The position numbers were made by a program, and so were the translations under genes. DNA of 64,000 nt from NCBI GenBank assembly GCA_048886685.1, contig JBHLKM010000005.1, positions 42,958 through 106,957 of the forward strand, written 5' to 3'. Positions 1 through 64,000 of this stretch are shown in pieces. Numbering within the stretch: the stretch's first letter is position 1; each line of letters starts with the position of its first letter. Source of the DNA: Candidatus Hodarchaeota archaeon. Lineage in GTDB: Archaea; Asgardarchaeota; Lokiarchaeia; Sigyniarchaeales; SOKP01. The notes under the pieces were generated by a model. That model had not been told where the DNA came from, searched no databases, and worked only from the letters and a program-made list of their open reading frames with translations.

Positions 1-212
1 ATTCGCTCGGTTATTAGGTCAATATTATGTTCTGCTAGGATACTTAAGATATATGTAATCGGTATAGCAAGTTCAGATTTATCTAATAAACTCTCTAATT
101 CTTCTATTACTTTTATTACTTTTTGAGTTTTATTTTTACTTAGAAATTTGTTAAGCTTGTCAACAATAGGTTCAAGAACCAAATTGTCTTGAAATTCTTT
201 TAGATTAAACAT
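1..212 (-). CDS. Hypothetical alpha-helical (possibly HEAT/ARM-like) protein, 5' part only; runs off the window
   Basis: ATG at 212 opens MFNLKEFQDNLVLEPIVDKLNKFLSKNKTQKVIKVIEELESLLDKSELAIPITYILSILAEHNIDLITER... with no stop before position 1; absent from the ORF track. Confidence 0.6.
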   Translation of the reverse strand, partial: MFNLKEFQDNLVLEPIVDKLNKFLSKNKTQKVIKVIEELESLLDKSELAIPITYILSILAEHNIDLITER

Positions 213-251
213 TTTAAAAAAATATTAAACATGTATAATGAACTGTAATTG

Positions 252-977
252 TTAATCCAATAAGAATTTTTTGAAGGGTTCAATTTCTAAAATATCCTTA
301 ATTTCTTTAATTATAAAAGATGGTTTTGAATCTTCTAGACTTTCTCGAGTACCATGACCAGAAAGCAACGCAATACTTTTAACTTCTGCGTTCTTAGCAC
401 AATAAATATCTTGAGGGAGATCACCTATATAGTAAACATCGTTGTTATTTATTGAAATTTTAAGAATTTTCTTGATTTCTTTTAAGGCGACATAAATGGG
501 ATAAGGATTTGGTTTTCTGTAAGGAGTTTCGTTTCTTGAGATAAAGACAGAAAAATATTTGTTTAAATTTAATTGTCCTATAAAATGATCTAACCGATTT
601 CCACTTGTATTTGAGACTATTCCTAAGATAAAATTATTTTCTTTAAGTTTATTTAGTACAGCTTCTAGATCAGTTTTTAAAGTCTCATATTTCTCGTATT
701 TGGGATAAGTGCTCCTGAATTTCATAAAAAATAGAATTCTTTTCCACAAACTGGGAATATATTGTTTATAAATTTTGACTATTCTTAAAAAAGCTTTTAC
801 TCTATTTTTTGAATCTGCTTCTTCGAAGATTCGAGCTAAGTCTATAAGCCTTAATTTTTCCGTATTTCTCCAATTATAAAAACTCTTCTTTAAAAAAACT
901 GAAGCTGTATATTCTAAAGATTTTTGAGTAATGATAACTCCATCAAAATCAAATAGAATTATAGGTCGATGAGACAT
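252..977 (-). CDS. HAD-superfamily hydrolase (phosphoglycolate phosphatase-like)
   Basis: Motif I ILFDFDGVI, motif II IVSN, motif III RKPNP, motif IV YIGDLPQD. Confidence 0.85.
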   Translation of the reverse strand: MSHRPIILFDFDGVIITQKSLEYTASVFLKKSFYNWRNTEKLRLIDLARIFEEADSKNRVKAFLRIVKIYKQYIPSLWKRILFFMKFRSTYPKYEKYETLKTDLEAVLNKLKENNFILGIVSNTSGNRLDHFIGQLNLNKYFSVFISRNETPYRKPNPYPIYVALKEIKKILKISINNNDVYYIGDLPQDIYCAKNAEVKSIALLSGHGTRESLEDSKPSFIIKEIKDILEIEPFKKFLLD

Positions 978-1083
978 ATGTGTATTTAAAAGTGTGATTT
1001 AACTCTTAAACTTAATTATATGCGCTAAACAGTAAATAGAAATAAAATATAAAAAAAATTGAATGATTTAATTAAAACTCTTA

Positions 1084-1770
1084 TTAATCGATTTCATCCG
1101 GTTCCACAGAAACGTGAGAAAGCAACCAATCAAGTTGTCGTTCCTTTTTATTGATATTGAGAACAGTGGGTAATATCATAACTTCATCCGCTTTTCCTGG
1201 CATTATTGTAAACTTCCCGGCTCGGAGCATGAAGAATTCAAAAACATCAGGAATTTCTTTTTTAAATCTTAGACTTTTTACTGGAAATCTCTCGGCTGAA
1301 CTAAAAATACCAGCTTTATGGATGATTTCATTTCTTTCAATTTTATAATACTCGAATCTAGTACTAATCAACACAATCCCTAAAATGAACGCCAAGATTA
1401 TTGACATTACCATATAGAATTGCCAAGGCAAGCCTAAAAAGACATCTATATCCGCAGTAGATACCGTGAAATTGGGCAATACTAAGAATATAACAATCAA
1501 AATCACAATGACAATAGCTAGAATTAAAACAAAGAACTTGGTTGAGGAAAAATCGAAAGCAGTTACAAAAATATTTACAAAGAATACAATAAACCAAGCA
1601 TAACCTAATGCACTAGCATTATCTCCAGTATTATCATATATAATCGCCTGAATTAACCATAGAATAAGGGATGTTATCAGTAAAGGCCAATAAAATATTA
1701 CTTTGGGATAACTCCTTATGAATATCTCATTTGGGTATTTTACTTTTTTTTCAGACATAATTTCATTCAC
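1084..1770 (-). CDS. 4-TM membrane protein with C-terminal bacterial-PH-like domain; paralogue of 1988..2656
   Basis: Four hydrophobic segments, then YYKIERNEIIHKAGIFSS...GKFTI (bPH_2-like pattern); start may be the ATG of MSEKK. Confidence 0.6.
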   Translation of the reverse strand: MNEIMSEKKVKYPNEIFIRSYPKVIFYWPLLITSLILWLIQAIIYDNTGDNASALGYAWFIVFFVNIFVTAFDFSSTKFFVLILAIVIVILIVIFLVLPNFTVSTADIDVFLGLPWQFYMVMSIILAFILGIVLISTRFEYYKIERNEIIHKAGIFSSAERFPVKSLRFKKEIPDVFEFFMLRAGKFTIMPGKADEVMILPTVLNINKKERQLDWLLSHVSVEPDEID

Positions 1771-1987
1771 TACGTCTTTTTTTTTTTTATAATTTAAAGT
1801 AGATTATTAAAATAATAGATAGATGTGTTATTTAAATATTAGTATCTAATAGATTTACCTTAAATAAAGAAAAATTATAGTATATTCATTCACATTTAGG
1901 TTTTTTGACTTTTTAAATTAATAAGATATTTGACAAATTTTATCACAAATTTAAAATTTATGTAGTTTTTCTGAACAAAATCTATTC

Positions 1988-2656
1988 TCATATGATCTGA
2001 AGGCTACTTAAAAGAAGATCGATGCGTTCAGCTTTTTTTTTCACATTTAGAACTGTATTTAAGTGGACAATTTTATTATCTTTTGGAAACATAAGAGTAA
2101 TTGTTCCTGCTTTGAACAATAGATATTCAAATAAATCTGGAATCTCTTTTTTGATCCTAAGACCTCTTACCGGAAAACGTTCTAAGGATGTAGAAAAAAA
2201 TCCTGTTTTATGAATAACCTCATTTCTTTCAATACGATAATAGTCAAATCTTGAACTAACTATAACTAATCCTAAGATCAGCCCTAAAATGATTGCCATT
2301 ATCATATAAAACTCAGCTGACAATCCAATCCTAAAATTTTGACCAACTATACCTAACTGTTTTAATGTTGGTATCAAACCAAGAAAGATAGCTAACAAAA
2401 CAACGATAACCACTCCCAGAATTAATATCAAAACTCTGTAAGAAGGAAAATCCAAAGCAGTTACCGTAAAATTTGAAAAGAATATAACTACCCAGATTAA
2501 TCCAAACCATGGATTAAAATCTGTTAAAAATGATTGAGCAATGCAAAATGTAACTGACACTAAAAACAATGGTGTAAAAAATATAGCTTTAGGGAAATTT
2601 CTTAGAATTATTTGATTATTTCTTAAAGAATTACTTGTTCCCATTTTTTCTCCCAT
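1988..2656 (-). CDS. 4-TM membrane protein with C-terminal bacterial-PH-like domain; paralogue of 1084..1770
   Basis: Shares FYMxMxIIL, RFxYYxIERNExIHKxGxFS, ERFPV and KKEIPDxFE motifs with the neighbour. Confidence 0.6.
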   Translation of the reverse strand: MGEKMGTSNSLRNNQIILRNFPKAIFFTPLFLVSVTFCIAQSFLTDFNPWFGLIWVVIFFSNFTVTALDFPSYRVLILILGVVIVVLLAIFLGLIPTLKQLGIVGQNFRIGLSAEFYMIMAIILGLILGLVIVSSRFDYYRIERNEVIHKTGFFSTSLERFPVRGLRIKKEIPDLFEYLLFKAGTITLMFPKDNKIVHLNTVLNVKKKAERIDLLLSSLQII

Positions 2657-2797
2657 GGTTATAAGTAAAATACTTTTTTGATGTCTATAATAGATTTCAC
2701 ATTATTTAATATAATACTTCTCTAAAAAAAATTACTATTATTTAATCGAATTTGTGCAAATATAATCTAAAAAATAGCAATAAATTTCCAAGAGAGA

Positions 2798-3547
2798 TTA
2801 ATAAAAAGAATCTATTGTTTTAATCATTTTATAAGAGAGTTCCACTGATTTATTCCCGTTTTCACTGATTCCCATATGACCTGGAAGGAGATACTTTACA
2901 TCTAAGTTATTTACAAATTTTATTGAATTAATTAATGTAGGTAATGAACCACCTGGAAAATCATATCTCCCAAAACTACCTCCTATAAAGATCAGGTCAC
3001 CAGGAATCAAAACTTTTTTTCCTGGCTCATAATAGCATACTGAACCTGAAGAATGGCCTGGGGTATGATAAATCTCAAAATTAAAATCAGAAGAAATTTT
3101 TATCTCTTTTAAATTACTTAAATCATTAATTTGAAGAGGAGTAATCTCAATTCCAAATCTATTCGCAGTTAAACCGAATATAACAGGTAAAATTCTCCTT
3201 TCTTCTCCTTTTTCTAATATTTTTGCTGTTTCACCGTAAGCATAAATTACTGGAGGGTCATCTTTCAAAATATCTAGCAGTTTATAGATGCCTAAGACAT
3301 GATCTACATGTTCATGAGTAAGGAACACTTTAGTAATTCGTTTGTAATTCAAATTAAATCTTCCCATTCCCTTAATCAAACCATCAAGGGAAATTGCATT
3401 ACCCGCATCGAATAAACTAAGATCACCGGTATTACTATCTTTAATAATATATTGATTACAATCAAGCATCTGATTTTCTGAGAAATAATATAAATCTGTA
3501 ATAATCTCCTTACCTAATTTCTCAGAATCATCCCTAGAAAAAAACAT
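2798..3547 (-). CDS. Metallo-beta-lactamase-fold hydrolase (glyoxalase II-like)
   Basis: THEHVDH, HTPGHS, GDLIF and PGH motifs. Confidence 0.9.
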   Translation of the reverse strand: MFFSRDDSEKLGKEIITDLYYFSENQMLDCNQYIIKDSNTGDLSLFDAGNAISLDGLIKGMGRFNLNYKRITKVFLTHEHVDHVLGIYKLLDILKDDPPVIYAYGETAKILEKGEERRILPVIFGLTANRFGIEITPLQINDLSNLKEIKISSDFNFEIYHTPGHSSGSVCYYEPGKKVLIPGDLIFIGGSFGRYDFPGGSLPTLINSIKFVNNLDVKYLLPGHMGISENGNKSVELSYKMIKTIDSFY

Positions 3548-3652
3548 AATATTTCAATTTAAGATCTATTTTAACCAAATAAAATTAGCTTGATTTTAAT
3601 GTTTTTCTTTTAAAAGATATAAATATTAATAATCAGAAAATAAATTATAATT

Positions 3653-4033
3653 ATGTCTAAAGAACCCAAAATTGAAAAATTAAAATCTAAAATCAGTTTT
3701 GGTATAAAATTTTGGCTCCAATTCGAGAATAAGAGTATATTAGGTAGTGGATGGGCAAAACTGTTAAAAAATATCGAAAAAAATAAGGAGGGTTCTTTAA
3801 CTCAAGCGGCTAAAGAATGTAATTATTCTTATAAGTATGCTTGGAATATTCTGAAGAGAATCGAAAAAAGAACTGGGATGCCTGTTGTAATAACAGGTAA
3901 AGGTGGCACAGGAGGTGGAGGATGGATTAAATTGAATGAATGGGGTCATTATCTTTTAGACACATATAATCAATATTTTAAAGAGATCAGTAAAATTGAA
4001 CAAAATCTTGAAGGAACCGTGAAAACAGACTAA
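3653..4033 (+). CDS. ModE N-terminal-like winged-helix transcriptional regulator
   Basis: GSLTQAAKECNYSYKYAWNILKRIE...GKGGTGGGG is the ModE-type HTH plus glycine wing; no TOBE domains. Confidence 0.85.
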   Translation: MSKEPKIEKLKSKISFGIKFWLQFENKSILGSGWAKLLKNIEKNKEGSLTQAAKECNYSYKYAWNILKRIEKRTGMPVVITGKGGTGGGGWIKLNEWGHYLLDTYNQYFKEISKIEQNLEGTVKTD

Positions 4034-4140
4034 TAAATAAATTTTAATTTAAGAAATGATTATTTTCATTAAGTTTAAGACAATGAAATAGATTTTTTTA
4101 GAAAAGAATTTTAAAAAAATTTAATATATGGGGTTTTAAT

Positions 4141-4569
4141 ATGGGGGAAGATCGCTTACAAAAATTTAGCCAAATAAAAGTATCGGAGATTATGATCAAG
4201 GATCCCCTTTCTATAACTCCAGATGAGAAAATTAGTACAACAGAACTTTTAATGTTGAGGAAAAAAATCGGAGGGCTCCCTGTAGTTAAGGATCGTAAAA
4301 AAAGTCAATTAATTGGAATTATCACCCAGCGAGATATACGTTTAGCTAGATTTGCTATGAGTTTAGAATCACCAAATACAACTGTGAAAGACTTAATGAC
4401 TTCTGAACCTTATGTAGTTAAAGAGGATGAGACATTAAGAAGTGTTTTAGAATTAATGTTTGGAAAAAATATCCAACGCTTACCTGTTGTAAATGATAAT
4501 AACCAATTAATTGGATTAATTGTACAAAACCAAATCTTAAAAAAATTATTTGACTATATGAAAACATAA
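4141..4569 (+). CDS. CBS-pair protein
   Basis: Two CBS repeats (IGGLPVV..LIGIITQRDI; IQRLPVV..LIGLI). Confidence 0.9.
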   Translation: MGEDRLQKFSQIKVSEIMIKDPLSITPDEKISTTELLMLRKKIGGLPVVKDRKKSQLIGIITQRDIRLARFAMSLESPNTTVKDLMTSEPYVVKEDETLRSVLELMFGKNIQRLPVVNDNNQLIGLIVQNQILKKLFDYMKT

Positions 4570-4648
4570 GGAAAAAACAAAATAAAATTATAAAAACTAT
4601 AAAAATCATAGTTTTGATAATTAAAAATAATAAGAGCGTTGATTCAAA

Positions 4649-6172
4649 ATGGCAATACCCCTACCTGGTACACCAATCATAATCGATATAGGTTCTGCTT
4701 ACGTAAAAGTTGGATTTGCAGGAGAACCAGGTCCTAGATTTGTATTTCCTTGCATTACGGGCACTGAGAAATATAAAGCCGTAATGGTTGACGTAAGTGC
4801 AAGAAGTATATACGTTGGTAATGATGTTTCGCGAATGAGGGGCGTACTTAAAATCAAACACCCAATAGAAAGGGGCGCAATTATGGATTGGGACAGTTTC
4901 TACGAAATCCTCAACTATATTTTCTATTCTCTATTGAGGATTGAAAATTTATCGGATTATCCAGTATTTTATTGTGAATCACCTTTCATGAATAAAGAGA
5001 CTAAAGAATATATCGCTAGACTTCTATTTGAAACACATAGGATTAGAAGTCTTATTATGATGCCTACACCCTTATTGTCATTATTCAGTGTTGGATTGAC
5101 AACAGGATTAGTTATAGAATCAGGTGATGGTCTAACTTGGGTAGTTCCCATTATAAATGGTCAAATGATTGAGCATTCTGTACAAAAGCTTCCCCTAGCT
5201 GGTGTTGATGTAAATCACAATCTAAAGAATCTTTTAATGAGGGAAGGAATAAATATAGCATCAAGTGCAGCCGATGAAATCATTCAAGAAATTAAAGAAA
5301 AAAATTGTTATTTTGTTTTAGACCCAAATAATACCCCAAAAACGAACGAGATGTTCAGTATTCCAATGCCAGATGGTTCTACTATAAATATACCTAATTA
5401 TATTCTCTCTCAAGCACCAGAAGTTTTATTCAATCCAAGTATGTTAGGGTATAGCACTGTTATGAATTTACCTGATGCTGTAATCGCTAGCTTGAGAGTA
5501 TTAGATAATAATTACTGGCACGATTTATTATCTCATATTGTGATTTCAGGAGGAAATCTTTCATATAGTGGTTTTGAGGAACGATTCGAATCTGAGATGA
5601 ATGCTATCCTCCCTCAATTAGGTTCAATCCCAAGACCAAAACCCATTCTTTCAACAGTCAAAAATGAACTAATTCAACTCCAAGTTGCTGAAATTTCAAA
5701 GAAAAAAAGTGATACGTGTAGTCATTGTGGAGCGTTTGTAGATTTATCTTCTAGTATCGAACATTGTCCTTCATGTGGAGGGAGATTAATTTTGCCTGAA
5801 ATAAAAATTGAGTTATCTTCCTCAAGTGGGAAAAAAGACATAGAAAAGAGATTATGCCCCTTCTGTAAAAAAGAGATTGCGGATATATCCTCATTATTTT
5901 GTCCCTACTGTGGAAAATCAATAGAAAGCTTAGAGAAAACTGAAGTTCCTAAAGTTGAAAAACCAAAAACGGCTGCTCAAGAATTCACTGAATACATGGA
6001 GGCCTCTAGTAAAGTTTTGGAACTTTTTGTGCCTGATAATCTACAATTTACTATCTTCAATGGAGCAGCTATTCTAGGAAGTTTACCATCGTTTCAGAAT
6101 CTCTTTATCACCTATGATCAATTTCAAACTAATAAAGATCTCTTATATAGAGATATAAGCGAGATTCTTTGA
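4649..6172 (+). CDS. Asgard actin-related protein with internal zinc-ribbon insertion
   Basis: IIIDIGSAYVKVGFAGE, HPIERGAIMDWD, TTGLVIESGDG, EIKEKNC, IVISGG, IFNGAAILGSL; insert carries four CxxC motifs. Confidence 0.92.
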   Translation: MAIPLPGTPIIIDIGSAYVKVGFAGEPGPRFVFPCITGTEKYKAVMVDVSARSIYVGNDVSRMRGVLKIKHPIERGAIMDWDSFYEILNYIFYSLLRIENLSDYPVFYCESPFMNKETKEYIARLLFETHRIRSLIMMPTPLLSLFSVGLTTGLVIESGDGLTWVVPIINGQMIEHSVQKLPLAGVDVNHNLKNLLMREGINIASSAADEIIQEIKEKNCYFVLDPNNTPKTNEMFSIPMPDGSTINIPNYILSQAPEVLFNPSMLGYSTVMNLPDAVIASLRVLDNNYWHDLLSHIVISGGNLSYSGFEERFESEMNAILPQLGSIPRPKPILSTVKNELIQLQVAEISKKKSDTCSHCGAFVDLSSSIEHCPSCGGRLILPEIKIELSSSSGKKDIEKRLCPFCKKEIADISSLFCPYCGKSIESLEKTEVPKVEKPKTAAQEFTEYMEASSKVLELFVPDNLQFTIFNGAAILGSLPSFQNLFITYDQFQTNKDLLYRDISEIL

Positions 6173-6303
6173 AATTTCAGGATTAACTACCTATTTGTCT
6201 TTTTAAAAGATATCTAATTAATAAGTCCTACTGATAGATAGTTTTTAATTTCAAGGTAAATTTAAACAATTAAAATTTTATTCAATTAGCTTAGGTTGTT
6301 TAT

Positions 6304-7395
6304 TTGAAGACCAAATTTCGGTATTTCACTATTACACTAATAGTATTTTTTTTTATTTTAAATATAATTCCGATTGCATTGGGTAAAACTCGAAATGCTT
6401 ATTTAATTGATTTTATTTATAACCAAGAGATAGAAGGTGAAGGATTTAGAAATGGGCTTAAAGGGGGAGACCCAAGTAAGGAAGCAACAGCTTATGCTTT
6501 AGAAATTTTGGATTACTATGACCGATCACCACATAGAAATACTGATCTCAAATCATACTTAGAATCAGAATTAGAAACTATGTTTGACAATGATGAAATT
6601 GTACTATATGATTTATACTACTTGCTTAAATCCTTAGATCTATTAGATTCTCCACCTGAGGCTAGGTTAAAAGAAAGAATCCATAATTTTATTAATGGGA
6701 CTGAACAAATTGGTGGAGGATTTTCATTTTCAAATACCTCTTCGTTAGCAAGTATGAGTTCAACATACTTTATTGTTCAAGTTTTTACATTAATACAAGA
6801 ACCTATACCAAATAGAACTGTTCATAAAGATTGGATCTTATCATGCAATAATAGTGATGGTGGGTACGGTGCTAACAGCAGTTTATCTTCTACCTTACTC
6901 ACTACTTATTACGCTGTGTATCTTTTAGATGCACTTAACTCAGTGAATGATCTAGCCAATATAAATCAGACTTCAACTTACTTAAATTCTTTTTACGTAA
7001 AAAATCCATCAGATATAAATAATTTTGGAGGAGGATTACCTGATCCCATAGCTGATTACGCATTGATAAGTAGTACCTATCACTATGTAAGTGCTATTTC
7101 TATCATAAATAAAGAAATGCTCAATAAAGAGCAAACTGCTAAGTGGGTATTATCTCGTCAATATTTTCAAGATGGAGGTTTTGCAGATATAACAGAAGGA
7201 ACAAGTCAGCGAGCATCATCTGTAATTACATCATATTATGCTTTTGAGACTTTAAATATATCTGGTTCTTTGAGTAAATTATCAGCAGATGTGTTTATGG
7301 TAGAGTTCGACTATTGGATTTTAATAATCATATTTGCAAGTATTGGTTTAATCGCAGGTATATGGGTAATTGTTTGGAGAAGGAGAAGAATTTAA
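6304..7395 (+). CDS. Prenyltransferase/squalene-oxidase-repeat (alpha/alpha barrel) protein with signal peptide and C-terminal TM anchor
   Basis: Repeated (D/G)GG(F/Y)...STYY/TTYYAV motifs; hydrophobic N-terminus; C-terminal TM followed by WRRRRI. Confidence 0.75.
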   Translation: MKTKFRYFTITLIVFFFILNIIPIALGKTRNAYLIDFIYNQEIEGEGFRNGLKGGDPSKEATAYALEILDYYDRSPHRNTDLKSYLESELETMFDNDEIVLYDLYYLLKSLDLLDSPPEARLKERIHNFINGTEQIGGGFSFSNTSSLASMSSTYFIVQVFTLIQEPIPNRTVHKDWILSCNNSDGGYGANSSLSSTLLTTYYAVYLLDALNSVNDLANINQTSTYLNSFYVKNPSDINNFGGGLPDPIADYALISSTYHYVSAISIINKEMLNKEQTAKWVLSRQYFQDGGFADITEGTSQRASSVITSYYAFETLNISGSLSKLSADVFMVEFDYWILIIIFASIGLIAGIWVIVWRRRRI

Positions 7396-7484
7396 AATTT
7401 TTTTACTGAAACCAAAGAATTTTCAAATGAGTTATTCTTATTTTAATATGTCTATAATTCAAACATTCATGCAGAAATCAAATT

Positions 7485-8351
7485 ATGAATGATAAAATAT
7501 TAGACGGAAAAGCCCTTGCAGAAAAACTAAATTTAATTCTAAAAGATAAAATCAGTGAAGCAGTAGATAGAACCGGTATTAAACCTAAATTAGTTACTAT
7601 ATTACTTGGAGACGATCCTGCATCAAAAGTCTATTTGAATATGAAAAAAAGAACCAGTGCTTTTCTAGGTATTGAATCTGAAATTTTAGAATTGGATGAA
7701 TATAGCTCAAAAGAGATATTTGCTGAAGAAATCAAAAAACTTAACACAAATGATAGTGTCCATGGAATATTACTACAGTTACCTCTTCCACAATCCCAAG
7801 TTTCTAATACACTAGAATATATTGAATTTATATCACCAAAAAAAGATGTAGATGGATTAACTCCATTAAATAAAGGTAAACTTTATGATTATAACGAAAA
7901 CTTAGCGCCTTGCACTCCTACAGGAATCATTACATTACTTGAATATTATAATATTGACTTAAAAGGAAAAGAAGTAGTGATCATTAATCGATCGAATCTT
8001 GTCGGTAAGCCATTAATATTTATGATGCTTAAACGGAATGCTACTGTTTCAGTTTGTCATACATCCACAATTAATATTGAGAACCATATGAGAAGAGCAG
8101 ATATCTTAGTAGTAGCTGTAAGGCAACCAAATTTTATAACTAAAGAAAAAATAAAAAAGGGCGCAATAATAATTGACGTTGGCATAAATAGGGTCAATGG
8201 AAAATTATGTGGAGATGTAAATTTTGAAGATGTGTATGAAAAAAGTGGGAAAATTACTCCTTCTCCTGGAGGTATCGGACCACTAACAGTTCATTTTTTA
8301 CTCCAAAATACTTTTACAGCATATAAAAATCAATTAGGTATTAATTTCTGA
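7485..8351 (+). CDS. folD: Methylenetetrahydrofolate dehydrogenase/cyclohydrolase
   Basis: ILDGKALA, VHGILLQLPLP, KDVDGL, PCTP, RSNLVGKP, IDVGINR, PGGIGP. Confidence 0.96.
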   Translation: MNDKILDGKALAEKLNLILKDKISEAVDRTGIKPKLVTILLGDDPASKVYLNMKKRTSAFLGIESEILELDEYSSKEIFAEEIKKLNTNDSVHGILLQLPLPQSQVSNTLEYIEFISPKKDVDGLTPLNKGKLYDYNENLAPCTPTGIITLLEYYNIDLKGKEVVIINRSNLVGKPLIFMMLKRNATVSVCHTSTINIENHMRRADILVVAVRQPNFITKEKIKKGAIIIDVGINRVNGKLCGDVNFEDVYEKSGKITPSPGGIGPLTVHFLLQNTFTAYKNQLGINF

Positions 8352-8517
8352 CTATAATATAATTCTCAAATATTCTTTTATAAAGCTAAAAACAATTAAA
8401 ATTATATTTAATTGTAGCTTTAAAAAAAGATAGTAATAAAAACTTTCATTATTACTATAAAACAAAATAACGAGCATTGATAATATCTTAGAATTAGAAA
8501 AAAGTTCCTTATAAATA

Positions 8518-8973
8518 ATGGCAATATTAGAAGTTGGAATCAATATTGGAATGAAAAACTTAATTGAAATTAAGTATTATACATCTTCGGATAACGTCTT
8601 AGATCCAAATTTGCGTGCTGGATTTTTAACAGCATTAGAAAGTTTTACAAGCGAAGTTTTTGGTGATGATATTAATGTAATTTCTCTTGCAAGTTTTAAA
8701 TTAGTCTGCTGCTGTGAAATGATACAAATGCCCAGCAATGATGTTGAAAATAAGCAACCGTTATTGTCATTTGCCATTATTGAAAAAGGAACAGAAGTTC
8801 CGGTAGTTAAAGAACAATTAAACGAAATCGTTATTTATTTTCTAAACCGCTACTCACTGAATGATATATTTTCCAAAAAACCAAAATATTTTAAAGATTT
8901 TGAAACTCGTATAAATGAGATCTTAGGGGATCTAAAATTAAAAACAGAAGATCGTTTTAGATCTATATTCTAA
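8518..8973 (+). CDS. Longin-like domain protein (Asgard type)
   Basis: DPNLRAGFLTALESFTSEVFG helix and F..RY...FKDF..RINEIL tail typical of longin folds. Confidence 0.55.
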   Translation: MAILEVGINIGMKNLIEIKYYTSSDNVLDPNLRAGFLTALESFTSEVFGDDINVISLASFKLVCCCEMIQMPSNDVENKQPLLSFAIIEKGTEVPVVKEQLNEIVIYFLNRYSLNDIFSKKPKYFKDFETRINEILGDLKLKTEDRFRSIF

Positions 8974-8997
8974 AATTAAATTTACAGGGATTAATTT

Positions 8998-10194
8998 TTG
9001 AGTTCAAATATTGGAGCCGCAGCTAAAATTAAGTACCAAGAGTATTTAGATGCGGGGTCTTTAGAGCTAAAAATAAAATTGTTGGAGGAATTCATTTCTT
9101 TAGTTCCTAAACATAAAGGAACAGAGAAGATTATCGCGCTAAATAGATCACGTCTTGCTAAGATGAAACGCGAGCTTGAAGACCGAAAACAACGACAAAA
9201 GATAACTCAAAAAGTTATTAGCCCTTTTTCAATTAAAAAAGAAGGAATTCAAATAATACTGATTAGTGCCTATTATACACCAGGGGTCGGTAAATCTTCC
9301 CTTTTAAATTTTTTAACTGGTGCTGCTGAAGAAAAAATTGGCAAATTTACCGCGCTTCCTGAAATAGGAATCTATAATTACAATAATATTCGATTTCAAA
9401 TAGTCGAAATGCCTTCTATCATGAGGGGAGCGTCAGAGGGGATAGGAAACGGGAAAGAAATATTATCCCAACTTAGATCTTGCGATTTGATTTGTATATG
9501 TGTAGATCTTTCAAGGAATGTTGAAGAACAAATGAGTGTACTTATAGAGGAATTATCTAAAGCTGAAATCAGAATAAATATACCTCCACCTCCTCTTAAT
9601 ATCCAAAAAACAGGTTCTAATAAAATTCAAGTCTTATATTTGACAAAGGAAGCCAAAAATGTCGAGGATATTGAAGATTTTACAGAAAAGATTAAAGAAA
9701 TTATCCAGGAAAATGGGATAAGAAATGCTATAGTAAAAATTTATGGTGTCATAACTTTTGACGATATTATAGATGTTTTGACTCCTTCTGTTGTATATAA
9801 AAGAGCTATGATTATTGCAACGAAAGGAGATCTCCCACACACCGAAGAAAAATTCGAGAAATTAAAATGGAAATATTCTGATAAGTTTTCAAAAATAATA
9901 GGAACTAGTGTACATAAAAAAACCATTCCTCAAGATTTTGGTGAAATAGTTCTAAAATACTTAAAGAAAATACGCATATATACCATGAGCTCTAGTGGAG
10001 ATATAGCAGAGAAGCCAATAATTATGGAGGAAAATTCGACTATTAAAGATGCTGCTATTAAAATACATAAAAGCTTTTATGAATCCTTTGATCATGCAAT
10101 AGTTATACGGGAAAGCGCTCGTCAAAAACGTAAGAAAGTTGGGCTAGATTACGTTCTATTTGATAATGATATAATTGAAATCTTTACAATGTAA
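8998..10194 (+). CDS. DRG/OBG-family GTPase with TGS domain; G motifs degenerate
   Basis: VPKHKGTE, PGVGKSSLL, GASEGIGNGKEILS, C-terminal IRIYT...KIH..F...KKVGLDYVLFDNDIIEI (TGS). Confidence 0.85.
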   Translation: MSSNIGAAAKIKYQEYLDAGSLELKIKLLEEFISLVPKHKGTEKIIALNRSRLAKMKRELEDRKQRQKITQKVISPFSIKKEGIQIILISAYYTPGVGKSSLLNFLTGAAEEKIGKFTALPEIGIYNYNNIRFQIVEMPSIMRGASEGIGNGKEILSQLRSCDLICICVDLSRNVEEQMSVLIEELSKAEIRINIPPPPLNIQKTGSNKIQVLYLTKEAKNVEDIEDFTEKIKEIIQENGIRNAIVKIYGVITFDDIIDVLTPSVVYKRAMIIATKGDLPHTEEKFEKLKWKYSDKFSKIIGTSVHKKTIPQDFGEIVLKYLKKIRIYTMSSSGDIAEKPIIMEENSTIKDAAIKIHKSFYESFDHAIVIRESARQKRKKVGLDYVLFDNDIIEIFTM

Positions 10195-10221
10195 TTTTAA
10201 ATGTTTTATAGGGATAAGTAT

Positions 10222-12891
10222 TTAATATTTTATCTGTTCGATTAAATTAGGAATCTCCCGTATTTCAATTTCATATTGAGGATCTAAATCAAATATCCCC
10301 TCTAAAATGTTTTTTATACTCTCTAAACTATAGATTAAGTTTTCTAAATATCCGATCATATCCCCCTTGTGAATTATAATTTTATATTCTTCACTAAAAT
10401 AATTACATATTTCCTCTATTGTTAATCTATGTTTTATTCTCAAGTTTAATATCATTTTTTCTAGGTTTAATCGTCCACAATCGCAGTATGGTGAATCTTT
10501 ACAACTACAATTAAAAATATCACTTACCCATTTCGATATGAATTCTACAAATTCTTTTGAAAATGTTTTTCTTTTTCGTACATAATCTGCATTCATTAGG
10601 GAAAGGACGCTACCACTAAATAGATTATTACTAAGATATCTCATATTCACATTTTTAGCTAAATCTGCTACAATTCCTTTAGATAAGTATAAGTTTTTAA
10701 TAGGTTTAAGGTCTAGAGCTATAGAAATTACAGATTTCTTCTTATTCTTTAAAATAGCTGCAATTTCTAAACACTGTTCGACTGATAAGAATGATTTTGC
10801 TATAGCTTGCCCTAAATGAGTGGATTTATAGACAAAATTTTCTCTTATTCTTATAAGTCCCATCTGGTTTAGTTTTCTTAAAAATAAATCTAATTCATAG
10901 CTGGCATTAATTAAAAGGTCGAAAAATTCATAGATAACTTCTTTCTCAATACCCTGAGTAAACATAGATATAAAGGCTAATAATTCAGTTAGACTTTTAC
11001 TTTCATTAGGGAGCAATTCGAAATCCTTAATTTTACCATTTAATAACTTGATAGCTATTTCTTCTTCAGTTTCTTTCATTTTTGGTGAATAAACCTTACC
11101 AGGCTCAACTAATAAATATGCATAACCTAAGTCATGTTTTTTTAATCTTCCACTTCGTCCAATCATCTGTTCGAATTCTGCAACTGTTAACCATTTTATA
11201 CCCATGGCTAATGATTCAAAAATTACTTGACTTGCTGGAAGATCTACACCCGCTGCTAATGCAGCAGTCGCGACTACCCCAGCAATCCTTTGAGATCGAA
11301 AATCCTCTTCAATTTCTTTTCGCTCTTCGTTAGTTAAACCAGAATGGTATGATGATACATTTACTCCTCTTTCTTGTAGATAAGCCGTGATTGATTCACA
11401 TTTTTTCCTAGTATTAGTAAAAATTATCGATTGACCTTTAAAACCATATTTAGATTTTTTATTGTATGCTGCTTTAACCAATTTTGTAATCTGTTTGTGT
11501 TTTTGAACTTGATTAAAGCAAAGTAGTAGATGTCTCTCAACAGGGACAGGTCTGTTATTATACATAATCAATGTGCAATCTAGTTTATCAGCTAATATTT
11601 TTGGTTCTCCTAACGTTGCACTTAAATATAAAAATTGAGCTCCATTATAAAGCAACTTCAAACGAGTAATGAAACCATCCAACAGATATCCCCTATCTGT
11701 ATCAATCAAAGTCTGAATTTCATCGACAATAATCGTACCTATATTTCCTAGGAGAGACTTTTTGCCACTTCTTAAAATATAATCTATTGCTTCATATGTA
11801 GCTATAATTATATCTGCATCGATCAACTCTTCTTGGACATTATCTTCAGTTTTTCCAAACAAGGATTCGCCTACCTTTTTAATTATTTTTAAATTTAAGG
11901 ATTTATATTTTTCTTTGAATTCTTCGGTTCTTAAATTAGCTAAAGCAACAATTGGGACTAGATAAAGCATTTTTGCATTTTTCGTTTCTAAAACTTTTGA
12001 AATACCTGCTAATTCTCCTACTAGTGTCTTTCCTCCTGAAGTGGGAGCCATAATTAATTGATTTGAATGTCTGCTAATTAAACCTTTCTCAATAGATAAG
12101 GCTTGAATTGGTAATAAAAACTTAAGATCAGATTGCTTTAGTACTGCTCTAAATAGCTTTGGGATTTCTAAATCTTCAATTTTTTGATTTAGATACCTTT
12201 TACTAATAGGAGATCTTTTTTCTATGTCATAAAGGGTAATGTCTCTATTAGTTATAGGATTAAAATCTGCTTGAAAAGCACTTAGTACTTTTTTTACATC
12301 TCGGAATTTTAAAATTATATGGGTAAAAAAATTTTTCAATTTTGTATTAATTCGATCTTGATTGATTAGACCTCTAAGTTTTGCTTCTCTAAAAATGATC
12401 TCATATGCACATTCAGAGCATATAATCTGATTATTAAAGGTTTTTATTTGAGATTTTTCGTTTAATATAGTAAATTTCTGAGTATTTAAGCAAGATTTGC
12501 AAAATGTTAAGCGCTTTATTTTGGTTTTATTAATTTGGAAATTTTTAAGCATTTCATCTATAGAAGCAAATCTTTCAAGAGAAGATTGGCTTGGAAATGC
12601 AATAAATCTATTATTATTAGAAACCAAAAATTTTTTGAAAAGTTGAGGATTAATTGGATTTACATTTCCATCTTTTTCAATCTTATTAAGACTTAAAGGA
12701 CGAATTCGATTTTTAAAATCTAATCCAAAGAGAACTGTACCCTTAAAAAAAGGTTCATTAATATATGAAAATTTGAAATCTTTTTCTTTATACTTTTTCA
12801 AATAAAAGAAATTGACATCAAAAATCAGATCCTTCTTAGATTTATCTTTTCGATCTAAAACTATAAAAAAATCTCTTGAAGGTATACTCAA
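10222..12891 (-). CDS. Archaea-specific Ski2-like DEAD/DEAH helicase (ASH-Ski2 / DUF5814 type)
   Basis: APTSGGKT, DEIQ, SAT, YHSGL, QMIGRSGR; N-terminal CxxC..CxxC and C-terminal CSCKDSPYCDCG. Confidence 0.88.
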   Translation of the reverse strand: MSIPSRDFFIVLDRKDKSKKDLIFDVNFFYLKKYKEKDFKFSYINEPFFKGTVLFGLDFKNRIRPLSLNKIEKDGNVNPINPQLFKKFLVSNNNRFIAFPSQSSLERFASIDEMLKNFQINKTKIKRLTFCKSCLNTQKFTILNEKSQIKTFNNQIICSECAYEIIFREAKLRGLINQDRINTKLKNFFTHIILKFRDVKKVLSAFQADFNPITNRDITLYDIEKRSPISKRYLNQKIEDLEIPKLFRAVLKQSDLKFLLPIQALSIEKGLISRHSNQLIMAPTSGGKTLVGELAGISKVLETKNAKMLYLVPIVALANLRTEEFKEKYKSLNLKIIKKVGESLFGKTEDNVQEELIDADIIIATYEAIDYILRSGKKSLLGNIGTIIVDEIQTLIDTDRGYLLDGFITRLKLLYNGAQFLYLSATLGEPKILADKLDCTLIMYNNRPVPVERHLLLCFNQVQKHKQITKLVKAAYNKKSKYGFKGQSIIFTNTRKKCESITAYLQERGVNVSSYHSGLTNEERKEIEEDFRSQRIAGVVATAALAAGVDLPASQVIFESLAMGIKWLTVAEFEQMIGRSGRLKKHDLGYAYLLVEPGKVYSPKMKETEEEIAIKLLNGKIKDFELLPNESKSLTELLAFISMFTQGIEKEVIYEFFDLLINASYELDLFLRKLNQMGLIRIRENFVYKSTHLGQAIAKSFLSVEQCLEIAAILKNKKKSVISIALDLKPIKNLYLSKGIVADLAKNVNMRYLSNNLFSGSVLSLMNADYVRKRKTFSKEFVEFISKWVSDIFNCSCKDSPYCDCGRLNLEKMILNLRIKHRLTIEEICNYFSEEYKIIIHKGDMIGYLENLIYSLESIKNILEGIFDLDPQYEIEIREIPNLIEQIKY

Positions 12892-13009
12892 ATATGAGAC
12901 CTACTAAAATTTTAAATTATTAATTAAACAGAATCTAAAAAAACACTTCAATTTTACGATTTTCAATATAAAACTGAAATAAAATAAGTTATTAAAAAAG
13001 AATAGAAAT

Positions 13010-13171
13010 TTAAAAACCAAAAACTCGTTTGATTTTATCATAGACTTCTTTAATTTGTCTTAACTTTGCTTCATCTCCTTGATTTAAAAAGTGCTCAACC
13101 CATTGCCCAAAAGCACCGCCTTTAATCCATTCAAGGAAATATTCAACTGATTGGCGTTCCTCTGCAGACAT
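13010..13171 (-). CDS. Small hypothetical protein (53 aa), below the ORF-track cutoff
   Basis: MSAEERQSVEYFLEWIKGGAFGQWVEHFLNQGDEAKLRQIKEVYDKIKRVFGF*; a GC-richer open frame inside an otherwise very AT-rich gap. Confidence 0.7.
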   Translation of the reverse strand: MSAEERQSVEYFLEWIKGGAFGQWVEHFLNQGDEAKLRQIKEVYDKIKRVFGF

Positions 13172-13322
13172 TTTTAATTCGTTCTTTTTTCTAATTTAAG
13201 TTTTTATTTTTAATTTTCTTCTATATAAAATTATAAATTATTCTATTTTATATTTTTATAATTTTAATTCGAAAAAATAAATTTTTTGAAATTTTTAACA
13301 AATTTTAAGAGATGATTAAAAA

Positions 13323-14279
13323 TTGTCAGTAAGAATTAAAACACCAAATCTTGATGATATTTTTGAAAAATGGAAACAAAAAGCTTCAAGAACGGATCGT
13401 AAAAGAATGGAAAAAGAATTTGGAACTAAGGGCGCTGTTTTTTCATTGGATGCAATTAGTGCAGCTGAATATGTAAAGGATACTATGAAGGAAGCAGCAA
13501 TTTATTTTGCTGTTAAGAAGTCTCTTGGTCCAGCACCAAAAGGAAAGGAAGAAAATACAGTAACTGCACCAAGGGTAGGTAGAGAACAATTCTATTCATT
13601 TAAAGGGGCAGGGAAGATTAATAAGGAGAAATGGAAAGGAAACGAAATTGTTCCGCAGTTTGAATCGATTCAAGCAGTTTCCTGCAAAACATGCAGAGGA
13701 AAGGGATATATCGAAAATAAATGCAAGACCTGTAAAGGTACTGGAAAAATAGAAGAAACTTTTACTGTATTGGTTGGTGAAGAACAAAAGAAAGAAAAAA
13801 AGCCGTTTTCTTATCCATGTGGTGCTTGTTATGGGTCTGGAAATAGAACAGAACCGTGTAAAGAATGCAGTGGACATAAAAATCTATACAAATATGAGGA
13901 ACTCCCTGTTCCATTTCAAACTGTAGTTACAGGTGTTCCTGTATTACATAGTAGCGCTCAAACTAAGTATGAGAAAGAAATTGGAGATGATCTTCACAAG
14001 ATGATTGAAGATGTTGAAGGAATTAAATTCAGTAATTTTAAGGAGTTAGACTCCAAGGCAGAAGCATCATTAGGATATTGGAATAAAAATATTAAGAAAA
14101 CAATAGGCTCTGCCGGTACCGATTATAAATCTTATGAAAAAGATAAAGATGCTCAAATTACTACTCAAATCTATCTTTTCCCTATGATACAGATGTTTGC
14201 TGAAACAAAACGTGGTAAAAGTTTCGAAATCTACAGTCTTGGTTCAGGAACTAAATTTATGGTATATTCTAATTTCTAA
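13323..14279 (+). CDS. DnaJ-type CXXCXGXG zinc-finger protein without J domain, SSUH2-like
   Basis: CKTCRGKG, CKTCKGTG, CGACYGSG, CKECSGHK; C-terminal IYLFP...GKSFEIYSLG...VYSNF. Confidence 0.7.
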   Translation: MSVRIKTPNLDDIFEKWKQKASRTDRKRMEKEFGTKGAVFSLDAISAAEYVKDTMKEAAIYFAVKKSLGPAPKGKEENTVTAPRVGREQFYSFKGAGKINKEKWKGNEIVPQFESIQAVSCKTCRGKGYIENKCKTCKGTGKIEETFTVLVGEEQKKEKKPFSYPCGACYGSGNRTEPCKECSGHKNLYKYEELPVPFQTVVTGVPVLHSSAQTKYEKEIGDDLHKMIEDVEGIKFSNFKELDSKAEASLGYWNKNIKKTIGSAGTDYKSYEKDKDAQITTQIYLFPMIQMFAETKRGKSFEIYSLGSGTKFMVYSNF

Positions 14280-14414
14280 CTAATTTTTTTTAGCTTATTT
14301 GAGAAAAATCGTTTTTATTGCTTTTTCTATTAACATTTTAATCAAAAATTTTATATATAAGTTTGAACTTATACATAAAATGTAACTTATATATTAAATA
14401 AAAGGTTAAAAAAT

Positions 14415-15035
14415 ATGGCTACTGATGAGAAACCTGAAGAAAACTTATTCCAAAAAGAGTATAAAAATTTTAAAGGATATGCCCTACCTATAAATGCTTT
14501 AGTACTTTCGATGATTGCTATTTTTACGGCTTTATCTTTTGTGATAACATTTTGGATTCAGATTCCTATTCCAGCAACTGGAGGATACATTAATATTGGC
14601 GATACAGCTGTAATGTTTACGGCTCTTTTATTTGGACCCATCATAGGTGGTATTGCAGGAGGCGTCGGACCAATGTTAGCGGATATCTTCTCGGGCGCTT
14701 ATATCATTTATGCTCCTGCTACATTGGTTATTAAGGGTATTGAAGGATTTTTAATCGGCTTAATTGCCAATCCAAAAGAATGTGAAGTTAGGATTTCTAC
14801 AGTTGATATGGTTGGTGTACTTACTGGAGGATTTTTAATACCTGTGGGTTATTTTATTTATGAGGCATTTATACTTGGTTTAGGAACTTCAGCTTTTGCA
14901 GAGATACCAGGGAACTGCTTTCAGTTCATATTTGCGGCAGCAGCCTCATTACTACTTACGGCTGCCTCAAGAAGGAATATAATCGATGGTTTACCACAGG
15001 TTTTTGATAAAGTATTTATTAGTAAATCTCAATAA
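14415..15035 (+). CDS. ECF transporter S component
   Basis: IPIPATGGYINIGD..LLFGP..GG..GGVG..LAD, YAPATLVIKG.EG. Confidence 0.9.
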   Translation: MATDEKPEENLFQKEYKNFKGYALPINALVLSMIAIFTALSFVITFWIQIPIPATGGYINIGDTAVMFTALLFGPIIGGIAGGVGPMLADIFSGAYIIYAPATLVIKGIEGFLIGLIANPKECEVRISTVDMVGVLTGGFLIPVGYFIYEAFILGLGTSAFAEIPGNCFQFIFAAAASLLLTAASRRNIIDGLPQVFDKVFISKSQ

Positions 15036-15040
15036 AGTAT

Positions 15041-16468
15041 TCATAACAATGTAATTAGAACATCTAAAGCATCCAAAACTTTTTTTCCACTATCGGTAAT
15101 TAAGTATAAAACATTTTTCCCTTCTTTTTTTCGAGAGATTAGACCTTTTGCTTCTAAATCTTTAAGATGTTGATATATTGCTGGTAATTTCACATAATCA
15201 ATTATTTCATTAAGATTAGTTCCTGATATTCCTCTAATACTTGATAATGAAATTTGGGACAATATTTTTAATTTAGTAATTATGATTGACCCTTTTCCAG
15301 CAGTTTTCGTCTGTGAAGAGATAGCTTCTAATATATAGGGTGCTTTTAAACCACTACCGGTTATAAGACAAACAATATTATCATTTGGATCAAAAATATT
15401 TTTTTGTTGTAATGATTCTACTGCTGCTAGAGTCAAAGCAGATGCAGGTTCAGCAAAAATGCCCTCATTTCTTATAAGTTTATCAACTGAATCTAAAATT
15501 GATTCTTCAGGAACCGCTATAACTGTTCCGTCAGTTTCTCTAATACTTTTAATAGCTAACTCGATATATAAAGGTTTTTTTACTAAAATCCCTAATGCAA
15601 GAGACTTGGTTATTTTTTGATTAATTGCTTTATCTTTCTTTAAAAATTCGTTAACGATAGGGGATAGAACTTGAGATTGCACCCCGACCAACTTAGGAAA
15701 ATTATCAATAAGACCTACTTTTTTAAGTTCATAAAATCCTTTCCATAGGCTTACTAGTAATTCCCCACTCCCCATAGGAATTATTATCCAATCCAACTTT
15801 TTCATCCGTTTTACAACTTCATAAGCAATGGTTTTTTGAGCTTCTAGTGTAAGTGGATTCAATTCTGGTGTACACTGATAATAATCTTCAAATTTTTTAT
15901 GTTCTAAAACATAATCAATTGCTTCATCTACAGTTTCGCCAATAATTTTTAAGTTAGAATTATAGGCAATCATTTGGGCTTTTTTCCCTAAATCGATTTC
16001 TTTTGGAATGATATTTAAACATTTCATATCTTTAAGGGAGGCATAAGCAGATATTGAAGCTCCTTGATTTCCATTCGAAGCGCAAATTGTTTTTTTATAA
16101 TCCCATGTATTTGCATGAGAAATTAACAATGTAGCAGCGCGGTCTTTAAAAGAGTTAGTTGGATTTTGAGTTTCATCTTTAAAAAACAACTTTTTTATTC
16201 CTAAATTTTCCCCAATTTCTTTTGAAATTATACAAGGAGTTCCCCCTTCTCCCAATGAAATGATAAAATGATTTTCTATTAAAGGAAATGCAAATTTATA
16301 ATCCCAAAATTTATAGTTGCCTTTAATTTGTGAGAATTTCTTTTTAAAACCTTCTAAGTTTTGCTCAAACCATAATAATCCTTTACATTCAGGACACTTA
16401 TGTTGAATAGAGGTAATTTCATACTTTTTTTCACAATTGATACAAGTTAAAGTTAGTGGTTTTTTAAT
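15041..16468 (-). CDS. thrC: Threonine synthase-family PLP enzyme with N-terminal zinc ribbon and C-terminal winged-helix domain; probable ATT start
   Basis: SLGEGGTP, NPTNSFKDR (PLP Lys), EGIFAEPASA, ITGSGLK. The frame stays open upstream of the tracked TTG (16255) through CINC..CPEC to ATT codons at 16468/16471. Confidence 0.85.
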   Translation of the reverse strand: MKKPLTLTCINCEKKYEITSIQHKCPECKGLLWFEQNLEGFKKKFSQIKGNYKFWDYKFAFPLIENHFIISLGEGGTPCIISKEIGENLGIKKLFFKDETQNPTNSFKDRAATLLISHANTWDYKKTICASNGNQGASISAYASLKDMKCLNIIPKEIDLGKKAQMIAYNSNLKIIGETVDEAIDYVLEHKKFEDYYQCTPELNPLTLEAQKTIAYEVVKRMKKLDWIIIPMGSGELLVSLWKGFYELKKVGLIDNFPKLVGVQSQVLSPIVNEFLKKDKAINQKITKSLALGILVKKPLYIELAIKSIRETDGTVIAVPEESILDSVDKLIRNEGIFAEPASALTLAAVESLQQKNIFDPNDNIVCLITGSGLKAPYILEAISSQTKTAGKGSIIITKLKILSQISLSSIRGISGTNLNEIIDYVKLPAIYQHLKDLEAKGLISRKKEGKNVLYLITDSGKKVLDALDVLITLL

Positions 16469-16592
16469 AATGAAATAACCTTGAAGATAGAATTTATTAT
16501 TGATTTATTAATTAATTGGTTTTTCTTATTATTAAGTCCTTTTAACAAACTTTCTTTTTTTGAGATAGAAAATGGTAGAAAATGATATGATT

Positions 16593-16616
16593 AAATTTAC
16601 GAAACATCGTAAATTT
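16593..16616. promoter_or_regulatory. Perfect 10-bp inverted repeat AAATTTACGA-aaca-TCGTAAATTT; candidate DtxR/MntR-family operator
   Basis: Abuts a TATA-like TTTTATA upstream of the ZIP-DtxR operon. Confidence 0.65.
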
Positions 16617-16672
16617 TATATTATTAATAATCCTAAATAAAACAATTCGAAATAATATAGAAGTGATGAAAT

Positions 16673-17437
16673 ATTCTAATATGGGTTATTTTATTTAGTA
16701 TTTTGGGAAGTGTTGGAGCAATTAGTGCGGCTGGGAGCTTTATGTTTTTAAGTGAAAAAGTACAAAAGGGACTAATACCAATTCTTATTGCTTTTGCTAC
16801 AGGAATTTTACTTACCGCCTCACTTTTAGGGTTAATTCCAGAAGCCCTCGAAGAAGTAGGAGAACCTCATATTATTATGCCATACATTTTAGGAGGTATC
16901 CTCTTTTTCTTTGTAATGGAAAAGATTATTATTTGGAGAAATTGTCGTGATAAAGAATGTGAGGTACATTCACATGCTTCTGGACCTATCATTCTTATTG
17001 GTGATTCTTTGCATAATCTAACAGATGGTATCGTTATCGCAGCAGCATTTTTGACGGATTCAACTAATCCTACTTTAGGAATTGTAGCAGGATTTACAAT
17101 CATTTTTCATGAACTGGCACATGAAACTGGAGATTTTGGTATCCTTTTGCATTCAGGTTATTCAAAAAGAAAAGCATTTCTTTATAATATATTCTCAAGC
17201 TCAACTACAATACCAGCAGCAATTATATCTTATTTCATTTTAGATTCGATAGAATTTACTATACCATTTTTGTTAGCAATATCTGCCGCGAGTTTTATTT
17301 ACATTGCTCTTTCCGACTTAACTCCAGATCTTCACCAACACACAGATTTGAAATATATCCTTCGTCAATTAATCGTTATCGTATTAGGAATTGTTCTGAT
17401 GACACTATTATTGTCAATAGGAGGTCATGAACACTAA
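16673..17437 (+). CDS. ZIP-family metal transporter; probable ATT start at 16673 (tracked start TTG 16703)
   Basis: AFATGILL...LIPEA, GDSLHNLTDG, HELAHETGDFG, FIYIALSDL.P; in-frame ILIWVILFSI completes TM1. Confidence 0.9.
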   Translation: MLIWVILFSILGSVGAISAAGSFMFLSEKVQKGLIPILIAFATGILLTASLLGLIPEALEEVGEPHIIMPYILGGILFFFVMEKIIIWRNCRDKECEVHSHASGPIILIGDSLHNLTDGIVIAAAFLTDSTNPTLGIVAGFTIIFHELAHETGDFGILLHSGYSKRKAFLYNIFSSSTTIPAAIISYFILDSIEFTIPFLLAISAASFIYIALSDLTPDLHQHTDLKYILRQLIVIVLGIVLMTLLLSIGGHEH

Positions 17438-17484
17438 AATTATCTTTTTTCATTTATTAAAGTAATATTGGTATTGTTTGGGTC

Positions 17485-17898
17485 ATGTTAGATTTTGAAT
17501 ATAGGGTTTTAAGATTATTATATCGGAAATATGCTCTAAAAGTCGGTACTATTGCTAAAGAGATTGGAGTACCTCATTCTACTGTAGGAAGTTGTGTTAA
17601 AAGATTAGAAAGACAAGGATATGTAATTTATCAACGTTATAAACCAGTATTTTTATCAGACAAAGGGAGAGATCTTGCTATTGAGTTAGATCGGCATGCG
17701 CATCTACTTGAAATGCTATTAATCAATGAACTTGAAATCGAAGCTGAATATGCTCATGCTGAATGTGAAAAATTTAATTTGCTTTTTTCATGTAATGTAA
17801 TAAACAAAATTTGTGAAAGATACAATCATCCAAAAGAATGTACATGTGGCGAAGAAATTTCATATTCTACAGATTGCTTTTGTGAAAAAGATCTTTAA
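17485..17898 (+). CDS. DtxR/MntR-family metal-dependent transcriptional regulator
   Basis: IAKEIGVPHSTV..VKRLERQGYV.Y..YK.V.LS.KG...A....RH..LLE, ECEKF, HPKECTCG. Confidence 0.88.
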   Translation: MLDFEYRVLRLLYRKYALKVGTIAKEIGVPHSTVGSCVKRLERQGYVIYQRYKPVFLSDKGRDLAIELDRHAHLLEMLLINELEIEAEYAHAECEKFNLLFSCNVINKICERYNHPKECTCGEEISYSTDCFCEKDL

Positions 17899-18428
17899 AA
17901 ATTCTTTTTACTAATAATATTAGTTGAAGCATATGCAGTTAATATTTTTCCATAAAAATAGTGATGACTGCTCAAATTTGATTTACTGGAATATATAATT
18001 TTACATTCATAATTTAAAATACAATTTTTTATCGTAGGTACTTTAGTATTCTTTCCGGGAATTGTTATCAATCCAGATTCACTTATTTTATCAACATTTC
18101 TCCCTGAATGAAATCCTGCTATATTTACAGCATGATAAGTTTTCTCTGAGGGTATATTAATCGTAAATTCATTTATACCTTCTGTTAATAATGTATATGT
18201 ATATCGACTATAAGCTACTTGAGCCCTAATAACAGGATAACCCTCAATTTCAGTAATTTTTTTCCAATCTAAAGCCATAACATTGCATTTACCTTTTTTA
18301 TCCATCGTTACCATTAATGCGGCATTTCCATCAAAATATTCAATGTATTCATCTGGTTCAATTTCTTCTCTGTTATATGACATTATTTTAAGCCTATTTT
18401 TTAATTTTTTCCAGAATTTTTTATACAA
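17895..18428 (-). CDS. Flavin reductase-like (FMN-binding split barrel) protein
   Basis: NVMALDW, RYT..LL, EFTINIP, G.HSGRNVDK, VPTI....LNYECK; real start probably MSYNR (18383). Confidence 0.85.
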   Translation of the reverse strand: MYKKFWKKLKNRLKIMSYNREEIEPDEYIEYFDGNAALMVTMDKKGKCNVMALDWKKITEIEGYPVIRAQVAYSRYTYTLLTEGINEFTINIPSEKTYHAVNIAGFHSGRNVDKISESGLITIPGKNTKVPTIKNCILNYECKIIYSSKSNLSSHHYFYGKILTAYASTNIISKKNF

Positions 18429-18436
18429 TGTATTAA

Positions 18437-19282
18437 TTAAGGAAGTCCTGCTCCTGGAACCTCTACCTCTACATATTCGATTTTTCCATTAGTTCTTTCA
18501 GAAGTAGACGTAGTTATAAAGAGTGTATCACGGTTGGGACCACCAAGCATACAGGCATATGCATTTGTTTCGATTTTTACTTTATGAGTAATTTTTCCCC
18601 CTTCAAGAACACGAACTACTCTATGTCGACCGGGAGCAGCGACCCAAATAGCACCTTCTGTATCTAAACAAATTCCATCTGGTGCAATGGATTTCAGATT
18701 TGCCCATATTCGACGGTTTTCTAAAGAGCCATCTTCCATGATATCGAATGCAGTAAGACGAGTTGCGAAAGTTTCTGCAACTATAAGTGTAGTTTCATCT
18801 GGTGTTATAACAGTCCCATTTGGAAATGCCATATCCCCAGCTACAATCCTAGAATCTCCACTTAATTCTATGAGTACTATTTCAGCAGGTTTAAAAGGTT
18901 GTGTATTAAAAAAATCGAAACCAAAATTCCCCACATAGGCTCTCCCTTTTTTATCAACAACCATATCGTTACAATTAAAAGTTGCTAGACCACTTAAGTC
19001 AGCATGTTCAGTAAGTCCTTTAGGATCAAGACGAAGTAAACGACAATTCTCCATTGATACTACTAATAAACTACTATCAGGAAGCCATCCTAGACCAGAA
19101 GGTCGATTTGGTATTTCTAATATTGTCTCTATATTTCCATCAAGATCAACCGTCATTACCTTATGACTATCCATATCAGAAAACCATAGTCTACCATTAT
19201 GCCAACGTGGACTTTCCGGGAATAATAAACCCTCAATAAGCACTTTTGTTTCTAGAAATACCATTTTTTTTACAATTATCAA
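18437..19282 (-). CDS. SMP-30/gluconolactonase/LRE family protein
   Basis: GLLFPESPRWH, NDMVVD..GRAYVG, FPNG, PDGICLD.EG.IWVA; start probably MVFLE (19264). Confidence 0.92.
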   Translation of the reverse strand: MIIVKKMVFLETKVLIEGLLFPESPRWHNGRLWFSDMDSHKVMTVDLDGNIETILEIPNRPSGLGWLPDSSLLVVSMENCRLLRLDPKGLTEHADLSGLATFNCNDMVVDKKGRAYVGNFGFDFFNTQPFKPAEIVLIELSGDSRIVAGDMAFPNGTVITPDETTLIVAETFATRLTAFDIMEDGSLENRRIWANLKSIAPDGICLDTEGAIWVAAPGRHRVVRVLEGGKITHKVKIETNAYACMLGGPNRDTLFITTSTSERTNGKIEYVEVEVPGAGLP

Positions 19283-19285
19283 AAA

Positions 19286-19576
19286 TTATGGTTCAAACTT
19301 TTTGTCGTTAATTATTTTATCTATAGCGAGAAGGCAAGCCTCTTCCCAATCATTGTCAGGATCAATACTCTCACCACAATCCGGGCACCAATCCTCGGGA
19401 TAACCTTCATCAAAATCCTCAGCTTCCATATCCCCATTTAAGATGCTACCACAATAAAAACAAACGCCATCATCATATCTATCTAAGATTTCAGAAATTA
19501 AATTGATTTTTTTCTTTGCATTCATCATAATAAGAGAATTTTTATTTAAAATATTATAGAATAAGAAAAAAAACAA
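19286..19576 (-). CDS. Small zinc-ribbon hypothetical protein
   Basis: CFYCG...WCPDCG, acidic; start likely at MMNAKK (19528). Confidence 0.6.
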   Translation of the reverse strand: MFFFLFYNILNKNSLIMMNAKKKINLISEILDRYDDGVCFYCGSILNGDMEAEDFDEGYPEDWCPDCGESIDPDNDWEEACLLAIDKIINDKKFEP

Positions 19577-19839
19577 TATAAGTGTTTAATGTAATTTAAA
19601 AAGGCTAGGATATAATATGAACTTCACTTTATCTTTTATTAGAAATTATTAAAAGATCTATCAAAGTGGTACTATCTATTTGCTAAAATATATATGGTTG
19701 TACTCTATAGATTAGCTAAATAAATTTAAATATATGTATCCTATTTTGTTTTTAAGAATTAAATTGTATTTAATAAATAATTGGGACAGTATTTATCTTT
19801 TCTATAGAAATATAACTGTTAATAAAGGCGATATAATAA

Positions 19840-20877
19840 TTGGATGGCGTTATTAACCTAAAACTAATAGTACTTGGAGAAGGAGAAGTAGGAAAATCAT
19901 CTATAATAAAAACGTTTTTAGGAGAAGCAATTTCTGAGAGATATATGCCTACAATTGGGAGTGTCACGTATAGAAAAGAATATTCATTAAAAGAAATATC
20001 AAAAATTATTAGGTTGACTATCTGGGATCTTGGGGGACAAAAATCCTTCAATCCTTATAATCCCGTTCATTACGCTAATGCGGATTTAGCTATTTTAGTT
20101 TTTGATTTAACCAAATCAGAAAACACATTGAAGAATCTTAAAAAAGAATTCGAGGAAAAAATGAGTAAATCAACGGAAGAATGTATATCTATCTTTGTCG
20201 GAAATAAGTTGGACATATTTGAACTAGGTAAAAAACTTAAAAACACTCTCCAAAATTTTTTTAATGATCGAGATCATTTTATTTTACTTTCTGCTAAAAC
20301 TGGCGAGAATATTGAAGAATGTTTTGAACTTTTGATTTTTACATATCTACAGAGAGCAGAATTATTAACTCCTGATCTCGTTCAAGAAAACTCAGCGAAT
20401 GAGTTTTTAAAATCAATAGGGAAGGATGAGAAGTCTTTAAAAAGTAAAATACTAAATTTAAATTCTATTAATTCTGCTTTAAATAAACATAAGTCAATAC
20501 CTAAAGCCACAGCAGAAGATTCCACCGAAGATAAATCAAGTGAATTAAAGTATCAAGAATTTATTCAACAAGAATTAAGTAAAGTTGGAGATCAGAAAGA
20601 AAATGTACTTGATCAGTTTTTAATAAATTTATCTGAATTAGAAAAGGCATTGACTCACATAAAGAAATCTCATATCAAGTCGGTTGATGAGGTGGTTGAT
20701 AACTTACAAAGTTTATTAATAACCTCAAAAATAGATTTTGAAAAAAATCTTGAATTAATCCAAAAATTAAATAGAGAAGAGAATGAATTAATGATCATCA
20801 GCTCTAAACTTGAAAACGAAATTCAAGAAGCCAATAATAAGGATCCAAATTATCAAAAAAGGATATATAATGTTTAA
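19840..20877 (+). CDS. Rab/Ras-like small GTPase with C-terminal helical/coiled-coil extension
   Basis: G1 GEGEVGKS, G2 YMPTIG, G3 WDLGGQ, G4 NKLD, G5 SAK. Confidence 0.9.
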   Translation: MDGVINLKLIVLGEGEVGKSSIIKTFLGEAISERYMPTIGSVTYRKEYSLKEISKIIRLTIWDLGGQKSFNPYNPVHYANADLAILVFDLTKSENTLKNLKKEFEEKMSKSTEECISIFVGNKLDIFELGKKLKNTLQNFFNDRDHFILLSAKTGENIEECFELLIFTYLQRAELLTPDLVQENSANEFLKSIGKDEKSLKSKILNLNSINSALNKHKSIPKATAEDSTEDKSSELKYQEFIQQELSKVGDQKENVLDQFLINLSELEKALTHIKKSHIKSVDEVVDNLQSLLITSKIDFEKNLELIQKLNREENELMIISSKLENEIQEANNKDPNYQKRIYNV

Positions 20878-20887
20878 TAAAAGGTAG

Positions 20888-21841
20888 GTGATTAAAATTT
20901 CAAGTACCGAACAAGCTTCAATAAAAGAATTACAGAATTTAAGAGAACAATTAAAAAAAATTGATCAGAGATTGAATCAACAGATAAAATCAATAGATCA
21001 GAAAACTCTAGATCACATGAATAAATCTGAAAAGAAATTAACAGAGCAAATATACAAAATAGAAAAGAGCCTAGTCGATCAAATGAAGAAAATGGGACAG
21101 AAAATTGAAGATAACGTCAATAAACTTGATCAAAGTATGACTAACCAAATAAACAAACAAGATGAAGATTTAAATGAAAAACTTAATAAACTTGAGAAGA
21201 GTTTGGATGAGCAAGTTAATAATATTAATAAAAAAATTGAAAATATTACTAATATTTATGATCAGGAGTTAGAAGATAAATATAATAATCTCAATAATAA
21301 AATGGAAGGAATTAACAATACGTTAATTGAAGAATTGAAAGGTGCATCTGACAGATTCGATAAAAATCTTAATAGTCAAATCACAAATGTTGAAGATAAA
21401 ATAAAGATTATAATTGATAGTATAAAAGCAGTCAACAATGATTTTTCTCTAAAATTTCAGAGATTACAGGAAGAATTTGAAACAAAGGAAGAAGTTCTAC
21501 TTGATATGTTAAAGAAATTCGAAGATGAAACTAATGAATTTAAAAATAACCTTAAACCAGAGTTAGAACATCTTAAAAGTCAACAAGATTTGGTCAAAAT
21601 AACAATGGATATACTTAAGAAACAAATTTTTGAGAACGCTAAAGAATGGATTAATGATGAGATAAAACTAGCATGTAAAAATAAAGAAAGAGAAATCTTA
21701 ATGAATTTATGGATTGATGAGTTAAAAGACATAATAGAGGATTTGGATAAATTAAAAGAAACAAATCCTAAAGAATTAAAAATTCATATTAATGAAATTT
21801 CAGCTACTATTGAATCATTTCGACATAAATTTGTTAAATAA
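20888..21841 (+). CDS. Long coiled-coil/amphipathic-repeat protein
   Basis: About 11-residue periodicity (KKIDQRLNQQI/KSIDQKTLDHM/NKSEKKLTEQI/YKIEKSLVDQM); starts 10 nt after the GTPase stop. Confidence 0.7.
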   Translation: MIKISSTEQASIKELQNLREQLKKIDQRLNQQIKSIDQKTLDHMNKSEKKLTEQIYKIEKSLVDQMKKMGQKIEDNVNKLDQSMTNQINKQDEDLNEKLNKLEKSLDEQVNNINKKIENITNIYDQELEDKYNNLNNKMEGINNTLIEELKGASDRFDKNLNSQITNVEDKIKIIIDSIKAVNNDFSLKFQRLQEEFETKEEVLLDMLKKFEDETNEFKNNLKPELEHLKSQQDLVKITMDILKKQIFENAKEWINDEIKLACKNKEREILMNLWIDELKDIIEDLDKLKETNPKELKIHINEISATIESFRHKFVK

Positions 21842-21943
21842 AATAATATTTCTCCTTCTTTTTATTAGATTTTCTAAGGGTAGTAAAAACCAAAATTTAC
21901 TCATAACACATACCTAATTTTATAACCTTTAGAATTTAATATA

Positions 21944-22951
21944 TTGAATAATAAATTTAGAAAAAATTTAATACAAGGATTGATATTAAAAATGACTCCA
22001 GATATTATTTCCCTTGGAGAATTGTTAGTTGAAATTATGCGAACAGAATTGAATACACCACATGGAGTAACTGGTGCTGATTATCGGGGTCCATTTCCTA
22101 GTGGAGCACCCGCAATTTTTATCGACTCCGCCAGTCGCATGGGAAAACCATTCGGTTTTACTACAGGATTTATTGGTGTTGTAGGAAATGATGAATTTGG
22201 AGCTACCATAATTGAAAAGTTGGAAAAAGATGGCGTAGATGTATCTCAAATTAGAATTTCTGATACTGAGACTACAGGTATTGCTTTTAATCAATATAAT
22301 TCAGACAGTTCTCGGAAATTTATATTCGCACCGGGTGCTGCTGGTAAAACCACTTCTTCTGATATAAGAAATTTTTACTTCGAAGGTATAAAATGCTTAC
22401 ATATTATGGGAAGTGCTCTTTCAATTAGTAAAAATTCACGTAAGGCGTGTTATAAGGCAATAAAAATAGCAAAAAAGAAAAATCCTAATGTTTTAATTTC
22501 TTTTGATCCTAATTTAAGGCCGGAATTACTCGATTTAGAGGTTATACTTAAAATTTGCAGGCCTGTTTTAGAAACAACAGAAATTTTACTTCCAAGTGGG
22601 GAAGAAGCTGAAATGTTGGCAGGAATTAATGGTCCAATTGAAGCTTGTAAAAAATTGCTAGAAAAAGGTCCAAAAATCATAGTATTGAAACAAGGGAAAA
22701 GAGGATGTAAGATCTTTACGATAGATAATCCAAATGGTACTAATATAGAAGGATTCAAAGTTCATGAAGTGGATCCAACTGGAGCAGGGGATTCGTTTGG
22801 TGGTGCGTTTGTTGTAGGTTATTTAGGTGGATGGGATTTGAATAAGACAGCTAAATTTGCAAATATTGTAGGAGCACTGAAGGTAAAACATTTTGGACCT
22901 ATGTCAGATATAACCTATGAAGAAGTTATTGAATTAATGGAGAAAATTTGA
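21944..22951 (+). CDS. PfkB-family sugar kinase
   Basis: LGELLVE, SGAPA, G.VG.DEFG, FDPNLRP, VDPTGAGDSFGG; start probably MTPD (21992). Confidence 0.92.
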   Translation: MNNKFRKNLIQGLILKMTPDIISLGELLVEIMRTELNTPHGVTGADYRGPFPSGAPAIFIDSASRMGKPFGFTTGFIGVVGNDEFGATIIEKLEKDGVDVSQIRISDTETTGIAFNQYNSDSSRKFIFAPGAAGKTTSSDIRNFYFEGIKCLHIMGSALSISKNSRKACYKAIKIAKKKNPNVLISFDPNLRPELLDLEVILKICRPVLETTEILLPSGEEAEMLAGINGPIEACKKLLEKGPKIIVLKQGKRGCKIFTIDNPNGTNIEGFKVHEVDPTGAGDSFGGAFVVGYLGGWDLNKTAKFANIVGALKVKHFGPMSDITYEEVIELMEKI

Positions 22952-23515
22952 ATTTAATGTAAATGCGAGTTATATAAAACTTATATTTAAAAGACATATT
23001 AAATTTTGTGAATGATTAGAATCAAAAAATCTTAAATTATATCTCTATTTTTAATTTAATAAAAAGATCATCATGATCTTTATGTTTTGACCGGAAATGA
23101 AACAGTTTTAGTATTTTTTTTAAAAATAAGCAAATTTAGGAGTGGTACTGAATCTGTTTTGATGCGAATATCAGATAAAAATTTATCGTTATTATGCAAT
23201 CCCACCAAAAGACTTTAATAATACCACTTTGGAAAGATTTCAAACAAAAATTAAAATTAGTGCCTATTTAAACTTTTTTGTTGCCTCAGTGATTTTCCAG
23301 AGATATAAAAGAGAAAAGATTAAAATTTAAATATATGAATTAAGTATATTTCATAAGATACTTATTAGTATTAGATGTAGAAAAAATGATCGATTATTTA
23401 AATCGACACATATTTAAGCAAATTTGCAGTTGCAATAATTAAATTTTATAATTACTAATTCTAATTCTATATGAGGTAAAGATATTTTAAATCCAATATT
23501 CAGAAACGTGAAATA

Positions 23516-24970
23516 ATGACTAACGAATTGAATGGTGAAGAAAAAGAAACTAAGTCAGACAAGGAAATTGAGAAGATAGATAAGGAATTTTTGTCTAAAG
23601 CTAAAAATTCCAGAGATATGATAGATAAAAAATTGAGAACTTTTGAAGATAGTATAGAAAATATCTCAGAAACAATTACTGAAACAGAAGAACAAAAAGA
23701 AAAAAGCAAAAAAGAAGTAGAGGAAATTAGTGAAGAGGTAAAAGAAGCACAAATACAGCTTGATACAATCTCAAAGAAAATTAACGATAAAGAAGAATAT
23801 CTAACAGCTATTGAAGAAACAATATCTACTCTTGAAGAGAAGTATAATCGAAAAACAGAAGAAATGAAAAATCTGGAAGAACGACTCGAAATTATTAAAG
23901 AGAGTAAAGAAAATCTAGAAGACGAATATAAAGAACTCTTAAGAAATAACGAGCAATTAGTTAAGACATATGAAAGTAGGCAAGTTGATTTAATTGTTCT
24001 CACTGACTCTGTAAAAGAGAAAGTTACATCTCAGGATGAACTAAGAAATAAAATCTCAAAACTGAACCAAGAAATATTGGAAAAAGAAGCAAAAATAGAG
24101 AAACAAAGGGAAGAATCAGAGGCTCTGGAGAAAAAAATAAAAAGTCAGAGTGCTGAAAACGAGACTTTAAGATTTTACCTTAATAAAAATAAGGTTGAAT
24201 TAGAACACTCTAATTCCGAAATTGAGGCAAAAGAAGAGGAAAGGAAACTTCTAACAGAACAAATTGAAAAAAAGGAATTAAAGATAAAGGAAATAGAACA
24301 AAGGATCGAAGAATATCATGACGGTTTTCCTGAAATGGAAAAACAAAGAGAAACATATGAGGAACTTCTTGCTAAGTATAAAGTTCAGCTCACAGATAAG
24401 CAACAGCAGTTAATTGATATGGAATCTCGAATTCAAGAGCTAAAAGAAACGGCCGAATCCTTAGATGATCAGTTAATTACCAAACGAAATTTAATTGATG
24501 CTAATGAAAAAAGAATTGAAGATTTAAAACAAGATATAGAAACGTCAAATACAGAATACCTTGAGAGAGAAGAACGCCTCGATGCTATAACCGAGAAATT
24601 AACGCGTATGGAATTAGATCATGATAAATTAAAAAAAGCTAAAGAAGCAATTGAGAATAGTACAAATGACTCTCGAATTATACTTCAGCAATTGAAAGAA
24701 GAATTAGAAAATCAAGAAAAGGAAATTAGAGATAAAGAAAGTCGTATTCACAGACTAGAAATATTATCTGCGATATATAGAGCTTCAAAATTCTTCGGCG
24801 GAATTTTAATAGGTGCGGGAGTATTCTTTATAATTTGGGCCATAGGAATATTTTTTAATACTATAGATTTAGGGGACGTAAATGTAAATACATTTTTAAT
24901 GGTTATATTCCTGTTAATTGGGGCTATTTTGTCAATTATTTCTGGAATATTCCATCTTGAGAAATCTTAA
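23516..24970 (+). CDS. Long coiled-coil protein with two C-terminal TM helices
   Basis: About 420 aa of E/K-rich heptads followed by two hydrophobic segments; no ATPase motifs. Confidence 0.75.
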   Translation: MTNELNGEEKETKSDKEIEKIDKEFLSKAKNSRDMIDKKLRTFEDSIENISETITETEEQKEKSKKEVEEISEEVKEAQIQLDTISKKINDKEEYLTAIEETISTLEEKYNRKTEEMKNLEERLEIIKESKENLEDEYKELLRNNEQLVKTYESRQVDLIVLTDSVKEKVTSQDELRNKISKLNQEILEKEAKIEKQREESEALEKKIKSQSAENETLRFYLNKNKVELEHSNSEIEAKEEERKLLTEQIEKKELKIKEIEQRIEEYHDGFPEMEKQRETYEELLAKYKVQLTDKQQQLIDMESRIQELKETAESLDDQLITKRNLIDANEKRIEDLKQDIETSNTEYLEREERLDAITEKLTRMELDHDKLKKAKEAIENSTNDSRIILQQLKEELENQEKEIRDKESRIHRLEILSAIYRASKFFGGILIGAGVFFIIWAIGIFFNTIDLGDVNVNTFLMVIFLLIGAILSIISGIFHLEKS

Positions 24971-25051
24971 ATTAGCCTTATACTAATTACAAAAATTAAT
25001 TAAAAAACATTTGAAATTCAAAATAATTATTACTTTTTTAAGGATTTAGGC

Positions 25052-26932
25052 TTGACTGAAAGAGAACAAGAAGTAATTGTCCCTAAAAGAACGATTAAGT
25101 TATCTTCAGGAATCCTTTATGGAATTGGGTGTGGTATTGGAGGCTCAGTTTTTATATTATTAGGTACAGCCATTGGACAAGCAAGATCAGGTGTCTTTAT
25201 TAGTTTAATCTTAGGCGGAGTATTGATTTTCTTCACTGCCTTAAATTATAGTGAATTATCAACGAGTTTACCTATTTCTGGAGGTGCCTATAACTTTAGC
25301 AAGGAAGCATTGGGGGGTTTTTTAGCATTTATAATAGGTTTTTTCTTATGGATTGCCAATATTGCCACTTTCTCTTTTTCTGCTCAAGCTTTTGTAGTCG
25401 TCATTGAAGCTTTTTTTCCAGTCCCCATTATTAAAAATTTATTCATTCTTATAGCATTAGTATCAATATTACTTACTGCTATAGTTGTTTTTAGAACTCA
25501 AAAATTAGCCCTAAGGACATTAATTTCTTTAACAATTATTTTATTAATTATTTTTGGTATTTTTATCATATCGGGGTTATTAATTGCTCCTATTACGAAT
25601 ACATCAAATTTCAATATAGATTTTCTCACATCAGACACAAACTTTCTTAGTGTAATTCTTATGTTCCCATTCTTGTTTATTTTTTTTACTAGTATCACTT
25701 CAAATTTAGCATATTTAAATGCTGATCTAAAGAATCCTTCAAAAAATATCCCAAAAACAAATATTTTTGCTATACTGTTTACACTTTTAATTTATCTATT
25801 AATAACGACAGTATCTATGATCAATATTGGTAATAATCCAGATGAATCACCAATTTTTTTGGCGTTAATCCTAAATGATGTATTAGGATTTTCAGGCTAT
25901 TTATTAATGGGTATAGCGGCCACAATCGCGACTTTTATTGCAATGAACGTAGCTTTAGGATCAGCAGTAAGTGTAATGCACGCATTAACCAGAGATCACT
26001 ATATTTCACAGAAACTCTTGAAAGTAAATAAAAAAACAAATGTCCCCACATACATATTAATAATTACAACGGGAATTGCAATATTGTTTACAATTTTGGC
26101 AATAATTTTTGCTAATGTAGGCTTTACGGCGAATATTACAACTTTTATTTATTTTTTTGGATTAGCCTTCGTAAATTTTGCTGCAGTTAACCTTAGATAC
26201 AAAAGAAAAGAATTGGATCGTCCATTTAAGGCACCATTTTTTCCTTATCTGCCATTAATCGTTGGTTCCAGCTGTTTAATCTTCGCTTTTGCGTTAAATA
26301 TTAATGCTGTTCTTTTAGGTCTAGTTATTTTCGTTATTGGGATTACATATTACTTATTGACCATTGCAGACCGATATTCGATAGTCTTTACATTAGCAGG
26401 TTTGAAATTTTTTGCACTCATTCTTGTCGGAATTTTTATCTGGGTTTTAAACAATTTAAGTATAATTTCTTCTCCCATACCTGGATTTGTTAATACTTTT
26501 TCTTTTATATTACTCCGTATCTTAATTTTCTTTTGCATTTTTTCAATTGGTACGATTTTTTTTGATATTTTTCCTCTTAAAGAATTAGTTTATTTCTTTA
26601 TAAAAAAAGTTAACAAGAAGGAAGTAGCAATTGATATTGGAATTGGAACTATTATTGAATTGAAAAAAATTAAAGCAAAAAGCATCTATTATACTAATAT
26701 AATAATTAGCACTGTTCAAATGGCATCTTCTTTATATATTTTTTCTTTAATAACTTTATTTAATTTAGAGTTAATTTCAATAGAGAATATCACCTTTGGG
26801 AGTACCATTATTCCACAAAAAACAGCCGAATTTCTATTCATCTCATTTTTATTGTTTTTTGGGACAACTTTGTTATTTGGGGGCATTATTAGTTTGTATT
26901 TAAATCGAGAAACAAAAACTCTAGGAATTTAA
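25052..26932 (+). CDS. APC-family amino acid permease with extra C-terminal TM segments
   Basis: GCGIGGSVF, YSELSTSLPISGGAY, KNPSKNIP, RPFKAPFFPYLP. Confidence 0.88.
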   Translation: MTEREQEVIVPKRTIKLSSGILYGIGCGIGGSVFILLGTAIGQARSGVFISLILGGVLIFFTALNYSELSTSLPISGGAYNFSKEALGGFLAFIIGFFLWIANIATFSFSAQAFVVVIEAFFPVPIIKNLFILIALVSILLTAIVVFRTQKLALRTLISLTIILLIIFGIFIISGLLIAPITNTSNFNIDFLTSDTNFLSVILMFPFLFIFFTSITSNLAYLNADLKNPSKNIPKTNIFAILFTLLIYLLITTVSMINIGNNPDESPIFLALILNDVLGFSGYLLMGIAATIATFIAMNVALGSAVSVMHALTRDHYISQKLLKVNKKTNVPTYILIITTGIAILFTILAIIFANVGFTANITTFIYFFGLAFVNFAAVNLRYKRKELDRPFKAPFFPYLPLIVGSSCLIFAFALNINAVLLGLVIFVIGITYYLLTIADRYSIVFTLAGLKFFALILVGIFIWVLNNLSIISSPIPGFVNTFSFILLRILIFFCIFSIGTIFFDIFPLKELVYFFIKKVNKKEVAIDIGIGTIIELKKIKAKSIYYTNIIISTVQMASSLYIFSLITLFNLELISIENITFGSTIIPQKTAEFLFISFLLFFGTTLLFGGIISLYLNRETKTLGI

Positions 26933-26970
26933 ATGATTTTTTAATCCATTCCACATAAGAGAAATTATAT

Positions 26971-27738
26971 ATGACAATATCTTTCCCTCGAATGAATCTT
27001 CATATTCATTCAAATTTCTCTGATGGTAAAAATAGCATTAAACAAATTGTTCAAAGTGCTTTAAAAATGAATTTAGATTTCATTGCAATAACAGATCATT
27101 ATACAGATTCATGGAAGGAATGGGTTTCTAAGTTAAAAGATGAACAAAAAATTTCAGAATATTTAACAGAAATAACGTTATATCAGAATTATTTAAGAAA
27201 CAACCAAAAAAAATTAACTGTTTTTAAAGGTCTTGAAATAGACCTCGCCAGTTCTGACGCCTTTATTAAAAAGATCAAACCGGATAAATTTAACTTGATC
27301 TTATTTGAATATCTTCAGACTGTAGAGGGAATCGCATTTGTAAAAAATTTAATCAATTTCTGGCTGCGAAAATTGAAAAATGAGAGCAACTTCCCTATTT
27401 TAGGATTAGCACATTTCGATCCTTCATATTTCATTTATGATAATCTTGATATTCTGGTTTCATTTCTCAAAGAATACAATATTTATTTTGAATTCAACTC
27501 AAGTTATTCGAATTTCTATTCTCAAAAAAATCAGGTGTTCTTCGATATATTAAGAGAACTAAATATTCCTGTAGCCATAGGATGTGACTCTCATAGTATA
27601 AAGAGTTTAAATAATATAGAAGAACCACTTAAAGTAATTGATTATTATAATCTAGAAAACAATTTTAAGATTCTGATAAATTTGCTGAAAAAGAAATCTC
27701 ACCTTGATTTCGGCTATAATAACCAAGGAAATATTTAA
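26971..27738 (+). CDS. PHP-domain phosphoesterase
   Basis: NLHIHSNFSDG, AITDH, GLEID, LAH, GCDSH. Confidence 0.88.
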   Translation: MTISFPRMNLHIHSNFSDGKNSIKQIVQSALKMNLDFIAITDHYTDSWKEWVSKLKDEQKISEYLTEITLYQNYLRNNQKKLTVFKGLEIDLASSDAFIKKIKPDKFNLILFEYLQTVEGIAFVKNLINFWLRKLKNESNFPILGLAHFDPSYFIYDNLDILVSFLKEYNIYFEFNSSYSNFYSQKNQVFFDILRELNIPVAIGCDSHSIKSLNNIEEPLKVIDYYNLENNFKILINLLKKKSHLDFGYNNQGNI

Positions 27739-28102
27739 ATGCTTTTTCAAAGGAAATATCAATCAAAATTTCATTTTTTTCTTTAGGATCTGACACCATA
27801 TTCTTTACCATTTTTTTACCTATGCTAAAGATTTCTTTTACTGCATTTAATCTTTTTCCTACTGGCATACCTGATATCGCAGTGATACTACAGTTATTTC
27901 TAGTTTCCCATTCTTTTAATGCTTTTAATGCTGTAACTTTCATTGCCAAAACGGGTATGTTTATAAAATCACAGATAATTTTAGTTATTCCCATAATTAA
28001 CTTTGATTGTACTTCTGAGCATTTATCTTTTTGATAATCTCGTTCAATATTCTTAAGCGCTACTTCATCAAAATTTATGGTATATAAGAAAATAATTCTC
28101 AA
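27665..28102 (-). CDS. Hypothetical protein
   Basis: 145-aa open frame with genome-like composition; 3' overlap with the PHP gene; no motif recognised. Confidence 0.5.
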   Translation of the reverse strand: MRIIFLYTINFDEVALKNIERDYQKDKCSEVQSKLIMGITKIICDFINIPVLAMKVTALKALKEWETRNNCSITAISGMPVGKRLNAVKEIFSIGKKMVKNMVSDPKEKNEILIDISFEKAFKYFLGYYSRNQGEISFSANLSES

Positions 28103-28324
28103 CCCCTACCTATAATGACTATTATATCGAATATCTGTTATTTAAACCTTTTTTGAAGTAAAATCTTTTTTAGTAAAACTCAAACAATTTACTAATATCT
28201 TGAATGATTGTTCTTATATGCTAACTTATTTATACTCCTTTATTTTCCTAATTCTAACTCATCTCAATCTTAGAATCTTAATTTTCTATTAATTTCAAAA
28301 ATCTTTTTAAATCCTCTTTATTTA

Positions 28325-29092
28325 ATGTTTTTTATGAGTTTAGAAGAAAATATTGATCTGGCAGCTAAATGGATAGCTGAATCAAAAAGTCTAGTTGTGT
28401 TTACTGGAGCGGGGTGTTCAACAGGTAGCGGAATACCAGACTTTCGTGGACCTGATGGTCTTTGGACCAGACGGGATAAAGGTTTATCTCCACCCAAACC
28501 AAAAGTGGCATGGGATAAGGCGAGTCCAAACCCTAATCATTATGCCGTAGTAGAATTAATGGAAATGGAAAAGTTAAATTATCTCATTTCTCAAAATATA
28601 GATGGATTACACGCTAAATCAGGAATTCCATTTGAAATGCTCGCTGAACTTCATGGAAATCAATTCTTTATGAAATGTTTATTATGCAATAAAAAAATGT
28701 TATTCGAGGAAGCGGGATGGGATAAAGCAAAATGGGGACGTGGAATGAGAAAGGACCCTATCCGAGAAGGTCAACCAAAATGTCCGCATTGTGGCGGAAG
28801 AATAATTAACAGCATTGTAGATTTCGGCGATCCGCTTCCCTACGACGAACTCCAAGAATCTATCGTACGATCTCAAAATTCCGACGTGTTTTTTGTAATT
28901 GGATCATCACTTGTCGTTACCCCAGCCGCCAATATGCCTGGGATTGCCAAGCAGAATGGAGCAAAATTGATTATCATAAATAAGGGAGATACTCCTTATG
29001 ATACGGTGGCAGATATAAAATTTGATGAAAAAATTGAAGACATACTCCCGCCAATAATGGAAAAAGTAAAAGAAATGATAAAAAATGAATAA
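28325..29092 (+). CDS. Sir2-family NAD-dependent deacylase (SIRT6/7 class IV-like), copy 1
   Basis: [44 protein letters not shown], GSSL. Confidence 0.92.
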   Translation: [255 protein letters not shown]

Positions 29093-29190
29093 TTTTGCTT
29101 TTTAATACTTTTATTCATTACCTTAGATTTTTTTTAATTTATTCTTAAACCTAATTATATTTTTATAATCGAGATCTTTATCTTAATATT

Positions 29191-29946
29191 ATGGATTTAG
29201 AAGAAAAAATAGACCTAGCAGCCAAATGGATAGCTGAGTCAGAAAGATTAGTTGTGTTTACTGGCGCTGGAATTTCGACAGAAAGCGGTTTACCTGACTT
29301 TCGAGGACCTGATGGATTGTGGACTAGAAGGGATAAAGGACTTCCTCCACCTAAAAGCCCCCCTTGGGATCAAGTAAAGCCAAATCCCGGACATTATGCA
29401 ATTGTTGAATTATTAAACATGGGCAAATTAGATTATCTTATATCTCAGAATGTTGATGGTCTGCATGCGAAATCTGGAATTCCATTTGAAAAACTAGCCG
29501 AACTCCATGGAAATATGTATTTTATGAAATGTTTAGGATGTGGTAAGAAGATGTTGTTTGAAGAAGTTGGTTGGGATCAAGAAATCTGGGGAAAAGGGTA
29601 TAGATCTAGCCCAATTAAGAAAGGGCAGCCTATATGTCCCGATTGTGGGGGAAGACTCATTAATAGTATTGTAAATTTTGGCGATCCTCTTCCAGAAGAT
29701 GATTTATACGAATCTATAAGAAGATCTGAAAGAAGTGATGTTTTTTTTGTAATAGGCTCTTCACTTGTGGTTGTTCCTGCCGCAAATATGCCTTTGTATG
29801 CGAAACAACATGGTGCGAAGTTAATAATTTTAAATAAAGGAGAAACACCTTATGATGGAATTACTGATTTAAGGTTTTCGGATCAAATCGGAGAGGTATT
29901 ACCACCTATTGTAGAAAAATTACAACAACTGATAAATGAAGAATAA
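29191..29946 (+). CDS. Sir2-family NAD-dependent deacylase (SIRT6/7 class IV-like), copy 2
   Basis: [47 protein letters not shown], GSSL. Confidence 0.92.
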   Translation: [251 protein letters not shown]

Positions 29947-29975
29947 AATAATTTTGAATAATCGATTGTTTACTA

Positions 29976-31634
29976 TTATTTTATCTTTGCGTAGATATCT
30001 TTATTTCTATCAATCTCTTTAAGAATTCTTCTTCCTTCTTTATTCGATAATGATAGATTTATTTCACTTTTTCTACTTAAAGAACCTGTAAATATTTCTT
30101 CTTGATCAGCAAAGATAATAACATTTTGACTGGCATATGTAGGTGCAGCCCTTAAAATAATTCTATCTTTCCTTACTTCAAGGTCAAGGTTAATTCTTTC
30201 TTTCTTTGATTTACTAGTCCGATAAGTGGATAGATCAGCATATTGATCGGGTCTAAATTTTGATCTTTTAGGTGTTATTGGATTTATTACAATATCCTGG
30301 CCAAATGAATAAATTTCGAATTCTAAGTTGCGAGTTTTGTAATCCCTTACTTCTACTACAGGTCTAGCTAAATCTTTATCCCTTAAACCCGAGGGAACTT
30401 TAACAGTCATTTTAATGATTAGTACACTTGAAATATCTCCACCTTTTATAAATATTATTGTGTCAATGATAGAAGGCAACATTCCAAGTTCTATACGTCC
30501 TATGAACCTTTGGATTGCATCAATTGCAGAAGAGGAGTGAACAACACCAACCATCCCAACGCCAGAGAGACGAAAATCTGCATAAATTTCGAAATCTTTG
30601 GTAGTTCTAACTTCATCAAAGATCGTAAAATCTGGTCTTACAAGCAGGAGAATATCAGCAGAGTTCTCAAGATTACCTTCTAATTTAGTATATTGAGTGA
30701 TTTCAGGTAAGACTTGTAAGTCTCTTACACTTTCTAATGTTTTAACGACTTTATTTTGGCTTAAATAATGGTTTGCTAATGCTGCACAAAAAGTACTTTT
30801 CCCCGCTCCTGGAGAACCACATACAAGGATACCTTCTGCCTTTTGTAATCTTTTTTGTAATTGGGTGTCAATAGAATAATCGGATAATTTCAAATTTACA
30901 AGTGGTCGAACTGCTGTTATCTCAACATCATTAGAAAATGGGGGCCTGGTTATTACTATTCTAAACTCTCGTAATTGAGCTACTACAGCACCAATTTTCT
31001 CAATTTCTATAAAAGAGTGATCATCTTCTCTAACATTTTCGATTATTTCAAGAGCAATATCTTCAATGAGCTTTGGAGTGATAATTTCATTGTTAATTTT
31101 TTCCAACAACCAATTACCAGGCGAACCTCTCTTGGCATATGGGGGTAGATTCTTTTTGAGGTGAACACTCATAGTTTTATCATCAAAATAATCTAGTAGC
31201 TTAAGAGAAAGTGGTTCTTTAGGTCTATAGATTCCTCTTTCTTTTACGTAAAAAACATCTAATCCTTCAAAAATCCCTACATCACCCTGAATTCGATCAG
31301 CTGTTATTAATATTGCGTTATTATTCAGTGTAGTTTCTCTTATCAGAGCATCAAGTTCTCCCCCTGGCGCCATTTTTATTTCTTCTCTAGTAGGACGATT
31401 TCCTACGATTTTTAACTTTATTTTATTTTCTTTATTTAATTCACGTAATGACTTTAGAACATTTAAACCAAAGAATCCAATTTCTTTGTGAATATTTGTT
31501 CTGTACTCGATTTCTGCAATTACAATATTAGGTATTAAAATTTCTGGTTGTTCCCCCAACTCACCATTATCGATTAAATCAAGGATTAAGCCATTAAATA
31601 TTACAGAGGTATCACAAACGAATTTATCTGACAT
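29976..31634 (-). CDS. PINA-type PIN/VapC-domain ATPase
   Basis: N-terminal PIN (VCDTSV, GELDALIR, LITAD), TMSVHLK, Walker A GSPGAGKST, LLVRPDFTIFDEVR, DLARPVVEVRD. Confidence 0.92.
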   Translation of the reverse strand: MSDKFVCDTSVIFNGLILDLIDNGELGEQPEILIPNIVIAEIEYRTNIHKEIGFFGLNVLKSLRELNKENKIKLKIVGNRPTREEIKMAPGGELDALIRETTLNNNAILITADRIQGDVGIFEGLDVFYVKERGIYRPKEPLSLKLLDYFDDKTMSVHLKKNLPPYAKRGSPGNWLLEKINNEIITPKLIEDIALEIIENVREDDHSFIEIEKIGAVVAQLREFRIVITRPPFSNDVEITAVRPLVNLKLSDYSIDTQLQKRLQKAEGILVCGSPGAGKSTFCAALANHYLSQNKVVKTLESVRDLQVLPEITQYTKLEGNLENSADILLLVRPDFTIFDEVRTTKDFEIYADFRLSGVGMVGVVHSSSAIDAIQRFIGRIELGMLPSIIDTIIFIKGGDISSVLIIKMTVKVPSGLRDKDLARPVVEVRDYKTRNLEFEIYSFGQDIVINPITPKRSKFRPDQYADLSTYRTSKSKKERINLDLEVRKDRIILRAAPTYASQNVIIFADQEEIFTGSLSRKSEINLSLSNKEGRRILKEIDRNKDIYAKIK

Positions 31635-32236
31635 TATTCACCATTCTCTCCTTTATTTAAAATTTGAAATTTTTTAACACTGTAATATATGGGCTTGCTT
31701 AAGCGATCTACTGTTGCCACAATTAAGTCTTTCCGCGAGCTTAATGCTACTCGAGACATCTTATCCAAATCTCTCAACTCAATTGGATCTCCTTCAAATA
31801 CGGGGAATATTAAAAATTTAGCAGTGTCTTTCTCAAAATCAGCTCCTCTTTTATAAACACGAAATTCTATCCCATTTCCGTAACCGGTTCGAACGATATA
31901 TCCTCTTTTTCTTAGATCCATATAAATGATATATTTATGCCATAGTCGATTGTCAAATTGTGTAAAATAAGTTAATAAACCTTCAAAATCGTATAATGCT
32001 TTATTTTTATCGTTATCTTCCCATAATAATATTCTGTTTCTTTCACTGAGGAGCAATACTTCAATAGCGTCAAAAACTAAAATATTCTGTTTATCATTAT
32101 TTTTTTCAATAGTTCCTATATAAGAACCATTATAAAATTCTTCAATTCCTTTACTATCACTTATAATAACTTTATCCTTTTCGATTATTCCCTCTAACTG
32201 AATCTTTTCAGTTTTCTCATTTGATTCTTCAGTCAT
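31634..32236 (-). CDS. endA: tRNA-splicing endonuclease subunit, probably non-catalytic (beta/structural)
   Basis: YMDLRKRGYIVRTG, FRVY, RVALSSRKDLIVA; the usual catalytic Tyr (GxKYG) and His (after the FRVY loop) are not evident; TAATG overlap with PINA. Confidence 0.8.
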   Translation of the reverse strand: MTEESNEKTEKIQLEGIIEKDKVIISDSKGIEEFYNGSYIGTIEKNNDKQNILVFDAIEVLLLSERNRILLWEDNDKNKALYDFEGLLTYFTQFDNRLWHKYIIYMDLRKRGYIVRTGYGNGIEFRVYKRGADFEKDTAKFLIFPVFEGDPIELRDLDKMSRVALSSRKDLIVATVDRLSKPIYYSVKKFQILNKGENGE

Positions 32237-32459
32237 GTAATAATTAATAGGAATTTTTGATGATTAAAGAATTTATCCGTCTGATTTCTCTTTTCTAAAT
32301 TATGATAACCTAAAATTAATAACAATATTAGATTCACGTGAATCAAAATAACCCCTCTCTTCTGTTTTATGATGATGCTAGAGAATTAATCTTATTTTAA
32401 TTCGGAGTAATTTAAATAACACTACTTATAATTATTAATTTTTAAGAATTTATGTAATT

Positions 32460-33029
32460 ATGAAAGAAATGTTGGAACAACTATTAACTAGATTAAAAGG
32501 AGCCTCAAAACTAGTGTTCATGGGAATTGGGGAAGAAAAGTTAAGTGATGATGGGGTAGGACCTTATATAATCAGTGAACTCTTAGATTATTCAAATGAA
32601 AAATTCTTGTTTATTAACGCGGGAATTGATCCTATGGGAAGGCTAGATGAAATTGTCGATTTTCAAGCATCACATCTCATTCTTTTAGATACATGTACGT
32701 TAGATAAACCTCCTGGAACCGTTGCTATAATAGAGCGTGAAAATATCCATGAATATGTCCCAATTTCATCTCATACAATTCCAATTCATATTGTAATAGA
32801 TTTATTAGCTGAGAAAATATCAGATATAAATATCTTTATGCTAGGATTTGTACCTGAAAGCCTGGAGGGATTTACTCAATTAAATTTATATAAAGAAAAT
32901 GAGTTCTCTCTTGAAGAAAGGAGTGAGGATGAGGATTTACCTTTTTTTGATTTCAATCTAACAAACACTATAAAAAAAGCTGCAGAAAATGTAATAAAGA
33001 TTTTGAAGGAAATAATTATGAAATTATAG
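32460..33029 (+). CDS. Hydrogenase maturation protease (HycI-like)
   Basis: MGIGEEKLSDDGVG, LILLD, PPG, SSHTIP. Confidence 0.8.
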   Translation: MKEMLEQLLTRLKGASKLVFMGIGEEKLSDDGVGPYIISELLDYSNEKFLFINAGIDPMGRLDEIVDFQASHLILLDTCTLDKPPGTVAIIERENIHEYVPISSHTIPIHIVIDLLAEKISDINIFMLGFVPESLEGFTQLNLYKENEFSLEERSEDEDLPFFDFNLTNTIKKAAENVIKILKEIIMKL

Positions 33030-33032
33030 AGT

Positions 33033-33230
33033 TTATTTTCCTTTCTCAGATAGCTTTGAAATAAAATTCATAATTATATCTATTACTTTAGTTATGTATA
33101 CGTTTTCATCAGGATTTAGATTATGCTTTAATTTCTCAAGAAATTCAATGACCTCATCAGCCTTTCTTATTTTTCTCAAATAATCAGAACCTTCTTTATT
33201 CAGTGAACCGCCCCATACCATTATACACAC
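33033..33230 (-). CDS. Small hypothetical helical protein; start uncertain
   Basis: Open frame with amphipathic helices (DYLRKIRKADEVIEFLEKLK...). Confidence 0.5.
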   Translation of the reverse strand: MCIMVWGGSLNKEGSDYLRKIRKADEVIEFLEKLKHNLNPDENVYITKVIDIIMNFISKLSEKGK

Positions 33231-33695
33231 CGCATATTAAAAGTAATTAAAACAATATGGAAAATTGACATTATGAATACAAAAAATTCATATTTATTTA
33301 ACTAATTAGTCATTCATTTATTTAAATAACCTTTCATTTATTGTTTTTTAATAATAAATAGTCTAAAACCGAAATTTTAAAGATTCGATAAACCAAATTT
33401 TGTTTGAAAATCTTTATTATGGATCAAATCTGATAAAAATTATGTTGAAATTTAAAATATTTTTATCTTTGAAATTATAGCAATTCTATCTCATAAACGC
33501 CATCTTAACTTAAGAACTTAATAAAAAACTCACGAACTTTTAATAATATCTTTTTAAATTTAATACTTCTGATAGTGTGTTTTCAAGTAAAAATTTTATA
33601 AATGAATTTTTGATAAAAATAACTAATCGTTTAATTTAATAATAAAAGATTTATTTTATTAGATTTTGTACTGTTTTAAAACAGAGTGGTTTACT

Positions 33696-34748
33696 ATGGT
33701 AATAGAAACAAATATTACGAAGATGTTTGGAATTAAACATCCAATTCTGAGTGCTCCGATGGGTCCCTTCTATACTACGAAATTAACTGTGGCTGTTTCA
33801 GAAGCTGGAGGATTAGGTGTTTTAAGTCATGTTACTATACATGGAACGGTGACCTTAGATGAAATGAAAAAAAGCATGGAATATGTTGTTGAACATACTG
33901 ACAAACCTTTTGGATTTAATATTAGGACAGCTAGATTGCAACCAGATGCTATAAAGCTTTGCAGACAACTTCCAAAATTCATTATGGAGAATCCAAAAAT
34001 AAAAGAACAATGTGTTTACTTAATTACAAGCGCGGGTTCACCAAGACTGATGTACAATAAACATTTTGAAAAATTAAAAGAAAGTGGTTCGAATATCAAA
34101 CATTTCCATGTCGCACCTTCATTATACCTTGCTGAAAAACTGATTGACAGTGGTGTTGATGGGCTGGTTATTACTGGTACTGAAGGTGGTGGACATCAGT
34201 CATATGAAAACATAAGTACGTTAGTTTTATTGCAGCAAATACTAAAAAATATGCCAAATATTCCTATTATCGCCTCAGGCGGTTATGCCACTGGTGAAGG
34301 ATTAGCTTCCGCTTTATCTATGGGTGTGGGTGCCATTGCTATGGGTACACGATTTATATCTTCGAAAGAATGTGAATTTCACGAAAATTATAAAAAAATG
34401 GTTGTTGAATCAACAGCCTCAGATACTGAGCTAATAACCAGTATTTTTGGACGCGCTAGGGTTTGGAAAAACAAAATGGCCGAAAAGCATAACCTTGTTG
34501 AAAGTAAAGAAGAAAAACAAGCTGAGGAGACTTCAATGTCAAAAATCGAAAGAGAGTTAGCTGATTTAGAAAAAACTTATGAAGGAAGAATTGAGGAGGG
34601 TATAGCTTATTTAGGCCAAAGTGTCGAACTCATAGACAGTGTGGAAAGTGTGTCAGATATAATAAATACTATTGTACATGATGCAGAAAAATGTTTAACA
34701 GCTGCCTATAACAATATCCGAAAAATGGAGATTGAACAGGTAGTCTAA
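33696..34748 (+). CDS. Nitronate monooxygenase / FabK-like flavin oxidoreductase
   Basis: GIKHPILSAPMG, AVSEAGGLG, GTEGGGH, IIASGG, MGTRF; ATG of MVIET preferred over TTG 33666. Confidence 0.9.
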   Translation: MVIETNITKMFGIKHPILSAPMGPFYTTKLTVAVSEAGGLGVLSHVTIHGTVTLDEMKKSMEYVVEHTDKPFGFNIRTARLQPDAIKLCRQLPKFIMENPKIKEQCVYLITSAGSPRLMYNKHFEKLKESGSNIKHFHVAPSLYLAEKLIDSGVDGLVITGTEGGGHQSYENISTLVLLQQILKNMPNIPIIASGGYATGEGLASALSMGVGAIAMGTRFISSKECEFHENYKKMVVESTASDTELITSIFGRARVWKNKMAEKHNLVESKEEKQAEETSMSKIERELADLEKTYEGRIEEGIAYLGQSVELIDSVESVSDIINTIVHDAEKCLTAAYNNIRKMEIEQVV

Positions 34749-34969
34749 AATCCATTTTTATGGTGTTATTCTCTTTTTTATTTAACTTTTTTATTTAAGG
34801 TAATAAATACCCTATAAGAAGGTTATTTAGAAGTAAATAAATTCTAGAATAAAAGTTTAAAAATCCAACATCCCATAAGTTATGTGAAAATCATTTAGAG
34901 TTAAAGATTTTTGTACTTAATAAGGAAAACCCTAAATTATCTAAATAACAGATTAATAACCGGTTCAAA

Positions 34970-35395
34970 ATGATCCAAGAGTTAATGATTATTAATGAAG
35001 CGGGTATAGCTTTATTTTATCATAATTTTGTAGATGTAAATAACTTTAATGATCAACAATCCTTAGCAAGCTATTTTGATATTATTTGTCGTTTTACAAA
35101 ACATAGTTTTAAAGAAAACTTAAGAATGTTAACCTTAGATAGCTTTATCTTTTTCTTTTATACCCATAAATCTAATTATCATTTAGTTTTCAAATGCTTA
35201 AATAAAGAAATTAACAGTAAATTGCTAGAAGATACTGCTGAAACCATTATTGAAAGTTTTCTTACAAAATATAATGACATATTAGAGAATTTTAGTGGTG
35301 AAATCTCCCATTTCAAATCATTTGGGGAAATTATTCAAGACATTCTTTCAACCAAATTAACTGAATTTGAGGAAGTTCTTACTTTAGAACTCTAA
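34970..35395 (+). CDS. Longin-like domain protein
   Basis: MIQELMIINEAGIALFYHNF...F..KY......F.GEIS.F..F pattern of Asgard longins. Confidence 0.7.
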   Translation: MIQELMIINEAGIALFYHNFVDVNNFNDQQSLASYFDIICRFTKHSFKENLRMLTLDSFIFFFYTHKSNYHLVFKCLNKEINSKLLEDTAETIIESFLTKYNDILENFSGEISHFKSFGEIIQDILSTKLTEFEEVLTLEL

Positions 35396-35507
35396 TGGTT
35401 GTGTTAAATTTTCTGGAAAAAGATGAAGAAATAAAAAGAGAGAAAAATAAGCCGGCTTTTTTCTCTTTAGAACCCCGTGATAAATACATTTCTTTTTAAC
35501 AGATTAC

Positions 35508-35762
35508 CTAAATTCCACCTGCTTGTGTCGCCATTACCGTAATTACATCTTTTTTTGGATGAATTCCTATTTTAGCAAATTTTAATTGATCGGGTAATAC
35601 TTTTCCTTTAAATATAAATTGTATAGCTAGAATAGGGTTCAATTTATACTCCCGTTGTACAGTTTTCTTAATCTCTGCTATTGAATTATTTGGATCAAGT
35701 TCTATCAACTTGATAGCTTGATCTGGGGGCACTCCAGTTAATCTAAACCTATATTGGGTAAT
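35508..35762 (-). CDS. Eukaryote-type ubiquitin-like protein ending GG-I; probable ATT start at 35762
   Basis: SIAEIKK, QFIFKGKVL (cf. ubiquitin QRLIFAGKQL), C-terminal TQAGGI; first beta strand YRFRLT lies upstream of the tracked GTG (35732); AAGGTGG SD-like site upstream. Confidence 0.8.
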   Translation of the reverse strand: MTQYRFRLTGVPPDQAIKLIELDPNNSIAEIKKTVQREYKLNPILAIQFIFKGKVLPDQLKFAKIGIHPKKDVITVMATQAGGI

Positions 35763-36049
35763 TTTAATTCCACCTTTAAGATCTTTTTAAAATAATTTAT
35801 ATTAGTTATAAATTATCAAAATGATTAATTAAGGATTTTTGTCTAAATAAGTGAACTTAAGTTTAGATTACTTGATAATAAACTTTATCTCTAGGTTTGT
35901 ATTATTTAAAGGAATTTGAAATTTGAATCCTTTTATATGTGGTCTAAGAGATCTCTGTGGGGGGATTGGTTTAGGTACTGCTAAAAATTTACGGGGGAAT
36001 CAATCTAATCTGTTTTCTTATATTATCTTAACTATGAGTATTGAATTCT

Positions 36050-36412
36050 TATTGTTGGAACATCTGTTCAAATTAAAGGCCGAGTAATTTAGACATATTA
36101 GATCAATTTATAGATAAATTTATTGAATTAAAGAAATATTCTGAATTATTGAGTGTCTTTAAGAAATTAGTTGAAGAACATCCTAAAATTCCTATATTAT
36201 GGTCGAAGTTAAGCCATGCATATTATTGGATTGGAGAGAGGTACAATGCCCTTCAAGCTTACAAGGAAGGTTTGATTTTATATCGATTTAATTATGAAGC
36301 AATAGATGGGACAAAGAGCATTATTAATGATTCAAGAACTGATTATTTTAGTGTTGTGAAACCATAGTTTGAGGAATTACCGAATTGGATTAAAAAGAAA
36401 ATCGGTTATTAA
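36050..36412 (+). pseudogene. Degraded TPR-like gene fragment
   Basis: TPR-like LWSKLSHAYYWIGERYNALQAYKEGL; frame breaks near 36077 and an internal TAG at 36365 with coding-like sequence beyond. Confidence 0.4.
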
Positions 36413-36480
36413 AATCTTTTTAATAATAACAACAAATTTACTATGCAATTTTAATTGAACTTAAACTCTATAAAAGCTTT

Positions 36481-36678
36481 TTAAATTCGAAAAGGTTCTG
36501 GGGGTGGTCCTGGGGGACCAGGAGGTCTTGGGGGGTGTATCGGACTTGGTCTTGGTGACGGAGGAGATGGAACATGAAGTAATCTGTTTTCCAATCTAGA
36601 AATTCGTTCCTCAATTTGTTCTAACCTTTCTTCAATTTTTTTTATCCTTTTTAATATATTAGGTTCTTCTATTGTCAT
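36481..36678 (-). CDS. Small coiled-coil protein with polyproline tail
   Basis: IKKIEERLEQIEERISRLENRL followed by PSPPSPRPSPIHPPRPPGPPGPPPEP. Confidence 0.7.
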   Translation of the reverse strand: MTIEEPNILKRIKKIEERLEQIEERISRLENRLLHVPSPPSPRPSPIHPPRPPGPPGPPPEPFRI

Positions 36679-36847
36679 TTTTTTTTAGTTCATTAATTTA
36701 ACTTTAATATTATTCCAATCCCATACATTCAATATTTACTTATTAACTTTTACTTGTTAATAATAACAATATATACTAAAATGAAACATATTTGTATTAT
36801 CATATTTTTTTAGTCTTAGTCCAAAAAAAAAGTATAGGTTTTTATAT

Positions 36848-37975
36848 TTGGAGTATAATTATATTATTATGGAAAGCTGGAGTATTTCAAATAAATTAAA
36901 GAATGACTTATTAAAGAAATCTAGCAATATTGAGGATAATAGTCGGAGAATATTATTTATTCTTAGAAACTTAGGTCCACAAAGGTTTACGAATTTAATA
37001 AAATATTCAAATTTGAGTAGATCTACAGTTTCTAAATATCTTACCAATCATAGAAAAAATAGAAATGTAGAACAAAGATTAATTACTGATAAACAAACAG
37101 GTAAACAATATCGTGGGTATGTAATCACTGAGAAAGGAATAGAAAAGCTTGGTGAAGAACCTTTAAAAGTAAAAGATGAGTTATTTATAGTTAATGAATT
37201 AAAAGAAAATGTCAGAAAACTGGAAGACCTAATAGATTTTTATAAGGAAATAAATGTAGAAGATGCTTTTATAATCCATATAGTAAGAATAATATCTAAA
37301 ATAGGAGATAATTTTTTTAATTTACAGCAAGATAGAGATCTCTATTTATCACTTTTTTACATTTTCTATAACTCAATTCTTGGTCAAGGTGCATTTGCCA
37401 GAAACTATTGGCATCTTGATGAGTCAAGTACTGAAAAATTTGTAGGTTATAAATTAAATTTAGATCAGTTTTGTGAAGTATATAAAGTATCAAGAGAAGC
37501 TATCAATTACTTAGCTAGATCTAAATTAATAAAGTTTGACTTTGGTTTTTATTTGATTAAACGTAAAAAAAATGATTTCTTCTTTCATGAGGAAGATTTA
37601 GTAGGAACAACAACACTTAGGCTCATAAAAGACAAATTAATTGATGAAATTATCAATCTTCAAGAAGGAATCTATGATATGATTTATGATCTGGATATTA
37701 TGGCTGAGGAAATAACTGATCAATTAAAGGAAATGGGCTTAATATGGGATGCAATTCAAGAGCAATTTCAATTGTTAGTACTAAATTTAGTTATTAAGAA
37801 TGCAATAGAAATGGGCTTTCTTGATATAGAGAGAGAAAAGTTAATGGAAGGGGTTACTCAATCAAAAAAATTACCTATGTCTAAAGAAGGTAAAATCCTT
37901 CAAGAAGCCATTTTAGAGGGTTCAGAAATAGAGTTAAACCTAAATATTCTTACTTTAACGTCAAATCATGAATAA
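36848..37975 (+). CDS. Winged-helix (MarR/ArsR-like) N-terminal domain protein
   Basis: ILFILRNLGPQRFTNLIKYSNLSRSTVSKYL...YVITEKG. Confidence 0.7.
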   Translation: MEYNYIIMESWSISNKLKNDLLKKSSNIEDNSRRILFILRNLGPQRFTNLIKYSNLSRSTVSKYLTNHRKNRNVEQRLITDKQTGKQYRGYVITEKGIEKLGEEPLKVKDELFIVNELKENVRKLEDLIDFYKEINVEDAFIIHIVRIISKIGDNFFNLQQDRDLYLSLFYIFYNSILGQGAFARNYWHLDESSTEKFVGYKLNLDQFCEVYKVSREAINYLARSKLIKFDFGFYLIKRKKNDFFFHEEDLVGTTTLRLIKDKLIDEIINLQEGIYDMIYDLDIMAEEITDQLKEMGLIWDAIQEQFQLLVLNLVIKNAIEMGFLDIEREKLMEGVTQSKKLPMSKEGKILQEAILEGSEIELNLNILTLTSNHE

Positions 37976-38201
37976 AAGTATTTCCTCTTAATCTAAACCA
38001 AACTAGATTAAATTTTTCTTATAAGTTAATATTAAGGAGATAATTTTCTTAAAAACCTTTGTACTATATAGTGATTTGATATAATAAATACATCATAACA
38101 TAGAATTTTCTGATTATTCGATTATTACAAAACATTAATATAATATTATTACATTTTTGTTAAATTGAAATTCAATATTTATAAAAATTAATTCTGGTGA
38201 A

Positions 38202-38651
38202 GTGTTGAAAATGAATATAAAAGAAAAATTTTTGGATATTGCCGTTATTTTACTACTGTATACAATTGCAACAATGTTAGTATTTGGATTTCTTGATGCA
38301 ATTTTAGGGACATTTATGCCTTACGAAGTTTCTTACATGGGTGTTGATGAGACTGACATAGAAAGTTTTAATGCTGAATTAATGGAAATGATCAGTGGTT
38401 ATATTCGAATTCTTGGATTTACATTTATAAGTTTTGGCATAGTTCTTATAATTATCTTATTCGTCGGCTTTCGTAAGAAAGAAAAATGGGCTTACATTTT
38501 AACCTTATTAGCAATTTTATCTTTAGATATTCCATATTTGGTGGTTCTTAGTCCATTTATGGATCTTCCCTTTATACTTGTCCTTATTAATCTTATTGTT
38601 CAAGCGGTTGCAATGGTTATATCCTTCAAGGAATTTTTTGGTAAAGAATAG
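38202..38651 (+). CDS. 4-TM hypothetical membrane protein
   Basis: Four hydrophobic segments; GFRKKEKWAY loop. Confidence 0.65.
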   Translation: MLKMNIKEKFLDIAVILLLYTIATMLVFGFLDAILGTFMPYEVSYMGVDETDIESFNAELMEMISGYIRILGFTFISFGIVLIIILFVGFRKKEKWAYILTLLAILSLDIPYLVVLSPFMDLPFILVLINLIVQAVAMVISFKEFFGKE

Positions 38652-38845
38652 ATTTACCAATTCAAACTTTTTTTTTTTGTATTTTGAGTGAATCAATATG
38701 ATTAATTAAGACGATAATTAGATGTAAATTTTTAAAGAATAACTCAACATTTATTTTTAAAATTTTGAAAAAGTTAGGGGGTCTTATTAAACTTAAATAA
38801 ATTTATCATTGAATTTATTAACAAAAATCCTGACTCATTTATAAG

Positions 38846-40369
38846 ATGCTTCAATATCAGATAGTTGGACTGTTAATTAGTTCAATAATAGTTTTTTACA
38901 TCGCAATAAGAGGTCTAAACCATTTAAGTGAATTTAAGATTAACCAATATCTTAAATTAAAACTTGAGGGCGGAAGAACTAATATATATGTAAATAATCG
39001 ACGATTTATACAGTGTATGTACCTGTTATTAAATATTCGAGCGGATATTGTTGAAGAATATGATGAGATTGAATCTATTGATGAAGCAGCTGAAAAATTA
39101 GATCGCTCTATGGAGAGAAATCATCATAAAGTGCCACCAGAAACTGAATTTTGGGGACATTGTTCTAATATACAAGCTTGGGCTGACAATGAATATGATA
39201 CAAGAATTCTTCATCGAAATTTAGCTTTCCCTTTACTAAAAGCACTTGTTGATGCAGGAGATCCTATAGCTAGGCGAAAATTCAAAGAGGAAATTGCCTT
39301 AAGATTCGCAACTGGACACCCTACAGTTATAAGATTTTTAACTCAAAATGGTTATCTACATTACTTAACCGAAGATGAATTTGAAAGTATGCTAATTGAT
39401 ATAGATTTTCCCAGTATTGATGAATATTCAAGAAAAATTTTACCGCTGTTCGATAATTTGAAAGAAACTGAAGCCATTCAACAAATAAAGCAGTATACCA
39501 CAAATTTTGTAAATAGATTCCGTTTTAAATATAAGTATTTAATTTTACTAAAAGCAATAGAAAAGCTCCCAGGCACAATAAGACAAGAATTTATAGAAAT
39601 CATATATAACAAATATAAAAATGTCAGAAGCTTTCCTATATTGAAATTCTTGAATAAAGCTCAAATAAATTACAATGATTTAGATCTCAAAATTATTTCT
39701 TATGATAACAGGTTGGTGGGGATAGTTTTAGATTCAAAAGTTAATTTAAAAAATAAAATGATTGAAAATATAGAAGATATCAAGGGATTAGAAGAATCCT
39801 CAGAAAATATTATGGAACTGGATTTAAGTCATAATAGGATTACTAATTTAAGGGGAATTGAGAAATTAAAAAATTTAAAGAAATTATCCTTGAAAAACAA
39901 CTATATTGAAAAAATTGAATGGTTAGAAGGGCTTGATAATTTGGAATTTTTAGATCTTTCAGGAAATATAAATATTGAAAAGATTCCCGATTCTTTAAAT
40001 AAATTACCCTCACTTAAAATAGTTAAATTAACGGGATGTAGAATCAAACAATTTTCAGAATCAGTATCACACTTCTTCTGGATGGGTCAGAATTTTAGAT
40101 ATTATACAGAATTTACTCAAGAAGATATAAACTTCTATGAGAAAACTCATAAATCAAAAGCAGGTATCAACGGCAGGCTTTACAAAAATTTCGTGAAATG
40201 GTTATTTAAATTAAAGAAAATGATGAGAAAATATAAGTTTATTTATGAGGATCTCAAAAATTTCGAGAAAAAAACTAATTTACAAGCAATCCATTCAGGA
40301 AAACTATTAAAATCTTTCTTAAAGTATCTTGAGAATAAAAAACAAACAAGGATAACAAGATTCTTCTAA
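38846..40369 (+). CDS. Lokiarchaeal leucine-rich repeat protein
   Basis: EFKINQYLKLKLE..TNIYV, EFWGHCSNIQAW...YDTRILHRNLAFPLLK, FKEEIA.RF; LRRs LDLSHNRITNLRGIEKLKNLKKLSLKNNYI. Confidence 0.85.
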   Translation: MLQYQIVGLLISSIIVFYIAIRGLNHLSEFKINQYLKLKLEGGRTNIYVNNRRFIQCMYLLLNIRADIVEEYDEIESIDEAAEKLDRSMERNHHKVPPETEFWGHCSNIQAWADNEYDTRILHRNLAFPLLKALVDAGDPIARRKFKEEIALRFATGHPTVIRFLTQNGYLHYLTEDEFESMLIDIDFPSIDEYSRKILPLFDNLKETEAIQQIKQYTTNFVNRFRFKYKYLILLKAIEKLPGTIRQEFIEIIYNKYKNVRSFPILKFLNKAQINYNDLDLKIISYDNRLVGIVLDSKVNLKNKMIENIEDIKGLEESSENIMELDLSHNRITNLRGIEKLKNLKKLSLKNNYIEKIEWLEGLDNLEFLDLSGNINIEKIPDSLNKLPSLKIVKLTGCRIKQFSESVSHFFWMGQNFRYYTEFTQEDINFYEKTHKSKAGINGRLYKNFVKWLFKLKKMMRKYKFIYEDLKNFEKKTNLQAIHSGKLLKSFLKYLENKKQTRITRFF

Positions 40370-40436
40370 AAATGATCATTCGCTACATTTTATGGCATTT
40401 TCATCAATATTTAAAACAAGTATCAAAAGCTTCTTG

Positions 40437-41381
40437 TTAGGAATATTCTAACATTTTCTCAATTGGTTTTATCGCCCGTTTTGCTATATTAGGAGGAACT
40501 TTCACTTCAAATTTATTATCGTTTAAGTTTTCCAAGATGTATTTAATGAGTTCGAGATTGTGTTTCTTCATATTATAGCAAACTAGCTTCTCTTTTGCTA
40601 AATAGAATTTTTTTTGAGGGAAATCCTGAGCCATACGTTCTAAGAGCCCAACCTCTGTTCCAATTATAAATTCATTTATGTCAGGCAGACTTTCTTTAGC
40701 ATAATTGTACATCATAGAAGTAGAACCCACAAAATCAGCTAATTCTCTTACTCGTCTTACACATTCTGGATGAACAAGAAGCTTTGCTTTAGGATAATTT
40801 TCTCTTACAATTTTTATATCATCAATTGTAATTTGAGAGTGAACATAACAATGTCCTTTATCTGGCATTTTTATAGTTTTTATATGTGACATTTGTTCTG
40901 TGTAGTCTGCTAAATTTGCATCTGGTCCGAATAAAACTGCTCGTGTATTAAATTCTTCGCTAATTTTTTCTGTTATTTTCACTGCATTTGAAGATGTACA
41001 GCAGATATCAGATTCTGCTTTTACGGCAGCAGTAGAGTTGACATAAACTACCGCGGGTAATCCCGGATGTCTTTCTTTAAACTCTTTAACCATTTTTGGG
41101 TTAAGAAATGCGGCCATCGGACAACATGATTCATAATTCGGAATCATTATATGCTTATCTTGGTTTATAATTGACGCTGTCTCAGCCATGAAATCAACAC
41201 CGGCAAATATAATATAATCTGTATTTGCTTTTTCTTTAGCTGTTCGAGATAATCCGAGAGAGTCTCCTAAATAATCAGCAATTTCTTGAATTTCAATTGG
41301 TTGATAATAATGAGCTAAAATTATTACATTATTTTGCTTTTTTAGTGTTAAAATTTCTTCTTGAAGTTGTTTGATAGTCAT
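40437..41381 (-). CDS. nadA: Quinolinate synthase
   Basis: ILAHYYQ, GDSL.L, GV.FMAETA, CPMA, YVNS, CCTSSNA, C.VH, HPEC, GTE.G, C.NMK. Confidence 0.96.
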   Translation of the reverse strand: MTIKQLQEEILTLKKQNNVIILAHYYQPIEIQEIADYLGDSLGLSRTAKEKANTDYIIFAGVDFMAETASIINQDKHIMIPNYESCCPMAAFLNPKMVKEFKERHPGLPAVVYVNSTAAVKAESDICCTSSNAVKITEKISEEFNTRAVLFGPDANLADYTEQMSHIKTIKMPDKGHCYVHSQITIDDIKIVRENYPKAKLLVHPECVRRVRELADFVGSTSMMYNYAKESLPDINEFIIGTEVGLLERMAQDFPQKKFYLAKEKLVCYNMKKHNLELIKYILENLNDNKFEVKVPPNIAKRAIKPIEKMLEYS

Positions 41382-41565
41382 TTTTTCAAAAAGGAATCAA
41401 TATTTATTATAATACTTAAGGATTTAAGAAAAGATAAGTTGTTTGATTATAAAAAATTTGAATTATGTAATTTTAGAGACTTTAATTAGGAAGTTTGTTA
41501 ATTCGTAAAATTATTATTTCTGGGAAATATAATTGAAATTAACATTATAATGGGGTAGTTTCATT

Positions 41566-43239
41566 ATGGATTTTATTTATAAGGAAGAATATTGGTATAT
41601 AAGTTCATTTATAAACACTAATCTTGTAGATGGTAATGTGAAAAGTGAAGAAATTAGGATAAAAATTAAAGAATGTCTAAATAATCTAAAAAAAGAAGAT
41701 CTTTATTATAAAATACGAGATGAAATTGGCGATGATATAATAGACATGGCGAAAAATATTTCATTGTCTTGTAAATGGGAACCTTATCTGGAGAGTTTTC
41801 CCTATGAGGATGAAAACAGCCAAAAAGAATATGATACCTTAGGATTTTTTCAGTTTGATGTAGAATATTATAAAGAAAATCCCTCAAAAAAACAAAATAT
41901 TAGATCGAACTATATTCAACAGATCCCACAAATAATAAATACTTTTTTAATGGATTATTCTGCAAAGGAGGAAGCCAAAGGGATTCTTTTTGATTTAGAG
42001 AGCCCTATGTATATTTTTATTACTTCAGATAAAGTAGAGCCTCAAGAAATCTCTTGGACACAAGAAAATATTGAAAAGTACAAAAAAATTATTGGTTATT
42101 GGACAGAGGTATATTCAGGGCAATGGGAAGATTATTCAGAGGTCCTATACGATAAACGTATTGAAAATAATTTATCTAATCGTTTGTCAGAACTACATTT
42201 TATTCGTAGAAATTCTGGATTCATATATATGGCAGAAGATAATTATACGAATTTCTTTAACTCTTATATGAAAGAATATGTTTTAACTCCTACTCCAAAA
42301 ATGAGAGCAGTTCTATTTGCACTACGATCTATAAATGAGTCATTAGATTTACTATTCTTGAAGACTGAATCAGAAGAATTCAAGGATGTTGAAACTATTG
42401 AAAGAAAAATTCGAAATCTTAGATTTTTAAGGGGTTTAATTCAAACTAAATTAAGCTTGGTATATAATGAATTGGATTATAATAGAAGACAACATTTTAC
42501 GAATGTATTAAAACATTTACTTAATGAGTTTGAAATTGATAGAATAGTTTCCCGAATCAATGAAAAATTTGATATTATTTATGATTCAATGCAAGGATTA
42601 TATGTCAAAAAAAATGAAGAAATTCAAAAAAGAACTGAAAAAGGTCTTAATCTCCTAAATCTACTTTTTGGAGCGGGAATTTTAGCAGACCTTGGAAGTG
42701 TTATTATGATTGCATTAAGTTTACAAGAAGGGGATCTTAGTTCAATAGTGTTAAATAGTATAATTGCAATAATAATTAGTGGAATTTTAATTACTACAAT
42801 TATATTCAACGTTTATATGAGAGTTCAAGTTAATAAGGCAGAAATTTTACATGCTGTGGATGCCGTTATTGAAGATGGAAAAGGAAATGTGGTTTTAATC
42901 AAGCGGAAATATCCTCCTTATCAAGGTTTTTATGCATTACCAGGCGGTTCTGTTGAAAAGGGTGAAAAACTAAAAGAAGCATTGGTAAGAGAAGTTAGAG
43001 AAGAAACTAATTTAAATGTGGATGTAACAGAGAAAATTGGAATTTACGATAAGGAGGGAAGGGATCCTCGAGGTAATGTTCATAGTACTGCTTATAAGTG
43101 TATTGTTCTTGGAAATATTTCTGAGATGCAAAATGGTGAAGAAACGGTAGAAGTAAAACTTTTTTCAAAAGAACAGGTAAAAGATATGGAATTAGCGTTT
43201 GATCATAAGGAAATGCTAAGAGACGCTAAATTCATATGA
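41566..43239 (+). CDS. CorA/DUF155-like helical + 2TM protein fused to a C-terminal NUDIX (ADP-ribose pyrophosphatase-like) domain
   Basis: Long helix FEIDRIVSRINEKFDIIYD running into two TMs; NUDIX box GGSVEKGEKLKEALVREVREET, GRDPRG, LAFDH. Confidence 0.75.
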   Translation: MDFIYKEEYWYISSFINTNLVDGNVKSEEIRIKIKECLNNLKKEDLYYKIRDEIGDDIIDMAKNISLSCKWEPYLESFPYEDENSQKEYDTLGFFQFDVEYYKENPSKKQNIRSNYIQQIPQIINTFLMDYSAKEEAKGILFDLESPMYIFITSDKVEPQEISWTQENIEKYKKIIGYWTEVYSGQWEDYSEVLYDKRIENNLSNRLSELHFIRRNSGFIYMAEDNYTNFFNSYMKEYVLTPTPKMRAVLFALRSINESLDLLFLKTESEEFKDVETIERKIRNLRFLRGLIQTKLSLVYNELDYNRRQHFTNVLKHLLNEFEIDRIVSRINEKFDIIYDSMQGLYVKKNEEIQKRTEKGLNLLNLLFGAGILADLGSVIMIALSLQEGDLSSIVLNSIIAIIISGILITTIIFNVYMRVQVNKAEILHAVDAVIEDGKGNVVLIKRKYPPYQGFYALPGGSVEKGEKLKEALVREVREETNLNVDVTEKIGIYDKEGRDPRGNVHSTAYKCIVLGNISEMQNGEETVEVKLFSKEQVKDMELAFDHKEMLRDAKFI

Positions 43240-43333
43240 TAATATAATAACATCATTAGTTTTTTATACAATTATCAAAACTTTATTATTTTTAGTTAAA
43301 TTCTTCAAATTCAAACTCAGAAATTGAAGAAAA

Positions 43334-43898
43334 ATGATAATTATACCAAGTCCGGAAACCGGAAAAGAACCTCAAATTCACGATTCTGCTTACATTGCTC
43401 CCACAGCTGTCATCATCGGAGACGTAATAATCGGAGAAAATTCAAATGTTTGGTTTGGTGCAACTATTCGAGGAGATTGGGGCTCAATTAAAATTGGAAA
43501 AAATACTAGCATTCAAGAAAATGTTACCATTCATATTGAAGCAGGAAGTTCTGTAACTATAGGGGATGATTGTATTATAGGTCATCATGCAAAGATGTGA
43601 AGGTCTTACTTTACTCTGCAGAATGATTCATGGACCTTGTACAATAGAAAATGGCTGTGTTGTCGGAATTGCATCAAATGTATTACACCAGTCAAAACTT
43701 TGTGAAGGTTCTGTCCTTGCGGCAGGAGCAGTGCTCTTAGGCAAAGAGATCCCTCCTAGAAGCCTGGCTGTTGGAATTCCCGCCTCGGTTAAAAAAGAAG
43801 GAATTTATAAGGGGAAACTTGAAGGAACTAAAATATCCAAACTCTATACAAAAAAAGGTCAGACTTTTAAACAGTATTTTAACCAAAATTCATCATAG
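43334..43898 (+). CDS. Gamma-carbonic-anhydrase family (YrdA/Cam-like LbH) protein interrupted by a 31-nt insert; join(43334..43592,43624..43898) gives 177 aa
   Basis: AYIAPTAVIIGDV.IG..S.VWFGA.IRGD, IQEN.TIH, IGHHA|MIHG.C.I, LAVGIPA; the two tracked ORFs (43334..43600 and 43587..43898) are the two halves. Confidence 0.85.
43593..43623 (+). other. Candidate archaeal BHB-type mRNA intron (31 nt) AGATGTGAAGGTCTTACTTTACTCTGCAGAA
   Basis: Contains an in-frame TGA and shifts frame; removal restores GHHAMIHG; flanked by a relaxed BHB (outer ATC/GAT, helix aTGC/GCAg, bulges AA|A and AA|T) with an internal hairpin. Confidence 0.65.
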
Positions 43899-43932
43899 GA
43901 AAAATTAAATTTTCCTATTTCTTTTCTTTTTA

Positions 43933-44673
43933 CTATTTTGAGCAAAAACAACTTTCATTCTTAACTATATCTATAATATTAAACCTTAAATCTATTAAAT
44001 TCACCATTAAAACTTTATTTTCAAGATTAGGGAGACCTAAGGCTGTTTTTATTACTTCTAAAGCTTCTAATGTGCCTAAAATACCAGGAGTTACGCCAAT
44101 TACCGGTAATGGTCCTTCTTCTGGAGGAACTTCTGGAGGTTCTGAAAATACACATTGATAACAAGCAGTCTTTCTTGGATTAATTGTGATAATTTGTCCA
44201 TAAAAATCTTTGATCCCTGCAATAACACATCTTAAATTATTTTCAATAGCTATCTTGTTAACTAGGAATTTTGTTTTAAAATTGTCACTACAGTCAACCA
44301 CAAAATCATAATCTTTTTCTTTTAGATATTTCTTAATCGATTCTTCATCAATATAATCTTTATAAACGTTAATTTGAACATCTGAATTAAGTTTTGATAA
44401 TACATCTTTGGCAGAATTTACCTTATCTTTACCAATTTGAGATTCATTATAGAGAATTTGCCTTTGTAGATTTGAAATATCCAAAATATCATTATCTATT
44501 ATTGTTAATTGATTAATCCCTGCAGCTGTTAAATACAGTGAAAAAGGCGATCCTAAGCCTCCGCAACCTATCTGAAGGATTTTCAGCTCAGAAATCTTTT
44601 CTTGACCTTTTTCCCCTATTACGGGAGATATAATTTGACGCGAATATCTCTCCTTTTGCCTTTCAGTTAGAAT
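43933..44673 (-). CDS. ThiF/MoeB/HesA-family E1-like enzyme (UbaA-like); probable ATT start at 44673
   Basis: Upstream of the tracked TTG (44484) the frame encodes LTERQKERYSRQI...GQEKI...IGCGGLGS...LTAAG; then SNLQRQ, DCSDNF, CYQC, GVTPGILG, CFC. Confidence 0.9.
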   Translation of the reverse strand: MLTERQKERYSRQIISPVIGEKGQEKISELKILQIGCGGLGSPFSLYLTAAGINQLTIIDNDILDISNLQRQILYNESQIGKDKVNSAKDVLSKLNSDVQINVYKDYIDEESIKKYLKEKDYDFVVDCSDNFKTKFLVNKIAIENNLRCVIAGIKDFYGQIITINPRKTACYQCVFSEPPEVPPEEGPLPVIGVTPGILGTLEALEVIKTALGLPNLENKVLMVNLIDLRFNIIDIVKNESCFCSK

Positions 44674-44679
44674 AAAATA

Positions 44680-45054
44680 TCACCTATCTAGCATTTTTTT
44701 TACTTTTTTAATTGTTTCTTCAATTTCTATGAAAATTAAACCTAGATTAGTATTTAAATTTAATAATGAAACCATAATTAATTGCTCATCAGCCCCCATA
44801 ATAATTAATTGAAAATCATTAAATTCAACAGTTAAATTATCAACAAACTTGCTTCCTATTGCTGAAGCGGCTGTTTCAATAGCACCAAACATAGTCGCAG
44901 CCATAGCACAAAATTTCCGATCATCGATATCTCTCGGTAATCTTGAAACAATCAATAGACCATTGCGGTTAACAAGAGCAGTGCCTATTATATCGCTTAT
45001 AGTTTCAAGCTTTTCTAATTCTTTATGGAGATTTTGAACTTTTAAACTATTCAT
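44680..45054 (-). CDS. Roadblock/LC7 domain protein
   Basis: IIGTALVNRNGLLIVSRLP..IDDRKFCAMAATMFGA...NLGLI. Confidence 0.9.
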   Translation of the reverse strand: MNSLKVQNLHKELEKLETISDIIGTALVNRNGLLIVSRLPRDIDDRKFCAMAATMFGAIETAASAIGSKFVDNLTVEFNDFQLIIMGADEQLIMVSLLNLNTNLGLIFIEIEETIKKVKKMLDR

Positions 45055-45187
45055 TTCTATACAAAAGTTGGCTTCATGTTAATTTGAATTATATATGAAT
45101 TATATAAAAATATCTATTTGAAGATTAAATAATTAATAATATCGCTTTATACTTTTAGAATGAGGTTTTTAGATTAAATGCAGAAAA

Positions 45188-45409
45188 CTATGCTAATGCT
45201 TTTTTCCTATTGCGATAAAATGATTTTTGACCATTAAAGGGACGAGTTCTATTTCTCCATCCTGGTTGACGTAATTTCGCAGATTTTCCAAAACCACAAC
45301 TGGCACAAAATCTCTTTCTTCTATGATATGAATGTTTTCCACAACGACGACATGCTTTATGGGTAGCTGCCTTATTTTTCTTTCCTTTACTTGGTGTACC
45401 TTTTCCCAT
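45188..45409 (-). CDS. rpl37e: 50S ribosomal protein L37e
   Basis: [22 protein letters not shown].....CASCGFG. Confidence 0.96.
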
Positions 45410-45414
45410 TTACC

Positions 45415-45723
45415 TTATACCTCTTCAGTTTCTTCTCGATGCATCAATTTCTCTTCTGCATCGCCGGCAAAGACTAATCTTTCACGGTCCTGGCCTATAA
45501 AGATTACGCTCGCACCCCTAATCATCACAGTCCCTAAATCTTTGCTTCTTTTTCCACCACGACCAAAATATATTTCTTTAGCGTCTTTAACGATTAAATT
45601 CATATAGTTATCAAATTTTACAAGTTTCCCAGTTAAATATGTGTTCCAAATCTTTAATTTAATATTTACTTCTGGCTTTAAAATTGCCTTACTAAGTGTT
45701 CTTGAAATTGTGTGTTGTGACAT
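45415..45723 (-). CDS. Sm-like archaeal protein (LSm/SmAP) with C-terminal extension
   Basis: Sm1 GKLVKFDNYMNLIV, Sm2 LGTVMIRG; typical position immediately upstream of rpl37e. Confidence 0.9.
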   Translation of the reverse strand: MSQHTISRTLSKAILKPEVNIKLKIWNTYLTGKLVKFDNYMNLIVKDAKEIYFGRGGKRSKDLGTVMIRGASVIFIGQDRERLVFAGDAEEKLMHREETEEV

Positions 45724-45838
45724 CGAAATAAAATCTCTTGAAAATTATTCTACGTTATGTTTTTAATTACGTAATCAAATAAATATTTTTTTAAATATTT
45801 AAGAATTTAAATGAAATATTATTAGATAAGGGATATAA

Positions 45839-46876
45839 ATGAAAAAAATCGCATATTTTGATGCATGTGTTGAAACTCCTGAAGAGATTATCCTTGCTGC
45901 TGATATGATCCCTGTTAGACTATTTGGAAATCCAACAATTGGAATAGATAAAGCGAATGAGCATGTACCTCCAACTCATTGTGTTTGGGCAAGAAATATT
46001 CTTGAACAAGCTATTAATGGGCTGGATGATGATATTAAAGGAGTTATAACAACACACGGATGTGATTGTACTAATAGAGAATTTGATATTTGGTTAGAGT
46101 GTGTGAATACAGAATTTCTTTTTTTTCTTAATGCTCCTTTAAAGCGTAATGAGACAGCATTACATTTCTTTATAAATGATATTAAAGAACTTATTATCCA
46201 ATTGGAAGAAAAATTCAATATCAAAATAACCTCTGAAAAAATTAAGGAAGCTATTAAAAAAATGAATAGAATTAGGACACTTTTAAGAGAAATATCAAAC
46301 TTCCGGGTCGATATGAAATTAAAAGGTTCTGAATTCCATGCATTAGTTAAAGAAGTTCAACTATCAGATAAGGATGAAGTGGTTAAAAAACTTGAATCAA
46401 AAGTAGCTGAATATGAAGGAAGAGAGCCATTTTCAAAAAACAACCTCAAAAATGTACTATTAACAGGATCAGTAATAGATGATACAGAATTTATTAATTT
46501 TCTCGAAGATGTTGGTTTTCACATCATAATTGATGATATATGCATCGGAACTAAATATTTTTGGAATAATGTTGATGAAAACGGAGATCCTATAGAAGCC
46601 ATAGCGGAATTTCATCTTAATAAGCCAATTTATTCTACAAAATTTCCTTCATATGAGCGATTTAAAGTCTTAAAAAATTTAGCAGAAAAATATAAGGTGG
46701 ATGGTATAATCAATATTGCACAGAAATTCTGTGAGCCTGTTCTGTATGGGCATCCATATTTTAATAAAAAATTTAAGGAATTAGATATTCCATATCTTTT
46801 TGTCGAAATGGAATACAATAGAGAGTCATATAAGCAATTAATAACTAGATTCGAAGCATTTAAAGAAATAATATAA
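45839..46876 (+). CDS. 2-hydroxyacyl-CoA dehydratase family subunit (HgdB/FldC/BcrC-like)
   Basis: PEEII.AA...P, HC.W, CDC, DDICIG, KFCEP, TRFEAF.E. Confidence 0.88.
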   Translation: MKKIAYFDACVETPEEIILAADMIPVRLFGNPTIGIDKANEHVPPTHCVWARNILEQAINGLDDDIKGVITTHGCDCTNREFDIWLECVNTEFLFFLNAPLKRNETALHFFINDIKELIIQLEEKFNIKITSEKIKEAIKKMNRIRTLLREISNFRVDMKLKGSEFHALVKEVQLSDKDEVVKKLESKVAEYEGREPFSKNNLKNVLLTGSVIDDTEFINFLEDVGFHIIIDDICIGTKYFWNNVDENGDPIEAIAEFHLNKPIYSTKFPSYERFKVLKNLAEKYKVDGIINIAQKFCEPVLYGHPYFNKKFKELDIPYLFVEMEYNRESYKQLITRFEAFKEII

Positions 46877-46892
46877 ACAAGGTTTTATAACA

Positions 46893-48155
46893 ATGTCAAA
46901 AATGAAGAAAACTGGAAAGATGTTAAATGCAACCAATAAATTAAGGAATGAAATGGGAAGACATTTTTTAGCTATTGAACAAGCATATCGAGAGGGAAAG
47001 CCAACCGCTTGGGCAACTGCAGGAACTCCCGTTGAACTTTTATATTCTATGGGTGTACAACCGATGCTTCCTGAAAATTCAGCAACAATTTCGGCAGCGC
47101 TTAAGAAATCCCAAAATTTTATTGAACTTGCTGAAGATCAAGGATACTCCTATGATTTATGTTCTTATTTCAAAACAAATGTTGGTGCTGTATTAAGCAA
47201 TGCTGAAATGAGTGATGGTGGTACAAGAAAACCAACATTCATGCTTTCAAGTGATGTGATATGTGATACTCATGTGAATTGGTTTCAAGTACAATCTGAA
47301 AGAATGGGTGGTGTGCCCCACTTTACAATTGATATTCCACATGTAGTTAGTAACATAAACAATAGACAGCGAGAATATTTTATAAAATATATTAAAGAAC
47401 AACTCTGGGAGCTATTAGATTTTATAACAGAAATCACTGGAAACGAATATAATGAAGAAAAAGCTCGAGAGATAGCTCAAAATTCGTATGAGATGGGAAA
47501 GATATGGCAAGAAGTTTTTGAGTTAAGAAAAAACATACCATGCCCAGTTTCAACAAGAGACACTTTTGGGGGACTTTTTCCCTTATTTACAATGACAGGG
47601 TTAAGATCACCTATAAAATTGTATAAAAGAATGTATAGAGAAGCCAAAGAACGTGTTGATAATGGAATTGGTGCATTAGAAAAGGAAGAATTTAGATTAA
47701 TGTTTGAAGGAATTCCCTTCTGGTATAACTTGAAATTTTTTGCTAACTTAGAGCGATGGAATGCAATTATTGTCTATGAACCTTATGTATATGCTTTTAC
47801 CAAATATACAAATCCAAAGATTACAAAAGAAGATGTATTAAATAACCCCGTAGAGTCAATGGCGGAATTAATTCTCAGTTTTTGGTATATTTATGACTTG
47901 GAGACTCGTGTTCAAAAATTCAAGGAAACAGTAAGAGATTGGAAAGTTGATGGCGTAATCTTACATAATAATATGTCATGTCGTCCAAATGCATGTGGGA
48001 TGTATGATTTAAAACGTAGATTAATGGAGGAAGCTGATATTCCCACACTTGTGATTGATGCGGATATGAATGACCCACGTAAGCTGAATGAGACTCAGGT
48101 TCTAAACCAAATCGAAAGTTTCATAGAAATTCTCAGAAAAAGGAAGAAGAAGTAA
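46893..48155 (+). CDS. 2-hydroxyacyl-CoA dehydratase family subunit (HgdA/FldB/BcrB-like)
   Basis: PVELL, LPEN, GYS.DLCSY, ICDT, E.FRL..EGIP.W, SCRP, DM.DPR. Confidence 0.88.
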   Translation: MSKMKKTGKMLNATNKLRNEMGRHFLAIEQAYREGKPTAWATAGTPVELLYSMGVQPMLPENSATISAALKKSQNFIELAEDQGYSYDLCSYFKTNVGAVLSNAEMSDGGTRKPTFMLSSDVICDTHVNWFQVQSERMGGVPHFTIDIPHVVSNINNRQREYFIKYIKEQLWELLDFITEITGNEYNEEKAREIAQNSYEMGKIWQEVFELRKNIPCPVSTRDTFGGLFPLFTMTGLRSPIKLYKRMYREAKERVDNGIGALEKEEFRLMFEGIPFWYNLKFFANLERWNAIIVYEPYVYAFTKYTNPKITKEDVLNNPVESMAELILSFWYIYDLETRVQKFKETVRDWKVDGVILHNNMSCRPNACGMYDLKRRLMEEADIPTLVIDADMNDPRKLNETQVLNQIESFIEILRKRKKK

Positions 48156-48158
48156 TTT

Positions 48159-49829
48159 CTACTTGATTATAACTCCTTCAAGAGGAGCCAATTTGAAATA
48201 ATCACCAAGGTCATCTAAATCTAACTTTCTGTTAGATTTTGTCGAAAAAAGCAATTCTAAGCTTATTTCTGGAGTTTTTACTATTATCTTTTTTCCTGAA
48301 AAATTTAAGTAGATATACAGTTCTTGTTCTTCATGAATCCGTTTAAAAGCGATACATTTATTATTTAATTTTCCAAGGTTAATAATTTCAAACAATCCCT
48401 CCTGTAAAGAAATGTTTTCCCCTCTAACCTTTAATAATTGTCTATAGCAATTTAATAAAGAATTTGGATTTTTTTCTTCATTAGAAACATTTATTTGTTT
48501 ATAATTATCGGAAATCCTTAACCAAGTCTTAGCTTCGGGATTAGGTGTAAATCCAGCATGAAATGCGGCATTCCATTGCATTGGAGTCCTGCATCTATCT
48601 CTTGTTAAAGAAAACCCGAGAACTTTGGAAATTAATAGGAAAGGAAACTTCGAAAATTTGCGCCCAATCGGGTCTTCACTTGTTTTAAGCATAAATTTAA
48701 CGTTTGACATTCCAATTTCCTCCCCATAATATATGTAAGGAACACCTCTTAATGTTAATTGAAGAGTAGCAAGAATTTTTGTTTTCTGGACACTATTATC
48801 TAAGAGGGATATGTATCTATCTCTATCATGGTTTCCATAAACATAAGTAGGTGTATAAGGTGATGGTAAAATTTGCTCAATTTTAGAAATAACACGTGCG
48901 ATTTTTTTGGGTTTAAATGACAATGCCTTAGAAGTAAATTCAAATAAAAAACTCATATGTAAACCATTATTCTCTGGTCCATAATATTTTTTTAAATTTT
49001 TCAGAGATGTACAGACTTCTCCTACTAAGAATCTCTCAGATTCGTATTCATCCATTAATTTTCTTAATTCTAATACAAAATTAAATGTCTCAGGAAGGTT
49101 TGCATCGTATCTGTGATGTTGAAAAAATGAAGCTGTTTTTTTATCCGATAATGTTAATGACCAAGAAAAAGGATTATTTTTTAATCCTAAATCTTCAAAA
49201 ATTGTATGCAATATGTCTAATCTGAATCCATCAACTCCTTTATCCAACCAAAATCGCATTATGTTAAACATTGCTTCTTTCACTTCTGGATTTCGATAGT
49301 TTAAATCAGGTTGAAAAGGTAAAAAATGGAAATAATACCATTGTCCTGTATTTTCATAGTATCTCCATGCTGAACCTCCAGGAATTGCTTTCCAGTTGTT
49401 AGGTGGTTTCTTTCCTTCTGGTTTTTTCCCATCTCTCCAGATATACCAATCTCTCTTTGGATTGTCCTTGCTCGATGCAGATTCTCTGAACCATGGATGC
49501 TCAATTGAAGTATGATTAAGGACGAGATCTAATACTAATTTCATATGTTTATCATGTATTTCATTTAACAATTTTTCAAAACTACTCATTGTTCCGTAAA
49601 CAGGATCAATCTCACGAAAATTCACAATATCATATCCATGATCTTGCTGCGGAGATTTAAAAAATGGGCTAATCCATATAGTCTCTATTCCTAAATTCTT
49701 TAAATAATCTAACTTTTCAATAATACCTTGAATATCTCCGATTCCATTGCCAGTACTATCTTTAAATGAGCGTGGATAAATTTGATATACCACTGTCTTT
49801 TGCCACCATTTATATTTACCAACATTCAT
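48159..49829 (-). CDS. GH13 alpha-glucosidase / oligo-1,6-glucosidase
   Basis: WWQKTVVYQIYPRSF.DS.G.GIGD, DLVLNHTS, QPDLN, GVDGFRLD, GE, GNHD, RD.CRTPMQW. Confidence 0.95.
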   Translation of the reverse strand: MNVGKYKWWQKTVVYQIYPRSFKDSTGNGIGDIQGIIEKLDYLKNLGIETIWISPFFKSPQQDHGYDIVNFREIDPVYGTMSSFEKLLNEIHDKHMKLVLDLVLNHTSIEHPWFRESASSKDNPKRDWYIWRDGKKPEGKKPPNNWKAIPGGSAWRYYENTGQWYYFHFLPFQPDLNYRNPEVKEAMFNIMRFWLDKGVDGFRLDILHTIFEDLGLKNNPFSWSLTLSDKKTASFFQHHRYDANLPETFNFVLELRKLMDEYESERFLVGEVCTSLKNLKKYYGPENNGLHMSFLFEFTSKALSFKPKKIARVISKIEQILPSPYTPTYVYGNHDRDRYISLLDNSVQKTKILATLQLTLRGVPYIYYGEEIGMSNVKFMLKTSEDPIGRKFSKFPFLLISKVLGFSLTRDRCRTPMQWNAAFHAGFTPNPEAKTWLRISDNYKQINVSNEEKNPNSLLNCYRQLLKVRGENISLQEGLFEIINLGKLNNKCIAFKRIHEEQELYIYLNFSGKKIIVKTPEISLELLFSTKSNRKLDLDDLGDYFKLAPLEGVIIK

Positions 49830-49969
49830 AAATTATTCAATTCATTATTTCCTAAATTCTTTTTTAATTCTAGTTCGACTATATCAAACGACAAAAAAGA
49901 ATGATAAAATATCTATCTATTTAAATACAAGTTTAATTATAATAATATTAGAGACAAAATAGTAAAGTT

Positions 49970-51505
49970 ATGGCTGATACAACTAAAAAGAACAATATCA
50001 GTAATAAATTATCTATTCGGAAGTTAAAAGAATCCGAGGAAAATTACAGGCTTATTTTTGATAATGCAAACGACTTAATCGCCGTCTTTAATGATAAATT
50101 TGAATGTGAATTTATCAATGAAAAAGTTTTGAAAAAAATTTTAGGATATACTTTTGAAGATATTAAGGGAGATAAAGCATTTAAGTTGATACATCCCGAT
50201 CATATCGAGGAAGCTAAAAATATCTTTACTAAGACCTTTGTAGAAGGCAAAGGTTTTGGAGAAACAAGAATTCGATGTAAGGATGGTATTTATAAATGGT
50301 TACAGTGTAAGGGAAGAATTTTTGTGAAAAATGGAGAAAAGAGACTCATTCTTATTTCTAGGGATATAACTGATATAAAAGAAACTGAAAAAAAATTGTA
50401 TGAAGCTGAAGCAAAATACAAACTGATTTTAGAAAACGTTAATGATTTAATTACCATAATCAATGAAAACTTTCAGCACGAGTATTTTAATGAAAAGACT
50501 TACAAAAAATTATTAGGTTATTCAAAAGAAGAGATAATTGGGAGAACTCCAATGACTCCATTGCATCCAGAAGATCAAGAAAGAGCAATAAAAAGTTTGA
50601 TGAATGGTTTTAAGTATGGTGAAGGAAAAAATGAAATGAGAGTTAAGCATAAAGATGGTCATTATCTCTGGTTGGAAAATAAAGGCAAAACGTTTAGAGA
50701 TACTGATGGGAAAAAGAAAGCAGTAATTATTTCAAGAGATATTAGTGAACATAAGAAAATCCAAAAAGAATTAATTGATCAAAAAATCGAATTAGAAAAA
50801 TTAAACGAACTTAAATCTGAATTTTTAAGAAGAACTACTCATGAATTAAAAATTCCTCTAACAGCAATTAAAGGATATGCAGATCTTTTATTAAAAGTAA
50901 AAAGTAATCAGTTAAGTGCTGAAATAATTTCTAATTTAGAAAATATTCATAAAGGGTGTATGCGTCTTGAACATATCATTAAAAACATCATAGAAAGCTC
51001 AAAATTAAAAACAAGTACAATAATGCTAAGAACCTCGAGAGAAAACTTGTATAAGTTTATTAAATCCTGTGTAGAAGAATTAAGAGAATTATCTGAAGCT
51101 AAAAACCATATAATCAAGTTAAATATACCAGAAAACCTTATTATTCCTTTTGATAAAGAACAGATCCATGAAGTAATTATCAATCTAGTGGGTAATGCAA
51201 TAAAATACACTCCGCCACACGGATCTATAACTATAAAAGCAAACCTTAAAAATGAATCTGTTATTGTATCTATAGCAGATAATGGTATTGGTTTTACAAA
51301 AGAAGAGAAAAAGCAAATTTTTAAACAGTTTGGAAAAATTAACCACTCCGACTTAAACCTCGATTTAGGAATTGAAGGATCAGGTTTAGGATTATTTATC
51401 TCAAAACAGATTATAGAATTACATGATGGGGAGATTTGGGTCGAATCAGAAGGCAGAAATAAAGGATCGACTTTTTATTTCTCATTACCTAGAAAAAGAA
51501 AGTAA
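49970..51505 (+). CDS. Cytoplasmic PAS-PAS sensor histidine kinase
   Basis: Two PAS/PAC domains (HPDH, HPED; SRDIT/S), H-box THELKIPL, N-box NLVGNAIKY, DNGIG, GSGLGL. Confidence 0.93.
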   Translation: MADTTKKNNISNKLSIRKLKESEENYRLIFDNANDLIAVFNDKFECEFINEKVLKKILGYTFEDIKGDKAFKLIHPDHIEEAKNIFTKTFVEGKGFGETRIRCKDGIYKWLQCKGRIFVKNGEKRLILISRDITDIKETEKKLYEAEAKYKLILENVNDLITIINENFQHEYFNEKTYKKLLGYSKEEIIGRTPMTPLHPEDQERAIKSLMNGFKYGEGKNEMRVKHKDGHYLWLENKGKTFRDTDGKKKAVIISRDISEHKKIQKELIDQKIELEKLNELKSEFLRRTTHELKIPLTAIKGYADLLLKVKSNQLSAEIISNLENIHKGCMRLEHIIKNIIESSKLKTSTIMLRTSRENLYKFIKSCVEELRELSEAKNHIIKLNIPENLIIPFDKEQIHEVIINLVGNAIKYTPPHGSITIKANLKNESVIVSIADNGIGFTKEEKKQIFKQFGKINHSDLNLDLGIEGSGLGLFISKQIIELHDGEIWVESEGRNKGSTFYFSLPRKRK

Positions 51506-51534
51506 GCTGTCTTTAAGAAAATATATTCTATAAA

Positions 51535-51876
51535 CTAATTTGCGATTTTTATGTGATTATTAGGTGTTAATATTAGGTAATGATCCCCAAGACGCCCCAT
51601 TGAACCACCATTTTCCCTTAAAAAAGCCTTTAGTTCTTCTATACTTCTCTTAAGCTCAGAGACTTCTACATTTTCTAAAATTTCTTTTGCATTGATTAGT
51701 AATATTTTGCGACCAAGTAATTGTTTCTTTATATCTTCCACTTGGTTAAGATTGGAGAAATCATATTTCCGAATCACAAAGTTATAAAGAAGTGAGGAAT
51801 ACTCTTTAGAAAAACCCATGGTTTCTTGAGGTGAACCTAAAAGCTCATCATCCTTACGGTTACGAAACTTACCCAT
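51535..51876 (-). CDS. sepF: SepF-like cell division protein
   Basis: DIKKQLLGRKILLIN...ELKRSIEELK...GGSMGRLGDHYLILTP (archaeal SepF/DUF552 pattern). Confidence 0.75.
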   Translation of the reverse strand: MGKFRNRKDDELLGSPQETMGFSKEYSSLLYNFVIRKYDFSNLNQVEDIKKQLLGRKILLINAKEILENVEVSELKRSIEELKAFLRENGGSMGRLGDHYLILTPNNHIKIAN

Positions 51877-52193
51877 ATATTAAAATCAACCTCTTTTTAA
51901 AATTAAAAATCAAATAACACTATTTTCACTTATATAAAGACTCTAAATGGTTTTAAATAGAAGAAATATTGTGATATATATTCACATGTTTTGTAGATAT
52001 TATTCAAAGAATATGGAAAACAAGTTTACTAGACTAGAAATTAAAATTATGTTTGAACTAGTTCTTAAGTTAAATTCTCACAATATATTGGTTAATAACT
52101 TATGAATCTAATAGAGCTTTATAGACGTAAACAAACCTTATATAACTCTAAAAAATCATAAATTTAAATTATTTAAAAAACAATGTTTAAAAT

Positions 52194-52730
52194 ATGGATC
52201 TAATGAAGAACGATTTTATAGAATTCATAAAAGGAAGAAAAAGCGTAAGGAGCTTTATATATAAAAAGATTAGCAAGGAGACTATACTTGAAATTATTGA
52301 AGCTGGCCGTTGGGCTCCTTCTGGAAATAATAGTCAGCCCTGGCGAGTTTGTATCGTTATCCATCCTACTGTGAAGAGAATGCTCTCTGAACTCACTAAA
52401 TATGGAGGAATTATTGAGGACGCTTATGTAAATCTTGTAATATTCTTGGATTTAGAAAGAGGTTATGATAGAACAAAAGATATACAAGCAATTGGAGCTT
52501 TTATACAAAATATCCTTTTAGGTGTTCATGCTCAAGAAGATCTTGGTGCGGTGTGGATAGGTGAAATTTTGAATCGAAAAGAAGAGGTCAATCAAATTTT
52601 TAAATTTCCCGTAGAAAAGTTTGAATTAATGGGGCTTGTAGCAATAGGTATGATCGATGATGCACGAGAAAAAGCACGAAAGGAATCAAGAGAACGACGC
52701 CCAGTAGATGAGTTTGTTGATTGGTATTAG
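52194..52730 (+). CDS. Nitroreductase-family protein
   Basis: RKSVRSF, AGRWAPSGNNSQPW, QNILL..H...LGAVWIG. Confidence 0.92.
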   Translation: MDLMKNDFIEFIKGRKSVRSFIYKKISKETILEIIEAGRWAPSGNNSQPWRVCIVIHPTVKRMLSELTKYGGIIEDAYVNLVIFLDLERGYDRTKDIQAIGAFIQNILLGVHAQEDLGAVWIGEILNRKEEVNQIFKFPVEKFELMGLVAIGMIDDAREKARKESRERRPVDEFVDWY

Positions 52731-52761
52731 GGATTTCAATTTAAATATTAACACTTTTTTA

Positions 52762-54081
52762 TTAACTTTTCTTATCTTCAAGTGTTTCAACCACTTGCGG
52801 GTTTAAAATCCATATCCCAAAGACGAAAAATGGAATTAAAGCCCATTCAACTAATATTGAAATGATAAATGGTGAAGTTTTACTTATTTGATAAACCAAA
52901 CCTCCTAAAATTGGACCAATTATCATACCTATAGAATCAAAAGATGTAATTAAACCGAAGATTTTTCCCCTATGTTTCACTGAAACACGGCTAAGGAAGT
53001 TTATAAAAACAAAACCCGCTGTAAGCATAATTGTATTATCGATTACGAGCAAAAGAGAAAAAACCCATATATTTCTCGTAAAAAAAACAATAATCCACGT
53101 TACGATACCTCCTATAATGCTCGTTATCGACAATGTAAGATAAGGATTAATTTTATCAGCAATAGTACCCAATTTAGGGGCAATTAAAGTTCCTACTACT
53201 GTTGCTGGAAGATAAAACCAACTAATTAGAGGTGCGGGTTCATTTAAATTGGTGAAAACAATTGGTAATATAAAGGGTCTATAGATACCGACATTAATTG
53301 CTCCTAGAATAAGAGCTAAGAACAATAAAACTATGCCTAGGATGTAAAAAAGTGATGAACCTTCGGATTGAATATTAACATTGATTTCTGGTTCAGCAAA
53401 ATTCTCAATTTCATTACTTGATCTATCTGGATATTGAAATTTCTTATCCTCATCAACATTTAGGAAAAATCTAATTCCTGCATAAAAATTTGCTATCCCA
53501 AATATAGGGATAGCACTAAAGATAAGAAAGAAATTATCAGGAGCAAAATAACTAGCTAAACCAAAAATCGAAAAGCCAACTATTGTCCCTATTACTTGAC
53601 CAATGCCTAACGCAAATCTTCTGCGTCCAAAGGCAGAAGAACGGTGGTGTTTAGAGGATTTTTCGGAGATGAGAGTGTCTAAGGGAACCCAAAAAAGCAT
53701 CGCTCCAAGACCCAGTAGAAATGAACTTAAATAGATTCCTGGCAGAGATTCCAGAATAATAGAAGTATAAAGTCCAAAGTATGATGAACCACGGCCGAAT
53801 GATCCAATCATAACTAACTTCTGTTTTGAGACGCGATCTGTTAAATATCCTATAAATAAAGAACTAATCAACCCACCAAAAGTTAAAAATGCAGGAAAAA
53901 GACCAATTGCCAAACCAGGGCCTTCCCAAACCTGACTTATCATATATATCATAATGAAATCTACAAAAAAGAATCCAAGTGAATTCCAGATAACGATGAA
54001 AATGACAGAATCGAAATCTGAAGTAAATTTATGACTTTGGGGTACAGATTGCTTTTTATGTTTTTTCAAGGGAGATTGCAT
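52762..54081 (-). CDS. MFS transporter
   Basis: About 12 TMs; GYLTDRVSK and GTIADKI motif-A-like loops; HRGKIFG, GPILGG. Confidence 0.88.
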   Translation of the reverse strand: MQSPLKKHKKQSVPQSHKFTSDFDSVIFIVIWNSLGFFFVDFIMIYMISQVWEGPGLAIGLFPAFLTFGGLISSLFIGYLTDRVSKQKLVMIGSFGRGSSYFGLYTSIILESLPGIYLSSFLLGLGAMLFWVPLDTLISEKSSKHHRSSAFGRRRFALGIGQVIGTIVGFSIFGLASYFAPDNFFLIFSAIPIFGIANFYAGIRFFLNVDEDKKFQYPDRSSNEIENFAEPEINVNIQSEGSSLFYILGIVLLFLALILGAINVGIYRPFILPIVFTNLNEPAPLISWFYLPATVVGTLIAPKLGTIADKINPYLTLSITSIIGGIVTWIIVFFTRNIWVFSLLLVIDNTIMLTAGFVFINFLSRVSVKHRGKIFGLITSFDSIGMIIGPILGGLVYQISKTSPFIISILVEWALIPFFVFGIWILNPQVVETLEDKKS

Positions 54082-54193
54082 GATAACTAATGAATAAATG
54101 GGGTAAACAAAAAAAATTTTTTGTTAGTCTGTGATTTAACTTTTTGTCTATTAGAGTTAGATATTTGGATTATTTATATCTTTCTGATATTTT

Positions 54194-54841
54194 CTATAAC
54201 CAAAAGTGGAAAATCTCTGAAAAAATTGGTCCTATCCAGTAATAGAATTTGATCCAATATATGTAAGTAACTCCTAGATACAGTAAAGAATACAAAATAC
54301 CAAAAATAAAGCCAAAAATTACATCAATTGGAAAATGCACTCCTAAAATAAGTCTTGAAATACCAATAACTATGTCCAAAATGATAAAAATAGTTAAAGT
54401 AATCCAACTTTGAAAATGAAAGGCAAAAATGATTCCAAAAAGGAGAAAGAAAGCAACGTGTCCGCTTGGGAAGGACTGTTTTTCTGAATCTCGCATAAGG
54501 TACGGAATTTTTAGAAAATCATCATGTTTCTTTACCCCATCTTTCTTCAACTTGATATATGGTCGATTTCTCCGAATTATCTTATATCTAATCAAACTAT
54601 GAATAATAATAGATTGTTCAAATCCACTTGTAAATAAGACCAAAAGGTAATAATCTTTTGTTATATAACCATAAATAAACCAGATTAACCATATTAATCC
54701 CCAAAAGTATAGAGACCCAAGAAAACTAATCACTATTGAAAATTTCTTTGCCCTCTTACTAAAATCACTTTGATAGATATTTAGGAATGCTCTATGATCC
54801 CATTCTTCAATTTTTTCAAGATATTCTGACAATAACGACAT
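54194..54841 (-). CDS. PAP2-family membrane phosphatase
   Basis: R.RP, SFPSGH, SRLILGVHFPIDV. Confidence 0.92.
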   Translation of the reverse strand: MSLLSEYLEKIEEWDHRAFLNIYQSDFSKRAKKFSIVISFLGSLYFWGLIWLIWFIYGYITKDYYLLVLFTSGFEQSIIIHSLIRYKIIRRNRPYIKLKKDGVKKHDDFLKIPYLMRDSEKQSFPSGHVAFFLLFGIIFAFHFQSWITLTIFIILDIVIGISRLILGVHFPIDVIFGFIFGILYSLLYLGVTYIYWIKFYYWIGPIFSEIFHFWL

Positions 54842-55083
54842 GAAGTTAACAATATGTGGATTTGAGTTAATGCGTTAAAATAGGTATTTATAGTTTTTCC
54901 TACTTATAATCATCTTGATTGATTCTATTGATAAGAATATAATTAGTATTAAGATTAAGGAATTGGTGAATTCAAGCCATTTCACAGCTATGTAGATACA
55001 ACAAATATTATTAAATAATATTAAATATTATTAAATTAAAAACTACGTTTCATTTTCTGAATATACGTCCTTATATATTCATC

Positions 55084-55599
55084 GTGATAATTATGAGTGA
55101 AAATTCAGGATTTTCAGAAGAAAGTTTAAGAAAAATAGCAGCACAGAAAGTTAGTTTTAGGTTCTCTGTAAAGATTCATTTAGCTATTTTTATTGTTGTA
55201 AATGTATTACTCTTTATAGTTAATTTCATATATACACCAAAACTTTATTGGGTTGCATTTCCCTTTTTTTCATGGTTAATAGGAGTAAATATGCATACAT
55301 TATCTTATATTTTATATGCACGAGGAGTTTATCCAATGGCTAAACGTGGAATGATTTATCATTTAGATTCTTATATCTTTGTAATGCTTTTTTTGTTTAT
55401 CATTAATTTAATAACACTTTCAGGGATTTATTGGGTAATTTTGCCAGCACTTTTTTGGGGTACAGGGGTTGTTGTACATATAGTAATTTACTTTTTATAT
55501 TATAGTGGTAAGAATAAAAAATATGGCAAATTTGAATCAAGGAAGGAGCGAGCAATCGAAAAAGAAATGAATAAAATGAGAAAAAAACAGAATAAGTAA
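55084..55599 (+). CDS. Tandem '2TM'-domain membrane protein
   Basis: Two repeats of HL..(F/Y)I.V..(L/F)LFI.N....(L/I)YWV..P...W..G...H; C-terminal ERAIEKEM.K. Confidence 0.8.
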   Translation: MIIMSENSGFSEESLRKIAAQKVSFRFSVKIHLAIFIVVNVLLFIVNFIYTPKLYWVAFPFFSWLIGVNMHTLSYILYARGVYPMAKRGMIYHLDSYIFVMLFLFIINLITLSGIYWVILPALFWGTGVVVHIVIYFLYYSGKNKKYGKFESRKERAIEKEMNKMRKKQNK

Positions 55600-55621
55600 A
55601 AATTTAAAAGGTATCAAATTA

Positions 55622-56248
55622 ATGTGGTTAGGAAAATTCTTAGATCTTGAAGATGATATAAATGAACTAAGATCTAAGATTAAAAGAGAACTATTAAGTA
55701 GTCTTCAAAAGAATAAATTAACACCTCTTGAGTTTACTATTATAGAAAGCATTTTTAATAGTAAACAGCTTTCTGGATATGATTTAATAAAAAATTTGAA
55801 TAGGCATTTTGCTGGAACTTGGGAAGCTCATTCTGGTACGATTTATCCAATATTATCAAAACTAGAGAAAGATGGTTTTTTAAGTGCCAAAAAAGTTAAA
55901 AGTCCAATAGGCCCACTGAGAAAAGTATATTCCTTAACTGAAGCTGGCGAGGAGATATTAAAATATAAGGTAAATAAAAATTATCTTGATGAAATTAAAT
56001 TTATTGAAAATTTCTTGGTAGAACTCTCTTCAATTTATATACATTCTTTTCCTGAAGAAGAAAGGGAGAAAAGAATTGAAGAAATACGAGAAATCTTGCA
56101 ATTAATCCTAAAAAATGTTATGAATAACATTCCGCCAACTCTCGAATTTAAAACAATGTGTAATCAATGTGGATCTGAAATTGGACGAGAAGTAGCATAT
56201 TGTCCTAATTGTGGAGCATCTTTATTCGACAGTATAACAAATAGATAA
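55622..56248 (+). CDS. PadR-family transcriptional regulator with C-terminal zinc ribbon
   Basis: SGYDLIK, W.A.SGTIYPILSKLE, RKVYSLTEAG; CNQCG...YCPNCG. Confidence 0.9.
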   Translation: MWLGKFLDLEDDINELRSKIKRELLSSLQKNKLTPLEFTIIESIFNSKQLSGYDLIKNLNRHFAGTWEAHSGTIYPILSKLEKDGFLSAKKVKSPIGPLRKVYSLTEAGEEILKYKVNKNYLDEIKFIENFLVELSSIYIHSFPEEEREKRIEEIREILQLILKNVMNNIPPTLEFKTMCNQCGSEIGREVAYCPNCGASLFDSITNR

Positions 56249-56288
56249 GAACTTAGAAAAAAAATAAGTGAAATTTTTTTAAAGCATT

Positions 56289-57548
56289 TTATTCAATTTC
56301 AATGTTAAATTTTTTGAAAATTTTTTCGAGCTCATCACTGGCTAAATGCTTCAAAATATCTTCTAAAGGAGCTAAAACTTCATCCTGCTTTGTTTTTCTA
56401 TTTTGGCTAATTCTTCCTTCTTTTACTTCAAAACTCGATTGTGCCCAGCTATGCTCATCATTAAAAGTGAACCAAATTTCTTTATATGCTCCTTCTTGCC
56501 CTCCATCCCTTGCTAATGGTTTCTTATCGACAGGTACTTCAGGATCTTGTAAATAACACCAATCTAATATTATCCATTCGAGTTTCCTTGAAGATTCAGG
56601 TCTATCTGCTAAATAAATACAATAAGCATGACCACCTTCCTCAGATGAGGGAAATAATGGATTAGTCATGACCTGAGCTGCTACCACTTTTACTCTCCAT
56701 GATGGAATTCCCGCATTGATCAATAAACCAGCAATTAAAATAGCACCATCTTCACAATCTCCAATTTCTGATTGGATTGACTCAAAAGGAAATTGCCAAA
56801 ACTCAGGACATTCTACCGATTCGTCATCTCCGATATATTTAAGGAAATCACACACAAACTTCTGAATTACCCATGCCGTTTCGTTAGCAGTTTCTCGTCT
56901 TAGTCCTACTTGACTTATAACATGCCAAAGAATTGCATCATTATCTTTTATAAAAGATTTCACATCAGCATCAATTTGCTTTTTATATGATTCACCCCTT
57001 AAGGCTCTAGCAGTATAAATAATTGGAGCTTTTTCCCATTTATTATTCCAGTATTCAGGACCATATTTCCCATAATCACCTTCAAATGGTGTAATTTCAA
57101 TTAATTCTGGATGTGTAATGATTTCTTCTTCCCTCTTTTCTCTTTTTTTTGGGACTCCTGAAAGAGATTTAGCATTGTTTATCCATTTTTTTACTTCACT
57201 CTCTGTTGGAACCTTTGTAAGAATTTTTGGATTTTCTTTTTTCAAATCCCTCAATTTAGTTATTATACTTTTTGGATTTCTATGTGCAAATTCTTTTACA
57301 GAATCAATTCCAATTAAATTTAGAGCATTCGCGATCTTTGGATCAACCCCATCAATTCTCATTAAATCTGCATGCTCTTGCCATGTATCAAGAAGTTCGG
57401 CGGATACGCCAATTTTTTTTGCCAATTTCTTTATTTGACTTATTGTAAGAGGTAATAAATCTTCAACATTCCCAAATCCTTCTTTTTCTAAAAGGGTGGC
57501 ATGTTTCTCATCAATTCCTATAATTTCTATAATTTTCATGATTAACAC
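56289..57548 (-). CDS. DUF4332-like (HhH) N-terminal domain fused to a transglutaminase-like cysteine protease domain
   Basis: ADLMRIDGV, GIDSVKE.A.RNP, P...EVKKWI..AK; triad GDCED / GHAY / ILDW. Confidence 0.8.
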   Translation of the reverse strand: MLIMKIIEIIGIDEKHATLLEKEGFGNVEDLLPLTISQIKKLAKKIGVSAELLDTWQEHADLMRIDGVDPKIANALNLIGIDSVKEFAHRNPKSIITKLRDLKKENPKILTKVPTESEVKKWINNAKSLSGVPKKREKREEEIITHPELIEITPFEGDYGKYGPEYWNNKWEKAPIIYTARALRGESYKKQIDADVKSFIKDNDAILWHVISQVGLRRETANETAWVIQKFVCDFLKYIGDDESVECPEFWQFPFESIQSEIGDCEDGAILIAGLLINAGIPSWRVKVVAAQVMTNPLFPSSEEGGHAYCIYLADRPESSRKLEWIILDWCYLQDPEVPVDKKPLARDGGQEGAYKEIWFTFNDEHSWAQSSFEVKEGRISQNRKTKQDEVLAPLEDILKHLASDELEKIFKKFNIEIE

Positions 57549-57755
57549 TCTATATTTTTAATCTAATGAAAATAAATCAGCATAACTATAAAAAGTAGAC
57601 ATTAAAATTCTATAAAAAAAATTGTGATTAAAAATGAATAATAAATTTGAAAAGTGTGAAAGCAACTTTACCTTCCACTCTGATTTCTTATGTATATTGA
57701 AATTTGAATTTAATCATATTCGAATAAGAATATATTTAAAAAAGGGAAATAAGTG

Positions 57756-57933
57756 TGGAGGGGGTGAGAATTTCTACTGCCTTCGAGGAGACAAGCAATA
57801 TTCGAACTCACGAATTAAGGCTCTTTATGGTAACCTTAAAGAGTGGCCTTTGCCACTGGATCTTAAGTCCAGCACCTATAGTCTTGACCCATTTTGGTGT
57901 AAAATGGCTTTGACCAAACTCGGTAACCCCTCC
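57756..57933 (-). tRNA. trnL: tRNA-Leu(UAA) with three introns (57878..57909, 57815..57844, 57770..57800); CCA not encoded
   Basis: Spliced 85 nt: GGAGGGG TT ACCGAGTTTGGTCAA|AGGT G CTGGA CTTAAGA TCCAG TGGCAAAGGCC|TTC GTGAG TTCGAA|T CTCAC CCCCTCC A; all stems pair and each intron has a BHB/BHL motif. Confidence 0.93.
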
Positions 57934-58167
57934 GATGCGAAGAAACAACTTATTTTCTTTAGTGGGTAACAATAATTCAAAGTTATAATTTTAATTTAAA
58001 TTTTACTTAACCTTACAATATTAATGGTTAGATAAGGTTTAAAGAAAAAATAAAAAGAAATAAATAAATGTAATTTATTAAAATAATATTATATTTAGAA
58101 TTTATCAACTTGTACTTATAGATTTATATTATTATCTTAAAATAGTTAAAATATTTGGTTAAATATC

Positions 58168-58545
58168 ATGCCTGTAGGTATTCTTGTAATTAGGTGGGAT
58201 AACGAGATAGGGCCTATCAATGAAGGCTTCTACCCAGAGACATTGAAGATTACGAATAATCTGCTCACCCAAGTCTACAGTTCTCACCGCTACCAATCGC
58301 TCAAGCCGGGTTTCGCCTCTATCGCCCTTAAGAATAATAAAGTAGTGTCATTTTTCTCTGGAGTAGGGCAGGATTTTATCTCTGTTGAGAATTATGTAGT
58401 AGCTCTTATACTTCGACGAGATGAAAAACCAGGAAAATATCGAGATGTATTAAAAACAATAGCCGCCGAAATACTTGAAAAAATCCCTGATGATTCATTT
58501 CGGGAGGTTTTACCTGGACTTTATGACCAATTAGCCAAGGTATAA
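58168..58545 (+). CDS. Stand-alone longin/uDENN-like protein
   Basis: ILVIRWDNEIGP....YP resembles the N-terminal motif of uDENN/NPR2-type longins. Confidence 0.65.
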   Translation: MPVGILVIRWDNEIGPINEGFYPETLKITNNLLTQVYSSHRYQSLKPGFASIALKNNKVVSFFSGVGQDFISVENYVVALILRRDEKPGKYRDVLKTIAAEILEKIPDDSFREVLPGLYDQLAKV

Positions 58546-58643
58546 AGATCTTTTATTATTTTATTATCCTTTTTTTAAATTAAAATTTGAAATTTACAGG
58601 TTTAAAACTTAAAATAACGTAAAATAAATTAAGATAACTTAAA

Positions 58644-59648
58644 TTAACTATCATCTATTTGTTTAACAACAATTTTACCTTGATCATTAATCTCAAGGAG
58701 TCCTGCTTGTTCTAGTTCTTGAACATATCTTTTCACTAATACTATAGGAGAACCAATTGCTGCCCGGAGATCTTCTAGACTGATTGCTCCCACTTCCTCC
58801 GCTATGAGAAACGTCTTGAAAAGTATCTCTTTTTCCATTAATGGCTTTAATTTATCAAAAAAGTGGATCTTTTCAATATTGTCTTTTTGAAACTCTTGGA
58901 TTTCCTCGAGTTTTTTCTGTAAGCTTTCTATTTCAGCATTAGCCTCTCTGTTTTTATCACTTAGTTCCCCAACTTTATTTATTAATTCTTCATGTTTATT
59001 TCTCATTTGTTCAAATCTAGAAACTGCATCTTTCGCTTCAGAATCTTTTTCTGTAGAAATTAGTTTGCTATCCAATAATATTTGATCTAGCTTATTAATT
59101 TGATCTTTTAGATCTTGTGTCTCTATCCGGTGTTTCTCTTCCATTTGCGAGATTATTTTCACTTGTTCTTCTTTAAACTTGTCTGTAAATGCTTGAAGTT
59201 CTTGGATTTTATTTTCTAGACCTTTCATTGATTCTTTATTTAGAATTAATTCAGAATTTTTTTCTGCGATTTCAGCTCTCAAATTACCAATAGTTTCATA
59301 TGATTCATCTAATTTCTTTTGCGTAGGAACAATTTGTTTTTTCACTAGTTCAAGTTCCTTTTGAGATTGAGCGATTTCTCCTTTCGCATATTCTAATTCT
59401 AACTCCTTCTCATTAAGTTGCTGTCTTTGTGCGCCAATTAATTCTTTTAATTCTAATATATCTTCAGGAATATCGCTCATTTTAGAGAGTCTGACTTTTT
59501 GTTGCTCAATTATGGCCTCTTGTTCACTAACGACTCTTTTTTGGCGTTCTACTAGCGCAGTTAATTTATCTACTTTTGATTGCAAAATAGCAGTTTGTTT
59601 TTCGCTAGATTCAATACCATCTAGTACATCTCTAAGATCTTTTGACAC
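58644..59648 (-). CDS. Coiled-coil protein with C-terminal winged-helix domain
   Basis: About 260 aa of heptads, then ISLEDLRAAIGSPIVLVKRYVQELEQAGLLEINDQGKI. Confidence 0.7.
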   Translation of the reverse strand: MSKDLRDVLDGIESSEKQTAILQSKVDKLTALVERQKRVVSEQEAIIEQQKVRLSKMSDIPEDILELKELIGAQRQQLNEKELELEYAKGEIAQSQKELELVKKQIVPTQKKLDESYETIGNLRAEIAEKNSELILNKESMKGLENKIQELQAFTDKFKEEQVKIISQMEEKHRIETQDLKDQINKLDQILLDSKLISTEKDSEAKDAVSRFEQMRNKHEELINKVGELSDKNREANAEIESLQKKLEEIQEFQKDNIEKIHFFDKLKPLMEKEILFKTFLIAEEVGAISLEDLRAAIGSPIVLVKRYVQELEQAGLLEINDQGKIVVKQIDDS

Positions 59649-59941
59649 TGTTAATTAACCCTCAAATTTTAATTTAAAATAGAATAGTATAAAATGTTAA
59701 TGTAGCAGATATATTTATTTTTTTTTTAATAGAAACTTATAACTATTAAGCGGATCTTCTAATGTTTGAATTTTAAATTTCCAAAATTCTGATAAAATAA
59801 AAATAAATTTAGTTCTTAATAATTTTTTGTTTTCAGAAGTAAGAGAAACAATTTATTTATTATTTAATTTTCAAAATATCATTTATCTTCTCCAAATATG
59901 GTAGAAAATTTATATATTTATTCTTCAATATTCAATAAAGT

Positions 59942-60769
59942 ATGTCGGAGGTTTTAGATCCTGATAATAAAAACTTAGTTTTATTTTTAATAATTACATT
60001 CTTATTCTCATGGATTCTATGGCTGCCTAGCTTATTAACTTCCATAATTTCATCCAAATCTATTATATTATTTGAAGGATTGAAATTTATTGGTTCATTT
60101 GGACCATTTGTGGCTGCATTCTCCCTTACTTATTTTAATGAAGGTTTAGACGGTATAATATATTTATGGAAACGGGGATGGCATTATAATAATAGAATTT
60201 ATTTGTTAATATCCATTTTTTTAATTCCTTTGTTAAGTGGGATTTCTTTTCTTTTCTTAGTAATTTTCAAATGGCATAGACCATCCCAATTAATAACTTG
60301 GGACACAATCAGATATGCTATAATGGAATTTATAGTAATTTTTTTCTTAGCTGGTCCATTCCAAGAAGAATTTGGATGGAGGGGATATATGCTTGATCGT
60401 CTTCAAATACAATTCGATGCCGTTAGTTCAAGTCTAATTCTTGGGTTCTTTTGGAGTGGTTGGCATTTACCATTGTTTTTCATGATTGGAACTCCTCAAT
60501 ATAATCAAGCTTTCCTTAGTTTTTTTTTTCAAGTAATTATCATATCAGTTTTATTTACTTGGTTACATAATAATACTAAAAGAAGCATTTTCATTGCTAT
60601 GATTTTTCATACAACAACTAATATGGTTAATAGCATATTCCCGGTAAATAATACAGTTTTAGGTAGTACTTTATTTACGACACTATTAAATACTGTTATG
60701 GTGATTGTAATCATCATATATGGCCCAGAAAAATTAAAACGTAATTTGAAAAAAGAAAGAAAAAGATGA
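59942..60769 (+). CDS. CPBP (Abi/CAAX II) intramembrane glutamic endopeptidase
   Basis: GP.QEEFGWRGY, W..WHLPLF, AMIFHT..N. Confidence 0.92.
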   Translation: MSEVLDPDNKNLVLFLIITFLFSWILWLPSLLTSIISSKSIILFEGLKFIGSFGPFVAAFSLTYFNEGLDGIIYLWKRGWHYNNRIYLLISIFLIPLLSGISFLFLVIFKWHRPSQLITWDTIRYAIMEFIVIFFLAGPFQEEFGWRGYMLDRLQIQFDAVSSSLILGFFWSGWHLPLFFMIGTPQYNQAFLSFFFQVIIISVLFTWLHNNTKRSIFIAMIFHTTTNMVNSIFPVNNTVLGSTLFTTLLNTVMVIVIIIYGPEKLKRNLKKERKR

Positions 60770-60857
60770 GAATCTTTGAAATTCAAATATAGAAGTATTT
60801 ATAATAAAATCGAATCTAGATAAATAAATAATAAAAAAGTTTAACCTTTCTTATATT

Positions 60858-61448
60858 TTGTCTCAAATGGTGAATATAATTTTTTCAATTTATTTTAAAT
60901 CTAATCATTTAGATGCTATAATTCTGATATCCTACGAATATTTAGAAAAAGAAAAGAGGATAAAATTAGAGGAAATCAAATTCTTTGAAAATGCTGCGGA
61001 TGCCGTTACCTATATAAAAACAGAAGATTTCGCATTAATAGAAGAAGATGCGATGATCCATGATAGAATTCAAGATTTAAGAAATTTACTTACTAGTTAT
61101 TTATCTGGTAAAAATGTTGATTTATACAATATGATTCAAGGATTAAATATCAAGCTAAGTTTAAAGGAAAAATTTCCAACTAAGTTTTCACAGGAAGTCA
61201 TTAAAACTGTTATAAATTTAAATCAAGGTGAACTTACTACGTATTTTGAAATTGGTGACAAAATAAAATCAAGGGCTTATAGAGCAATAGGAAATGTATT
61301 AAAACATAATCCATTACCTTTAGTTATTCCTTGTCACCGCGTTCTAAGAAAAAACGGAGAAATCGGGGGTTATATGGGAAAAATAGATAAAACTTGGGAA
61401 ACTAATCTGAAAAAACAATTATTAAAATTAGAAGGACATCCAATATAG
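60858..61448 (+). CDS. ogt: Methylated-DNA--protein-cysteine methyltransferase
   Basis: AYRAIGN.L..NPLPLVIPCHRV...G.IGGY; K..LLKLEG. Confidence 0.9.
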   Translation: MSQMVNIIFSIYFKSNHLDAIILISYEYLEKEKRIKLEEIKFFENAADAVTYIKTEDFALIEEDAMIHDRIQDLRNLLTSYLSGKNVDLYNMIQGLNIKLSLKEKFPTKFSQEVIKTVINLNQGELTTYFEIGDKIKSRAYRAIGNVLKHNPLPLVIPCHRVLRKNGEIGGYMGKIDKTWETNLKKQLLKLEGHPI

Positions 61449-61507
61449 AAATCTATATTTCCAACAATCGAAATGAATATAAAAGCTTATGACTTTTATT
61501 TAATATT

Positions 61508-62710
61508 ATGGTGCTTGTATCTCCACTTAAACCTTTTATTCCTATTAATCCAGAAGAATTTTGTACTAATCCTTATGATATAATTAGTAAGGAAGAGGAA
61601 CAAAAATTAAAGAGGAATTCTAATTCATTGATACATCTTATATTACCTGATGGAGAAGGTAATGAAATTTATGAAAACGCTGCTAAAGCATACAATGATT
61701 TTAAAGAAAAAAAAATAATCGAACAAGAAAAAACTCCAAGTGTATTTGTATATCAACAAGAATCTGCTCATTTTAGTCATCAAGGATTAATTATTGGAGT
61801 TGCTCTTAAAGATTATGAAGAAGGAAATATTGTAAAACATGAGCATACTCGAGACAAACCACTTAAAGATAGAACAAATCATATAGTTACAACCGAAGTA
61901 GCAGCAGGGTTAGTTTGGACAGTTTTCAAAGCAAATTTCAAGATAAATCAGATGATTGAACAAATTAAAAATAAGAAACCTATGTTCAAATTCAAAAAAT
62001 ATGGCTATGAGCATATACTCTGGCAAGAAACTAATTCTACTTTTATTAACAAACTAAAAGATTTATTTCAAAAAGAAAAAATCTATATTGCTGATGGACA
62101 CCATAGAGCAGCAAGTGCTGCTGAATATCGTAAATTAAGATTAAAAGAATCTACTACAGATGAAAACTCTGACGACCCTTGGCAATATTTATTAACCTAT
62201 ATAGCTTCTGATGATCAAATTCGCATATTACCATATAATCGAGTTGTTAGAAAACTCCCAATTTCAGAAGCAGAATTTTTAAAGAATTTAGAAGAGATAT
62301 TTAATATGGAATTAATAGAAAATGCTTTTAATCCTGAAAAGAAAAATGAGATTGCCATGTGTTTAAATGGGAAATGGTATAAACTAACAATTAAAAGAAA
62401 AAAATTTAAGTCTAAGCGAGAATCTTTAGATGTTGCCATTCTTCAAGAAAAAGTATTAGAACCTATCCTAGGTATCAGTGATCCGCGTGCTGATGAAAAT
62501 ATCTCTTTCATAGGGGGCATAAGAGATCCTAAAGAAATGGAAAAATATGTATTGGAAAAAGGAAATGCTCTATTGTTTAATTTATATCCGGTAGATATTA
62601 AAGATCTAGAGACGATTGCCGATAAAGGAGGTGTAATGCCACCAAAATCTACTTGGTTTGACCCAAAAGTTCTCTCAGGATTAGTTCTACATGATTTAAA
62701 AGAATATTAA
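61508..62710 (+). CDS. DUF1015 family protein
   Basis: PYDII, KHEHT, YIADGHHR, ILPYNRVV, MPPKSTWF.PK..SGL. Confidence 0.9.
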   Translation: MVLVSPLKPFIPINPEEFCTNPYDIISKEEEQKLKRNSNSLIHLILPDGEGNEIYENAAKAYNDFKEKKIIEQEKTPSVFVYQQESAHFSHQGLIIGVALKDYEEGNIVKHEHTRDKPLKDRTNHIVTTEVAAGLVWTVFKANFKINQMIEQIKNKKPMFKFKKYGYEHILWQETNSTFINKLKDLFQKEKIYIADGHHRAASAAEYRKLRLKESTTDENSDDPWQYLLTYIASDDQIRILPYNRVVRKLPISEAEFLKNLEEIFNMELIENAFNPEKKNEIAMCLNGKWYKLTIKRKKFKSKRESLDVAILQEKVLEPILGISDPRADENISFIGGIRDPKEMEKYVLEKGNALLFNLYPVDIKDLETIADKGGVMPPKSTWFDPKVLSGLVLHDLKEY

Positions 62711-62721
62711 AAAAATAAATA

Positions 62722-63663
62722 TTAAATTTCTTTTAGAAATTTTGACATTTTATCTGCAATCATAGTAGCAGCGGCAATTTGATTTTCTATACTTTGGCTC
62801 CCGATATGAGGTGTAAGTATTAAATTTTCTTCACATTTTATCAATTCTGGATCCTTAAGAGGTTCTTCACGATAAACATCAAGAGCAGCACCTGAGATAT
62901 TTTTGTTCTCTAATGCTTTTACTAAAGCCGTATCGTCAATCAAAGTTCCTCTGGCAGTATTAATAATTATTGCATCTTTTCTCATAAGCTTAATAAGGTT
63001 TCCATTGACTATATTCTCAGTTTGGGGTGTTGCAGGAAGATGCAATGATATTATTTGGGCATCTTTCACCAAATCCTCAATTGAATTATAAATTGAGCAT
63101 CCTATTTCTTTAGCTTCATCTATAGCTTTCTGACCTTTACTGAACCGGGAATAAACTCCAACGCTCATTCCCATAACAAGTGTGATTTTTGCTAAATGCT
63201 TTGCTATATTTCCAAATCCAATTAACCCGAGTTTTTTTCCATTTAATGTATAACCTAAATATTGACTTTTATTCCATTTTCCCTGATGAGTTGTACGATC
63301 AGCATGAGAAATTTTCCTTGCTAGGGATAACATTAAACCTAAAGCTAATTCTGCCACTGATACTGCTGGAGCTTCAGGAGTATTTAAAACTTCTATATTC
63401 ATTTCAGCTGCTTTTTCCCTATCTACATTATCTAATCCAACTCCTGCTCTACCAATGGCTTTTAAAATCTTGGCATTTTCTAATACATCAGCAGTTAACT
63501 TTGTTCTCGAACGAATTACAATTCCATCGTATTCTCCTATTTCCTTTTTAAGATCTTCATGAGTTATAGAAAATTTTTTTATAACCTCAAACCCATTATC
63601 TTCAAATATTTTGATACCTTCATCTTGAAGCTCATCGCTAATTAATACTTTCATGCATATCAC
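62722..63663 (-). CDS. serA: D-3-phosphoglycerate dehydrogenase (short form, no ACT domain)
   Basis: IRSRTK, GRAGVGLDNVD, GLIGFGNI, INTARG, AALDV..EP, LTPHIG. Confidence 0.85.
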   Translation of the reverse strand: MICMKVLISDELQDEGIKIFEDNGFEVIKKFSITHEDLKKEIGEYDGIVIRSRTKLTADVLENAKILKAIGRAGVGLDNVDREKAAEMNIEVLNTPEAPAVSVAELALGLMLSLARKISHADRTTHQGKWNKSQYLGYTLNGKKLGLIGFGNIAKHLAKITLVMGMSVGVYSRFSKGQKAIDEAKEIGCSIYNSIEDLVKDAQIISLHLPATPQTENIVNGNLIKLMRKDAIIINTARGTLIDDTALVKALENKNISGAALDVYREEPLKDPELIKCEENLILTPHIGSQSIENQIAAATMIADKMSKFLKEI

Positions 63664-63798
63664 TTGGATTTAATTTATGTAAATTGAATAATTTTTCTAA
63701 TCTATCGAGTTTTAAAGAGTTTATGATAATAAATTAATCTTTTCTTTATTTAAAGAGTTATTAAAAAAATATGATAATTTAATGAAAGCCTTAAAGAA

Positions 63799-64000
63799 TT
63801 ATTTTATCTCGTTTATTATTTCTGTAAGGACTTTTAACATTTTATCAAGGTTGGTAAGATATATTTCTCCCATATGGCCAATTCGGAACGTTTTATTTAC
63901 AAGATTTCCATATCCATTAACAATTCGATAACCTTTTTCCAAAAGCATTGAAATCATCTTTTGAATATCAAGGTTTAATGAATTGCTTATAGTTGAGACA
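63799..64000 (-). CDS. Class V PLP aminotransferase (alanine-glyoxylate/serine-pyruvate or SerC-like), C-terminal part only
   Basis: ...KGYRIVNGYGNLVNKTFRIGHMGE...EIK*; FRIGHMG signature; begins outside the window. Confidence 0.85.
   Translation of the reverse strand, partial: VSTISNSLNLDIQKMISMLLEKGYRIVNGYGNLVNKTFRIGHMGEIYLTNLDKMLKVLTEIINEIK

Follow-up and report, generated by a model that had tools for sequence, protein, structure and literature searches.

A CorA-shaped two-TM protein fused to an ADP-ribose-type Nudix domain, a candidate nucleotide-responsive membrane effector of Asgard archaea

In the window (the whole stretch of DNA analyzed, 64,000 nucleotides long), the gene at 41566..43239 encodes a CorA-shaped membrane protein with a C-terminal Nudix domain, which probably represents a hitherto undescribed membrane device that responds to NAD/ADP-ribose. 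Our preferred reading, held tentatively and given slightly less than an even chance, is that of a self-resetting membrane effector that responds to NAD-derived nucleotides and carries a built-in hydrolase. A homologue search yielded more than 500 proteins with the same architecture, and comparison with the nearest orthologue gave a dN/dS of 0.11; we therefore regard the gene as real and constrained. The fusion pointed out in the initial annotation is conserved across Asgard genomes and hence not unique to one assembly. Within its family, the window gene was placed in clade A.

The features of the protein and its upstream region are listed in Table 1. Hydropathy revealed only two hydrophobic segments (residues ~362–386 and ~392–420, nt ~42649–42825), in agreement with the two TMs described initially. 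K/R residues are located on both cytoplasm-facing sides of the hairpin, and the connecting loop of 5 residues, reading SLQEGD, is acidic; both soluble parts are therefore predicted to be cytoplasmic, as expected from the earlier proposal that they lie on the same side of the membrane. The AlphaFold2 single-chain model of part of the protein (pLDDT 91.3) further supports the long stalk-like helix, which spans 60 residues (324–383), runs without interruption from the soluble part into TM1, and leads into the two-TM hairpin. TM2 is joined to the Nudix domain by a basic linker of ~8–10 residues.

Table 1. Coordinates of the gene, its predicted parts and the adjoining upstream features in the window.
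Feature	Position	Strand	Basis
Whole gene: 557-aa CorA-shaped two-TM protein with C-terminal Nudix	41566..43239	+	ORF list, translation
N-terminal alpha/beta domain, residues 1–222, predicted cytoplasmic	41566..42231	+	without Pfam family
Motif cluster, nearly invariant; candidate ligand-binding or catalytic site	42055..42267	+	alignments A1–A3
Helical bundle and stalk helix, residues 224–361, most constrained part	42235..42648	+	
TM1, residues 362–386; conserved L364-N365-xxx-G369 and D/E375; without GMN	42649..42723	+	hydropathy
TM2, residues 392–420	42739..42825	+	hydropathy; AF2 helix 391–424
Nudix domain, residues 428–557, ADPR-pyrophosphatase/NadM/NrtR type, predicted cytoplasmic	42847..43236	+	Pfam, NCBIfam, PDB relatives
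Nudix box, G461-x5-E467-x7-R475-E476-V-R-E479-E480-T-N-L	42946..43014	+	sequence, regex match
GRDPRG motif, residues 498–503	43057..43074	+	alignments to 2yyh, 3i9x, 2fml
LAFDH motif, residues 543–547	43192..43206	+	alignment to PDB relatives
Divergent intergenic region, 184 bp, common to nadA; presumed promoter region	41382..41565	.	ORF coordinates
nadA	40437-41381	-	Pfam E 1e-106

The Nudix domain was matched by PF00293 over residues 430–553 with an E-value of 9.8e-21 (74.6 bits compared to a cut-off of 21.1). Measured against the consensus GX5EX7REUXEEXGU, all catalytic residues of the box are kept, the sole change being the penultimate G to N, so the intact box with RDPR and LAFDH motifs was read correctly from the sequence. 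The best partial matches to NCBIfam models were NadM-Nudix (2e-11) and NrtR (1.4e-10), with MutT at 9e-6, and relatives in the PDB comprise 2yyh, 3i9x, 2fml (NrtR EF2700), 3gz5/3gz8, 2qjo, and 2qjt. GRDPRG, which is present in most Nudix-bearing family members, and LAFDH align with 2yyh, 3i9x, 2fml, and other ADPR-type Nudix structures. These matches, relatives, and common motifs bear out the proposed ADPR-pyrophosphatase/NadM/NrtR type, and the domain is apparently an active enzyme of the ADP-ribose type. A different substrate, i.e., oxidized nucleotides, dinucleoside polyphosphates, or a lipid-linked sugar nucleotide, with the N-terminal site belonging to an unrelated enzyme or sensor and no NAD-derived signalling, strikes us as improbable: the closest characterized relatives are ADPR-specific and not MutT-type, the MutT models score E 1e-5 compared to 1e-10 to 1e-11 for NadM and NrtR, GRDPRG and LAFDH are common to NrtR/NadM-like structures, and TIR genes are linked to clade B (see below). 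Such a substrate would nevertheless suit the name ‘8-oxo-dGTP diphosphatase’ given to homologues by JGI and the N-terminal domain without a known fold match, and sequence is an unreliable guide to Nudix specificity. NrtR proteins with an intact Nudix signature show ADPR pyrophosphatase activity, whereas a degenerate signature accompanies sensing of ADPR (PMC2330246). Some subfamilies of the present family (P0123, P0130, P0137, and P0136) have degenerate Nudix boxes, which fits the prediction of a sensor role.

Current labels of the family genes are ‘NUDIX domain-containing protein’ or the JGI name mentioned above, and conceal a larger and more conserved membrane module. All parts of the protein are under purifying selection, which is strongest in the helical bundle (dN/dS 0.03–0.12 in bundle and TM hairpin), and conservation of the N-terminal part equals or exceeds that of the Nudix domain. 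The motif cluster comprises W164, W179, YSGQWxDY (183–190), R198, LSNRLSELH (203–211), NS (216–217), and Y234; in alignments A1–A3, which took in the short forms without Nudix, W164 and E209 were invariant, and the other residues were kept in at least 90% of the rows. The cluster is also retained in the Nudix-less family members, to which the basal ones belong: they comprise 394–444 aa and stop directly after the hairpin. In TM1, conservation applies to N365 (53/59 rows), G369 (49/58), and D/E375 (42/58). Since Nudix-less members are basal, the motif cluster is invariant or nearly so, TM1 carries N365 and D/E375, and purifying selection acts throughout, we conclude that the membrane module functions in its own right.

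Regarding the genomic context, the gene is surrounded by genes for an LRR protein, NadA, a gamma-CA, an E1-like protein, a roadblock protein, and an LSm protein. The ORF list and the shared intergenic region agree with the divergent orientation relative to nadA noted initially. The link to NAD metabolism drawn at the same time from nadA and two sirtuins did not hold up, as it reflects local synteny of close relatives: nadA adjacency occurs only in a block in which every neighbor is syntenic (L034–L037, L045, and L053), and is missing at L038, L040, L042–L044, and L052. For this reason, we did not accept linkage to nadA or the sirtuins as evidence of function. Between nadA and the gamma-CA gene lies a variable slot, whose cargo differs from one related genome to another. 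Among this cargo, an 819-aa WD40-2TM protein and a 216-aa 2TM protein were considered and found not to be homologous to the family. In G179 and G183, which belong to the same genus, the locus holds a gene for a Nudix domain alone that falls within the clade A Nudix branch, from which it follows that the Nudix part can persist without the membrane part. No cas-type neighbors were found in the ~45 loci inspected, and the sole match in a PADLOC scan of the protein was the Nudix candidate model PDC-S07.

The Nudix-only gene would suit a housekeeping role in NAD recycling, as an ADP-ribose pyrophosphatase tethered to the membrane, in which the Nudix domain would be the sole functional part and the CorA-shaped part would serve as anchor and oligomerizer and form no pore. 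The intact box of ADPR type, the position of nadA beside the gene in close relatives, and a window genome without a TIR partner point in the same direction. Nevertheless, we consider this reading unlikely, as basal family members possess the membrane module and no Nudix domain, catalytic Nudix residues are gone from some subfamilies that keep the whole architecture, and nadA adjacency is gone outside the syntenic block. Furthermore, the genome holds other stand-alone Nudix genes, and the conservation of the N-terminal part, the low dN/dS of bundle and hairpin, the nearly invariant motif cluster, and the conserved polar residues in TM1 speak against a mere anchor.

Whole-chain comparison of the predicted model revealed structural resemblance to one group, with ranks 1–29 all occupied by CorA, ZntB, Mrs2, or CmaX. 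Of the description as CorA/DUF155-like, the CorA part thus appears apt for the overall architecture; it found no support in sequence membership or in the fold of the N-terminal domain. Neither PF01544 (CorA) nor PF02582 (DUF155/RMND1-Sif2) matched the protein at E ≤ 1 or any of 37 family representatives at E ≤ 0.1, and aligning the family (A2) with Asgard CorA proteins (A4) in hhalign gave a probability of 1.5%; sequence membership in CorA or DUF155 was rejected on these grounds. The N-terminal alpha/beta domain searched alone had no clear match to a solved fold, CorA’s included. In line with the initial reading, GMN is found nowhere in the 557-aa translation. The window genome holds a canonical CorA with YGMNF, and YGMNF/YGMNL is present in this protein and in each of 11 relatives. 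A divalent-cation channel of the CorA/ZntB kind, gated by ADP-ribose through the Nudix domain and acting as a prokaryotic TRPM2 counterpart in ordinary ion homeostasis, would account for the fold resemblance, the conserved acidic residue in TM1, and a Nudix domain placed ~10 residues past TM2 at the cytoplasmic mouth. We give it a low probability, since it is at odds with the missing GMN or GxN motif, with Pfam CorA matches in 0/37 representatives and the low hhalign value, and with a canonical CorA already being present; in addition, the distribution within the genus is patchy (~20 of 52 genomes with clade A, 7 with clade B only, 25 with neither), which is unusual for a homeostatic channel.

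In total, 126 of the 398 genomes of the phylum contain the family, and our searches found it confined to Asgard archaea except for one eukaryote-like transcript. This homologue (P0136) is a single MMETSP cluster with Helarchaeota-type proteins as its nearest relatives (36% identity); a search for more eukaryotic homologues returned none beyond it. It hints at a possible transfer into eukaryotes. Among proteins of 976–2785 aa, none had the membrane module fused to further domains, which is weak evidence.

The informative association concerns the sister clade B (tree support 100), where a TIR-domain gene of the NAD-cleaving type lies within 1.5 kb at 14 of 20 loci. These genes encode giant TIR proteins with WD40, beta-helix, or other repeats, and a ~1225-aa WD40-TIR protein encoded directly upstream on the same strand is a common arrangement. 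Pfam TIR_2 was confirmed in five clade B genomes, which hold just 3–12 TIR_2 genes each, and 11 of their 31 TIR_2 genes are located within ~8 kb of a clade B gene. A catalytic-type Glu is kept in all TIR domains beside clade B (21/21). Judged from this arrangement, the clade B module is a probable effector of the adjacent TIR-domain sensor proteins, similar to Thoeris. Clade A had a TIR neighbor at 0 of 10 loci, and the window genome (100% completeness) had no match to any of the three Pfam families TIR_2, ThsB_TIR, and TIR; the window’s clade A copy is an orphan without a TIR partner. The suggested link to NAD-derived nucleotides is hence based on the TIR genes beside the sister paralogue and not on nadA, and it extends to the window copy by paralogy only, because clade A and its genome are devoid of TIR.

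For the self-resetting effector, we propose that the conserved cytoplasmic site or the Nudix domain would sense a NAD-derived, ADP-ribose-containing nucleotide, and that sensing would switch an oligomeric membrane pore to another state or perturb the membrane in another way. The tethered Nudix domain could then cut the pyrophosphate of the nucleotide, which would turn the device off or limit desensitization. The clade A copy may respond to ADP-ribose-type nucleotides from a non-TIR source, with sirtuins, SIR2-type NADases, and viral or stress-driven NAD breakdown as candidates. Several points weaken the model: ADPR-type Nudix enzymes are usually dimers and would fit a CorA-like pentamer poorly, a Nudix-only gene occupies the locus in G179 and G183, and clade A has a TIR neighbor at none of its 10 loci, with TIR absent altogether from the window genome. 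A bolder version, which we regard as unlikely, would describe Asgard-specific pores gated by ADP-ribose-type nucleotides, i.e., CorA-shaped two-TM channels with a Nudix timer, in which clade B forms the effector arm of a novel TIR immune pathway of archaea and clade A a TIR-free sensor of free ADPR or O-acetyl-ADPR from NAD turnover, which would amount to a prokaryotic functional counterpart of TRPM2.

No paper in the literature searched brings TIR and Nudix together with CorA, or CorA and Nudix together with Asgard archaea. If true, the effector model would describe the first membrane effector of CorA architecture responsive to ADPR-type nucleotides and the first effector to which a Nudix domain that degrades the signal is fused. 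TIR/NAD-derived signalling, as present in bacteria, plants, and animals, would then also extend to Asgard archaea, which among prokaryotes are most closely related to eukaryotes. The protein offers a compact single-polypeptide system to address how ligand-gated pores reset, and the pair of clades provides a natural comparison between an orphan and a TIR-coupled copy.

Compared to known systems, the protein appears to share with CorA, ZntB, Mrs2, and CmaX (PF01544) the order of alpha/beta domain, helical bundle, long stalk helix that passes into TM1, short loop, and TM2. It differs by the lack of GMN or GxN and of HMM or profile–profile similarity, by an N-terminal domain that is not recognizable as that of CorA, and by a Nudix domain in place of CorA’s short basic C-terminus.

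In CRISPR systems, CorA effectors have SAM-AMP as their ligand and occur in obligate association, at times as fusions, with enzymes that degrade the signal (PMC10600005), as in the type III system of Bacteroides fragilis, where CorA accompanies Cmr together with an NrN/DEDD phosphodiesterase or a SAM-AMP lyase (Chi et al. 2023, PMC10600005). The analogy to such nucleotide-gated effectors, drawn initially, fits the CorA-like whole-chain architecture: both are divergent, CorA-shaped membrane proteins with a large cytoplasmic part, which is ligand-binding in CRISPR CorA, and with a similarity to canonical CorA that is restricted to helices and TMs of the C-terminal region. The likeness is drawn from architecture. 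In the CRISPR system, the SAM-AMP ligand is made by Cas10 and degraded by a nuclease (DHH or DEDD) or a lyase, whereas the fused enzyme here is an ADPR-type Nudix, no cas genes are linked, and a TIR partner is found in clade B only.

Thoeris type II combines a TIR protein with a Macro-2TM ThsA and a His-ADPR signal, and the newer types VI and VII use TM effectors (bioRxiv 10.1101/2024.01.03.573942, 10.64898/2025.12.03.692087). The resemblance applies to clade B only, in which a TIR sensor gene adjoins a gene for a membrane protein with a putative ADPR-family binding domain, and the expected logic would be a NAD-derived signal made by TIR that acts on a membrane effector. However, the clade B effector is CorA-shaped with a Nudix domain that appears catalytically intact, and not a Macro, SLOG, or SLATT protein; its TIR partners are giant repeat proteins, it comes from Asgard archaea, and the window copy lacks the partner. 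A systematic Thoeris survey mentions neither Nudix nor CorA.

NadM-Nudix and NrtR proteins (2qjo, 2qjt, 2fml, and 3gz5) are closest in Nudix sequence, with GRDPRG and (L/V)xFDH in common, and, as described for them (PMC2330246), the family splits into intact, active-type and degenerate, sensor-type boxes. Those proteins are soluble, and their Nudix domain is joined to an adenylyltransferase or to a winged-helix domain that binds DNA, in contrast to the membrane module found here. TRPM2, a eukaryotic ADPR-gated cation channel, is a six-TM tetrameric TRP protein with a NUDT9-homology Nudix domain, which is catalytically dead in some lineages and serves as a sensor. Our protein, with just two TMs and a CorA-like build, shares with TRPM2, by analogy only, the combination of a channel-like membrane protein and a C-terminal, predicted cytoplasmic ADPR-type Nudix domain.

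The target ORF encodes a 557-aa protein in DNA of 26–32% G+C, a composition at which chance long open frames are rare. Hydropathy analysis revealed two hydrophobic segments only (residues ~362–386 and ~392–420). Because Lys/Arg precede TM1 and follow TM2, with a short acidic loop joining the two, the N-terminal part and the Nudix domain are both predicted to lie on the cytoplasmic side. The initial annotation had described two TMs, no GMN, an intact NUDIX box, and RDPR/LAFDH motifs, all of which proved correct. More than 500 proteins share the N-terminal 425 residues (E ≤ 1e-3), and in nearly all of the matches listed this region is joined to Nudix in a protein of the same layout and about the same length (~557 aa), so the fusion is conserved beyond this assembly. 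Those homologues that carry a name in their source are labelled "NUDIX domain-containing protein" or "8-oxo-dGTP diphosphatase" of Promethearchaeota/Lokiarchaeota, Hermod-, Hod-, or Thorarchaeota. Comparison with the nearest orthologue (locus L034, dS 0.67) gave a dN/dS of 0.11 (N-domain 0.10, helical bundle 0.06, TM hairpin 0.12, Nudix 0.17); every part is constrained, and the copy is under purifying selection.

Nudix is the sole Pfam domain of the target (residues 430–553, E 9.8e-21). All catalytic residues of the box are kept (G461-x5-E-x7-REVREE-TNL), and GRDPRG and LAFDH are located at 498–503 and 543–547. The best partial NCBIfam matches were bifunctional NadM-Nudix models (2e-11) and the ADPR-responsive repressor NrtR (1.4e-10), compared to about 1e-5 for MutT models. 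GRDPRG and (L/V)xFDH align with the nearest solved structures, i.e., 2yyh, 3i9x, 2fml (NrtR-family EF2700), 3gz5/3gz8 (Shewanella NrtR), and 2qjo/2qjt (NadM-Nudix), and the proposed ADPR-type NUDIX was thereby borne out. The Nudix domain of NrtR resembles the ADPR pyrophosphatase domain of NadM, with intact signatures corresponding to ADPR pyrophosphatase activity and degenerate ones to ADPR sensing (Rodionov et al., PMC2330246). REUxEE is kept in the target, its own clade A, and the sister paralogue, clade B. It is lost in several other subfamilies, including those of the cluster representatives P0123 (RLFVKK), P0130, P0137, and P0136; P0123 retains both RDPR and LAFDH, the other three only an (L/S)xF(N/H)H-type C-terminal motif. 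This distribution of intact and degenerate boxes argues that putative "enzyme" and "sensor" versions both exist in the family.

An AlphaFold2 model of residues 1–425, based on an alignment of 65 sequences, reached a mean pLDDT of 91.3 and a pTM of 0.83. It comprises an alpha/beta domain (1–222), helices (224–321), a 60-residue helix (324–383) running continuously from the cytoplasm into TM1, and TM2 (391–424). As modelled, the target appears CorA-shaped as a whole chain, and this part of the proposed CorA/DUF155-like character is supported. Sequence membership in either family does not: neither the target nor 37 family representatives matched CorA or DUF155 in Pfam, the family profile aligned to bona fide Asgard CorA with an hhalign probability of 1.5%, and GMN occurs nowhere in the translation. 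A canonical CorA with YGMNF is encoded on another contig of the same genome. The resemblance stops short of the isolated N-domain and of sequence profiles, a point that is new from the window.

An exhaustive HMMER search of cluster representatives yielded 92 clusters. Among 37 near-full-length representatives, 15 have a Nudix match and about 20 (397–444 aa) stop no more than a few residues past TM2. Maximum-likelihood analysis of 69 sequences placed these short forms at the base of the tree and united the Nudix-bearing ones in a single clade (support 99); this topology implies that the membrane module predates the Nudix fusion and has its own function. One short form, P0139, is nested among Nudix-bearing forms, which indicates a secondary loss. 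Short and long forms have in common a near-invariant N-domain cluster (W164, W179, Y183-S-G-x-x-x-D189-Y190, R198, L203-S-x-R206-x-S208-E209-x-H211, N216-S217, and Y234), and TM1 contains conserved N365 (53/59), G369 (49/58), and D/E375 (42/58). The family was found in 126 of 398 genomes of the phylum. Its occurrence in the own genus is patchy, with the clade A type in ~20 genomes, only clade B in 7, and neither in 25, including several of 97–100% completeness. The own genome has one copy and two unlinked stand-alone Nudix genes. A single eukaryote-like homologue (P0136/P0214, known from an MMETSP transcript and a JGI contig; 849/956 aa) likewise combines a CorA-shaped two-TM part with Nudix, but its box is degenerate (RSIMED); the protein is also extended at the N-terminus and ends in a long tail of low complexity, rich in Ser, Gly, and Pro. 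It falls inside the Asgard Nudix-bearing clade beside P0131 (support 99), its nearest relatives being Helarchaeota-type proteins (36% identity), and reflects either transfer to a protist or contamination of an unusual kind.

The nadA gene divergently adjoins the target in the window and in its closest relatives (L034–L037, L045, and L053), where all neighbours are syntenic: besides nadA and the target, the block contains an unnamed ORF and genes for LRR, gamma-CA, E1-like, roadblock, LSm, and Hgd-like proteins. In more distant members of clade A and in the other clades, the neighbours are unrelated, e.g., HypF, an ABC-2 transporter, GrpE/Hsp70, P-type ATPases, or an amino-acid permease. Same-genus genomes without the target have other cargo beside nadA, and the interval reaches gamma-CA in most. 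In G179 and G183, it holds an MFS transporter, an aminotransferase, and, adjoining gamma-CA, a stand-alone Nudix (141–152 aa) that is 58–61% identical to the target Nudix and nests in its clade A branch (local support 93); this looks like fission or a remnant of a clade A gene after membrane-module loss. In G185, G182, and G204, we found a WD40 protein (819 aa) that ends in a two-TM hairpin; its gene is followed, with an overlap, by that for an isochorismatase (nicotinamidase-family)-like protein (289 aa, one TM). The WD40 module has no homology to the target family and was rejected as a member; the pair may be another NAD-linked membrane module. The interval contains WD40-TIR/clade B/beta-helix-TIR in G188 and WD40-TIR/clade B/clade A in G247. 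Since the adjacency is lost in distant relatives and the cargo varies, the suggested functional tie to nadA is not upheld; the backbone is conserved, but the slot between nadA and gamma-CA varies in content, which was likewise new from the window.

Further observations concern the flanking genes. Beyond nadA, a 507-aa protein (N-terminal TM anchor, ~280-aa domain, C-terminal leucine-rich repeats) is only 45% identical to its counterparts in the closest genomes, where other neighbours reach 78–95%, is 74–78% identical in others, and is absent in G185 and G179; it therefore forms a second variable element flanking nadA. The gamma-CA/hexapeptide gene is split into overlapping frames. As the split is common to the two closest relatives (L034 and L035), it is inherited rather than a read error, and it fits a micro-intron or recoding; the halves are contiguous in the more distant L037, L039, L041, L042, and L053. 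With a canonical start, the ThiF/E1-like ORF covers the Pfam profile only from position 56 (of 238) onwards; translation must therefore start further upstream than the first ATG/GTG/TTG.

Coordinates of the target ORF and of related features in the window and in fetched loci
Feature	Sequence (genome)	Position	Strand	Source
Target ORF, 557 aa	window	41566-43239	+	ORF list, translation
Unnamed ORF of syntenic block	window	36848-37975		
507-aa protein	window	38846-40369	+	
Gamma-CA/hexapeptide gene	window	43334-43898 (frames 43334-43600, 43587-43898)	+	
ThiF/E1-like ORF	window	43933-44484	-	canonical-start call
Stand-alone Nudix	L087 (G179)	3721-4143		
Stand-alone Nudix	L088 (G183)	4758-5213		
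WD40-2TM + isochorismatase-like module	L086 (G185)	9029-12341		
WD40-2TM + isochorismatase-like module	L089 (G204)	4588-7900		
WD40-2TM + isochorismatase-like module	L090 (G182)	9071-12380		
Giant TIR proteins	L041 (G188)	2498-6172, 8957-13231		
Short form + SIR2_2 protein	L047 (G143)	7407-11576		

Two TIR_2 matches beside clade B genes prompted a TIR search, in which a profile iterated from these seeds was used to screen every ORF in 40 fetched loci as well as the own genome in full. All 21 TIR ORFs identified lie within fetched loci, and the profile found none in the own genome. Every TIR-adjacent family gene belongs to clade B (support 100; 574–581 aa, 47–50% identical to the target). A TIR gene lies ≤1.5 kb away in 14 of 20 clade B loci, two of the other six being cut by contig ends, and in 0/10 clade A loci, apart from one via an adjacent clade B gene (L045). 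A ~1225-aa protein with ~19 WD40 repeats ending in TIR is encoded directly upstream on the same strand in six loci (L045, L059, L063, L067, L068, and L070), and convergent TIR proteins of 544–1071 aa occur in six (L052, L055, L056, L058, L062, and L069). The FxS(H/Y)A strand and a Glu, at what we take to be the catalytic position of NADase-type TIRs, are kept in all 21 domains. Pfam TIR_2 independently confirmed 3–12 genes in each of five clade B genomes, with 11/31 within about 8 kb of a clade B gene; these genomes were selected with the adjacency already known and thus measure background density only. In the own genome (100% completeness), TIR_2, ThsB_TIR, and TIR had no Pfam match, and one unlinked SIR2_2 protein was found. 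The target is a TIR-less orphan, and its persistence under purifying selection is a further novelty of the window.

Several giant TIR proteins can flank one clade B gene, e.g., in L041 and L062 (G262:C114), and up to four TIR genes occur within 13 kb in G262. The flanking types comprise WD40x19-TIR (~1225 aa), beta-helix/NosD-TIR (1424 aa), and the 544–1071-aa proteins, which points to an island rich in TIR genes rather than to a simple operon of two genes. In L047, the gene for a 940-aa SIR2_2 protein (Pfam 2.3e-14; PADLOC ThsA-like 3.6e-10) starts 16 bp after that of a 444-aa short form without Nudix; the two closest relatives of this short form (L046 and L048) lack such a neighbour, and the pairing is an anecdote.

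By analogy, the most economical reading of the family is a nucleotide-responsive membrane effector with a tethered ADPR-type Nudix. The CorA-shaped module would sense a nucleotide, with the conserved cytoplasmic N-domain cluster as candidate site, and the Nudix, ~10 residues past the cytoplasmic end of TM2, would hydrolyse an ADPR-containing ligand or, in degenerate-box lineages, only bind it. A housekeeping ADPR pyrophosphatase anchored in the membrane, a genuine metal channel under ADPR control, or a Nudix acting on a non-ADPR substrate each account less well for a membrane module that exists independently and is strongly conserved, for boxes that are degenerate in some lineages, and for the linkage of clade B to TIR. 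As the own genome lacks TIR and clade A lacks TIR neighbours, the ligand of the target as such an effector would not come from a TIR; by paralogy, the obvious candidate is free ADPR, or O-acetyl-ADPR produced by sirtuins or other enzymes that consume NAD.

Our literature search found no paper combining CorA and Nudix with Asgard or with TIR, and effectors of the Nudix or CorA kind go unmentioned in a systematic survey of TIR-based systems. CRISPR-associated CorA effectors bind SAM-AMP, the Cas10 product, and invariably occur together with a SAM-AMP-destroying enzyme (NrN, DEDD, or SAM-AMP lyase), in some cases as a fusion; the enzyme is proposed to serve as off-switch or to protect against desensitisation (PMC10600005). 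The target resembles this design in joining a CorA-shaped membrane module to a tethered, putative nucleotide-type hydrolase. Thoeris combines TIR sensors with effectors, including membrane-spanning ones, that bind TIR-made ADPR derivatives (bioRxiv 10.1101/2024.01.03.573942; 10.64898/2025.12.03.692087), and the clade B gene is similarly a membrane effector candidate beside TIR sensor genes. On the proposed reading, we class the family with signal-gated membrane effectors paired with signal-degrading enzymes.

Follow-up and report, generated by a model that had tools for sequence, protein, structure and literature searches.

A predicted tRNA-type intron in a carbonic anhydrase gene of an Asgard archaeon, and like inserts in other genes of its genome

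A gene of the gamma carbonic anhydrase (gamma-CA) family in this Asgard archaeon is interrupted by 31 nucleotides that are very probably an archaeal tRNA-type intron within a gene that codes for protein, removed from the mRNA by the tRNA endonuclease EndA and the ligase RtcB in the manner of the crenarchaeal cbf5 intron. In the mechanism that we propose, the gamma-CA pre-mRNA would fold into a relaxed bulge-helix-bulge (BHB), a two-subunit EndA would cut after the second base of each bulge (between 43592 and 43593 and between 43623 and 43624), and RtcB would join the exons, rebuilding the AUG of Met87 and yielding a 177-aa gamma-CA with all three metal-ligand histidines. On unspliced RNA, ribosomes would stop at a TGA within the intron after 88 codons. 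We envisage a single gain followed by retention: the intron would have entered the loop of a hairpin formed by exon sequence, one that intronless relatives already possess. Folding in vivo, cleavage by EndA, ligation and a role for the stop are steps that we infer from sequence. Like-shaped inserts in further genes suggest that these archaea probably splice many unrelated mRNAs with their tRNA endonuclease and ligase and keep gaining introns.

The interrupted gene and its relatives

In the window, by which we mean the whole stretch of 64,000 nucleotides that was analysed, the gamma-CA-family gene consists of an 88-codon frame that starts at 43334 and a second frame that ends at 43898. The two halves match positions 6–83 and 87–170 of a single gamma-CA model of 172 positions, and each half scores below the NCBIfam equivalog cut-off. 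Removal of 43593–43623 fused the fragments into a 177-aa gamma-CA with an intact GHHAMIHG motif and reunited His84 with His89, reproducing what the earlier note had proposed; the sequence and coordinates of the insert were also as described there. We found that removing 43591–43621 or 43592–43622 gives the same 177-aa protein, and owing to an AA repeat homology sets the intron borders only to within 2 nt. By contrast, removing 29 nt (43594–43622) gives a product that stops after 87 aa, a stop that had been claimed before.

Exon 1 (43334–43592, forward strand) holds codons 1–86, including those of His67 and His84, and the A of Met87. The predicted 31-nt BHB-type intron (43593–43623, forward strand) contains an in-frame TGA at 43598–43600, an inner stem (43594–43602 with 43609–43617) closed by a 6-nt loop, and the 3′ strand of the central helix (43618–43621). 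Exon 2 (43624–43898, forward strand) runs from the TG of Met87 through His89 to the stop codon. The joined protein contains His67, His84 and His89, which by comparison with Cam and Cap we take to be the usual metal-ligand positions, as well as Arg46, Asp48, Gln61 and Asn63. With its hexapeptide beta-helix, three histidine ligands and RxD and Q-x-N motifs, the 177-aa product is, judged by sequence, a member of the Cap/YrdA-like gamma-CA family and a putative enzyme. An intronless orthologue matches the solved gamma-CA structures PDB 9qev (1e-36) and 1v3w (2e-33), and named homologues come from Lokiarchaeota, Promethearchaeota and other Asgard groups. The same genome encodes three further gamma-CA-like genes.

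To determine how the insert is distributed, we compared orthologues, which are present in 41 of the 52 genomes of the genus. Eight of these 41, including the focal one, have a short first frame, and in all eight species an insert separates the A of the Met87 codon from its TG; the other 33 orthologues are uninterrupted, so that most relatives have the intact GHHAMIHG-type gene that had been predicted. An insert at the same site is also found in seven JGI metagenome contigs. Altogether we count 14 distinct variants; twelve have a length of 31 nt and two a length of 30 nt, and the 31-nt variants share 19–27 of 31 bases with the focal insert. The 31-nt form shifts the frame and the 30-nt form does not, and the in-frame TGA lies at the same place in both, which means that only excision repairs both forms. 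Insert variants are also carried by Logan contigs from several DNA runs. Their presence there and in independent assemblies shows that the insert is not an assembly error, in keeping with the check for an artefact called for earlier. A single contig lacking 31 nt at the insertion site was considered as evidence of splicing and set aside; it derives from DNA sequencing and most likely represents an intronless relative. Full-length proteins, which could have represented spliced cDNA, were also sought; none turned up inside the carrier clade, and the best match had 84% identity.

The carriers form a single clade nested among intronless genes in a DNA tree (support 98/91), and again in a protein tree that includes the closest database hits (95/89), suggesting one gain. 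In a tree of the neighbouring moeB gene, the carriers were not recovered as one clade. Vertical descent of the intron among its carriers is likely. Close intronless genes, such as L033, already possess the exon helices described below, which is consistent with an intron that landed in the loop of a pre-existing exon hairpin. L033, L037 and L043, all close intronless relatives, have a second gamma-CA copy in tandem just downstream.

None of the 14 joined frames contains another stop or frameshift. Among carriers, the 5′ half has a dN/dS of 0.08 and the 3′ half one of 0.06, with a mean dS of 0.9–1.0; the corresponding values among intronless genes are 0.13 and 0.20 (simple counting method on ungapped codons, with saturated pairs left out). 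These low values indicate that both halves are in use, and the relaxed selection that would have spoken against splicing was looked for and is absent.

Downstream of the gamma-CA gene lies a MoeB/UbaA-like E1 gene (43933–44673, reverse strand) whose conserved N terminus (RYSRQ, GxGGLG) extends upstream of its first ATG, GTG or TTG. A GGTGA word lies a few bases before the ATT at which this frame opens, which makes an AUU start likely; an intron as the cause of the missing N terminus was ruled out, as the frame is open up to an ATT. On the upstream side, a gene at 41566–43239 (forward strand) encodes a 557-aa protein that combines an extended soluble part with two probable membrane helices and, at the C terminus, a Nudix domain of the ADP-ribose type, and is divergent from a quinolinate-synthase-like gene.

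A conserved hairpin and competing explanations

The predicted pre-mRNA hairpin spans 43579–43637 (forward strand). It comprises two exon–exon helices (43584–86 with 43625–27, and 43579–83 with 43633–37), a 4-bp central helix whose 5′ strand, 43587–43590, pairs with 43618–43621 (an A.G mismatch, then U-A, G-C and C-G), and two bulges of 3 nt, 43591–43593 and 43622–43624, assigned by geometry. Outer helices, central helix and bulges are all present as the earlier note had claimed. The inner stem needed correction: the GA/TC pairing proposed there belongs to the energy minimum, and the conserved stem is the unbulged register from 43594:43617 to 43602:43609. A strict BHB, with four standard pairs between two 3-nt bulges and flanking helices, was not found, as the central helix consists of standard pairs only in L039, where the first pair is A-U rather than the A.G of the other 13 variants. 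What we observed is a relaxed BHB, with homology-defined borders that fall after the second base of each bulge. Group I, group II and spliceosomal introns were ruled out: the insert is only 31 nt long, has the ends AG..AA and has no Rfam match.

Folding of the focal hairpin alone is modest (z −2.0) and its minimum-energy state is not a BHB; what places the hairpin above chance is the comparison across species and not the single fold. Across the 14 variants, 87% of cells are paired in the proposed structure, compared with 30–43% in registers slid by 1–3 columns. Five inner-stem pairs change on both sides, so that the structure is kept by compensatory change, and the covarying stems that had been expected are all found in one clade. 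The covariation score exceeded those of all 500 of 500 shuffles, although the relatedness of the sequences can inflate it. The three standard pairs of the central helix are kept in all 14 variants (with G-C changed to G-U in three), and the central and outer helices are mostly invariant and consequently less informative. The inner-stem pair adjoining the 5′ bulge forms in ten variants; in the focal genome, two mismatches adjoin this bulge.

A43592, on which the AUG of the spliced product depends, is invariant in all 14 variants, even though as part of an unspliced codon it would specify K, N, R or I, and its neighbour 43593 varies; the 3′ bulge is AAU in 11 variants and AUU in three. Carriers are close to uniform at synonymous sites that take part in pairing (Gly83 in 13 of 14, His84 and Pro91 in 14 of 14), and the same states occur in 9, 23 and 6 of 37 intronless genes, respectively. 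The unpaired His89 codon, by contrast, varies 8:6 among carriers. Related sequences inflate such codon counts as they do covariation, and the pattern used to find the seven metagenome contigs itself fixed the codons of His84 and His85; the eight GTDB species came from a protein search that used no DNA pattern, and on their own they have the same near-fixed sites.

These observations bear on four other explanations. The strongest of them is a split gene that is never spliced, in which the 5′ half would end at the TGA at 43598–43600, translation would restart at the ATG at 43623, and the two polypeptides would assemble into one beta-helix. The last intron base recreates an ATG (11 variants) or a TTG (three) in frame with the 3′ half, both of which are possible starts, and a split gene would likewise predict the invariant TGA (14 of 14) and purifying selection on both halves. 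It gives no reason, however, for an invariant A43592 inside a junk codon, and it leaves unexplained the 3-nt bulges, the fixed synonymous sites in the exon helices and the pairing that the intron strand keeps with exon positions 43588–90 through G-C to G-U changes. The restart codon would lie directly behind a hairpin, with the only Shine–Dalgarno-like word about 20 nt upstream inside the stem, and the like-shaped inserts in uvrB and pfk (see below) have no start codon at their 3′ border. A beta-helix coil broken between two metal ligands also seems structurally unlikely, and we regard a split gene as improbable. Still less can be said for a pseudogene or an assembly artefact, which we hold to be very improbable. 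The DNA does contain a stop and a frameshift, and the three other gamma-CA-like genes could cover the function; but dN/dS is 0.06–0.08 and no other lesion has arisen in 14 variants diverged to a dS of up to about 3, and the recovery of the insert from independent assemblies and several DNA runs refutes an artefact.

The hairpin could also be cut in a 29-nt register (43594–43622), or in both registers, with alternative cutting serving as an off switch. What sets this register apart is that 43591 pairs with 43617, and 43587 with 43624. It has a perfect 4-bp helix in seven of the 14 variants, including that of the focal genome, and nearest-neighbour energies favour it in every variant (−14.6 versus −8.9 kcal/mol in the focal genome). 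In the other seven variants, however, its extra pair is A.A, U.U or A.C, and in the focal genome its 5′ side is an internal loop and not a 3-nt bulge. In no variant does its product have an open frame, a stop always following after a few codons, and cutting at 29 nt as the only outcome cannot explain selection on exon 2. The broken pair, together with the repair of A.G to A-U in L039, weakens the caveat that the earlier note had attached to this register, and we give it little credence as an alternative. Cutting at 29 nt may perhaps occur as a side reaction, which we consider unlikely and which would be compatible with splicing in the 31-nt register. Counting against splicing in that register, the energy minimum of the focal hairpin corresponds to neither register.

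Ribosomal bypassing or frameshifting over the insert, of the T4 gene 60 or byp type, is the remaining alternative. The gamma-CA insert resembles bypass elements in two respects: its hairpin holds a stop only a few codons past the junction, and the gap measures about 30 nt. We found no matching take-off and landing codons; the only copy of GCA, at 43618–20, has GAA TGA behind it. Nor can one simple frameshift accommodate the 31-nt variants as well as those of 30 nt, which are in frame, and decoding of this kind appears to us highly implausible.

Splicing machinery and inserts in other genes

Splicing of a relaxed BHB would require a suitable host enzyme, and we found genes for a hetero-oligomeric EndA in this genome. 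A structural, beta-like subunit without the catalytic histidine is encoded in the window (31634–32236, reverse strand), and a catalytic subunit with Tyr, His and Lys present is encoded on contig C18 (L031:1453-2049, reverse strand). The catalytic subunit is closest to that of Aeropyrum pernix and shares its loop with a KPR motif, the lysine of which gives A. pernix EndA its broad specificity (PMC3241643). Judged from these sequences, the host EndA would be a two-subunit enzyme with a loop of the broad-specificity type. The gene for the ligase RtcB is intact in the genome. At 29976–32236 (reverse strand), the gene for the structural subunit overlaps the next gene by one base, possibly forming an operon; the protein encoded by that gene has a PIN domain and an ATPase domain and looks PINA-like by eye.

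To ask whether other genes are interrupted in the same way, we compared the focal genome with a 0.8-Mb sample (24%) of a relative, G005, without using any motif, an approach that misses first exons shorter than about 15 codons. This revealed nine distinct frame-breaking inserts in the focal genome, five of which fit a BHB at their homology-defined borders: those in the gamma-CA gene, uvrB (29 nt), an alpha-mannosidase-like gene (30 nt), pfk (30 nt) and cdhA (34 nt). The chance of such geometry is 1.7% per site and up to about 8% when alternative borders are allowed. The other four inserts (18, 18, 27 and 48 nt) and two of three in G005 gave no BHB fit and look like gene junctions or weak alignments; the remaining G005 insert, 31 nt in a GHMP kinase gene, fits a BHB. 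By contrast, when the genome was scanned de novo for BHB motifs that, once removed, fuse long frames, hits were no more frequent than with excisions 1–2 nt longer or shorter, which means that the motif alone does not find these introns and that homology is needed. The genome scan suggested by the earlier note thus fails when based on the motif and succeeds when based on homology, and the BHB-shaped inserts in four more genes support an extension of putative splicing to further mRNAs of the lineage.

The further inserts likewise lie in recognizable protein motifs. The uvrB insert (L097:1914-1942, forward strand; 29 nt) has four central pairs, interrupts the YYDYYQPEAY motif and is missing from six relatives. 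The cdhA insert (L100:1681-1714, forward strand; 34 nt) interrupts the PICDMCCLC Fe-S motif and is also missing from six relatives; it has no outer helix adjoining the bulge in a simple register and is bulge-helix-loop-like. In pfk there are two inserts (L099:1117-1146, 30 nt, and 1432-1462, 31 nt; reverse strand), which are missing from three relatives with a match. Both split an Asp codon after its G, in a GGD motif; the central helix of the second pairs, and its inner stem is unpaired in a simple register. The insert in the alpha-mannosidase-like gene (L098:1676-1705, reverse strand; 30 nt) is in frame, contains a stop, lies in an HWDREW motif and is missing from G005. The pfk, cdhA and GHMP kinase inserts have a G.A at the helix position of the gamma-CA A.G, and the four inserts checked in the focal genome have a stop 3–5 codons after the junction. 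Of the species with the gamma-CA insert, the five checked for uvrB and cdhA lack the inserts in those genes, and the three checked for pfk lack both pfk inserts, which indicates that the gains differ in age. Scaling from the four non-focal genes gives, very roughly, 15–20 such introns per genome relative to G005.

Known introns, significance and a tRNA control

The closest parallel is the cbf5 pre-mRNA intron of Crenarchaeota, which is 16–44 nt long, has an unconventional BHB and has been confirmed to be spliced by cDNA (Yokobori 2009, PMC2738675; see also Watanabe 2002, Yoshinari 2006). The predicted gamma-CA intron (30–31 nt) shares with it a short length, a position in coding sequence within a conserved catalytic motif, a codon split after its first base, a host with a hetero-oligomeric EndA, and presence in one clade but not in its relatives. 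It differs in its Asgard host, in the gene concerned and in having counterparts in several unrelated genes per genome where cbf5 is one gene, and it is a prediction from DNA comparison.

In Asgard tRNA genes, repeated gains of BHB introns have been described together with a two-subunit EndA (bioRxiv 10.64898/2026.10.13.758758). The preprint does not contain the word ‘mRNA’ and states that splicing of its new introns awaits proof in an Asgard cell (10.64898/2026.10.13.758758). Those non-canonical introns (see also Marck and Grosjean 2003) resemble the gamma-CA intron in their length near 30 nt, BHB boundaries, repeated recent gains and two-subunit EndA, but sit in tRNA genes and not in a protein-coding gene. 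Haloferax volcanii HVO_1309 has a BHB intron in the 5′ UTR of its mRNA, and its cleavage by EndA was confirmed in vitro (Schwarz 2020, PMC7714728). Unlike the gamma-CA intron, it breaks no reading frame. The EndA of H. volcanii is a homodimeric enzyme. In eukaryotic HAC1/XBP1, a protein endonuclease and a tRNA ligase remove a short, frame-shifting mRNA intron (26 nt in XBP1), as proposed here for gamma-CA; IRE1, however, cuts at stem-loops and is not a tRNA endonuclease acting at a BHB, and its splicing is a regulated stress switch. Tocchini-Valentini reportedly predicted archaeal mRNA introns in 2011. Our literature search, with most subscription journals outside it, found no paper on Asgard mRNA introns, and in the literature searched archaeal splicing inside coding sequence is confirmed only for cbf5.

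If our interpretation is correct, current annotation treats core genes spliced by EndA (gamma-CA, uvrB, cdhA and pfk) as pseudogenes or fragments and would thereby distort metabolic reconstructions. The closest prokaryotic relatives of eukaryotes would have a protein-catalysed, non-spliceosomal system of genes in pieces, with introns placed inside conserved motifs of core genes and carrying early in-frame stops, at which ribosomes translating unspliced RNA would halt. In such a lineage, gains of mRNA introns could be dated and put to the test close to where eukaryotic introns and ligase-dependent mRNA splicing originated. As a test case the gamma-CA locus would serve well: its hairpin is short, 14 variants of it occur in nature, close relatives lack the intron, and the two registers lead to different predicted products.

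The window also contains a tRNA-Leu(UAA) gene (57755–57933, reverse strand) that can be found only when all three of its introns are removed, at 57909–57878 (32 nt, D-loop), 57844–57815 (30 nt, variable arm) and 57800–57770 (31 nt, T-loop). Both ARAGORN and Rfam miss the gene at 57933–57755, and a pattern search for another plausible Leu(UAA) arm found none. In the T-loop intron, the central helix ends in a G.A that adjoins an AAU bulge, and the cell must splice this 31-nt intron despite the mismatch, making the tRNA an internal control. The likeness to the mRNA insert noted earlier holds for the 31-nt length, the G.A and the AAU bulge but not for the position of the mismatch, which in the tRNA precedes the 5′ bulge, at the central helix's inner end, and in the mRNA precedes the 3′ bulge, at the outer end; the two positions are related by two-fold symmetry. 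Elsewhere in the genome there are many tRNA introns of 28–32 nt, according to a rough census with unreliable borders. Unlike the fast-changing mRNA intron, the D-loop intron of tRNA-Leu is nearly identical in most of 20 matching genomes of the genus. It repeats the exon word GGTCAA, and its longer forms in G062, G028 and G072 look nested.
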